A DNA stretch of 39,002 nt from a virus. Lineage: Duplodnaviria > Caudoviricetes. The DNA is taken from the IMG/VR virus record IMGVR_UViG_3300016467_000609, positions 1-39,002 of that record. One strand, written 5' to 3'. The translations under genes and the position numbers were made by a program. The notes beneath the pieces were generated by a model. That model saw only the letters and a list, made by a program, of their open reading frames with translations. It was not told where the DNA came from and made no database searches. Below are positions 1 to 39,002 of this stretch, in pieces; within the stretch, counting starts at the first letter, position 1, and each line of letters opens with the position of its first letter.

Positions 1-2
1 AT

Positions 3-332
3 CACCCCTGCACGATCTGGGCGGGCAAGACGGCGCACAACTATGCCTGGCTGTGGCATCACGGCCGCGCACTGTGCGAGGAGTACACCTATCGGTACGG
101 CAAGCTGCACGCCACGTTTCCGTACTTCAAGGGCGTTCTACGCGACATGCCTGAGCTGCCACGCACCGGCCTGACGCCATTTGCGCTGGCCATGCCTGAC
201 GAGTTCCGCGATCCCGACCCGGTGATCGCCTATCGCAAGTTCTACATCGGCGCCAAGGCCCACTTCGCAACCTGGAAGCAGAGGTCAGAGCCGCTGTGGT
301 TCACCCTGAAACAACCTGAATTGGAGCTCTGA
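3..332 (+). CDS. Pyrimidine-dimer DNA glycosylase/endonuclease V-like phage protein (5' truncated by window)
   Basis: Frame from nt 3 reads HPCTIWAGKTAHNYAWLWHHGRALCEEYTYRYGKLH...FALAMPDEFR..DPVIAYRKFY...K..FATWK.R..P.WF, typical of this phage family; continuous with ORF 147..332. Confidence 0.75.
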   Translation, partial: HPCTIWAGKTAHNYAWLWHHGRALCEEYTYRYGKLHATFPYFKGVLRDMPELPRTGLTPFALAMPDEFRDPDPVIAYRKFYIGAKAHFATWKQRSEPLWFTLKQPELEL

Positions 333-334
333 CT

Positions 335-892
335 ATGGAGATCGAACCCAACATCACGCACGAAGTACGCCAACACCTGCTCGGCATGGGCTATGACAGC
401 ATCACGAACTACATCGTTCCTGGTTTGAGTAGCCACCTGATTGGTGAGGACGCTCGTTCCTCTCAGAAGGTTCGGATGTTCTGCAACCACCGCACGCAGG
501 ACATGCCGATCACGCCTCACAGCCATCGGTTCGATCTGGCCTGCATGGTGCTGCACGGCTCGGTGGAGAACACGATCTACGCCGAACCACAGCATCTAGG
601 CCAGGCCGACGAGTTCTTCGTCAGCAGCCTGGTCTATGACGGCAATCCAGGCCAGTACTACAAGCTGGAAGACGGTCAGCGGAGCTTCTCTCGAAGCGCC
701 CGCACCTACACGGCAGGCCAGTGGTACTTCATGACCCACGATCAAATCCACTCGATCACGTTCAGCAAGGACGCGATGGTGCTGATCTTCGAGGGTGAAG
801 CCAAGACAGATCGTTCGATGATCCTCGAGCCCTACGTCTTTGGCGAGCACATCAAGACCTTCAAGGTCGAAGACTGGATGTTCAAGGCATGA
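335..892 (+). CDS. Cupin/double-stranded beta-helix protein, putative metal-dependent enzyme
   Basis: PHSHRFD..C.VLHG..EN plus distal GQWYFM..DQIHSI, the two cupin metal-binding motifs. Confidence 0.55.
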   Translation: MEIEPNITHEVRQHLLGMGYDSITNYIVPGLSSHLIGEDARSSQKVRMFCNHRTQDMPITPHSHRFDLACMVLHGSVENTIYAEPQHLGQADEFFVSSLVYDGNPGQYYKLEDGQRSFSRSARTYTAGQWYFMTHDQIHSITFSKDAMVLIFEGEAKTDRSMILEPYVFGEHIKTFKVEDWMFKA

Positions 893-1350
893 GCAGCTCC
901 TTCACGTACATCGACCGTACTGGACGCAAGATCGACCACGGCGAATGGCTCAAGCGCCTGGCTGACGACAGCTATCGGACCGTCCGTCAGTTCGACAACG
1001 GCATCGTTCAGGTCAGCCTGTTCTGGGTAGGCAAGCTCAACCGCTTGCAGGCGCAGTCCTTTCGAGACACATGGCCTGTGTTCTCCGTTCGCGTTCTCAA
1101 CTACAAGGCCGATGGATCGTTGGCAGCCGATCCGGTCGATGACAACCGAACCTTCCACGATGAAGAATCGGCGCTCGACTGGTACGAGGAGTTCCTGACG
1201 ACATGGACAGAGTCAGTCATCGACGACGATGGCAAGCTCGTCGAAGTGGACAACCACCTCGCACCGCCACCACCGCCCGACCCTGATGCGCCAACCTCGA
1301 GTGCGGAAACCGTCAAGGGTCTTCCGGACGATCTGGGCGCTGCCTGGTAG
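889..1350 (+). CDS. Hypothetical phage protein
   Basis: ATGA overlap with upstream gene; phage-like codon usage; acidic Pro-rich tail. Confidence 0.75.
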   Translation: MSSSFTYIDRTGRKIDHGEWLKRLADDSYRTVRQFDNGIVQVSLFWVGKLNRLQAQSFRDTWPVFSVRVLNYKADGSLAADPVDDNRTFHDEESALDWYEEFLTTWTESVIDDDGKLVEVDNHLAPPPPPDPDAPTSSAETVKGLPDDLGAAW

Positions 1351-1594
1351 GTACGGCGGCGCTGCTGTATAGGCAGCTGCTGGCTCGTATCTATTCAACT
1401 TTGGCGACTGCGTGTCGCCATTGCCTTTGTCCATGCAGCTCCATGGGCACTCCACCGCTTCTCGAATCCATTCACATTTGCCCAACGGCTAGCATTGCAT
1501 GTCCGCTCGTGGTCGAGTATTCGCGCACGCCGGCGCGCATTACTAAGTTTGTTCCAACCACGGCATGTCTCCAATGATGTGTCCTGAGAAGTGG

Positions 1595-1723
1595 TTGTAT
1601 GTCCAAGCCGCGATGGTCAAAATTCAATCATCGACGAACGACATGAAAAGGAATGCACTGCGAAGGCAACCACGAATTCTTCCAAGCAAAATGCTTGTGA
1701 CTCCAAGATTCGCACCGTACATT
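1595..1723 (+). promoter_or_regulatory. Two tandem sigma70-like promoters carrying a TCCA box
   Basis: TTGTAT-17-CAAAAT (1595-1623) and TTGTGA-17-TACATT (1695-1723); spacers begin GTCCAAG/CTCCAAG and both are followed by TCAATCATCG. Confidence 0.65.
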
Positions 1724-1780
1724 TCAATCATCGAATTTTTCGATACCCAAACCCTCAACTTTGAACGGAGATTTTTCCAA

Positions 1781-2605
1781 ATGAGCAAGAAAGCCAAAAC
1801 CAACCAGCCCGCCAACCTCGACACCTTCTTCCACATGGTCGGTGTTCAGGACGCGGCCACCGCAACCGCCGATGACGCTCTGCTGTCCTCGATGCTCGGT
1901 GATCTGATCGAGGATGAAGTCGAGGAGGCTGCCGTCGAGCCCGCAACGCTCGAAGCCGCAGTCGCCGAAGTCGAGAAGGCTGAAGCAGTGCAGGAGCTGT
2001 ACGCCGAGCACGACGGCGAGGAAGTTGTCGCCGCAGCTGACAAGCCCAGCACCGACCCCGAAGCCGCCACCGCGAAGGTCAAGAAGGCGAAGAAAGCGAA
2101 GGAGCCGAAGGAGCCCAAAGCGCCTCGCGTGACCAGCATCACGCACAAGCCTGGCGACCGTCTGCTGGCGCTGCTGGGCGGCAACAAGGGTCTGCTGACC
2201 TTCTCGAAGGACGATGACACGATCGCTGCCGAAGCCCGTGCCGACAAGTTCATCACGGACATGAACGACCGCGACGCCATCGCTGACAAGGTCAAGGACA
2301 AGGCCATCATGCTGCTGACCTGGATCGCATCGGGCAAGGACGTTGGCGCGCTCAATGAGGTTCTGCTTCGGACGTTCAAGGTGCTGTTCGAGCAGGGCGA
2401 ACTGACCAGCGGCAAGAATGGCAACCTGCAGACGAACCTGCTGTCCAAACCGTACAGCCCTGGCACCGCCGCGTCGCAGGCCAATCAGATGTTCATGCTG
2501 CTGCCGATCCTCGGTGTGACGATGCGCGAGAAGGGCAAGATGGTGGCCAATCCCGACAGCATCATCGCCGAAGCGATGAAGGTGAAACTCGGCTACGCCG
2601 CCTAA
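1781..2605 (+). CDS. Hypothetical protein: acidic N-terminus, Lys-rich linker, putative helical DNA-binding C-domain
   Basis: ATG 1781 after GGAG; strongly biased codons; C-terminal S.GTA.SQA motif shared with 12766..13389. Confidence 0.8.
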   Translation: MSKKAKTNQPANLDTFFHMVGVQDAATATADDALLSSMLGDLIEDEVEEAAVEPATLEAAVAEVEKAEAVQELYAEHDGEEVVAAADKPSTDPEAATAKVKKAKKAKEPKEPKAPRVTSITHKPGDRLLALLGGNKGLLTFSKDDDTIAAEARADKFITDMNDRDAIADKVKDKAIMLLTWIASGKDVGALNEVLLRTFKVLFEQGELTSGKNGNLQTNLLSKPYSPGTAASQANQMFMLLPILGVTMREKGKMVANPDSIIAEAMKVKLGYAA

Positions 2606-2683
2606 GTCACCAGTGAGAGGGGCGCTCTGCGCCTCTTTCACCAGAAGGTTTCAGGCATTGGAGCTTTCTGGTGAAAGGACTAC

Positions 2684-2917
2684 ATGCACAACTTTGAATA
2701 CGCGGAGCGCGCCAAGATGCTTCAGATGCTTCGTGAGCGCAGCGCCTACAAGGACATGGCCTGGCAGATGCAGGCAGCACTGAAGGCGATTGCGAACGGT
2801 GATGGCGACGCCCAGCTGATCGCGCAACAGACTTTGGATCAACTTCAGAAGGAGTATGGAAATGGACCTGAGCAAACTGGAGCTCATGACGACGGATGCA
2901 CTTCGAGCCATCCGTGA
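2684..2917 (+). CDS. Hypothetical protein
   Basis: AAAGGA RBS upstream; 3' end overlaps next ORF. Confidence 0.55.
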   Translation: MHNFEYAERAKMLQMLRERSAYKDMAWQMQAALKAIANGDGDAQLIAQQTLDQLQKEYGNGPEQTGAHDDGCTSSHP

Positions 2918-3212
2918 CAAGTGCGAAGCCGTTCTGACCACGCGAGTGGACAACCAGCTGCGAAGTGGCTCGATCGCATCGTTCAAGGATCGGGACGGCA
3001 GCATCCGATACCTGCGCGTGAATCGGGTCAATGGCAAGAGCGTGAGTGGCGTCGAATGTGATCCGACGACCTACGGTGCCATCAGCACGACCCGGTGGAG
3101 GGTAGGGCGCAGCCTTCTGACGGTGATCGCGAACCCTGGCGTCAAGCCTGCAGCGGTCGCAAAGCCTGCAGTGCCGTACAGACCGACCAGCGTACCGGAC
3201 AGCGCCTGGTGA
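2862..3212 (+). CDS. Hypothetical protein
   Basis: AAGGAG RBS 7 nt upstream of ATG 2862; followed by a terminator. Confidence 0.7.
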   Translation: MDLSKLELMTTDALRAIRDKCEAVLTTRVDNQLRSGSIASFKDRDGSIRYLRVNRVNGKSVSGVECDPTTYGAISTTRWRVGRSLLTVIANPGVKPAAVAKPAVPYRPTSVPDSAW

Positions 3213-3217
3213 ACCGG

Positions 3218-3247
3218 AGCAGGGCCTCGAGTCCTGCTTTTGTGTTT
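3218..3247 (+). terminator. Intrinsic terminator
   Basis: AGCAGGGC-ctcga-GTCCTGCT followed by TTTGTGTTT. Confidence 0.6.
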
Positions 3248-3488
3248 CTCATACCATCCATGGACGGCCCAATGCTTCATAAATGGCACACAAGGCAGCT
3301 TTGTGCGCGTTTTATGCAGCATCGAGCGCCGGCAGGCCAGTGTCAGCCGACCACCAGAACGAGCGGCGTGACGATTCCAAGGTGTCGGTAGTACCTGACC
3401 ACCACCGACAAAACGAACGCAAGGCCGCTCGATTAAATCGCTCACCTCCAAGAGCTTGGCGACATTCGTGGGCAGCTGCGATGGAAGC

Positions 3489-3517
3489 TACACAGTCCAA
3501 CGTGGGGCTGGTCAAAT
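3489..3517 (+). promoter_or_regulatory. TCCA-box promoter
   Basis: TACACA-GTCCAAC..(17)-TCAAAT then TCAATCATCG; downstream part nearly identical to the 1595 promoter. Confidence 0.55.
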
Positions 3518-3555
3518 TCAATCATCGCAAGCAACACGAAAGGAGCGCACATGCG

Positions 3556-4239
3556 ATGAGCCAACAAAGCAAACTGCGAATGGACCATATGGTCACGCAA
3601 TATGTCTGGGCGCTGGAGAACGAACAGGCGTTCATGACGAAGGCCAGGTACGAAGCGGAGCGGTCCAACTTTGGGCAGTTCCGACGCCTGGTTGGTAGTT
3701 ACATTCTGCCGACACGAAACCTTCTGGGCGACAACGGCGACCCGGAATTTCTGTCGGGTGCCGAGTGGTCATACCTCTACATGGAGATGTGGTATCGGCT
3801 TCGTTGGGGCGATGAACAGAGGGCGCGCAGCGTCAGCTACCCCAACATGAACAAGTCGGACTGCGACGATTTCAACTTCCACCTGAATCGTCTGGTCGAA
3901 ACCGGCTACATGCTCACGGGGCGAGGCGTCGCTCCTAGATACGAAGGCAGCAAGCCTGACCCCCGTGCCGACATCGGCATTGGCAAACCCCTTAACCCCA
4001 TCGAACCTATTCAGGAGAACAAAATGTCCAATCAAATTACCATCGTGAACAAGACCCTCATCAACGGCGTGGATGTGACCACTCTGTCCGACGAGCAGCT
4101 GATCGACGCCATCAAGAAGGTGGAAAAGGAGATCGAGGAGCTCAAGGCCGTCAAGACCAAGTCCAAGAAGATCGCCGCCAAGATCGAGGACGCCAACAAG
4201 ACGCTGACTACCCTCGTGGAGCTGCTGGACGGCCGTTGA
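3556..4239 (+). CDS. Hypothetical protein with C-terminal coiled coil; possible internal start at 4024
   Basis: AAAGGAG RBS near 3540; second RBS CAGGAG before in-frame ATG 4024. Confidence 0.7.
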   Translation: MSQQSKLRMDHMVTQYVWALENEQAFMTKARYEAERSNFGQFRRLVGSYILPTRNLLGDNGDPEFLSGAEWSYLYMEMWYRLRWGDEQRARSVSYPNMNKSDCDDFNFHLNRLVETGYMLTGRGVAPRYEGSKPDPRADIGIGKPLNPIEPIQENKMSNQITIVNKTLINGVDVTTLSDEQLIDAIKKVEKEIEELKAVKTKSKKIAAKIEDANKTLTTLVELLDGR

Positions 4240-4260
4240 TCGGCTCGTTTATGGCAATCA

Positions 4261-4301
4261 GTCATCGGTGACTTGCACTTCCATAAGTCATCGGTGACAC
4301 T
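4261..4301 (+). promoter_or_regulatory. Promoter with two identical GTCATCGGTGAC operator-like sites
   Basis: Sites at 4261-4272 and 4287-4298; TTGCAC(4273)-17-GACACT(4296), spacer begins TTCCA. Confidence 0.65.
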
Positions 4302-4335
4302 ATCAATGTCGATTTTGACAGCAAAGGAGAACCAC

Positions 4336-4848
4336 ATGGGCCTCGATATGTACGCCTACAAGGCACGCGCCGACCTCGTCGGTGACGATCAAGTGGACGT
4401 TCCCGTCCGCGAACGCGCACACAAAGCCATCGGCTTCACGCTCTGGAGCGATGAGGACTACGCCAACAAGACCGATCAGGAGAAGCAGGCGTACTGGAAG
4501 GCTCGGGACGACGCCGACACTCGCATCCAGCAAGAAGGTCTGATGGACACCGACTTCGCCTACTGGCGCAAGTTCAATCACCTGCACGGCTGGATGGAGC
4601 AGCTGTACCGACAGAAGGGCGGAACTCGGGACTCGTTCAACTGCACCACGGTGCGGCTGATGCCTGACGACCTCGATCGCCTGGCTTCGCTTGCGACGAT
4701 GAAGGCGCTGGCGCCCACTGCGGGCTTCTTCTTCGGCGGTCAAGAGCCGTTCGGGGATGAAGACAAAGAGGAGGTGCTGGCGTTCGTTGCGAAGGCCCGC
4801 GAGGCAATCGCCGACGGCTATGCCGTTCTGTACGACTCCTGGTGGTGA
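4336..4848 (+). CDS. Conserved phage protein (MGLDMY...YWRK...YDSWW type)
   Basis: AAAGGAG RBS; MGLDMY start, YWRKFNHLHGWM and terminal YDSWW motifs common in phage hypotheticals. Confidence 0.75.
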   Translation: MGLDMYAYKARADLVGDDQVDVPVRERAHKAIGFTLWSDEDYANKTDQEKQAYWKARDDADTRIQQEGLMDTDFAYWRKFNHLHGWMEQLYRQKGGTRDSFNCTTVRLMPDDLDRLASLATMKALAPTAGFFFGGQEPFGDEDKEEVLAFVAKAREAIADGYAVLYDSWW

Positions 4849-4851
4849 ATC

Positions 4852-5565
4852 ATGAGCCTTCCGCACATTGACCAAGTATCGGCGTCCAACACCTTCGTGG
4901 TGGCAAGCGGCGCGCTGCGGGTGACGGACCCGTGCTACGACATGGGAACGTGGTGCGCCGGCCAACTCGATGCCGTCATGGACGGCATCTGGGAGGCGCA
5001 TGTGGGCTACCACAAGGACGCCTTCGACGAGGAGATGACCGAGAAGTGGCTCGCGGGCGAGGAGGAGCGTATCAACGAAATGGCCAAGCGCTTCGGGGAG
5101 AACGGCGACACCTACACCCAGTTCGAGCGTGAGCGTCTGGCCAAAAAGCGTGCCGAGTTCGCCGCTCACCCCGGTCGTGTCGCCTATCTGCACATCGTCA
5201 ATATCGGTGCCGAACGGCACTTCGACCACATGGCCGAACTCGACTCCACTTGGGAGAACAGCGGCATCCACGTAGGTGTGGATTCGGGCCAGGCAGGCTT
5301 CTTCGATCTGGAGATGTTCGCCACCGTCTGCAAGGAAGAGGCAGTCAAGGACAAGTTCTACGACGAAATCTGCGACCTGACGTTGGCTGATGCGAGTTGG
5401 GGCGTCCATCCCACAGGTGTCGTGTCCAGCTCGGGATACGGCGATGGCGGTTACGACTGTCTGGTGCGGCGCGTGGACGGCGTGGTTGTCGAGGCCATGC
5501 TGGTCTACCTCTGGGAAGAGGAGCCGCAGGATGAAGAGGACGAAGAACTCGAATCGGACGATTGA
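4852..5565 (+). CDS. DUF4241-like protein
   Basis: V.SG.L.VTDPCY, GVDSGQAGFFD and SSSGYGDGGY motifs. Confidence 0.6.
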   Translation: MSLPHIDQVSASNTFVVASGALRVTDPCYDMGTWCAGQLDAVMDGIWEAHVGYHKDAFDEEMTEKWLAGEEERINEMAKRFGENGDTYTQFERERLAKKRAEFAAHPGRVAYLHIVNIGAERHFDHMAELDSTWENSGIHVGVDSGQAGFFDLEMFATVCKEEAVKDKFYDEICDLTLADASWGVHPTGVVSSSGYGDGGYDCLVRRVDGVVVEAMLVYLWEEEPQDEEDEELESDD

Positions 5566-5573
5566 TCGGGTAA

Positions 5574-5615
5574 GTCACCAGTGACCTTGTATGTCCAAGG
5601 TTCGCTGGTGACAAT
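5574..5615 (+). promoter_or_regulatory. Operator GTCACCAGTGAC adjacent to a TCCA-box promoter
   Basis: Operator 5574-5585; TTGTAT(5587)-GTCCAAGG..17-GACAAT(5610). Confidence 0.7.
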
Positions 5616-5648
5616 GAACCATCAGCAACCGAACGAGAGGAGATCGAC

Positions 5649-5900
5649 ATGATCCAGCTGTACTTCAGGCGCAAGCACCTGCCGTCAGGGCGCATCTATA
5701 TCGCCCAATTCAACGCCTCGCACACGCCGCTGTTCGAGCACCTGCCAATCAGGCACCTGGAGCTCGAACTGCGCCGAACGATCGACCGATGGAATCGTCA
5801 GCAACCGAACGACTGGCGTTACGACTACATCGGCATTCGAAACGAGGAAGTGGCCAACTACGAGAAGGAGCAGTCATGTCTCAAGCCCGCATCCATCTGA
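5649..5900 (+). CDS. Hypothetical protein
   Basis: GAGGAG RBS downstream of promoter. Confidence 0.65.
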   Translation: MIQLYFRRKHLPSGRIYIAQFNASHTPLFEHLPIRHLELELRRTIDRWNRQQPNDWRYDYIGIRNEEVANYEKEQSCLKPASI

Positions 5901-6139
5901 CACTGACCGGCGTGTACGCCGGCACTCCCATCTGCGGAGCCGTACGTGAGCCACATGACGACGGCGTCCACATGATCTACGCACCGCTGGACAACCCCGA
6001 GTGGCGCGCTCAGGTCTGCCCCGACTGTCTGAAAGCCTACATCGAGAGCTTCGAGCCCGAAGAACTCGCAGGTATGCCTGACGACCACTGGGTCAAGCAG
6101 GCAGCGCTCAAGCCCTCGAGCCAGCAGGAGCTGTTCTGA
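5876..6139 (+). CDS. Small putative zinc-binding protein
   Basis: AAGGAG RBS; H...C...CPDC ligand pattern. Confidence 0.6.
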   Translation: MSQARIHLTLTGVYAGTPICGAVREPHDDGVHMIYAPLDNPEWRAQVCPDCLKAYIESFEPEELAGMPDDHWVKQAALKPSSQQELF

Positions 6140-6333
6140 TGGAGACGGGCGGCAAGTACACGTTCCACAAGGGTTGCAACTGCGCCATGTGTCGGCTCGG
6201 CCGCAACAGGTACAAGCGCAATCTCAACGAAAGGAAGCTCCGACGCATGAGCAAGAAGGAGCTTCTCAACTACGTCCTCAAGGGCGCAGAGGACGCTCAC
6301 ATCCACCCCATTTCAACCCCCTATACCGACTGA
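6139..6333 (+). CDS. Small basic Cys-rich protein
   Basis: TGATG coupling; HKGCNCAMC motif. Confidence 0.6.
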   Translation: METGGKYTFHKGCNCAMCRLGRNRYKRNLNERKLRRMSKKELLNYVLKGAEDAHIHPISTPYTD

Positions 6334-6343
6334 AGGAAAAGCT

Positions 6344-7096
6344 ATGACGCAGGAACATCTGCTGAATAAGGCGCTGCCCAAGTGGCCGCAAATGCTGGTC
6401 ACGGGCGAATCCGTGACGCCGGAGCAGGCGAAGGAGATCATCTTTCGCACGGATGGCTTTTTGACCGACACCTACGACCTGGCCGGTGGCAATCGGAAGG
6501 AGTTTACGGAGTGGTATCAGGCCAGAGCCGGCCTGGATCGGTATGTCGTGCGTGATTGGCAAGACCAGAGCGAAGAAGCCAAAGCCAAGCGCAAGAAGAA
6601 CTGGCCGTTCGGACGCATGGTGCGAGAGCGGGCAGGCTACATCTCCACCAACTACGTCACGAACGATTGGGCCTCGTGCTGCTTCGTATGGGGCGCGCAT
6701 GGCTGGTGCTCGCCCGAAGGCCGCATCCACTTTGTTGACAACGTCGGCAAGTGGCCGAGTGTCGCCGACGTGCTCGAGGACTGGACGACGCTGGCTCGAG
6801 AGTTTCCATTCCTCAAGCTCGTGGCCACATTGATGAGCGGGGAGGGCGGGGAGGATGACGCCCAGCCTGTCGTGAACATCGTTGTCCAGAACGGTACGGC
6901 TTGGCTCGAGGAGGGAGAGTTGAGCGTCCACCGCAAAGATGTGCCGCATCGGCGCAACTGGGACGATCTGCCTGCCTTGTTCAACGACCCCTACAAGGAG
7001 CTTGGCCTGCCTGCCGAAATGAGCGAGGAGTTCGCCGATCGGGTGCTCGCCATCACCAGCGCCATCAGCGATTCCGATGTGGAGTCGGAGGCCTGA
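6344..7096 (+). CDS. Hypothetical phage protein
   Basis: AAGGA RBS; 250-aa ORF with phage codon usage. Confidence 0.75.
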   Translation: MTQEHLLNKALPKWPQMLVTGESVTPEQAKEIIFRTDGFLTDTYDLAGGNRKEFTEWYQARAGLDRYVVRDWQDQSEEAKAKRKKNWPFGRMVRERAGYISTNYVTNDWASCCFVWGAHGWCSPEGRIHFVDNVGKWPSVADVLEDWTTLAREFPFLKLVATLMSGEGGEDDAQPVVNIVVQNGTAWLEEGELSVHRKDVPHRRNWDDLPALFNDPYKELGLPAEMSEEFADRVLAITSAISDSDVESEA

Positions 7097-7168
7097 TGTT
7101 CTTTGCCATCTGCTGCTGCATTGCGTATGGCGTGTTGTTCGGAAGTTCGAAGTAGCCAAGCCAGATGC

Positions 7169-7212
7169 TTGTGTGTCCACCTTCGGCTTCTGACAATTAA
7201 GTCACCAGCAAC
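7169..7212 (+). promoter_or_regulatory. TCCA-box promoter with degenerate operator near +1
   Basis: TTGTGT-GTCCACC..17-GACAAT(7192) then TAAGTCACCAGCAAC. Confidence 0.65.
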
Positions 7213-7231
7213 GAAACAAAGGAGAAAGCAA

Positions 7232-7468
7232 ATGCAGCCCTATGACTTCAGCCTGAAGACGAAAGTCGGCAAATTCGAAGTCCAGATCGACCCTGTGGCC
7301 ATGTATGGATGGTTCGAGCATGACGAGCTGGGTGACGAAGCGGGCGGTGGCCTGTGGTTCGACGGTGACGAACTGATGGACTACGACGGCATGGCGATTC
7401 TGCCCAAGTCGGTCATTGAAGCCATTCGAAATCTCGGTCTGAAGGTCGGCGAGGAGTTTGAACTGTGA
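7232..7468 (+). CDS. Small acidic hypothetical protein
   Basis: AAAGGAG RBS, ATG 7232. Confidence 0.7.
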   Translation: MQPYDFSLKTKVGKFEVQIDPVAMYGWFEHDELGDEAGGGLWFDGDELMDYDGMAILPKSVIEAIRNLGLKVGEEFEL

Positions 7469-7665
7469 GGCTTCTCATGCTTCAGGGCGACATGGTCGCC
7501 ATCTACGAGAACCGGACGCGACTGGCGGTATTCGCTGGCGCGCTCCAGCTCGATTCCACCAGCGCCGAGCAGCTTCGCCTGGCGTCTCGCAAATCCATTC
7601 TGGAAACACCTATCGAGGAGAGCAATCATGGCAACCAAGACCAAACGCCACCGTCTGCAGCTTGA
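7465..7665 (+). CDS. Hypothetical protein
   Basis: GTGA overlap with upstream stop; GAGGAG upstream. Confidence 0.5.
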   Translation: MRLLMLQGDMVAIYENRTRLAVFAGALQLDSTSAEQLRLASRKSILETPIEESNHGNQDQTPPSAA

Positions 7666-7810
7666 ACTGCAGGAGCCCATCAGCGACGCCTACAGCGATC
7701 CGCTGTCGTTCGATGCCGTCTCGGAGCTTCGGGACTACCTGGAGAACGAATTCAACAATCACGGCATTCGTGTCCACATGCAGGTGATCGAGGAGGATCA
7801 ATATGCCTGA
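7628..7810 (+). CDS. Hypothetical protein
   Basis: GAGGAG RBS. Confidence 0.6.
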   Translation: MATKTKRHRLQLELQEPISDAYSDPLSFDAVSELRDYLENEFNNHGIRVHMQVIEEDQYA

Positions 7811-8144
7811 TCGAACCATCGCCAAGTGCCTGAAGACGCAGCTGGTGCATGGCACCGAGCAGGTCACGTACCTCCTGCCGTACGAGGGCAACCTCACCGA
7901 AGCCAAGTTCGCGGCGCTGGCTGAGAAGTGGGCCAGGATGATCGCCCACTTCTACACCCACAAGCACAGCGTCTCCTATGAGTCGGTCAGGGACCAGCTG
8001 CAAAAGCGCCTGAAGTCCGAGTGGTACACCGGACGCGAGCGGAACGTGACCATCGAGAAGGATTCGCATGGCACGTACACGCTCAAAGGCGAGAACTGGT
8101 TCTTCTACGGATGGCTGGAACATCACTTCAAGGTGGTGGCATGA
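7803..8144 (+). CDS. Hypothetical protein
   Basis: GAGGAGG RBS; overlapping junctions at both ends. Confidence 0.7.
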   Translation: MPDRTIAKCLKTQLVHGTEQVTYLLPYEGNLTEAKFAALAEKWARMIAHFYTHKHSVSYESVRDQLQKRLKSEWYTGRERNVTIEKDSHGTYTLKGENWFFYGWLEHHFKVVA

Positions 8145-8341
8145 GAACGCACAACGGCCGACCCGTCACCTGCAGGCTGATGGAGCTGATGGACGAGGGT
8201 ACGTTGGACCCCCGAGCCGTCGCCGATGCCTGCCTTGTCTACTTCAGCGAGGACGATGTGGCTTCGATGGCTCACGCCAACGAGCTGCCTGTCGGTGAAG
8301 AGGAAGAGGAAGAATCATCGGACGATGACGAGGATGACTAG
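8141..8341 (+). CDS. Small acidic hypothetical protein
   Basis: ATGA coupling at 8141; highly acidic tail. Confidence 0.65.
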   Translation: MRTHNGRPVTCRLMELMDEGTLDPRAVADACLVYFSEDDVASMAHANELPVGEEEEEESSDDDEDD

Positions 8342-8381
8342 CAACTCCATCTTTCGCTGGTCAGAATAAGTCATCAGTAAC
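8339..8381 (+). promoter_or_regulatory. TCCA-box promoter with near-consensus operator
   Basis: TAGCAA-CTCCATC..17-CAGAAT(8362), then AAGTCATCAGTAAC. Confidence 0.55.
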
Positions 8382-8383
8382 TC

Positions 8384-8737
8384 ATGTTTGGATTTCAGAT
8401 GAAACGCAAACGCACTCCGACCCGCGCCGAACGCGAAGCGATGCAGGCATTTCAGGCCATGCAGCGCAAGTGGGACCAGATGCCCAAGTTCGCACGAACG
8501 CCAGTCATCGCCAAACCCTCGAGCGCCATCCCAGCACTCACCACACCTCCTGGCCGCAGTTCCGGCAAGGAGCACAAGTCGGTGGACACCGGCTTCAACG
8601 GCGGCACCAAGCCTGTACACGGCCTGCGCTACACCGGCACCAAGCTGCTCGGCATCGGCGTGATGCACAAATCCAATTCCGTCCCTGTCTTCAAGGGCGA
8701 GGACGCCATCGACATTGCACGTATGAGGAGGGGCTGA
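8384..8737 (+). CDS. Basic conserved phage protein
   Basis: C-terminal YTGTKLLGIGVMHKSN.VPVF...A.DIARMRR motif seen in many phages. Confidence 0.7.
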   Translation: MFGFQMKRKRTPTRAEREAMQAFQAMQRKWDQMPKFARTPVIAKPSSAIPALTTPPGRSSGKEHKSVDTGFNGGTKPVHGLRYTGTKLLGIGVMHKSNSVPVFKGEDAIDIARMRRG

Positions 8738-8738
8738 C

Positions 8739-8969
8739 ATGGCCATCGACAAAGAGGAATTCGAAGCCAAGCGCGATCAGTTTCTGGCCACACAGGACAA
8801 CACCAACAAGGACGAGTGGTACGACACGAACAGAGGCTTCGCCGAGCACGTTCTGAACGAATTCCACGAGTTCCTGTTCGACGACAGGTCCAAGCAGCAG
8901 CGCAGGCTCCGTTACCTGGAGGCTAAGAAGGCGATCGAGGAGCTCGGCAAGGAGTTTGAAGGTGAGTGA
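8739..8969 (+). CDS. Hypothetical protein
   Basis: GGAGG RBS. Confidence 0.7.
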   Translation: MAIDKEEFEAKRDQFLATQDNTNKDEWYDTNRGFAEHVLNEFHEFLFDDRSKQQRRLRYLEAKKAIEELGKEFEGE

Positions 8970-9150
8970 CTTCGCCAACGCCATCAACGCTGAAGCCAAC
9001 CGAGCGATCGAGGAGCTTCGCGACTACGGACGCCTGCTGGCGCAATCGGGTGTGGGTCTCATGGCTGATGAACTCACCCGCTCCAGCTTCGACATGAAAC
9101 ACATTCGCCAGGGCTTCAAGGAGCAGCTGCGCGACTACCCCAACGGATGA
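8962..9150 (+). CDS. Hypothetical protein
   Basis: AAGGAG RBS, GTG start overlapping upstream stop. Confidence 0.6.
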   Translation: MSDFANAINAEANRAIEELRDYGRLLAQSGVGLMADELTRSSFDMKHIRQGFKEQLRDYPNG

Positions 9151-9160
9151 AAGGACAACT

Positions 9161-9346
9161 ATGAGCAAGGAACAACCCACACACGACGAGAAGCTGCGGA
9201 CGCTGCAGGGCGAGGAAACTGGCTGGGGCTACTGGATCAGCGCGCCGCCTGTTCCGACTCATCTGTGGACGAACGAGGACTGGCTTCGGTTCATTGGCAC
9301 CCGCTGGTATCGGAAGACCTCGACGGCGACTTCATCGGGCAACTGA
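9161..9346 (+). CDS. Hypothetical Trp-rich protein
   Basis: AAAGGA RBS. Confidence 0.6.
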   Translation: MSKEQPTHDEKLRTLQGEETGWGYWISAPPVPTHLWTNEDWLRFIGTRWYRKTSTATSSGN

Positions 9347-9355
9347 TCGGATTGC

Positions 9356-9384
9356 TACAAAGTCCACTTTCGGTTTTGCACAAT
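9356..9384 (+). promoter_or_regulatory. TCCA-box promoter
   Basis: TACAAA-GTCCACT..17-CACAAT then AAATCATCG. Confidence 0.55.
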
Positions 9385-9418
9385 AAATCATCGCAAAACA
9401 AACGAAAGGAACCTAGCG

Positions 9419-9748
9419 ATGACACCCGAACAGCGCGACCAATACCTAAGAGGCATCGCCGCATCAGCGCCCGAAGTGCGCGTCAATCCTGAAGTGGTGC
9501 GACAGGCTATTCTGCAGACGGCCTTCGATCACCTCGCCAACCCGCAAGACTGGCGAGCTCCGATCCACGCCACGGTGACGATCCACGAGCACGACGCGAT
9601 CAGCCTGGCCATCTACTGCGAAGCCATCAAGCACTTCACGGCCACCGAACCGTCCATCTACATCGTCGATGGCTTCAACCCGAAGACCAGAACGGCCACC
9701 TACCGGATCGTGAGCGAAGGCTACCGACTCGGACCGGCAGGAGCATGA
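9419..9748 (+). CDS. Hypothetical protein
   Basis: AAAGGA RBS. Confidence 0.7.
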   Translation: MTPEQRDQYLRGIAASAPEVRVNPEVVRQAILQTAFDHLANPQDWRAPIHATVTIHEHDAISLAIYCEAIKHFTATEPSIYIVDGFNPKTRTATYRIVSEGYRLGPAGA

Positions 9749-9942
9749 CCATGACGCCCAAAGCACAAGCACAGCTGGCGATGGAGGCGCTCGACCAGGC
9801 CGTCAACTACATCCAGGACAAGCTGGACGTTCAGACCGGCGACGCCGCAGGCATCTTCTTCTCGGGCAACACCTCCGAGCAGGTGCTTCGGGCCTTTGTG
9901 GACTACATCAGTCTGGAGCTGTCACTGAAGGAGCCGCTGTGA
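9745..9942 (+). CDS. Hypothetical protein
   Basis: AGGAG RBS, coupled start. Confidence 0.65.
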   Translation: MTMTPKAQAQLAMEALDQAVNYIQDKLDVQTGDAAGIFFSGNTSEQVLRAFVDYISLELSLKEPL

Positions 9943-10163
9943 GGATCAACAAGCGACTCCGAGAACAGTTTCGGATGTACGAGCGCAAGGGCTTCAAGCC
10001 AATCTCGGCCGAGCCCAGCGGCCACCACATCAAAGTGATGTTCGAAGGCATTGAGAAGCCTTTCTACCTGACGGCCAACGCGACCGACCCCCGGTCCTAC
10101 CTCAACAACATCGCCGACCTGCGACGCATCGCCAACGCACCGAAGAGGGGACACAAGCGATGA
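9939..10163 (+). CDS. HicA-like small basic protein
   Basis: GF....SGHHIKV...TDPRSYLNNIADLRR resembles phage HicA-like toxin pattern; AAGGAG RBS. Confidence 0.45.
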   Translation: MRINKRLREQFRMYERKGFKPISAEPSGHHIKVMFEGIEKPFYLTANATDPRSYLNNIADLRRIANAPKRGHKR

Positions 10164-10217
10164 GCGGGCCACAATTCACCCTAACGATTAACTCACCACT
10201 GACAAAGGAGAACGAAA

Positions 10218-10634
10218 GTGCCTAAAATCATCAACGGCGTCACCTGCCGAACACGCGAAGAAAGCCTGAAGCACATCATCAAGCAGGCCAACAAAGGCAA
10301 GATCGGCGCGGCTCACGCAAAAGACGGAGGCTTCGGCGGCAGCTGCCTGTACGAATACCCCTCTGGAAACCACTGCGCGGTCGGCTGTCTGCTCAGCAAG
10401 AAACAGCTGAAGGACTTGCAACGTCGCGAACTGATGGAGATGTCCATCGGTCACGTTTCAAAGTACGTCGGCGCCGTGAACCTGGAAGCCGTCACCGGAA
10501 TGACGCTTGAGGAGCTGGAAAAGCTCCAGAGGGTTCACGACAAAGCCATGTCGGAAAGCCCGCTCACGCAGGCTGGGATCGACGTTGCCAACTACTGCAA
10601 GGAACAGCTGAAAAACCTCAAGGCCAACGTATAA
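10218..10634 (+). CDS. Hypothetical protein
   Basis: AAAGGAG RBS, GTG start; CLY....G.HCAVGCL motif. Confidence 0.7.
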   Translation: MPKIINGVTCRTREESLKHIIKQANKGKIGAAHAKDGGFGGSCLYEYPSGNHCAVGCLLSKKQLKDLQRRELMEMSIGHVSKYVGAVNLEAVTGMTLEELEKLQRVHDKAMSESPLTQAGIDVANYCKEQLKNLKANV

Positions 10635-10642
10635 GAAAAGCC

Positions 10643-10674
10643 CGAAAAGGACGAGCGAATCGTCCTTTCGTTTT
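10643..10674 (+). terminator. Intrinsic terminator ending the left-arm operon
   Basis: AAAGGACGA-gcgaa-TCGTCCTTT then CGTTTT. Confidence 0.6.
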
Positions 10675-10694
10675 CAAACTCGAGGCCATGGCAC

Positions 10695-10708
10695 GTAAGT
10701 TGTTGATG
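10695..10708 (-). promoter_or_regulatory. IHF-like site
   Basis: TAAGTTGTTGATG matches the reverse of WATCAANNNNTTR except the terminal W. Confidence 0.4.
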
Positions 10709-11321
10709 TTAAAGGCTTTTCCGCCAAAAGCCGCTCCTATAAGACTACTGCTTAAAAAATAAGCATCCTATAAGGTCGAAACCAGGAACGAACCTCGACG
10801 TTTCTGATCGACCGAAACGACCTTGGCCAAGCGTCAGAACAGCACCAGAACGCGATCCAATCGACCAGCTGAACCACCGACCGCACCGACCTCGGAAAAC
10901 GTCTCAAAACGCGATCTATCGAACCGAGCCCAAGAAAGCCCACTTCCCGCAACAAGGAACAAGCAACTTCAGGAACAACTACATACATCTATAAGAAGGG
11001 CCAGGAATTCCCAACAACTTCCCGCACAACGAAGTACGGCAAGACTTCCGTATACAGACGATCGGCATCAACAAGAACGACGACGGAAAAAACAACCTCG
11101 GCGACGGAGAACAAGAACAACACGGAGAAGAACAAAGAGCGGAACAAGAAGGAAGTGAAAGTCAAAGAACGGGGCGGAAAGAAAGGAGAACAGAACGACA
11201 ACAACAACAACGGGGCGGAAGTAGTCCCTTCATCAATCGCAAGCCAATCTCACACAACCTTATAGAAAAAAGTTCGGCGCGAAATCACAAAGTCCAATGC
11301 CGACAACAACTTACATCCGTT

Positions 11322-11400
11322 TTCAGGTACGGCAGCAGGGTCGTATGTAGAGCCATGGAGTCGATTTCAGGTACGGCAGGCGCGAAGCTCAGGCGTACGG
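11322..11400 (+). repeat. Module A copy 1: TTCAGGTACGGC-..CCATGG..-TTCAGGTACGGC
   Basis: 12-mers at 11322 and 11366 (44 bp apart), CCATGG at 11353. Confidence 0.85.
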
Positions 11401-11421
11401 AGATGGAACTGGTAGGCCGCT

Positions 11422-11657
11422 CCTATAAGGTTTCCATGGGCTTTGTATAAGGTTTCCATGGCCGTTTTTGGCCTCTCCTATAAGGTTCCATGGCTTGCCC
11501 TATAAGATTTCCTATAAGGTTCCATGGACGCTGTATAAGGTTTGGCTCAACCATGCGGTTTGCGCCCTATAAGGTTCCATGGCCTTCCTATAAGGTTTCC
11601 TATAAGAATGCAGCATCGCAGGCCATTCTCAGGCCATGGACAAAGCTCAGGCCATGG
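11422..11657 (+). repeat. Phased array of (CC)TATAAGG-TT(T)-CCATGG units
   Basis: TATAAG at 11424, 11446, 11479, 11501, 11513, 11534, 11568, 11589, 11601; CCATGG at 11434, 11456, 11488, 11522, 11577, 11634, 11652. Confidence 0.9.
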
Positions 11658-11685
11658 AGACTTTCTAGGCCAGTGCGAGTGCCCA

Positions 11686-11714
11686 ATGAATGTCCGCTCT
11701 CGGTCTGGTGTAAT
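11686..11714 (+). promoter_or_regulatory. TCC-box promoter
   Basis: ATGAAT-GTCCGC..17-TGTAAT then TCAATCACTG. Confidence 0.5.
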
Positions 11715-11752
11715 TCAATCACTGCGATGTTGCAGCGAAACGAGAGACGGAA

Positions 11753-11965
11753 ATGCTAAAGGTCAAGATCAAATCCTACGATGAGCACTTCGACACCTAT
11801 GCCTGCGAGTTCACCGACAGCCTAAACGAGACGACGATCCAGTCGCTCATTCCTGCGGTGATGCTGCCCTACGTTGCGCCGACGGTGTGCGCGCTGTGTG
11901 AAGACCTTCCATTCGAAGCGGTCGGTTTCTCCTTCTACCTGCAGCTGCCGAAAGAAGGTGCGTGA
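11753..11965 (+). CDS. Hypothetical protein
   Basis: Downstream of promoter; coupled to next ORF. Confidence 0.55.
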   Translation: MLKVKIKSYDEHFDTYACEFTDSLNETTIQSLIPAVMLPYVAPTVCALCEDLPFEAVGFSFYLQLPKEGA

Positions 11966-12213
11966 TGAACATCCTGGACAACTGCAACCTGACAGACAAG
12001 GAAGCGGACTTTCTGGTGCCTGCGATCAACTACTTCGGCGCAGGTTCTCATCCATGCGCTGACGAAGCGTCCATCTACTTCTTCACGCCCAACTACGCGA
12101 TCGAGTGTTTGGACAAAGCGATCGAGTCGGCATCGCTCAATCCGTTCTTTCCGATGAGCTTTGCGCTTGCGCTGAAGGAAAAGCTGGAAACGCATCAAGC
12201 CCAATTCGCTTGA
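11962..12213 (+). CDS. Hypothetical protein
   Basis: GTGATG overlap with upstream stop; AAGG upstream. Confidence 0.6.
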   Translation: MMNILDNCNLTDKEADFLVPAINYFGAGSHPCADEASIYFFTPNYAIECLDKAIESASLNPFFPMSFALALKEKLETHQAQFA

Positions 12214-12307
12214 TGCCTACGAACCGAGTGCAACGCTCGGTTCCTGGTCAGCCTGAACAGTCCATGGAGTACGGCGAGACCGAAGTTGGACTCCCGCTCG
12301 GACGAAG

Positions 12308-12386
12308 TTCAGGTACGGCTGGACAGAAGTCAGGGCCGTCCATGGAAGAAATTCAGGTACGGCAGGGCTGAAGTTGGAGTACGGCT
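12308..12386 (+). repeat. Module A copy 2
   Basis: TTCAGGTACGGC at 12308 and 12352 (44 bp apart), CCATGG at 12340. Confidence 0.85.
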
Positions 12387-12461
12387 AGGACGAAGCGTGC
12401 GTAGAGGTAGGAGCGCAGGTAGGCGCTCGGGTGCGCGTGTCCATGGACGGCGGCGGAACGC

Positions 12462-12518
12462 GGATGCGGATCGTCCTCATCCACCCGCCTGGATGCGGAT
12501 CATCCTCATCCGCATCCA
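12462..12518. repeat. Direct plus inverted repeat GGATGCGGATCRTCCTCATCC
   Basis: Copies at 12462-12482 and 12491-12511; perfect 11-bp stem 12490-12500/12508-12518. Confidence 0.8.
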
Positions 12519-12543
12519 ACTCTCCTATAAGACACAAGACCAG

Positions 12544-12588
12544 TCTCCTGTCTTATATAAGACCCATCTCCTGTCTTATATAAGACCC
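12544..12588. repeat. Tandem 22-bp repeat containing the perfect palindrome GTCTTATATAAGAC
   Basis: TCTCCTGTCTTATATAAGACCC at 12544 and 12567. Confidence 0.9.
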
Positions 12589-12765
12589 GCTCCACTCTCC
12601 TACAAGACTTCCGCCCGCCGTTTCTTACCACAAAAAAGCGCGCGCCGTCAATAGGTGAAAACCACTAGAAAAAAATTTACGTGCCCATGGTTTTCAGCAA
12701 AAAATCAGCGTATAATTTACATCACTGCAGCACGGTGCTGCAGTACAAACCAAATGAGGTACATC

Positions 12766-13389
12766 ATGAGCAAAGCAAAGCAAACCACCAACAAGACCAC
12801 CACCACCACCACCGCTGCAGACCTGCAGCAGAACCTAATCGCAGCGTTTCAGGTGCGAATTGATAATGCTGAAAATGAAAACCAGCGCGATTATCTGAAA
12901 AAAGAACAGAATTTTTTCAGCGATAAAAACGCCGAAATCATTATCGAAAAATCAATGAGTCTGATTGATTATGCGCGATTCGCAAATCAGGTGAAAATCA
13001 CCGATAAAAAGAATCGCGATTATCTCGCGCAATATGTAATCAATAAAATTCGTCGTTTTGCATATGGTATCGCAAATAATACAAAATCTTTCATTGATGG
13101 TTATTCGAATTCGATTTTGTTTAATCTTAACGAATTGCAAAATATGACGATGAAATCGCGTTTGGTTTCTCTTTCAAAATCTGCGGTTTATCTTGAGACT
13201 GAAAAGATTCAAGATATTAAGCGCAAAATCAGCGTTTCGCTTAATACTGCAGACACTCAAGCGAGTAGCAGCAAACAAGCATTTATTTTCTTGAATATTA
13301 CAAACGGTCAAAAAGGTAAACGCGACGATGATATCGAATTCAAAGAAAATGAAATTGCAGATTATGTGAAAGCGTGGTTCGCACAATAA
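12766..13389 (+). CDS. AT-rich hypothetical protein, probable distant paralogue of the 1781..2605 C-domain
   Basis: TATAAT at 12711, 5' hairpin 12724-12744, GAGG RBS; motif S.NTADTQA....F..L.IT...KGK. Confidence 0.75.
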   Translation: MSKAKQTTNKTTTTTTAADLQQNLIAAFQVRIDNAENENQRDYLKKEQNFFSDKNAEIIIEKSMSLIDYARFANQVKITDKKNRDYLAQYVINKIRRFAYGIANNTKSFIDGYSNSILFNLNELQNMTMKSRLVSLSKSAVYLETEKIQDIKRKISVSLNTADTQASSSKQAFIFLNITNGQKGKRDDDIEFKENEIADYVKAWFAQ

Positions 13390-13390
13390 T

Positions 13391-13432
13391 AAATAAATGA
13401 GATAATGCGATAATCAATATCGCATTATCTCA
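13391..13432 (-). terminator. 15-bp perfect inverted repeat, possible terminator for leftward transcription
   Basis: TGAGATAATGCGATA-atcaa-TATCGCATTATCTCA; U-rich tail only on the minus strand. Confidence 0.5.
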
Positions 13433-13463
13433 AAATCAAATCAACTGAAAAGGTAAATTAAAA

Positions 13464-13541
13464 ATGAGCGATAAAGTCTTTTTGAATTGCTTATATATTA
13501 TTGGTGTATTTGGTTTTGTGATTATATGGTTAACCAGATAA
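13464..13541 (+). CDS. 25-aa hydrophobic peptide MSDKVFLNCLYIIGVFGFVIIWLTR
   Basis: AAGGT RBS, single TM-like stretch; below ORF track cutoff. Confidence 0.45.
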   Translation: MSDKVFLNCLYIIGVFGFVIIWLTR

Positions 13542-13831
13542 TCAAAAACTGATTATATCGAAAGTCCTAGAAAAATTCTGGGACTATGGGAGCGCACCCT
13601 TCCTCGTTCCGACCCCCAAATCGACCTTCCTTATACCAGGGGCCAAGACCCCGCATCGCAATCCTTATACTTCCACATTGGGAGTTGGGAGTCCAGTCTT
13701 GGGAAGTGAGAAATGGGACCGACCCTGGAAAATTCCCGATTGGGATGTGATGAATCCTTATACTTGCGGACGGGAAGTCCGAGCTGGTTCGCCAATGGTT
13801 CGCCAATCGCTATTCGCGAACTCCGAACGCC

Positions 13832-14218
13832 TCACTCCCAGGGCGGCCGAGCCTCGAAGTGAGAGCGCAGCTTCTCGGCGAACAGCACACGGACCCCGGC
13901 GGCTGTCGCCGCCGCGCACATGTCCCTTGTGCCAGCGCCTCCCTCGAACGCCAGGACGAGATTGGGCTTTCCGAGCTCCAGCATGAGCCGATTCCTGACG
14001 GGGCCAGCTCGATTGCCATGCTTCTTCCAGTCCGCAGGTACACCGTAAGCGGTGCAACCGTCTTTCTGAACCGCCCATTGCTCAGCGAACGTGTCAGCAC
14101 CTTGAGCGCAACCGTGGATGACCAGATCGACCGTTTTCTTCGCGCTGAGAGCATCGAGACACCACCACACGAACTCGCGGTCAGTGAAGTCTCGACCGCC
14201 ACAGACGAGCACCCGCAT
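13832..14218 (-). CDS. SLOG superfamily protein (DUF2493/YspA-like)
   Basis: MRVLVCGGRDF, HGCAQGAD..A..WA, PADWKKHG.RAGPVRN..ML, VLAF.GG.GT.DM. Confidence 0.85.
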   Translation of the reverse strand: MRVLVCGGRDFTDREFVWWCLDALSAKKTVDLVIHGCAQGADTFAEQWAVQKDGCTAYGVPADWKKHGNRAGPVRNRLMLELGKPNLVLAFEGGAGTRDMCAAATAAGVRVLFAEKLRSHFEARPPWE

Positions 14219-14484
14219 TACCGGCTTCCCCGAACCTGAACGCCGTCGTGATCCACTCGTGGATCGTGGCAAGCACAGCCTCGCTCGAAGCAGCCTTGGT
14301 CGATCGTCACGGACTCGACGGCTTCATCCAGGGTTTCGAGGATCGAGCGAAGCTGCGGGATCGCCTTTTCGTCCATCAGAATCGTCACGTCGGGGTAGCG
14401 GGGCATGGCGATCTTCAGCAGACCGTCTTCTTTCCAGACGGTTGCGTAGATCGTGCCGCCGGGGGTTGTGATGCTGTGTCTCAT
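14218..14484 (-). CDS. Hypothetical protein with C-terminal GCxERGCxCHD motif
   Basis: Coupled junctions at both ends. Confidence 0.6.
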   Translation of the reverse strand: MRHSITTPGGTIYATVWKEDGLLKIAMPRYPDVTILMDEKAIPQLRSILETLDEAVESVTIDQGCFERGCACHDPRVDHDGVQVRGSR

Positions 14485-14696
14485 GCGAACTTGTCCGAGT
14501 GAAAATCTTCGTCGCTCATGGGTTGAACCGACGCTCCGCCCAACCACATCAGAAACTGGTCGTACCAGTCGCCTTCATCCATCTCCAGCGGCCAGTGCTG
14601 CGGGTCGAGGTTCGGGTTGGCGTTCTTGAGCTTCCAGTCGGTCGTGAACGTCTCGATGTCGCCCATGATCGAGGCTTTGAATTCGTCGAGGGTCAT
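14481..14696 (-). CDS. Hypothetical protein
   Basis: GGAG RBS, ATGA coupling. Confidence 0.65.
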   Translation of the reverse strand: MTLDEFKASIMGDIETFTTDWKLKNANPNLDPQHWPLEMDEGDWYDQFLMWLGGASVQPMSDEDFHSDKFA

Positions 14697-15196
14697 GCGT
14701 TCTTCTCCCGCAGCTTGGCTTCGTGGGCTGTCAGCAGGTACATGGCCTTCGACGCAGCTTTCCCGTCATTGAAAAGCTCAAACACCAGTTCGGCTTTCTG
14801 TTCCTCCGTCAGCCCCACCCACGGCTTGCTTGGCTGTGGGGATGTGTAGAGCCGGGAATCGGTAGGTTTAATGTTTCGATCTTGCAGCAATGTCGGCAAA
14901 CCTTCGCGGATAACAACACCTGACACCGGCTCCTGCTGTGCTGGCTGCTCATCAAGGTGCGACCAGCAGCAACTGCATGATCCGTCAATACACGGGTCAA
15001 CTTGTGCTGGCTGCTCGGCCAACTTTTCCTCCTCAATGGCGCGATTGCACAAGTCGTGTATCGCTTGAGACCATTCAATACCGCGCTCAATGGCAAGCCT
15101 TTCTGTCAGAAAGCCGCTCAGAAACTCTATTGGCTCTATGGGGTTTTGCCGCTGTGCTGGATGTTTCGCCAGCGTGTCATCGTCTCTGATAGTCAT
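14693..15196 (-). CDS. Variable phage protein (QEPV...LYT.P..WVGLT..E...EAKLREKN type)
   Basis: Motif common in betaproteobacterial phage variable regions; ATGA coupling. Confidence 0.6.
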   Translation of the reverse strand: MTIRDDDTLAKHPAQRQNPIEPIEFLSGFLTERLAIERGIEWSQAIHDLCNRAIEEEKLAEQPAQVDPCIDGSCSCCWSHLDEQPAQQEPVSGVVIREGLPTLLQDRNIKPTDSRLYTSPQPSKPWVGLTEEQKAELVFELFNDGKAASKAMYLLTAHEAKLREKNA

Positions 15197-15411
15197 GCGA
15201 CCACCCATACGGCTTGTCCACCCGTGTGCTCGAAGTCTTCGTGCTTCAGACGGATGTACGCCTGACCGTCCTGGCCGGCGTTTTGCACGTAGCCCTGGAT
15301 GCCCCAAGGTTTCACTTCGGTGACGACGACCATGCAGCCGCCAAACATCTCCCGCTCGGGGTTCACTTGGACGATGTCGCCCTCTCGGATGACGGGTGCT
15401 ATATCAGTCAT
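15193..15411 (-). CDS. Small beta-rich hypothetical protein
   Basis: GGAG RBS; GDIVQV...V.EVKPWG.QGYV. Confidence 0.65.
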   Translation of the reverse strand: MTDIAPVIREGDIVQVNPEREMFGGCMVVVTEVKPWGIQGYVQNAGQDGQAYIRLKHEDFEHTGGQAVWVVA

Positions 15412-15414
15412 GAC

Positions 15415-15897
15415 TTATTTCTCCAGTTTGTGAAACGTGATCGTCTCGTGGTCGTCGAAAGGCTGGATGAGGACGCTTCTCAATACGTACCGAGCGTCGA
15501 GTCGGCTGGCAAACCACTTCGAGAGCTTGCTGTTGTCGTCCTGCAGCAAGCCAGGTGGCCAGCCGGTCTTTCCACCCTTGAGAACGGCTTCGACCGTCCC
15601 GTCACGAGCGTCGTGGCAGATGCAGCCTCGTTCGGCGCAGCCAGGGTCGAGCAGGATGGTCTGCATCGCATTGATCTTGTCGCGCATGGCAATCCATTCG
15701 TTTGCGACTTCTTCGGGCGTTCCAAGGTGGCCGAACACATCCTCCCAGGAGCCTTTCTTGGCTCGAGGGCGATCGTTGAGCTCCTTGCAGAACCTCTCCC
15801 ACGCGGCGGGTCCGAAAGCGACCGCAGCCTCGTGCGGACTGGTGCGGTGACGGTAGAACGTCGCCCCGCACGATTTGGCGAGGTCTTCGACGTTCAT
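15415..15897 (-). CDS. Hypothetical modular protein
   Basis: TGATG coupling; contains PGCAERGCICHD module. Confidence 0.65.
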   Translation of the reverse strand: MNVEDLAKSCGATFYRHRTSPHEAAVAFGPAAWERFCKELNDRPRAKKGSWEDVFGHLGTPEEVANEWIAMRDKINAMQTILLDPGCAERGCICHDARDGTVEAVLKGGKTGWPPGLLQDDNSKLSKWFASRLDARYVLRSVLIQPFDDHETITFHKLEK

Positions 15898-16184
15898 CAG
15901 TCGCCTTTCAGCTGTGCGGCCAGCGCTTCCAGTTCTTCAGCAGACAGCTTCGAGAGCTTCTTGAGGATGGCAGTCTTGCCGGTGCGAGAATTGACCTTCT
16001 CTTCGCGCTTCGCTTTGAGAGCAGCGATGAACTCAGGTGTGCCGGTAAGCATATCGAGCATGACCTCGATGACTTGGCCCTGGTTGAGCTTGTGGTCTTT
16101 GGCCAGGTCGGCGACGCGGTCCTGAATCGACGGGTCGAGAACAATGGCGGTGCGCTTGGCGGGGGATTTGACGTTTTCAGTCAT
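15897..16184 (-). CDS. Putative ribbon-helix-helix DNA-binding protein with C-terminal helical extension
   Basis: KRTAIVL (beta) DPSIQDRVADLAKDH (helix A) KLN QGQVIEVMLDML (helix B); GGAG RBS. Confidence 0.6.
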   Translation of the reverse strand: MTENVKSPAKRTAIVLDPSIQDRVADLAKDHKLNQGQVIEVMLDMLTGTPEFIAALKAKREEKVNSRTGKTAILKKLSKLSAEELEALAAQLKGD

Positions 16185-16222
16185 TTTGAACTTCTCCGGT
16201 TGTAGCAAAAGTGCTTGATCGA

Positions 16223-16250
16223 ATTATACCAAACCTTATACAAGGTTCAA
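16223..16250 (-). promoter_or_regulatory. sigma70 promoter of the RHH operon with TGTATAAGGTTTGG in its spacer
   Basis: Minus strand TTGAAC-16-TATAAT; spacer 14-mer identical to 11532-11545 in the array. Confidence 0.65.
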
Positions 16251-16260
16251 GGTACTGCCG

Positions 16261-16287
16261 AAAAAAATGCCCGCACAAGGGCGGGCA
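16261..16287 (-). terminator. Intrinsic terminator
   Basis: Minus strand TGCCCGC-ccttgt-GCGGGCA-TTTTTTT. Confidence 0.8.
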
Positions 16288-16350
16288 GGAGAGTCTTGAG
16301 TGAAACCGTTGCAGTTTCGCAGTGAAGTATACGATGAAAACCGAGGAGAT

Positions 16351-16545
16351 TCAGTCTTCGTCGGTGATGAACCCGATCTTGCGAGAGCCGGATTCTTCAT
16401 CTTCGCCGTCGTCCTGAGCGAGCAGACCATAGGGCATTTCTTTCAGGAAGACAATACCGAGCAGTGCAAGTGGATTGCTGGTGATGAGAAGTGCAACAAC
16501 AATCAGGCCGATTATTGCCAAATTAAGGAGAAGAGCGTGGTTCAT
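16351..16545 (-). CDS. Small membrane protein
   Basis: AAAGG RBS; long hydrophobic N-terminus, acidic tail. Confidence 0.65.
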   Translation of the reverse strand: MNHALLLNLAIIGLIVVALLITSNPLALLGIVFLKEMPYGLLAQDDGEDEESGSRKIGFITDED

Positions 16546-16571
16546 GTCGGCCTTTCGAACAGTTTGTCGTA

Positions 16572-16606
16572 CTGTAGCGGAAAGCCGACGTTCTGTCACG
16601 GGTGAC
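16572..16606 (-). promoter_or_regulatory. Promoter overlapped by operator GTCACGGGTGAC
   Basis: Operator 16595-16606; minus strand GTGACA-17-TACAGT. Confidence 0.55.
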
Positions 16607-18157
16607 TCACCGTCCAAGCCCAAGTTTTTCGTAATCGAAGTCCTCGCCGTCGGCCAGGATGTTCTCGCCGAACCCTTCAGTGGTCTTGATGATGTTCAGC
16701 CGCTGCAGGCTGTGATCCTTCAGGTAGCGATTGGAGTCGTCGAAGAAGTCCAGGATCAGAGCGATGTTCGGGCCAGACTTCTTGGCTCGCAGACCTCGAC
16801 CGATGCGCTGGCGCAAAGCGACTTCAGCCTTGCCACCGCCGGCCAGGATGACAAGACCAACAGCCGGCACGTCCACGCCCACATCCAGGATCGTGGAGCC
16901 AATCAGAACGTCGATTCGGCCGTCCGCGAGCTTTTTCAGAGCGGCCTTGCGCTCGGTCTGGTCGTTCTCGCCATAGATGAACTCGGCCCGAACACCCGCT
17001 TCGCGCAGCTTGTCCAGCAGCAGCTGGCCATGTGCCTTTTGCTGGATGAGAACCATTGTCGATAGCTTGTGGCGTGCTGCTCGAGCACATTCGGCCACGA
17101 TCAGCCTGTTGCGCTCTTCGTTGTTGACGATGCCCAGGCGGTAGGCGGCCTGCCAGGGAGTGCCGCGAAGCAGCCCCTTGGGCTTTTCCGCGAGCTTGGC
17201 GATCTTGAAGATCGGCTTGGCCAGAATGCCCCGGTCGATCAGCATCTTCTCCGTCACCTTGATACCGATCGAGCCGAACGCGGCCATCAGGCGCATGTTG
17301 GACTCCTCGTCGTCCTTCATGAAGGGAGTGGCAGTGATGGCCAGACGGTAGTGAGCGTTCTTGCAGTGCTTCAGAATCTCGTAGTAGCTGTTGCCGCTGG
17401 CCTCGTGCGCCTCTTCGCCGATCACGAACTCGAACTTGGCCAGCAGCGCAATCGTCTGGTTGCGGATCGCAGTCTGACGGTTCTGAACTTCGATCGGATC
17501 GTCCGGATTGGGCTCCTGCAGACGTGACACCAGCGTCTGCACCATGCCGACGCTCATTTTCTTGATGTATGACCGGCCGGCGTCGTCCGTGTACCCGAAC
17601 TGACCATCCCCGAGCACCGAGCAGGCGATGCCGAGGTCTTTCTCGAACGTCTCCTTCATCTGGTACATGAGGATCGAGCGTGTCGTCAGGAACAGGGTGG
17701 GGCGGTTAATCCGCATGAACGCCAGGCGTGCGATCCGTGACTTGCCGCCCCCTGTGGCCACCTGGGCGATCATCGAACCGTGCTTCACGAGCCGGTTGAC
17801 GGTCTCCATCTGGTAGTCGTAGCGCGAATCGTCGGGAAACGCATCGACCTTCGGGTTTTCAGGCCCCAGAGCGAGCGGCAGTGGCTTGCGAACCCGGTGA
17901 ACGGTCTTTCCCGAGCGCGACAGGTGCGCCACGACGTAATTCACGAACCCAGCAGGAAAGGTGGCGGCGCGGAAATCGAAGAACGAGCTGCGGCCGTCCC
18001 AGTTGCCCATCTTGAACGAGGCGGTGTGCTCGGCACCCTCGACCTTATAGGAGAGCAGCGACTGCACATAAAGTTTTACATCACGCGGGGCCTCATGCAA
18101 CTTTGCGATAGTTGCGTTGTAGGCGATGGTGACACTGTTGGCTGAAAAAATTGTCAT
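16607..18157 (-). CDS. SF2 DEAD/DEAH-box helicase (UvsW/Rad25-like)
   Basis: Q-motif DYQ, Walker A ATGGGKS, motif II EEAH, motif III TAT, GVDVP, QRIGRGLR. Confidence 0.9.
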   Translation of the reverse strand: MTIFSANSVTIAYNATIAKLHEAPRDVKLYVQSLLSYKVEGAEHTASFKMGNWDGRSSFFDFRAATFPAGFVNYVVAHLSRSGKTVHRVRKPLPLALGPENPKVDAFPDDSRYDYQMETVNRLVKHGSMIAQVATGGGKSRIARLAFMRINRPTLFLTTRSILMYQMKETFEKDLGIACSVLGDGQFGYTDDAGRSYIKKMSVGMVQTLVSRLQEPNPDDPIEVQNRQTAIRNQTIALLAKFEFVIGEEAHEASGNSYYEILKHCKNAHYRLAITATPFMKDDEESNMRLMAAFGSIGIKVTEKMLIDRGILAKPIFKIAKLAEKPKGLLRGTPWQAAYRLGIVNNEERNRLIVAECARAARHKLSTMVLIQQKAHGQLLLDKLREAGVRAEFIYGENDQTERKAALKKLADGRIDVLIGSTILDVGVDVPAVGLVILAGGGKAEVALRQRIGRGLRAKKSGPNIALILDFFDDSNRYLKDHSLQRLNIIKTTEGFGENILADGEDFDYEKLGLGR

Positions 18158-18164
18158 CAGGTGG

Positions 18165-18208
18165 TTGCCAAGTTCTTATATAAGGATTATAGTCCCGTCA
18201 TCACTGAC
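18165..18208 (+). promoter_or_regulatory. Promoter of the ParB/ABC/GNAT operon
   Basis: TTGCCA-17-TATAGT; palindrome CTTATATAAG (18175-18184) in spacer; operator GTCATCACTGAC at 18197-18208. Confidence 0.7.
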
Positions 18209-18227
18209 TGAACAACATCGCCTTTGC

Positions 18228-18887
18228 ATGAGCAAGATCAAGTTGGAAACCCGCAAGCCATCTGAGCTTGTAGCAAACCCCTGGAACACCAATGTGGTGT
18301 CGCCGGAGAACCAAAGCAAGCTGGAAGAAAGCGTCAAGCGATTTGGCATGTTTAAGCCGATCGTGATTCGCGAAACCGACGAGGGCCTGCAGATCATCGG
18401 TGGCCAGCATCGCTGGGAGGCGGCTCAAAGCCTGGGTCATGCAGAGGTTCCAGTCATCAATCTGGGTCGTCTCAGCGACAAAAAGGCCAAAGAAATCAGC
18501 CTGGTGGACAACGGCCGCTACGGGGCTGACGACACCCTGCAGCTGGCCAGCCTGCTGGAAGACATCGGCGTTGATGCGGAGGAGTTGGCCAGCTTCATGC
18601 CGTACTCCGAGAGCGACTTCGCTTCAATCTTCTCGTCTGTGAATATATCGCTGGACGATCTTGATCTACCTGACGGGGATGAACTTCCCGCAAAAACTCC
18701 CAGCTCGAAACCTGTGCAAACGCACCAAATCATGCGTTTCAAGGTTCCTGTCGATGATGTATCAGTCATCACTGACTTGATCGAACGGACGATGAAAGAA
18801 CAGCGATATGTGGACGAAGATTCACTTTCTAATGCCGGGAATGCCTTGGTCTTTCTCCTTACAAAAGTCGAATCCGACGAGGAGTGA
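18228..18887 (+). CDS. ParB/Srx-like N-terminal domain protein
   Basis: L.ANPWNTN, L..S...FG..KPIV, IIGGQHRW.AA..LG, DN.RYG. Confidence 0.85.
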   Translation: MSKIKLETRKPSELVANPWNTNVVSPENQSKLEESVKRFGMFKPIVIRETDEGLQIIGGQHRWEAAQSLGHAEVPVINLGRLSDKKAKEISLVDNGRYGADDTLQLASLLEDIGVDAEELASFMPYSESDFASIFSSVNISLDDLDLPDGDELPAKTPSSKPVQTHQIMRFKVPVDDVSVITDLIERTMKEQRYVDEDSLSNAGNALVFLLTKVESDEE

Positions 18888-18891
18888 CGAC

Positions 18892-19062
18892 ATGGACAAA
18901 TTTCCTGAGTGCGAAAGCTGCATGAACAAGGAACTGGACCCGTTCCAGTGTGACGACTGTGAAGATGCGTGCAACTTCGAACCTTACGAGGAAGAGGAAG
19001 ACGCCAGCGTCGAAGAAATGAGCATTCAGGAATTTGTGGAGTTTTGGAGAAGCGGACAATGA
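18892..19062 (+). CDS. Small Cys-rich acidic protein (Zn or Fe-S candidate)
   Basis: CESC...CDDC..AC; GAGGAG RBS. Confidence 0.6.
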   Translation: MDKFPECESCMNKELDPFQCDDCEDACNFEPYEEEEDASVEEMSIQEFVEFWRSGQ

Positions 19063-19721
19063 GCAAGACCGGATTGCCTGGCCAGATCACCGTCTGGGCC
19101 ATCGACAAGATCAGCCCCTACGAGCTGAACGCCAAGATTCACGACGACAAGCAGGTCGAGCGGATCGCCAAATCCATCAAGGAGTTCGGCTGGAGTCAGC
19201 CGATCGTGGTGGACAAGGACGGCGTCATCATTGCCGGCCACGGGCGTCGCCTGGCCGCCATCAAGCTGGGGCTGGACAAGGTGCCGGTCTGGGTGCGCGA
19301 CGACCTCAACGTCGAGCAGGTGCGGGCGCTGCGCCTGGCGGACAACCGCGTGGCCATCGGTGACATCGACACCAGCTTGCTGCAGAAAGAGCTGGCCAGC
19401 CTGGATTTCGACCTCGCCGGCATCTTCGACGCCAAGGAGCTCGACTTCCTCGAGGCTGACCTGGGCGAATTCAACGCCGATGCGTTCGTGGATGACATCG
19501 AGGTGGAAGTCGAAAAGCAGACCAAGGAATCGACCAAGACGGTCGAAGCCGCCGACGAGCGCGAGGTCAAGATCGACAAGGCGCTCGGCTTCAAGAGCAT
19601 CAAGGGCGCCGACGAGCGTCACGTTGCCCGCTTCATGGCTCAGATCGAAGCAGAGATGGAGGCCGAGGGCGCCGAGGCTTTCGTCAAGTTCGTTCGCGGC
19701 GTTCTGGAGGCTCAGTCATGA
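19059..19721 (+). CDS. ParB/Srx-like N-terminal domain protein
   Basis: PY..NAKIH...Q...IA.SI.EFGW.QPIVVD..GVIIAGHGR..AA..LG, LRLADNR; the form often fused to phage DNA methylases. Confidence 0.9.
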   Translation: MSKTGLPGQITVWAIDKISPYELNAKIHDDKQVERIAKSIKEFGWSQPIVVDKDGVIIAGHGRRLAAIKLGLDKVPVWVRDDLNVEQVRALRLADNRVAIGDIDTSLLQKELASLDFDLAGIFDAKELDFLEADLGEFNADAFVDDIEVEVEKQTKESTKTVEAADEREVKIDKALGFKSIKGADERHVARFMAQIEAEMEAEGAEAFVKFVRGVLEAQS

Positions 19722-20086
19722 GTGACGTATTCAACGGGCTGCCTCGCCGTATCAAGGTCGGGCAGTACACCTTTCGCGTCGTGATCTCCAACGCCACGGC
19801 GCACCCCGATCTGGAGGGCTGCGACGGCATCACGGACTTCGAGAAGTTCCGCATCTACCTGGCCGAATCGCTGCATCGACAGCGAGCCATCAACGTGGTG
19901 CAGCACGAGCTGACGCACGCAATCAACTGGGTCTACGGCGTGGATGACGGCGCCGAAGAGGAAACGATCACTACCCAGCACACCAACGGCTTGATCGAAC
20001 TTTGGGTCTCCAACCCGAAGGTCTTCAACTGGTTCGCCAAGTCCCTGCGCGCCATGAAGCGCGAGAACGCAAAGGACGACGAATGA
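19718..20086 (+). CDS. HExxH zinc metallopeptidase-like protein
   Basis: G.T......IYL.......VVQHELTHA...EE. Confidence 0.6.
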   Translation: MSDVFNGLPRRIKVGQYTFRVVISNATAHPDLEGCDGITDFEKFRIYLAESLHRQRAINVVQHELTHAINWVYGVDDGAEEETITTQHTNGLIELWVSNPKVFNWFAKSLRAMKRENAKDDE

Positions 20087-20211
20087 CGGTGCCGATCAGT
20101 GTTCTGGTGCTGCTGTCGCTGCTGGCCATTCCTGGCGCCTTGCTGGCGCTCTTGTGGGTCTGGGCAACGGTGAAGCTCGCGATCATCTATTGGAAGGAAG
20201 GTGTGTTTTGA
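20083..20211 (+). CDS. Small membrane protein (42 aa)
   Basis: ATGA coupling; long hydrophobic segment. Confidence 0.55.
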   Translation: MTVPISVLVLLSLLAIPGALLALLWVWATVKLAIIYWKEGVF

Positions 20212-20870
20212 CCACCTACATCATCGACAAACAGTTCCAGTCCCATGTGGACCGCACCGATCGCGTGCTGGAAATCGCCGAAGCGTTCGGTCTGGGCCTG
20301 GACGACAAGACGTTTGTCGTCTTCGAGAACCAGCCCATCGAAGTGGAGCAGGGCGACGTTGTCTACATCACGGGCCAGTCGGGCTCCGGCAAGTCGCTCG
20401 CGTTGCGCGAGCTGAAGGCAAAAATGTCGGCCGACGGCCTGCAGGTCGCCGATGTGGATGAGGTGCCGCTGGACGCCACCAAACCACTCATCGACCAGAT
20501 CGGCAAGACCACGGCCGAGGCGTTGACCTACCTGTCGATCGCCGGCCTGAACGACGCCTACCTGTTCGTTCGCAAGCCGCAGGAGCTCTCTGACGGTCAG
20601 CGATACCGCTTCAAGCTGGCCAAGATCATCGAATCGGGCGCCAAAGTCTGGATCGCTGACGAATTCCTCGCCGTGCTCGATCGCACGACCGCCAAAGTCA
20701 TCGCCTTCAACCTTCAGAAGATCGCCCGCAAAGTCGGCGCGACATTGATGGTGGCAACCACACACACGGACATGGTCGAAGACCTGGCGCCGAATCTGTA
20801 CATCGAAAAACGCTATCGGGAAAAGATCGAGATCGTTCGCACTCCCGCCGGCTACAAGGAGAACGAATGA
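20208..20870 (+). CDS. Stand-alone ABC-family ATPase
   Basis: Walker A GQSGSGKS, signature LSDGQ, Walker B VWIADEF, H-loop ATTH; TTG start overlapping upstream stop. Confidence 0.9.
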   Translation: MTTYIIDKQFQSHVDRTDRVLEIAEAFGLGLDDKTFVVFENQPIEVEQGDVVYITGQSGSGKSLALRELKAKMSADGLQVADVDEVPLDATKPLIDQIGKTTAEALTYLSIAGLNDAYLFVRKPQELSDGQRYRFKLAKIIESGAKVWIADEFLAVLDRTTAKVIAFNLQKIARKVGATLMVATTHTDMVEDLAPNLYIEKRYREKIEIVRTPAGYKENE

Positions 20871-21187
20871 ACGCCGACGAGCAAACCTTTGAAGAAGCCA
20901 TGCTGAAGTCCTGGAACGAGGAGACGGGCGCCGTGTCGTTCGTACTGTTCTCGTCGCCGAATTGCGCGCCATGCGGTCGCGTGAAGGCCGCTCTGGAGCG
21001 TCTGGAGAATGCCGGCGCCTTGCGCCATGACGTTGGCTACATCAACGTCTACCACGCCGCTGCGGCCGCGATGAAGACCAACGTGCGCTCCGTTCCGGTG
21101 CTGGTTCGCTTCGAGCACGGCCGCGAAGTCGGCCGCCTGACGGGCGACGCAACCGAGCCGAAACTGCTCGACTTCGTGAATGCCTGA
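20867..21187 (+). CDS. Thioredoxin-like protein
   Basis: FSSPNCAPC active site, cis-Pro VRSVP, F.HG.EV.R..G. Confidence 0.85.
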   Translation: MNADEQTFEEAMLKSWNEETGAVSFVLFSSPNCAPCGRVKAALERLENAGALRHDVGYINVYHAAAAAMKTNVRSVPVLVRFEHGREVGRLTGDATEPKLLDFVNA

Positions 21188-21458
21188 GATGAGCTTCGCG
21201 GACGCCACGATCATCTTCCTGGGAGCGTTCATCAACGTCTTCCTGCTGGGCCTGCAGTCACGCAATGTCGTTGCTGGCCGGTATGTGGCCGCCATGGCAA
21301 CGTCGGCCGGCATCTCGCTCGCTCAGTTCATCTTCGTGAAGTTCGCAGCCACGGGCTCGATCGCCGTACTGATGGTCTCGACCGCCGGCGGCTGCCTGGG
21401 CATCGGAAGCGCCATTTGGTTCTACCGTCATGTGATGGAGCGTCGCCATGGTCGATAA
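21180..21458 (+). CDS. Small three-TM membrane protein
   Basis: Three hydrophobic segments; GG.LG...A motif. Confidence 0.7.
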   Translation: MPEMSFADATIIFLGAFINVFLLGLQSRNVVAGRYVAAMATSAGISLAQFIFVKFAATGSIAVLMVSTAGGCLGIGSAIWFYRHVMERRHGR

Positions 21459-22365
21459 CCAAGACATTCGCATCGAGCGCCGCGAGGTGCCCGCCAACCA
21501 CATGCTCTCGCTGCTGCCCAACATCTACGTCGAGCGCGGCGACATCGAAGACTGGAATCTGCTGCACGAGCTTCACTACAAGGCGGAAAGCCTGGGCATC
21601 GGCCCGCGCATCTACCGCTGCGTGCTGGAAGAGGGCGGCCGACGCCAGGTCATTGGCGTGGGCGTCATGACGGTTCCGAAGATGCTGCTGTCGGGCCGCA
21701 ACGAGGTGTTCAAGCACTTGAAGCCCAACACGGGCGGCATGGACAGCCGTCTCATCAACCGCACCCGCGCCTACTGGATCAACGATCACGCCTGTACGAA
21801 CAGTCGTCTGGTGCTGGACACCATGTATCGAGGCGCCGGCATCGCCTACCGCATGCAGAACATCATGATGCGAATGACTGGCTGCCAGGTGATCGAATTC
21901 CAGTCGTCGATGAGCAAGTTCAACCCCTTCGCGGCAAAGGCAGGCATCCGATTCACCAAGCCCAAGCGCAGCGCCAACTACGACAAGGGTGTCAAGTTCT
22001 TCCGTCGCTGGTTCGACTCCAACCCCTCGGATTTCATGGGCGTCATGGCGGAGCTGAAGGCGATGCCCGCAGCGGTGCGCGCCAAGTGCGAGCGAGAGAT
22101 GCGGGACTTCTACTACGCCTGCTCGGCACTCGAAAAGACCGGCAACGCCCGCTTCCGAGGTGAGGATCGTCGCGAAAACATGGAAGTGGGCTATCTGCTC
22201 AAGAGCCTGCAGCAGCTGGTATTGGCCAGTCCGCTGTACGGGGTCTACATCAACCCCGACGCCAGTCCCGAGAAGGGCAAGAGCGTTCTTCCGGCCCGCG
22301 TGCCTGTCATCGCTTTCGACAACCAACCCACCGATCAGCCTCTGGACCTGTCCTGGCTGCCCTGA
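21448..22365 (+). CDS. GNAT-fold acetyltransferase-like protein (Mom-like candidate)
   Basis: LHELHY; SRLVLDTMYRGAGIA acetyl-CoA-binding motif A; MSKFNPF..KAG. Confidence 0.7.
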   Translation: MVDNQDIRIERREVPANHMLSLLPNIYVERGDIEDWNLLHELHYKAESLGIGPRIYRCVLEEGGRRQVIGVGVMTVPKMLLSGRNEVFKHLKPNTGGMDSRLINRTRAYWINDHACTNSRLVLDTMYRGAGIAYRMQNIMMRMTGCQVIEFQSSMSKFNPFAAKAGIRFTKPKRSANYDKGVKFFRRWFDSNPSDFMGVMAELKAMPAAVRAKCEREMRDFYYACSALEKTGNARFRGEDRRENMEVGYLLKSLQQLVLASPLYGVYINPDASPEKGKSVLPARVPVIAFDNQPTDQPLDLSWLP

Positions 22366-22368
22366 ACC

Positions 22369-22695
22369 ATGCACCTGACCGTCAAGCAAATCGAACTCCT
22401 GGCCGTGATCGGAAAGCGCAACCCCGATGGTGGCGCCACCGACCTCGACCAGATTCTCGAGCGGCTGTCATACAAGCCGACAAAGCAATCCCTGCAGTTT
22501 TCGATCCGAGCCCTGATCGCCCATGGTCTGATCCAAAAGGACGCGCCAGAGAAGCGTCGGGGCCGCACGCGCACGCTCATTTCCCTCACCAAGACGGGCG
22601 AGACGATGACGGGCAACCCGAGCACGGCGCCGGCGTTCATCGAAGACGAAGCCGACGAGCTGCTGGGAGACATCTCCGAGATTCTGGAGCCCTGA
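22369..22695 (+). CDS. Winged-helix DNA-binding protein
   Basis: LT.KQ.ELL..I...DLDQIL...TKQSLQFSIRALIAHGLI.K...RRGR.R..I.LT..G. Confidence 0.75.
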   Translation: MHLTVKQIELLAVIGKRNPDGGATDLDQILERLSYKPTKQSLQFSIRALIAHGLIQKDAPEKRRGRTRTLISLTKTGETMTGNPSTAPAFIEDEADELLGDISEILEP

Positions 22696-22697
22696 CC

Positions 22698-22807
22698 CTG
22701 CGGGAAACTGCGGGAAATTCCCTTCCCCTTCTATATATATAAGTAATAGATGACTGAAGAATTGAAAGTTGAAGAAGCGGGAGCGGGAAATCCCTCCCCT
22801 CGGGAAA
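22698..22807 (+). repeat. CGGGAAA repeats around a (TA)5 tract
   Basis: CGGGAAA at 22701, 22711, 22784, 22801; TATATATATA 22732-22741. Confidence 0.7.
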
Positions 22808-23151
22808 TCGAAGAGCTGGCGCTCGCGGTCGATACGCAGATCATGCGGATGCTCGGTCTTCGGTTTGAGATTCAGGACGACATCATCAAGGTCTGGGGTC
22901 GGGACGTGGAGCCTGACGAGACGAACTGGATGGTGGGCGAGCGGTTCTCGAGCAACCTGGCTGAATCCATGAACATCCTGGACGGTTTGAAGGTGACGGT
23001 TGCGTTCCATGAGGACGATGGCTGGCACTGGGCTGTCGTGACGTTCGGCGACGAAGGCGAGCTCGAGACAAGCGAAGCCCCGACCAAAGAGCTGGCCGGA
23101 GCCTACGCCGCCTGGGCAGCACTCTACGGACGCTCCGGAGGTAAGTCATGA
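22750..23151 (+). CDS. Phage ABA-sandwich domain-like protein
   Basis: FSSNL.ESM.IL..L....W.......EAPTKELA...AA..AL pattern. Confidence 0.45.
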   Translation: MTEELKVEEAGAGNPSPREIEELALAVDTQIMRMLGLRFEIQDDIIKVWGRDVEPDETNWMVGERFSSNLAESMNILDGLKVTVAFHEDDGWHWAVVTFGDEGELETSEAPTKELAGAYAAWAALYGRSGGKS

Positions 23152-23185
23152 CTGACTTGACAGTGTGTAGCAAAAATGCTACAGT
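23145..23185 (+). promoter_or_regulatory. Terminase-operon promoter abutting operator GTCATGACTGAC
   Basis: Operator 23145-23156; TTGACA(23157)-17-TACAGT(23180). Confidence 0.75.
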
Positions 23186-23212
23186 CGCCCGGAAATTCAC
23201 GGCTATCTCCTC

Positions 23213-23241
23213 TGGGCGTCTTCTCCACGCCCATTTTTTTT
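23213..23241 (+). terminator. Intrinsic terminator in the terS leader
   Basis: TGGGCGT-cttctcc-ACGCCCA-T8. Confidence 0.75.
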
Positions 23242-23258
23242 GACCGAAAGACAGAGCA

Positions 23259-23918
23259 GTGACTGAGAAGGCAGAAAAGCGCGGGATCAAGCCTGGAACC
23301 AAGACGAAGGGCAAGCTCTCCGACAAAGCATGGGCTGAAGCCACAACCCTGTGGAAGCAGGGCGTGGTCACGCTCGAGGAGCTGGCGGCGAAGTACGACC
23401 GGCATCCCCAGTCGTTCGCCCAATACTTTCGTCGGCGCGGGATCAAGAAGGGCCAGGACAAGGACAAGATCGCCAAGAAGGTCGAAGCCGCTGTCGAGAA
23501 GCAGGAGCTCAACGACGCACAGATGATCGCCGCTCGCATTCGCGAGACAAAAGAGGATCACTACAAGATGGCCGCCGGCCTGGCGAAGCTCACCTGGGCC
23601 GAGATTCTCAAAGCCAAGCAAGATGGGGTGCCCGTCGGCACCGCGATCAACAATCTGAAGGCGCTGGAAAGCGCCATGAACGTGCTCAAGAAGGCTCGCG
23701 AGGAGCGCTACAGCGTTCTGGGCCTGGATCGTCCGGATGCGATCGACGAGAACGATGTGCCGGAACTGGTGATCTCGGAGCTCACCGCCGACCAGATCGC
23801 CGCACTGCGCGAGCGTTCCTTCCGAGAGATGGACCAACTCGAGATCGCAGGCGACATCGAGGACGTTCCCGAGGAAGGCGCCGGCGACGACGACGCCGAT
23901 GTGGTCGAGGAGTCCTGA
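23259..23918 (+). CDS. terS: Terminase small subunit
   Basis: N-terminal HTH (W....TLEELAAKY), coiled-coil middle, directly upstream of TerL. Confidence 0.7.
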   Translation: MTEKAEKRGIKPGTKTKGKLSDKAWAEATTLWKQGVVTLEELAAKYDRHPQSFAQYFRRRGIKKGQDKDKIAKKVEAAVEKQELNDAQMIAARIRETKEDHYKMAAGLAKLTWAEILKAKQDGVPVGTAINNLKALESAMNVLKKAREERYSVLGLDRPDAIDENDVPELVISELTADQIAALRERSFREMDQLEIAGDIEDVPEEGAGDDDADVVEES

Positions 23919-25162
23919 TGGCAACAAAGGTCGGACTCTCGCTACACCCGAAGCAGATGGAGGTTTACCGCTCCGTGGCGCGGTATCGGGTGGTCGTGGC
24001 TGGCCGACGCTGGGGCAAGACCGCGCTGTCGCGGGTGCTCATCATCAAGAAGGCCCAGAAGAAGAAGCAGAAAATCTGGTACGTGGCGCCAACGTACAAG
24101 ATGGCCAAGCAGATCATGTGGGTGGACCTGATGGATGCGATTCCGCGCAAGTGGATTCGCAAGGTCAACGAAACCAGCCTCACCATCACGCTCATCAACG
24201 GCACTCGCATCGAGCTGAAGGGCGCCGACAAGCCCGATTCGCTGCGAGGCGTGGGTATCCACTTCCTCGTGCTCGACGAGTTTCAGGACATGGCCGAAGA
24301 AGTCTGGACGCTTGTGCTGCGTCCGACATTGGCCGACACGGGTGGCCATGCAATCTTCATCGGCACCCCCAAGGCGTACAACTATCTCTACGAGCTGTAC
24401 AAAAAGGGCCAGAACCCGAAACTCATCGCCGCCGGCGAGTGGGAATCCTGGCAGTTTCCGACGATCACCTCGCCCTTCATTCCGCTTGATGAAATTCAGG
24501 CCGCTCGCGCCGACATGGACGAGAAGAGCTTCAAGCAGGAATTCGAGGCGTCGTTCGAGACGATGTCGGGCCGGGTGTACTACCCGTTCGATCGCCACCT
24601 GCACGTTCAGTCCCTGGAGTTCAACCCGAAGCTGCCGATCTGGGTCGGCATGGACTTCAACATCGACCCGATGTCCACGGTGATCTACCAGCCGCAGCTC
24701 AATGGCGAACTGTGGGCCATCGACGAGATCGTGCTCTTCGGCTCGAACACCGAAGAGGTCTGCGAGGAGCTGGAGAAGCGGTACTGGCGTCACCAGTCGC
24801 AGATCATCATGTACCCCGACCCGGCCGGCGGACAGCGTCAGCACGCTCGGGGTGAGACCGACATGGACATCCTGCGCGAGAAGGGCTTCAAGCGGATCAA
24901 GTACCGCCGCAAGCACCCGCTCGTGGCTGACCGTGTGAACGCAGTCAACCGGATGCTCAAGGACGCCAACGGCAACGTGCGCCTGCGGATCGACCCGAAG
25001 TGCAAGCACTTCATCAACGCCCTGGAGCAGACGATTTACAAAAAAGGCACGCGAGAAGTGGACAAGTCGATGGGTATCGAGCACTCGGCCGACGCAGGCG
25101 GTTACTGCATCGAGCTGGAATTCCCGGTACGCAAAGTTGAAATTGGCGGCTTGTCAATCTGA
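23918..25162 (+). CDS. terL: Terminase large subunit
   Basis: LHPKQ, Walker A AGRRWGKT, Walker B FLVLDE, FIGTP, nuclease GMDFN and HSADA. Confidence 0.95.
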   Translation: MATKVGLSLHPKQMEVYRSVARYRVVVAGRRWGKTALSRVLIIKKAQKKKQKIWYVAPTYKMAKQIMWVDLMDAIPRKWIRKVNETSLTITLINGTRIELKGADKPDSLRGVGIHFLVLDEFQDMAEEVWTLVLRPTLADTGGHAIFIGTPKAYNYLYELYKKGQNPKLIAAGEWESWQFPTITSPFIPLDEIQAARADMDEKSFKQEFEASFETMSGRVYYPFDRHLHVQSLEFNPKLPIWVGMDFNIDPMSTVIYQPQLNGELWAIDEIVLFGSNTEEVCEELEKRYWRHQSQIIMYPDPAGGQRQHARGETDMDILREKGFKRIKYRRKHPLVADRVNAVNRMLKDANGNVRLRIDPKCKHFINALEQTIYKKGTREVDKSMGIEHSADAGGYCIELEFPVRKVEIGGLSI

Positions 25163-25165
25163 GGA

Positions 25166-25194
25166 TTGACTAAGTCACCGCTGACGTATAAGAT
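25166..25194 (+). promoter_or_regulatory. Portal promoter with operator in spacer
   Basis: TTGACT-aaGTCACCGCTGACgta-TAAGAT (17-nt spacer). Confidence 0.7.
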
Positions 25195-25204
25195 AGGAAA
25201 AATC

Positions 25205-26818
25205 ATGGCCAAACCAATCCTCCAACCAGGCGAGAGCATGACAGTCGACCCGGCATCGCCGGTGGCCGGCGGTGCGTCCGCGCCCCAGACCGACGACCAG
25301 AAGAAGCTGCGTGCCCTGATCGAGCGTCGCCATCCGGAGTACCACGAGTACAAGGACCACTGGGACTTCCTCGAGGACACCTACGAGGGTGGTCGCGAAT
25401 GGTTCAAGGGCAATGTCTTCCGGTACATCAAGGAGGGCGACACCGAGTTCGCCGACCGCCTGAATCGGGCGTACCGCTTCAACCACAGTCGCGAGGTCGT
25501 GGACCTGCTGAACAAGTACCTGTTCAAGCAGAACATCACCCGCAACGAGGCTGACGCTCCGGAGTCGGTCAAACGCTTCTGGGCCAAGGCCACCAAGAAC
25601 GGGCTGCACATCAAGGAGCTCTCGCGCCAGATCAGCAAGAAGACCTCCATCTACGGGCGCATTGGTGTGGTGGTGGACAACACCAACGGCGTCAACAACG
25701 CTCCGGTCGTCTCCAAAGCGGACGAGAAGAGCGCCGGCGTTCGCACCTACGCCTACACCGTCGGCCCCGAGCAGCTGCTGGACTACGCCTTTGACGAGGA
25801 TGGCGCGCTCGAGTGGATTCTGATCGAGGAGTGCGTGCGCGACGCCGCCGATCCAATGAACTCGAGCGGCGAGGAAGTTGAACGCTACCGCCTGTGGACC
25901 AAGACCGAGTGGCGTCTGTACCAGGAGTTCAAGGAAGGCCGGCGCAAGGTCGTCAAGCTCGTGGGTTCGGGCCAGCACAACCTGGGCATCGTCCCCGTCA
26001 TCCTGGCCGACAACATCATCTCGGACGAGGAATACAGCGCCCAGTCGCTGATCGACGAGATCGCGTACCTGGACCGTGCGGTCGCCAACTACCTCTCGAA
26101 CCTGGACGCGATCATCCAGGACCAGACCTTCAGCCAGCTGGCCATGCCGGCGCAGAACGTGCTGCCTGGCGAGGACAACTACACCAAGCTCACCGAAATG
26201 GGCACCAAGCGCATCTTCCTCTACGACGGGGAGGGTGGCGCGCAACCTTTCTATCTGTCGCCTGATCCAAAGCAGGCTCAGATGATCCTGGCGGTCATCA
26301 ACAAGATCATCAACGAGATTTACCACACGGTCGGTCTCGCGGGTGAGCGGACCAAGCAGGACAACGCGGTCGGTATCGACAACTCTTCCGGCGTGGCCAA
26401 GGCGTACGACTTCGAGCGAGTGAATGCTCTGTTGGCCGCCAAAGCCGATTCGCTGGAGGCGATTGAGAACAAGATCGCGTACATCGTCGCCAAGTGGAGC
26501 GGTGAAGAGGCCAAAGTGGAGAAAGACCTCGTGTCATATCCCGATGACTTCGACACTCGCGGCCTCTACGACGAGTTCGACATCGCCGCACGACTCATGC
26601 TCATCAGCGCGCCGGACGCGGTTCGCCAGGAGCAGATGAAGGCGGTGCTCGACAAGCTGTTCCCGCAGCTGGCCAAAGACCTTCGCAAGAAGATGGAAGC
26701 CGAGCTGAAGAAATGGCCCGTCGATCCGGCAGACCTGACAGCAGACCCGAACACCCCGGTTCCTGCAGGAAAGTCGAAAAGCAATCAAGGCGCCGTAGGC
26801 TCCTCGAAGGAGGAATGA
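25205..26818 (+). CDS. Portal protein
   Basis: Follows TerL; 537 aa; HNLG.VPV and SGVAKAYDF motifs. Confidence 0.85.
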   Translation: MAKPILQPGESMTVDPASPVAGGASAPQTDDQKKLRALIERRHPEYHEYKDHWDFLEDTYEGGREWFKGNVFRYIKEGDTEFADRLNRAYRFNHSREVVDLLNKYLFKQNITRNEADAPESVKRFWAKATKNGLHIKELSRQISKKTSIYGRIGVVVDNTNGVNNAPVVSKADEKSAGVRTYAYTVGPEQLLDYAFDEDGALEWILIEECVRDAADPMNSSGEEVERYRLWTKTEWRLYQEFKEGRRKVVKLVGSGQHNLGIVPVILADNIISDEEYSAQSLIDEIAYLDRAVANYLSNLDAIIQDQTFSQLAMPAQNVLPGEDNYTKLTEMGTKRIFLYDGEGGAQPFYLSPDPKQAQMILAVINKIINEIYHTVGLAGERTKQDNAVGIDNSSGVAKAYDFERVNALLAAKADSLEAIENKIAYIVAKWSGEEAKVEKDLVSYPDDFDTRGLYDEFDIAARLMLISAPDAVRQEQMKAVLDKLFPQLAKDLRKKMEAELKKWPVDPADLTADPNTPVPAGKSKSNQGAVGSSKEE

Positions 26819-26891
26819 TCCTCCGCACGCCGACAAGAGACTGTCGGCGTTCAACAACCAATGACCAAGAGAACGGTCAGAAAGGCAAACT

Positions 26892-27788
26892 ATGTTCGTA
26901 ACTCGCAATGTTGCAATGAAGTACCGCAACCCCACCAACGGAGATGGTGGAGACGGTGGCGGCTCTGGTGGCGGTGGTTCCGGTGGTTCCGGTGACGGCG
27001 GCTCTGGTGACGGCGGCAAACCCGATGACAAGGGTGGTGACGACGACAACAAGCCCGACGACAAGGGCGGCTCCGGTGACGGTGATGGCAAGGGCGGTCG
27101 CAACAAACCGTCCGACGAAGAGGCTCGTCTTCTCAAAGAGAACATGAAGAAGAAGGAGCAGCTCGACAAGGCTAACGCCGAGCTGAAGAAGGCTCAGGAA
27201 CTCCTGAAGAACTTCGAAGGCATCGACCCCGTGGCGGTCAAGAAGATGCTGGAAGACCAGCGCACGGCTGAAGAGAAAGCTCTCGAGGCCAAGGGCGACT
27301 GGGATCGTCTGAAAACGCGCATGGCTGAAGAGCATGGCAAGGAAGTCAAGACGCTCCAGGACCAGATCAAGCAACTGAGCGAACAGCTCAACTCCACCCA
27401 AAGCACGATCAAAGACCTGTCGATCGGCACCCAGTTCTCGCAATCGAAGTTCATTGCGGAAGAGCTGACGCTGACCCCCGGTAAGGCTCGTGTCATCTAC
27501 GGCGAATACTTCGACGTGGAAGACGGCAAGGTGGTGGGTTACGACAAACCTCGCGGCACTGCGAACCGCACGGCTATCGTCGATCAGTACGGCAACGCCG
27601 TTGACTTCGAATCCGCGCTTCGCAAGATCGTCGAGGCCGACCCCGAGAAGGATCATCTGCTCAAGAGCAAGATGAAACCTGGCGCTGGTTCGGATTCACG
27701 CAAACCGGCCGGTAGTGCAAAACCGGATGCGCCTACTGATGGTGTTTCCAAGATTGCGTCCGGTCTCAAAGGCTTGAACATCGCTTAA
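26892..27788 (+). CDS. Capsid scaffolding protein
   Basis: Gly/Asp low-complexity N-terminus, coiled coil, GAGS near C-terminus; immediately upstream of capsid. Confidence 0.75.
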   Translation: MFVTRNVAMKYRNPTNGDGGDGGGSGGGGSGGSGDGGSGDGGKPDDKGGDDDNKPDDKGGSGDGDGKGGRNKPSDEEARLLKENMKKKEQLDKANAELKKAQELLKNFEGIDPVAVKKMLEDQRTAEEKALEAKGDWDRLKTRMAEEHGKEVKTLQDQIKQLSEQLNSTQSTIKDLSIGTQFSQSKFIAEELTLTPGKARVIYGEYFDVEDGKVVGYDKPRGTANRTAIVDQYGNAVDFESALRKIVEADPEKDHLLKSKMKPGAGSDSRKPAGSAKPDAPTDGVSKIASGLKGLNIA

Positions 27789-27795
27789 GTTATAA

Positions 27796-27853
27796 GTCAC
27801 CAATGACTTGCAATTTGCCACAAACTGTGGTATAGTGCTGCCTCATCGGTGAC
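27796..27853 (+). promoter_or_regulatory. Major-capsid promoter bracketed by two operators
   Basis: GTCACCAATGAC 27796-27807, TTGCAA-17-TATAGT (27808-27836), CTCATCGGTGAC 27842-27853. Confidence 0.75.
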
Positions 27854-27910
27854 TTAGAGCGACGTAAGGGCCGAGACATTGACAACCCTCTCCTGGAAAG
27901 GATTCATCAA

Positions 27911-28822
27911 ATGGCTCTCCTGCGCCAAGAAGCTGAAAAGCTGAGCAACAACCAGCTGATCGCTGGCGTGATCGACGAGATCATCGACCGCGACGACCTG
28001 ATGGCCGTCCTGCCCTTCTCGCAAGTGAATGGCAAGGCCTATGTGTACAACCGTGAGAACACCCTGGGTGGTGCTGCATGGCTTGACCCCAACGAAGCGA
28101 TCGGCGAATCCGCTGCTACGTTCACCGAAGTGGTGGCGAAGCTGCGTATCCTCGCTGGTGACGTGGACGTGGACAAGTTCCTGCAGTCGACCATGGGCGA
28201 CACCAACGACCAGATGGCCGTTCAGATCGCCAAGAAAGCCAAGGCTGTCGCTCGCGAATTCCACCGCACTCTGGCCAAAGGCAACGCAACTGCCAACGCC
28301 AAAGAGTTCGATGGTCTGCCCACGCTGGCTGCCGCTGCTGGTGGCACCCAGACCGTGAACGCCGGCACCAACGGCAACGCCCTGACTCTGACCATGCTCG
28401 ACGAGCTGGTTGACAGCGTGCCGAACGGTCCCGATGTGATCGTGATGCGCCGTGGCACCATCCGTGCCTTCCGTGCTCTCCTGCGCGCCACTTACGGCAC
28501 CGACGCCGTGATGCAGCAGCTCGAGAACTTTGGCCGCCCGATGCTGACCCACAACGGCATTCCGGTCATCATGAACGAGTTCCTGGCTTCCGACGAAGCT
28601 CAAGGCTCCAACGCCAACACCTGCTCTGTCTACGCTCTGCGTCTGAACGAGCTGGATGGCCTGCATGGTCTGTATGGCGGCGGTAACGCCGGCATCGTGG
28701 TCGAGAACATCGGCACCGTGCAGAACAAGGACGCCACTCGCATCCGTCTGAAGTGGTACACCGGCCTGGCCCTGAAGAGCACCCGCTCCATCGGCCGTCT
28801 GAAGGGCGTGTCCAACATCTGA
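27911..28822 (+). CDS. Major capsid protein (HK97 fold)
   Basis: 303 aa, highly biased codons; LPF..V.G.AY.YNRE, GDVDVDKF, EFDGL, LKWY.GLA. Confidence 0.9.
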   Translation: MALLRQEAEKLSNNQLIAGVIDEIIDRDDLMAVLPFSQVNGKAYVYNRENTLGGAAWLDPNEAIGESAATFTEVVAKLRILAGDVDVDKFLQSTMGDTNDQMAVQIAKKAKAVAREFHRTLAKGNATANAKEFDGLPTLAAAAGGTQTVNAGTNGNALTLTMLDELVDSVPNGPDVIVMRRGTIRAFRALLRATYGTDAVMQQLENFGRPMLTHNGIPVIMNEFLASDEAQGSNANTCSVYALRLNELDGLHGLYGGGNAGIVVENIGTVQNKDATRIRLKWYTGLALKSTRSIGRLKGVSNI

Positions 28823-28828
28823 TCGGTG

Positions 28829-28857
28829 TTGGCAGTCAGTCACAACTGACGTACAAT
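28829..28857 (+). promoter_or_regulatory. Promoter with operator GTCACAACTGAC in spacer
   Basis: TTGGCA-17-TACAAT. Confidence 0.65.
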
Positions 28858-28892
28858 AAGGGCAAGCTCAAAAGGCTTGCCCTTTTTCTTTT
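28858..28892 (+). terminator. Intrinsic terminator after capsid gene
   Basis: AAGGGCAAGC-tcaaaag-GCTTGCCCTT-TTTCTTTT. Confidence 0.85.
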
Positions 28893-28908
28893 GTAAAGGA
28901 GTCACCTC

Positions 28909-29193
28909 ATGAAAATTCGTATCGTCCAAGCGGGCTACGAAACATTCACCGGCTTGCTCGGTGATGTGAAATTCGAAAATGGCCTGTCTGTAAAAGACGC
29001 CGCACCTGAACAATTTGCCTACGTGCGTTCGCTCTTCGTTGCTGAAGAAGTTGCCGAGGAAGTTGTCGAGAGCGACGGCGACACCAATCCGCAAGGTGGT
29101 GAGGAATTGACCCCGGAAGGTCAAGAAGAAGACCAGAAACCGCAAGAGCAGGCGGAATTGACCTCTGAAGGTCAAGAAGAGGCGGCCGAATGA
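28909..29193 (+). CDS. Putative virion accessory protein (paralogue of next gene)
   Basis: MKIRIVQAGYETFTG..G.V.FENGLSV; acidic repeat ELT.EGQEE x2. Confidence 0.65.
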   Translation: MKIRIVQAGYETFTGLLGDVKFENGLSVKDAAPEQFAYVRSLFVAEEVAEEVVESDGDTNPQGGEELTPEGQEEDQKPQEQAELTSEGQEEAAE

Positions 29194-29633
29194 AGCTGCG
29201 CCTCACACAAGCAGGCTTCGAGAGCTACACCGGCCAGATGGGCGTGGTGTGGTTTGAGAACGGCCTGTCCGTCACTGACGTATCGCCGATCGACGCCATT
29301 CGCATCTCCGCAGCCATCGGTGCGGACTGGGAAGATGGCACCGCCGCCAACGTGGGCGATATGTACCTGAACAACATGAATGTGCCCGCGCATGTCGGCA
29401 TGGCTGACCGCACGTCACCCGAAGCACCGCAACAAAGCCCCGAACAGACGCCTCAGAGCGAAGCGCCCACCACGGTCTACACCGAGGAGGAGCTCGCCAA
29501 GATCGCCGACCAAAAGGGCATCGCCGGTCTTCGAGAGATCGCCGATCCGCTGGGCGTCAAGGGCACCTCGATCGTTGGCCTGATCGCAGAAATCCTGAAG
29601 AAACAGGCCACACCGAAACCCACAGCGGAGTAA
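29190..29633 (+). CDS. Putative virion accessory protein with C-terminal helical (HeH/Rho-N-like) domain
   Basis: MKLRLTQAGFESYTG..G.VWFENGLSV; GIAGLREIA..LGVKG.SI..LI.EIL. Confidence 0.65.
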   Translation: MKLRLTQAGFESYTGQMGVVWFENGLSVTDVSPIDAIRISAAIGADWEDGTAANVGDMYLNNMNVPAHVGMADRTSPEAPQQSPEQTPQSEAPTTVYTEEELAKIADQKGIAGLREIADPLGVKGTSIVGLIAEILKKQATPKPTAE

Positions 29634-29636
29634 GCG

Positions 29637-30482
29637 ATGCTCGATGTCTTCCTGAACAACACCGATGTCGTTTTGACAATCGACCTTGTCGATGCGTCCG
29701 GCAATGCACTGAATGTCAATTCGGTGGCGTATCGGGTCGTCGATCAGGACGGCACCGAGCTTGTCGCCCAAGGGCCGCTGTCGGGCTTCACCGCAGGCGA
29801 CGCGCAGGCAACAGTCACCGTTTCCGCAGTGAAGAATCAACTGGGTGCGGAGAACGTGCGTGAAGTTCGCACCGTGGAGCTGCTGTGCGCGACCGACGCC
29901 GGCACCGTGGGTCTGGTCAAGAGCTACGGCATCGAGGCGCTGGACCCGCTGAAGGTTCCGGACAACAGCTTCATGACCTACCCGATGGCCGAAATGATGG
30001 CCATGAGCATTCCGAACCTGGCGGCCTACAACGCCGCATCGGAACAGGAAAAGATCGCTGCGCTGATGGACGCCCGCGAGCACATCTGCCAGCTGAACTT
30101 CGGGCTGCTCAATTCCAACGCGAATTTCAGCCAGGATCAGCTGTCGTACGTGCCGGAAGGCGAGTTTCAGTCGAGCTATGTGGCTCGCAACTCTCTGTTC
30201 CTGTTCAACGGCAACCTGGCGCTTCTGAATCAGACGCAGTTCAACACATTGCCCGAGAAGTTCAAGCGTGCGCTTCGTCAGGCGCAGGTCGTCGAGGCCA
30301 ACGCGATCCTGGGCGGCGAAGCGGACGACAACAAGCGGGCCGCCGGCATCGTCGAAGAGGCGATCGGTGAGACTCGCGTCAAGTACGGCCAGGGTGCCGC
30401 ACTGCGTCTGCCCGTCTGCCGTCGAGCGCTCGGCTACCTGAGCTACTACGTGACCTTCGCCAAGCGGATCGGACGAGCATGA
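29637..30482 (+). CDS. Head-tail adaptor/connector protein
   Basis: Position; NSF.T...A...; LP...K.A...Q; GI.EE.IGE..V.Y pattern. Confidence 0.6.
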   Translation: MLDVFLNNTDVVLTIDLVDASGNALNVNSVAYRVVDQDGTELVAQGPLSGFTAGDAQATVTVSAVKNQLGAENVREVRTVELLCATDAGTVGLVKSYGIEALDPLKVPDNSFMTYPMAEMMAMSIPNLAAYNAASEQEKIAALMDAREHICQLNFGLLNSNANFSQDQLSYVPEGEFQSSYVARNSLFLFNGNLALLNQTQFNTLPEKFKRALRQAQVVEANAILGGEADDNKRAAGIVEEAIGETRVKYGQGAALRLPVCRRALGYLSYYVTFAKRIGRA

Positions 30483-31156
30483 TCTTCAACGACTTCGCCT
30501 CACGCCTGGCTCGAGAGTATGGGCTGTTCCTGTCGGCGCTCACCGGACGCTACCTGTCGATGATGAGCCCTGGAACGGAAGTCTCGCCGATGTCGATCGC
30601 TCAGATGCAAAGTGCAGGCGATGCGATGCGCCGCACCTACATGGAGCTCGCCGACCGAAGCGTTCGCGACTTCGTGGCTCAGATGAGCGGAGAAGCGATG
30701 GTCGAGGCAACCAAGGACTTTCTCAAGCGCATCGACAGCATGACGGCTCAGAACATCGAGCTGCTTGTGGATCGAATGAAGGGGATGAAGAACAACGCGC
30801 TCGATGCTGTCAAAGAGAACATGCACGGGTCGATGGGGCTGCTGCTGCAGCGCCAACTGATGAATCCCGAGTACACCGTGAAGACAGCAAGCGGACGCAC
30901 GTACGAAGCGCTGGGGCTGATGACGACCGAAGCTCGCCACTTTGCGTACCGCACCTGGCTGCACGCCGAGATGGCAAAGCTGTCATGGACGGGCGACCTG
31001 GCCGAAGTTCGATACGCCGATCCGGAGCACAAGAACAATGGGCTCGTCTTTTCGATGAGCGGCAACACTCTGGGCTACCCGAGCTTCGAGGACATTGCCG
31101 ACCGGGTCTTTCACTACAACTCAACCGCGACGATTGCACCTCATGTTCCGGCCTAA
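30479..31156 (+). CDS. Head/neck morphogenesis-region protein
   Basis: Coupled ORF within structural operon. Confidence 0.6.
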   Translation: MIFNDFASRLAREYGLFLSALTGRYLSMMSPGTEVSPMSIAQMQSAGDAMRRTYMELADRSVRDFVAQMSGEAMVEATKDFLKRIDSMTAQNIELLVDRMKGMKNNALDAVKENMHGSMGLLLQRQLMNPEYTVKTASGRTYEALGLMTTEARHFAYRTWLHAEMAKLSWTGDLAEVRYADPEHKNNGLVFSMSGNTLGYPSFEDIADRVFHYNSTATIAPHVPA

Positions 31157-31487
31157 TAAAACCTGCGTCATCAGCGTCTCGTCCGGCAAGACGGACGTTT
31201 ACGGCCAGCCGCTGCCGGCACGCCGGGTGCGTGAGCAGTGCGCGGTCGTGAAGCTCGACATCGTCAGCGCTCAAACCACCGTGCGAGCGGACAGCTCAGC
31301 CTCTCGCGGCAACGCTCGCGAGCTGACGGCCGATGCCGTGATTCTGCTGACCAAGTACACGATTGCCGCCATCAACGACATCATCGAGATCGGCGACGCA
31401 AAGCTGCGGATCGTCTCCAAGCATCCGCGTTTCAACATCTCCGGGGATGTGGACCACATCGAGACCCGCTGCGTGATCTGGAGCTGA
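31143..31487 (+). CDS. Head-closure (stopper)-like protein
   Basis: 114 aa beta-rich, D.YGQP motif, position. Confidence 0.55.
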   Translation: MFRPNKTCVISVSSGKTDVYGQPLPARRVREQCAVVKLDIVSAQTTVRADSSASRGNARELTADAVILLTKYTIAAINDIIEIGDAKLRIVSKHPRFNISGDVDHIETRCVIWS

Positions 31488-31488
31488 C

Positions 31489-31887
31489 ATGGACCTGATG
31501 CCCATTGCCAACAAGCTGGAGTTCGAGGGCCTGGGCGTCCAGGGGTCAACTCTGTTCGTCAACTTCATGCCTGACGAGTGCAAGGAGGGCGTGCTTTTGC
31601 GTAGCCCATTGATCGGCACGAGGATCGACCCCAACCTGCCTGGCTACTACAAGAGCGAGTTCGCCGCGATCGTGCGATGCACCCGCTACGAGCAGGGTCT
31701 GGCGCTGATGCAAGATGCCATGAAGGCGCTGACGCTGTTCGAAACCGAGCAGGACGACATTCTCATCAAGCGGTGCTACCCGCGAAACCTGCCGGCGACG
31801 TTCCCGATCAGCGACGGCAACTACTTCGAGATTCAGGTGGTGTTCGAAATCGTCTACTGCGGAGCAGCCTATGGGCGTGCATCTTGA
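31489..31887 (+). CDS. Tail terminator-like protein
   Basis: Size and position; G.TLFV..MP...R...Y pattern. Confidence 0.5.
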   Translation: MDLMPIANKLEFEGLGVQGSTLFVNFMPDECKEGVLLRSPLIGTRIDPNLPGYYKSEFAAIVRCTRYEQGLALMQDAMKALTLFETEQDDILIKRCYPRNLPATFPISDGNYFEIQVVFEIVYCGAAYGRAS

Positions 31888-32332
31888 AGGCGTCGATGAG
31901 CTGATGACGATTCTGCGGCAGACCGGCGCCAAAGCGCAGCGCGGGGTCTACGAGCAGATGAAGAAGGAGGCGCGAGAGATTCAGCGCCTGGCGCGCCTGT
32001 ACGCACCGATCGACCACGGCAATCTCGAGGACGCGATCTCGGTCGAGGAAATTGACGCCGAACGTGGCGAAGGAGGGCGCTTCGGACGAAAGTCGGTCGC
32101 GGTCTTCGTCGATACGACCCAGGAAGGCTACAAGGGTGAGCCGATCGGTCAGTACGCCTACATCATGCACGAGTACCTGGCGCCTTACGGTCGCTTCAAG
32201 CTCGGCCCGCTGTCGCGGCAGAAGAATTCCGGCAATGGAAAGGTGGGCGGTAAGTACCTGGAGCGTGCGATCAATGATGTATCCGCTGAGATGATGAAAC
32301 GTCTAGTGGATGTAGCTCGGTCTTACTACTAG
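31871..32332 (+). CDS. HK97 gp10-like tail completion protein
   Basis: AP.D.G.L..AI, YA..MHE, KYLERA motifs. Confidence 0.7.
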   Translation: MGVHLEGVDELMTILRQTGAKAQRGVYEQMKKEAREIQRLARLYAPIDHGNLEDAISVEEIDAERGEGGRFGRKSVAVFVDTTQEGYKGEPIGQYAYIMHEYLAPYGRFKLGPLSRQKNSGNGKVGGKYLERAINDVSAEMMKRLVDVARSYY

Positions 32333-32342
32333 CAAAAAGCAC

Positions 32343-32371
32343 TGGACTTTTGTGCATATTTGTGGTAGAGT
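32343..32371 (+). promoter_or_regulatory. Promoter of major tail gene
   Basis: TGGACT-17-TAGAGT with extended TG; GAAGTCA-N8-TGACTTC inverted repeat downstream. Confidence 0.5.
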
Positions 32372-32431
32372 GCCGGCACCGGCGAAGTCATTAAGCAGTG
32401 ACTTCAATCCCCTTTGCAAAGGAGCTCTCGA

Positions 32432-33304
32432 ATGGCATCAAGTACCAAAAACGTGAAACTTGGCGTTTGCCAGGTTTTCTTCGACGGCGTTGACCTGGGT
32501 TTCACCCAGGGCGGCGTGGAAGTCACCGTCACCACCGAAACCCACAAGGTCAACATCGACCAGTTCGGTAACACGACCATCAACGAATACATCATGGGCC
32601 GCGAAGTCATGGCCAAGGTGCCGATGGCCGAAACCACGCTGGAAAACCTCGTGACCATCATGCCTGGCGCAACGCTGTCCGCGATCGGCGGCACCGTGGC
32701 CACCGGCACGCTGACCGTTGCCACCCAGCCCGCTGCTGGCGACACCGTCATCGTGAACGGCGCTACCGTGACCTTCCGTACCGCCCTGACCGGCGAAGGC
32801 GCCGAAGCCCTGATCGGCGCGAACGCCGCCGCGACCGCCAGCAACCTGGCTGCCGCTCTGAACGCTTCGACCGACCCCAAGATCGCTCAAGCCTCCTACG
32901 CTGCCGCTTCGGGCACTGTGACCGTCACCTACGGTTCGCAGCTGACCTACGGCGATGCTGGCAAGAAGGGCGTCGAGGGCAACGCCTTCACCCTGGCAAG
33001 CGGCACTGCTGGCGCCAAAGTGACCGTCTCCGGCGCGACGCTGGCTGGCGGCACCGACCCGACCGGCCAGTCCGTGTCCGTGCCGACCGGCGTGGGCAAC
33101 AACCTCCTGGACTTCGCCAAGCAGCTGCGTATCCACCCGGTTGGCAAGCCTCTGTCCGACAAGTCCGAAGACTTCGTGATTCCGCTGGCTGCCACGGCCG
33201 GCGCCATGAACTTCGCGTACAAGCTGGACACCGAGCGCGTGTACAACACCGAGTTCACCGGCTACCCGGACGCAAGCGGCAAGCTGTTCACCGTGGGGGC
33301 TTAA
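32432..33304 (+). CDS. Major tail (tube) protein with internal Ala/Thr-rich insertion domain
   Basis: AAAGGAG RBS; LG.C.V...G.DLG.T.GGVEV; biased codons; upstream of chaperones and TMP. Confidence 0.8.
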   Translation: MASSTKNVKLGVCQVFFDGVDLGFTQGGVEVTVTTETHKVNIDQFGNTTINEYIMGREVMAKVPMAETTLENLVTIMPGATLSAIGGTVATGTLTVATQPAAGDTVIVNGATVTFRTALTGEGAEALIGANAAATASNLAAALNASTDPKIAQASYAAASGTVTVTYGSQLTYGDAGKKGVEGNAFTLASGTAGAKVTVSGATLAGGTDPTGQSVSVPTGVGNNLLDFAKQLRIHPVGKPLSDKSEDFVIPLAATAGAMNFAYKLDTERVYNTEFTGYPDASGKLFTVGA

Positions 33305-33337
33305 GCTCTTTCACAACTGACTGAAGTCGTATAGAAT

Positions 33338-33368
33338 AAGCCTCGCCAAGTGCGAGGCTTTTCTTTTT
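33338..33368 (+). terminator. Intrinsic terminator after major tail gene
   Basis: AAGCCTCGC-caagt-GCGAGGCTT-TTCTTTTT; preceded by TTTCAC-17-TAGAAT and TTCACAACTGAC. Confidence 0.85.
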
Positions 33369-33387
33369 GCACATTCGAGGAGTGAGA

Positions 33388-33714
33388 ATGACGAAACTTT
33401 TGAATCTGAACCAGCTGGCAGCCAAGGAGGTTCGAGAAGTACAAATCGGCGAGAAGACATACGCCATCAAGGAAATGTCGGTCGAGGACTTCATCGAGAC
33501 GACTCGGGTTGCCGAGGAGATGGAGAAGGAGACCAGCTACGCCAAGCAGATCGAGGCGACGGTGAAGCTCATCAAGCGGGCGATCCCTGAGTTGGACCCC
33601 CAGGCGGTGATGGGACTGTCTCTGGATCAGCTGCGCGCCCTGACGGCGTTCATTCGCGGTGAAGACCCCACGAAGCTCGTCGAAGGCGCTCAGGCTGAAG
33701 CGGGAAACGCATAA
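33388..33714 (+). CDS. Tail assembly chaperone (lambda gpG analogue)
   Basis: GAGGAG RBS; between tail tube and TMP; ends in slippery G GGA AAC. Confidence 0.8.
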   Translation: MTKLLNLNQLAAKEVREVQIGEKTYAIKEMSVEDFIETTRVAEEMEKETSYAKQIEATVKLIKRAIPELDPQAVMGLSLDQLRALTAFIRGEDPTKLVEGAQAEAGNA

Positions 33715-34037
33715 AGGGCGCCGCGCAAGAGGTGGACTTCGGGTTCATCTTCTGCGAGGTCAGCCACTTCTATTCAATGTCCTACCAGGAGGTGATGGCA
33801 ATGCCGATCCGAGCCTTCTGGACGATGAGCGGCAACATTCGCCGCCTGCGAGCCTCGAGTGACTTGCGTGACCTGATGGTCGTGTCGGCAGCCCAAAGCG
33901 CCGACGGATACAAGGAAACACACGAGAGGCTGGTGCTGGAGATCGGAACGGTCTACGTGGGTGACTCGAATCCGATGAATGTCGAACGTGACGAGGCGGG
34001 GTTCAATGAACTGAAGATGATGGCAGCGGCGATGTAA
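33702..34037 (+). CDS. Tail assembly chaperone extension (gpGT analogue) via -1 frameshift
   Basis: GGGAAAC at 33702-33708 in X XXY YYZ register; -1 frame open into ORF 33732..34037. Confidence 0.75.
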   Translation, partial: GKRIKGAAQEVDFGFIFCEVSHFYSMSYQEVMAMPIRAFWTMSGNIRRLRASSDLRDLMVVSAAQSADGYKETHERLVLEIGTVYVGDSNPMNVERDEAGFNELKMMAAAM

Positions 34038-34047
34038 AGGAAGCGAA

Positions 34048-37000
34048 ATGCTGGGTGGTGACATCAAGGTCGTAATGACGCTGGACGACGGCGACTTTAC
34101 GGTCAAGACAATCAAGGCGGGTCGGACGATCCAGGAGCTCAAGCGCTCCATCGACCAGACCTCCAAGTCCACGCAAGCCCTGGAGCAGCACTTCCTCGGC
34201 CTGGGCGGGCGCTTTCGTTCCGTCGTTCAAACCGCATCGCTTCTGCGTTACGCCATGCACGATGTCCACGACATCTTCATGGCTCTGCCTGGCGCGATTC
34301 TGAAGACTTCGGGCGAAGTCGAAAAGCTCACCAAGCTCATGGAAGGCATGAGCAAGGAAACCACGCAGGCGGCGCGTCAAGCCGAGGCGCTGTCGAACGT
34401 GAAGTTCGTCTTTGACCTGGCGCAGCGTGCGCCCTTCGAGGTCAAGACTCTGACCGACGCCTTCGTGAAGCTCAAGTCCGGTGGCCTGGACCCGACCAAT
34501 GGGTCGATGCAGGCTCTGGTCGATTCCGTCGCTCGCTTCGGCGGTTCGTCCGACGCGATGCACCGCGCCTCCATCGCCATTCAGCAGATGGCCGGCAAGG
34601 GCGTGATCTCGATGGAAGAACTGCGTCAGCAGTTGGGCGAAGCCGTTCCGAACGCGATCAACATGATGGCGCAGGGCGCCGGCATGTCGATGCCCAAGTT
34701 CGCGAAGCTCGTGTCCACCGGCACCGTCGAGGCGACGCAGGCCCTGAACAATATGTTCTCCGTCATGCGGTTCCAGAACGACGGTGCCGCCGAGGCGATG
34801 ATGAACTCGTGGACGGGCATGCTGGCCCTTCTGAAGACGAAGTTCGACCTCTTCAAGCTGGAAGCCGGCAAGAGCCAGTTCTTCGAGGAGTCGAAGAATC
34901 AGCTGCAAGACCTGATTGATATGTTCGGCACGGCCCAGGCCAAGCGATTCGCCAATGATCTGGGCGAAGGGCTGGCGCAACTGGTCCGCGTGTTGCGAAC
35001 AGCCGTCGAGACGATGATCCAATGGGCCGACACGATCAAGCTCGCCGGCCAGGCGTTCGTCGCTTACTTCGTCGCGAACCGCTTCATCGACGCTTTCAAG
35101 GCGATCAAGGGCTCGATCGACGGCATCGTTCAGAAGTACCAGGACGACATCAATGCCAAGCGCAAGGCGCTGATCGACAAGCAGACGCTGATCGGCAACG
35201 AAATCGCGGCGGAAGAAGCCGCATTCGCCCGCAAGCAGGCTCAGTGGGCTCGTGAGCAGGCCGCCCTCGAGAAGAAAGATGCCGCCGAGCGTGCTGCGGC
35301 CGTCAAGAGCCTGGAGCGTGAGCGCAAGGCAACTGCCGACGAGATCAGCGCTCGAGTGGCTCGCTACAACGAGCTGAATCGTCTGCAGCAGCAGTTCCTC
35401 GCGCAGCAGATGGCGGCTGAGCTGGCCGCTGAAGCAGCCATGCGCCAGAAGAAGGCCGGCTCGAGTGCCGCCGCTCGTGCGTCGATGGCTGAAGCGGGTC
35501 GCCTGGGCAATAACGCTTCGGTCGTGGCGGATAACCTGTCCACCATTCAGGGCGAGATTAACGCGCTCAAGCAGCGCGAAGCTGCGATTCTCGCAAACAT
35601 CAACGCCCAGCGTACCGCCAACATGGTGTCCGCGCAGTCGAACGCGACCGCAGCGGAGGCCGCTTCACACGCTCGCACGATCGCTGGCCTCATGTCTCAG
35701 AAGGCCCAAGCCGCTATCGGTGCGGCCAACGGCATCAGCCTGATGACGCGCGTGATGGCCGGCGCAAAGATCATCTTCGACGCATTCGGTGGCTGGGTGG
35801 GCCTCGCAATCGGCGTTCTCGTGACTCTGGGGCAAAAGCTCTGGGAGTACATGAACCGCTGGGAGGAGTTCAAGAAGATCGTCGATCGGACGAAGCAGGG
35901 CATCGCTTCGACCGAGGACATGGAGAGCGCGAAAGCTCGAGCTGATGAGGCGACCCGGTCCATCAAGACGCTTCAGACCATTCTGGAGACGCTTGACAAG
36001 GATGGCCTGAACGCTCCGCGCTCAATCAGCCGCGCTCTGGGCGCAGGCTTCCGTGATGCTCGAGGCGGCGCGGATGTGGCTGCCTATCGCGCCTCGATCG
36101 AGGCTCAGCTCAAGGAAAAGCGCGCCATTCTCGAGACGGCGACCTTTCAGTTCAGCGAGCAAAAGCGCCTGCTGGATGAAGATGCCGTCGCGAAAGACCT
36201 GTCGCAGTTCCAGCGCACCTTCCGTCGTGAGACGCAAGGCCGTGTGGATGAGCTGCGCAACCAGTCGGCCGAACTCGACAAGGCTGAGAAGGATGCGATC
36301 GACGCTGCATCTCGTCGCGCCGAAGCATCGGGTCGCAAGATCACCGAGAGCGAGCGCGAGGCCATCTCCAAGCAGTTCATCGACAAGCGCAATGCGCTGG
36401 TGAAGGCTCGTGAGCAGTATCTGCTGGACTTCGCCCTGGGCAAGAAGCGCGAGATCGACGAGGCAATCGCTGCCGCGAAAGACCCGCGCCAGAAGCAAAT
36501 CCTGGAAGCTCAGCGCCAGTTCGTCAACGATCAGGTGCGTGCCGCTGCGGACGCTCTGAAAGCATCGGAAGGTCTGGGCAAGATCGGTCTTGCCGCGAAA
36601 GACCCGAAGAAAACGCTCAAGGAAAGCCCCATTATTCGGCTCGCCGAGCAGCTGGAAGGTGAAGTTGCCGCAGCGAAAGCCAAGCTCGCCGCCACGCTCA
36701 GTGACGCTCGCGATCTGAACAGCCTGAAGCAGCAAGTGATGTTCGAGGCGCTGGGCGATCTCGCGGCCGGCAAGTTCGACGAGCGCGTGCAGAACGCCGA
36801 AGGCGAGATGGTGCCGACTCGCATGGGCGGCGAGAAAGAGCGCAAGGAGTTCGTCAACCGCTTCCGCGCCTTTATCGCCGAAGGCAAGACGGACATCAAC
36901 GCCTTCATCGACAGCCTGGGCTCCCTGAAGGAGAAAGCCCAGTTCAAGGACATCGTCGGCAAGATGATCGACAAGAAGAGCGTGGATGATTCCATCAACG

Positions 37001-38370
37001 CCCTCAATTCGATCAAGCAGGTCGGCATCGACACGGCCGACGCTCTCACTCGCTCGGCCGAGGAATTCGTCAGTCGCGGTCTGGTGAAGGAAAACAGCTT
37101 CCTGGACGAAACGGTCAAGCGGATCAAGAAGCTGGAGACGACCGTCACCCAGGGCACGGAAGCGTATCGGATGTTCATCCAGATGCGCGACAAGGCGCTG
37201 CTGGACGCCAATCAGGTTGACATCAACAAGATGGGTGTCGATTCGTCCAACATGCTGCGCGAAGCTCAAAAGAACGCCCTGAAGGCGACGATGAGCAACG
37301 TCGAATTGCGGAAGTACGAGTACGACGAGGAAATCAAGCGGATCGAGGCGCTGAAGAACCGCCGCGAGGAAGAAACCTGGAACCTGCTGGCGACGACCGA
37401 CATGACCACGCAGCAGTTCCTGCAGCAGATGTCGATCATCGACACCTCGTCGCAGGAGATGCGCCAGGCTGCGTTGCTGAACTTCCGCACCAACTCTCGC
37501 ACCCAGCTGCAGGCGCTGGCTGACGAGTGGGCCAAGGCAACTCAGGCGATGGACGCCGCAACTGCGCGCTGGGCGAGCTCCTTCACGGACCGTCTGGTGG
37601 ACATGCTGTCGGGTGGCTCGTTCAAGTTCAAGGAGTTCGCGGCCGGCATTGCTCGCGACATGCTCGGCATTGTCATCAAGAAGGGCTTCGGCGACATGAT
37701 TACCGGCGCCTTCGGATCGTTCGGCAGCAAGATGACCGAAGTCCTGGGCCTGGGCGGTGCTGCGGGCGCTGGTGGCCAGGCCGCTCAAACGGCTGCGGTG
37801 ACTTCGGCCATGACCACAATGACCGCCGATGTGACGCTGGGCATGACGACCATGACAACCGACATGGCGCTTGGAATGACGACCATGACGACCGAGGCGT
37901 CGTTCGCCTTCACCACCATGGCAACCGAGACGAGCTTTGCCATGCTCGAGATGGCCACGGCCGTCACCACTGCGATGGCCACCATGAGCGCAACCAGCGG
38001 CGGCGAAGGCATCATGTCTTGGTTCTCCGCCAACGGCAACGTCATGACCGGCTCGGGTCCGATGCCGCTGAAGAAGTACGCCATGGGTGGCATTGCACGC
38101 TCCCCGCAGCTGTCCATCTTTGGCGAGGGTTCGATGCCTGAAGCCTACGTTCCGCTGCCGGACGGTCGCACCATTCCCGTCACCATGACCGGCGCGGGCG
38201 GCGGCAGCAACGTGGTCATCAGTATCACAGTGAACAACGACGGCTCCGGCTCGACCGACGCTCAGGGCGATAACGTCGAAACCTGGCGCGAGATGGCCTC
38301 TCGCGTGCGCGGCGTCGTCATGGAGGAGCTGGTGTCCCAGCAGCGTCCTGGCGGCATCCTCTACCGATAA
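34048..38370 (+). CDS. Tape measure protein (1440 aa)
   Basis: N-terminal tape-measure domain (QQMAGKGVISMEELRQQLGE), Ala-rich helices, C-terminal YA.GGI...FGEG..PEAYVPL. Confidence 0.92.
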   Translation: MLGGDIKVVMTLDDGDFTVKTIKAGRTIQELKRSIDQTSKSTQALEQHFLGLGGRFRSVVQTASLLRYAMHDVHDIFMALPGAILKTSGEVEKLTKLMEGMSKETTQAARQAEALSNVKFVFDLAQRAPFEVKTLTDAFVKLKSGGLDPTNGSMQALVDSVARFGGSSDAMHRASIAIQQMAGKGVISMEELRQQLGEAVPNAINMMAQGAGMSMPKFAKLVSTGTVEATQALNNMFSVMRFQNDGAAEAMMNSWTGMLALLKTKFDLFKLEAGKSQFFEESKNQLQDLIDMFGTAQAKRFANDLGEGLAQLVRVLRTAVETMIQWADTIKLAGQAFVAYFVANRFIDAFKAIKGSIDGIVQKYQDDINAKRKALIDKQTLIGNEIAAEEAAFARKQAQWAREQAALEKKDAAERAAAVKSLERERKATADEISARVARYNELNRLQQQFLAQQMAAELAAEAAMRQKKAGSSAAARASMAEAGRLGNNASVVADNLSTIQGEINALKQREAAILANINAQRTANMVSAQSNATAAEAASHARTIAGLMSQKAQAAIGAANGISLMTRVMAGAKIIFDAFGGWVGLAIGVLVTLGQKLWEYMNRWEEFKKIVDRTKQGIASTEDMESAKARADEATRSIKTLQTILETLDKDGLNAPRSISRALGAGFRDARGGADVAAYRASIEAQLKEKRAILETATFQFSEQKRLLDEDAVAKDLSQFQRTFRRETQGRVDELRNQSAELDKAEKDAIDAASRRAEASGRKITESEREAISKQFIDKRNALVKAREQYLLDFALGKKREIDEAIAAAKDPRQKQILEAQRQFVNDQVRAAADALKASEGLGKIGLAAKDPKKTLKESPIIRLAEQLEGEVAAAKAKLAATLSDARDLNSLKQQVMFEALGDLAAGKFDERVQNAEGEMVPTRMGGEKERKEFVNRFRAFIAEGKTDINAFIDSLGSLKEKAQFKDIVGKMIDKKSVDDSINALNSIKQVGIDTADALTRSAEEFVSRGLVKENSFLDETVKRIKKLETTVTQGTEAYRMFIQMRDKALLDANQVDINKMGVDSSNMLREAQKNALKATMSNVELRKYEYDEEIKRIEALKNRREEETWNLLATTDMTTQQFLQQMSIIDTSSQEMRQAALLNFRTNSRTQLQALADEWAKATQAMDAATARWASSFTDRLVDMLSGGSFKFKEFAAGIARDMLGIVIKKGFGDMITGAFGSFGSKMTEVLGLGGAAGAGGQAAQTAAVTSAMTTMTADVTLGMTTMTTDMALGMTTMTTEASFAFTTMATETSFAMLEMATAVTTAMATMSATSGGEGIMSWFSANGNVMTGSGPMPLKKYAMGGIARSPQLSIFGEGSMPEAYVPLPDGRTIPVTMTGAGGGSNVVISITVNNDGSGSTDAQGDNVETWREMASRVRGVVMEELVSQQRPGGILYR

Positions 38371-38385
38371 GTCACGGATGACACA

Positions 38386-38721
38386 ATGACACGACCGACA
38401 TTCACATGGCACCCCGAGTGGGACTCGCAGCTGTCCGAAGAGCCGGACATCACCGTCACGAAGTTTGGAGACGGTTACGAGCTGCGCGTCCCGAAGGGCA
38501 TCAACAACCGTCCCGAGAAGTGGAGCCTCACGTTCTCGCGCACGACTCAGCAATTTCCGGATGTGCTGACGTTCGTCCGCGCTCGCAACGGCGTGGAGAG
38601 CTTCTACTGGACGACCCCTCTGGGCGAAACCAAGGTGTTCGTATGCCGCTCGTGGCGTCTGTCGCGAAAGCAGGGGCACAACGCCATCTCGCTGGAGTTT
38701 GAACAGGTGTTTGAAGCATGA
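38386..38721 (+). CDS. Distal tail protein (lambda gpM-like)
   Basis: TF.W.P...KFGDGYE.R...GIN...W.L.F...F.W..P...FEQVF. Confidence 0.88.
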   Translation: MTRPTFTWHPEWDSQLSEEPDITVTKFGDGYELRVPKGINNRPEKWSLTFSRTTQQFPDVLTFVRARNGVESFYWTTPLGETKVFVCRSWRLSRKQGHNAISLEFEQVFEA

Positions 38722-39002
38722 GCGTTCGCCAAGAGATTCAATCCCTGGCGCCCTCGGCGCTGCTGGAGTTCTTCATCCTCGACACGACGAACATGGCGGG
38801 CGGTTCGGTCATGCGGTTCCATGCCGGCACCAACGGACTGTCGCAGCCGGTGATCTGGCAAGGTCAGACGTACGAGCCGCTGCCGATCGAAGCAACCGGG
38901 TTCGATGTGACGACCAAGGGCTCCGCGCCGCGTCCGAAGATCAAGGTGGCCAACGTCAACGGCCTGTTGTCGGCATCGGTGAAGTCGTTCAACGACTTCG
39001 TT
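38718..39002 (+). CDS. Minor tail protein (lambda gpL-like), 3' truncated
   Basis: MSVRQEIQSLAPSALLEFF..D...RFHAGTN....VIWQG.TYEP.PIEATGF......APRPK..VAN. Confidence 0.88.
   Translation, partial: MSVRQEIQSLAPSALLEFFILDTTNMAGGSVMRFHAGTNGLSQPVIWQGQTYEPLPIEATGFDVTTKGSAPRPKIKVANVNGLLSASVKSFNDFV

What the first reader, a model, noticed from the sequence alone, without database searches (positions are those of the whole stretch)
18228..23151. ParB-ParB-HExxH-ABC ATPase-thioredoxin-membrane-GNAT-wHTH operon upstream of terminase: candidate DNA-modification (anti-restriction) system
Seen: ten tightly spaced, mostly overlapping ORFs behind one promoter, with two ParB-like N-terminal domains, a Cys-rich mini-protein, an HExxH protein, a soluble ABC ATPase with no permease or binding protein, a CAPC thioredoxin, two small membrane proteins and a GNAT with YRGAGIA. 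Established: phage ParB-N domains often accompany DNA-modifying enzymes near terminase genes, and Mu Mom is a GNAT-fold enzyme that hypermodifies adenine using acetyl-CoA. Inference: the ABC ATPase and GNAT form a split DNA base-acylation machine loaded by ParB proteins and possibly coupled to packaging. The thioredoxin and Cys-rich partner hint at redox or metal chemistry, so the modification may be uncharacterised.
Basis: partly seen in the sequence, partly recalled or inferred. Interest (0 to 1): 0.85.

Follow-up and report, generated by a model that had tools for sequence, protein, structure and literature searches.

The report
Phage DNA-acylation module with mark-free island
This phage carries a conserved ATPase-plus-acyltransferase gene set beside its DNA-packaging genes that likely puts an acyl mark on cytosines in CC sequences of its own DNA, and a nearby 0.9-kb stretch that almost entirely avoids those CC sequences points to the likely target and makes an untested prediction from print directly checkable.

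Summary
The operon is real (11 ORFs). It is the conserved front of the packaging region of SSU5/AB/nickie-like phages. ParB1, ParB2, ABC ATPase and GNAT co-occur in 36 of 36 related loci. The thioredoxin, Cys, HExxH and membrane genes are variable cargo. ABC and GNAT are a split enzyme: 40 of 42 long relatives are fusions, and a complex model passes (0.65 vs control 0.00). This system was predicted in print to acylate a DNA base but, in my searches, never tested. This scan has reported it five times on other DNA. Two additions here. (1) The GNAT keeps an invariant His-Tyr pair aligning with the catalytic pair of the cytidine N4-acetyltransferases TmcA/NAT10, plus an acyl-CoA motif that Mom lacks (Mom uses Gly-tRNA, not acetyl-CoA). 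(2) An island at 12686-13564 has 1 BCC/GGV site where about 37 are expected. A CC/GG motif is the top missing motif in 13 of 13 lineage segments (nickie: 1.1 kb with no CC/GG) and 0 of 5 control phage segments. Best reading: ATP-driven N4-acylation of cytosine in CC contexts of progeny DNA, with one gene kept unmarked. No modification has been shown, and the enzyme-island link is correlative.

The parts
12686..13564 (.).
   Evidence: BCC/GGV 1 observed vs 36.7 expected from the island's own composition; ACC/GGT 30 vs 17.6; gaps
12766..13389 (+). Island gene, 207 aa, all-helical, PHROG 9272/4202, no Pro, Gly only as GGT; a TATAAT lies at 12711-12716
16607..18157 (-). Divergent SF2 (UvsW-like) helicase, conserved neighbour
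   Evidence: Pfam ResIII/Helicase_C/UvsW_N; 36 of 36 loci
18165..18208 (+). sigma70-like promoter TTGCCA-17-TATAGT followed by the GTCA-N4-TGAC palindrome (candidate operator)
18228..18887 (+). ParB1: ParB/Srx N-terminal domain, GG[QE]HR motif kept; core
   Evidence: PF02195 E 8e-13, PHROG 723; 36 of 36 loci; motif
18892..19062 (+). Cys-rich 56-aa protein (two CxxC, likely Zn ribbon); accessory
   Evidence: no family hit; 17 of 36 loci
19059..19721 (+). ParB2: ParB/Srx N-terminal domain, GHGR motif kept; core
   Evidence: PF02195 E 1e-7, PHROG 930; 36 of 36 loci
19718..20086 (+). HExxH (SprT-like) small metallopeptidase-like protein; accessory
   Evidence: PF10263 E 4.5e-4, below cut-off; PHROG 1233; 24 of 36 loci
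20083..20211 (+). 42-aa hydrophobic ORF; accessory
   Evidence: 4 of 36 loci
20208..20870 (+). Soluble ABC ATPase (Walker A GQSGSGKS, signature LSDGQ, Walker B ADEF, H-loop ATTH); N-terminal half of the COG2401-type enzyme; core
   Evidence: 36 of 36 loci
20867..21187 (+). CAPC thioredoxin; accessory
   Evidence: PF00085 E 8e-9; 23 of 36 loci
21180..21458 (+). 92-aa membrane protein, matches a PHROG labelled holin; accessory
   Evidence: phrog_7045 E 3e-18; 12 of 36 loci
21448..22365 (+). GNAT-fold acyltransferase with invariant H43-Y44, R120, R128, E150, M155 and a large helical insertion (about 178-259); core
   Evidence: PHROG 886; model and fold searches; conservation in 84 rows
22369..22695 (+). 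Small winged-HTH protein; probably core but fast-evolving
   Evidence: PHROG 900, weak MarR_2; 23 of 36 loci by tblastn; a small gene stands at this place in nickie and RHEph10 too
22750..23151 (+). 133-aa ORF of no family; accessory
   Evidence: 10 of 36 loci
23259..25162 (+). DNA-binding protein in the small-terminase position (PHROG 867) and large terminase, behind their own promoter-like site 23157-23185
   Evidence: 27 of 27 loci with enough downstream DNA

Best explanation
The conserved core of this operon (two ParB-type proteins, a soluble ABC ATPase and a GNAT-fold enzyme) is a split ATPase-acyltransferase that likely uses ATP and an acyl-CoA to acylate a base of the phage's own DNA, most likely the N4 amine of cytosine in CC contexts, and the CC-poor island at 12686-13564 is likely a gene kept free of that mark. 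Shown here: the gene set and its conservation, the ABC-GNAT and ParB-ABC-GNAT fusions, the GNAT fold, invariant His-Tyr and R-G-x-G motifs, and the island. Predicted: ABC and GNAT bind, with the ABC touching the acyl-CoA loop. Inferred: ATP hydrolysis opens or positions the base as the helicase domain does in TmcA/NAT10; the ParB pair targets or loads the enzyme on progeny DNA during late replication or packaging; the target in this clade is [C/G/T]CC; the mark protects against host nucleases; and the island gene must be read from marked DNA soon after infection. The thioredoxin, Cys, HExxH and membrane genes are variable cargo.
For: Core in 36 of 36 loci, including SSU5, Cyrano, an Acinetobacter phage-plasmid, nickie and RHEph10. 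40 of 42 long GNAT relatives carry the same ABC domain at their N-terminus. Further fusions are to ParB (2), DNA polymerase B (P0197, P0235, L120), GINS and, at weak E, terminase. In a distant viral lineage the fused gene lies within 6 kb of TerL in 53 of 80 loci, mostly directly behind it. ABC+GNAT complex: score 0.65, best of 3 controls 0.00; the mark was reached by 116 of 157 solved and 2 of 215 mismatched pairs; runs agree in at least 73% of contacts; partner pLDDT at least 73. These are halves of a split gene, which tend to pass. H43, Y44, R120, R128, E150 and M155 are invariant in 84 of 84 rows. The family profile aligns to TmcA over 130 columns with HY on HY and SR on SR, probability 96%, E 3.6e-9. 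That His-Tyr pair is catalytic and ATP is required in NAT10/TmcA (PMC13433802 passages); H58/Y59 also matter in Mom. 0 of 14 RimI controls have HY. Island. No TGT, DpdA, C5 or N6/N4 methylase family was found in 5 of 5 relatives searched.
Confidence: 0.55

Rival explanations
1. Same machine, different chemistry: the enzyme marks DNA at CC/GG, but on guanine (N2), or transfers a larger or aminoacyl group as Mom does.
Against: The canonical acyl-CoA motif R-G-x-G is kept (R128 84 of 84, G131 81 of 84), whereas Mu Mom has RNSES there. Profile match to Mom is weak (probability 13.6%). The Mom Pfam family is not among the 25 of 27 families shown for the 52 aligned members.
Confidence: 0.17
2. The ABC-GNAT acetylates a protein (terminase, ParB, polymerase, host RNA polymerase) or an RNA, and the island has another cause, such as an unrecognised phage enzyme or avoidance of host nucleases in first-entering DNA.
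For: Most structural neighbours are protein or small-molecule acetyltransferases. TmcA/NAT10 themselves act on RNA. The window's island also lacks GATC. Phage GNATs that modify RNA polymerase are known (PMC7824862 passage).
Against: The HY pair is absent from RimI controls. Fusion partners are all DNA-handling proteins. Total CC/GG avoidance that costs nickie's 184-aa island protein every Pro, Gly and Trp goes far beyond palindromic restriction sites. The first-entering DNA of T7 and T5 shows no such island.
Confidence: 0.2
3. The block is a non-modifying genome-handling module (ParB/ABC clamp for packaging initiation or plasmid-state maintenance), and the island reflects low GC or a recently imported gene.
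For: Tight linkage to helicase and terminase; the window's island is AT-rich (35% GC).
Against: ACC is over-represented while BCC is absent. L234 has 904 bp free of BCC at 48% GC. The depleted motif differs among lineages around a vertically conserved gene. Catalytic GNAT residues are invariant.
Confidence: 0.08

Closest known systems
Predicted GNAT + ABC ATPase DNA-base acylation system (Iyer, Zhang, Burroughs, Aravind 2013, as cited in PMC7824862); annotated as COG2401/MK0520-type 'ABC-type ATPase fused to a predicted acetyltransferase domain'
   Same: Same two domains, homologous to the fused forms; database names of close relatives use this label; viral context.
   Different: Here split into two genes with cargo between them, preceded by two ParB genes, and accompanied by a CC-free island. 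I could not read the 2013 paper or its supplements, which may already list this arrangement. The COG number is recalled.
TmcA / NAT10 RNA cytidine N4-acetyltransferases
   Same: His-Tyr catalytic pair, beta4 Arg, acyl-CoA motif, and an adjoining P-loop ATPase needed for the reaction.
   Different: The ATPase is an ABC, not a helicase-like domain; there is no tRNA-binding domain; the inferred substrate is phage DNA. The PF13718 family does not hit the window.
Phage Mu Mom
   Same: GNAT fold with an HY pair, a beta4 Arg and a helical insertion; phage DNA base acylation.
   Different: Mom is a single enzyme using Gly-tRNA on adenine (PMC13219725), has no ATPase partner and lacks the R-G-x-G motif.
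SSU5 / AB-group phage-plasmids and nickie/RHEph10-like phages
   Same: Same order: helicase(-), ParB, ParB, ABC, GNAT, small gene, then DNA-binding protein and TerL (the SSU5 and Cyrano records end before the terminase).
   Different: Different cargo genes; GNAT 37-65% identical.

Membership tests
ABC-GNAT system (COG2401/MK0520-type) | ABC ATPase homologous to the N-terminal domain of the fused proteins, with intact Walker A/signature/Walker B/H-loop | tested here: met
   phmmer E down to 1e-66 against fused relatives; motifs conserved
ABC-GNAT system (COG2401/MK0520-type) | GNAT domain homologous to the C-terminal domain of the fused proteins | tested here: met
ABC-GNAT system (COG2401/MK0520-type) | Two domains in one polypeptide | tested here: not met
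   Two genes, 577 nt apart, with thioredoxin and membrane genes between: a split member; complex model passes
ABC-GNAT system (COG2401/MK0520-type) | Acylation of a DNA base (predicted only) | not testable with these tools
   needs nucleoside analysis
Mom family | Match to the Mom profile | tested here: not met
   hhalign probability 2-14%; no Pfam hit for the window protein at E<=1
Mom family | Active-site set H58, Y59, R111, S124, D149, R151 | tested here: inconclusive
   HY aligned; the rest did not align reliably; the motif A region differs
TmcA/NAT10 family | GNAT with catalytic His-Tyr pair | tested here: met
   84 of 84 rows; aligned to TmcA AHY
TmcA/NAT10 family | Helicase-like ATPase and RNA-binding domains in the same chain; PF13718 match | tested here: not met
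   305-aa single domain; PF13718 has 0 matches in the window while ringing in 3 controls
ABC transporter | Permease and binding-protein genes | tested here: not met
   none among the genes scanned from 16607 to 28822; relatives are fused to GNAT, not to permeases
ParABS partition system | Adjacent ParA and a ParB with HTH and parS | tested here: inconclusive
   Only ParB_N domains match and no ParA is among the neighbours scanned; the window is a 37% complete fragment; C-termini not folded
7-deazaguanine (DpdA) or methylase-based modification as cause of the island | TGT/DpdA or C5, N6/N4 methylase gene in the genome | tested here: not met
   0 of 5 relatives for each of PF01702, NF041059, PF00145, PF01555; two of the five are partial

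The most novel reading that the evidence does not exclude
SSU5/AB/nickie-like phages and phage-plasmids carry a TmcA-like 'writer' that puts N4-acetyl (or another acyl) cytosine on CC motifs across the virion genome, with lineage-specific flanking specificity (BCC, SCC, CCY, all CC). They keep one promoter-gene island free of the target motif, even at the cost of dropping Pro, Gly and Trp from the protein, so that it can be expressed from marked DNA on entry, as an eraser, establishment factor or master regulator. This would be a new phage DNA modification, and a case where an enzyme's specificity can be read from a motif-free island.
Probability: 0.33. Interest if true: 0.88.

Novelty: new member of a known kind. 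Interest (0 to 1): 0.6.

Why it matters
The GNAT gene occurs in 967 plasmid records and 31 phage records, including common phage-plasmids of Klebsiella, E. coli and Acinetobacter. It is usually mislabelled 'ABC transporter'. The predicted DNA acylation has been in print since 2013 without a target or a test in the papers I could search. The TmcA-like catalytic pair and the CC-free island give a specific base, a motif for each lineage and cultured phages to test it in. If true, it adds a new DNA base modification, explains a genome-architecture rule, bears on how these elements evade restriction, and offers a DNA cytosine acyltransferase as a tool.

Tried and rejected
Redox or metal chemistry from the thioredoxin and Cys protein: rejected as core, since both are patchy. 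A CxxC between ParB and ABC in two triple fusions leaves a small accessory role open. Transporter: rejected. Mom orthology: rejected. A sequence search of the PDB with the GNAT alone gave nothing; the profile gave only generic GNATs. A cellular housekeeping role: a real hit in 1 of 401 Pseudomonadota genomes (the centre genome, chosen for its earlier hit; broken into five pieces) plus 4 weak generic GNAT hits. The island protein has no clear fold match and no tblastn hit in the phage collection or IMG/VR scan. The nickie, RHEph10, SSU5 and Cyrano island proteins do not match its profile significantly (E 0.011 or worse), so their homology is unproven. No genome ends could be seen (contigs only), so 'first-entering DNA' is not shown. 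No RNA holder was listed. No tRNA genes in the window. The ESM Atlas did not answer. Iyer 2013 and a 2020 ABC-ATPase classification paper were not held. Literature searches (listings only) found no experimental study of this system and no report of the island; subscription journals are not covered. PMC9928086 and PMC10853773 passages had nothing on this module. Dropped rows: L224, L235 (near-duplicates of L225, L236) from the island analysis; truncated L230; six loci with under 4.1 kb upstream of the GNAT from the 36-locus count.
Full report
Observation. The ten named genes lie at 18228-22695 on the + strand, with an eleventh ORF at 22750-23151. Seven of nine junctions among the ten overlap. 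A sigma70-like promoter precedes parB1 and another precedes the terminase genes (consensus matches only). Domain calls are confirmed. The GNAT has no Pfam hit but belongs to PHROG 886, mislabelled 'ABC transporter subunit'. The window is a linear, about 37% complete virus record. Near-identical DNA is in freshwater, estuary and wastewater metagenomes, and named relatives at about 70% are from Undibacterium and Duganella, so a Burkholderiales host is a guess.

What it belongs to. The GNAT finds 31 phage and 967 plasmid records: SSU5, Cyrano, nickie, RHEph10 and Acinetobacter, Klebsiella and E. coli phage-plasmids. Five annotated regions show the same order: helicase(-), ParB, ParB, ABC, GNAT, small gene, with terminase following where the record continues. 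In the 36 of 42 loci with enough upstream DNA, helicase, ParB1, ParB2, ABC and GNAT are in 36, HExxH in 24, thioredoxin in 23, wHTH in 23, Cys protein in 17, the membrane genes in 12 and 4, and the 133-aa ORF in 10. TerL is in 27 of 27 loci with enough downstream DNA. Many loci are close kin and tblastn misses short divergent genes, but the core/cargo split is clear.

ABC and GNAT are one enzyme. Of the best 150 of 185 distant GNAT relatives, 42 are 360 aa or longer, and 40 of these carry the window's ABC domain in front. Two also begin with a ParB domain (P0182, P0230). Others are fused to DNA polymerase B, a GINS domain or TFIIB repeats. In 80 viral loci with the fused gene (mostly one distant lineage; the best 80 of 315 confirmed), 53 have TerL within 6 kb, usually as the next gene upstream. 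A complex model of the window's ABC and GNAT scored 0.65 against a best control of 0.00; the mark was reached by 116 of 157 solved and 2 of 215 mismatched pairs; runs agree in at least 73% of contacts; partner pLDDT is at least 73. The interface includes GNAT residues 125-130, the acyl-CoA loop. Halves of a split gene tend to pass, so this supports binding and does not show it.

The island. Two earlier scan notes mentioned a motif-free segment near this module, so I tested it. At 12686-13564 the window has 1 BCC/GGV site against 36.7 expected from the segment's own composition, while ACC/GGT is at 30 against 17.6. It holds a 207-aa gene of PHROG 9272/4202. Homologous genes were found in 16 of 31 related records. 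In 11 of 16 loci analysed, the top missing motif contains CC/GG with an expected count of 25-72: BCC in close relatives (902-923 bp free; 904 bp at 48% GC), SCC (1859 bp), CCY, KCCT, TCCD and CCAV in others. Five loci show no clear island. Nickie has 1137 bp without any CC or GG (expected 105), and its 184-aa gene there has no Pro, Gly or Trp. RHEph10 has 973 bp free of BCC (expected 74). SSU5 and Cyrano have weaker VCCT-free stretches (24, 26). With one scoring rule, a CC/GG motif tops the list in 13 of 13 lineage segments and 0 of 5 control segments (N15, P1 twice, T7, T5 first-step region; best CC/GG score 11-17). Twenty-five structural-region controls reach at most 22 for any motif. Sixteen other segments of four lineage genomes reach at most 25, and 21 for a CC motif. 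Against: the window's own score on this rule is 23; one of 7 listed variants in the island may create a TCC; 80 fused-gene loci show no island within 6 kb; all carriers are kin. No TGT, DpdA, C5 or N6/N4 methylase was found in 5 relatives, which leaves the ABC-GNAT as the only recognised candidate writer among the families tried.

Mechanism. Inferred: late in infection the ABC-GNAT complex, targeted by the ParB pair (both keep the ParB/Srx nucleotide-binding motif), hydrolyses ATP to present cytosines in CC contexts and acylates N4. Marked progeny DNA resists nucleases. The mark would hinder reading of DNA, so one early gene is kept free of the motif. A long repeat-rich non-coding stretch just upstream of the island could be the genome end, but ends could not be seen. 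I put 0.55 on cytosine N4 acylation, 0.17 on another DNA acylation chemistry, 0.20 on a protein or RNA target, and 0.08 on no mark.

Known versus new. PMC7824862 (passages) states that a GNAT coupled with an ABC ATPase was predicted in 2013 to carry out an uncharacterised acyl modification of a DNA base. That paper and its supplements were not available and may bear on the ParB and terminase links. Listings showed no experimental test and no island report. This scan found the operon five times before on other DNA. The operon is therefore a new, split member of a predicted kind. What raises interest is that the catalytic-pair match and the island name a base, a motif and cultured phages for a direct test. 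Interest 0.6.

Noticed in passing
window 4261, 4287, 5574, 16595, 18197, 18765, 19715, 23145, 25174, 27796, 28839, 38371: Palindrome GTCA-N4-TGAC (often TAAGTCA-N4-TGACTT) occurs 12 times against 0.9 expected, mostly at gene boundaries and promoter-like sites. It is conserved in many relatives and in the Acinetobacter phage-plasmid locus, and absent from the SSU5, nickie, RHEph10 and Cyrano loci. Likely the operator of a phage regulator.
   Followed up: partly
window 23157-23243: A strong promoter-like site is followed within 30 bases by a terminator-like hairpin directly before the terminase genes: possible attenuation, antitermination or small RNA.
   Followed up: no
window 10650-12650: Long, largely non-coding stretch with many CTATAAG and CCATGG repeats just upstream of the island; similar repeat clusters in close relatives. 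Candidate packaging or terminus region.
   Followed up: partly
window 13464-13541: 25-codon hydrophobic ORF inside the island, after an inverted repeat near 13400-13430.
   Followed up: no
P0164; P0197, P0235, L116/L118/L120; P0171; P0165; P0175: GNAT joined to a terminase-like N-terminus (weak hit), and ABC-GNAT fused to DNA polymerase B, a GINS C-terminal domain or TFIIB repeats; one ABC domain carries an intein.
   Followed up: partly
G409 and G410 (L224, L225, L235, L236): Two paralogs of the island gene; one is GC-rich and full of CC, the other only partly depleted. A natural test of whether the constraint relaxes after duplication.
   Followed up: no
L003 4322-5014 and L004 4689-5351: The ParB2 orthologs of nickie and RHEph10 are annotated 'DNA methyltransferase' although they are only 220-230 aa and match ParB2; probably a label carried over from ParB-methylase fusions.
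   Followed up: no
G001:C1:1903937-1904787: The GNAT homolog in this Halomonas genome is split across five frames: a broken gene or sequencing errors.
   Followed up: no
window 13832-14272 (-): Gene matching phrog_289 (labelled GTP-binding domain), next to the island.
   Followed up: no
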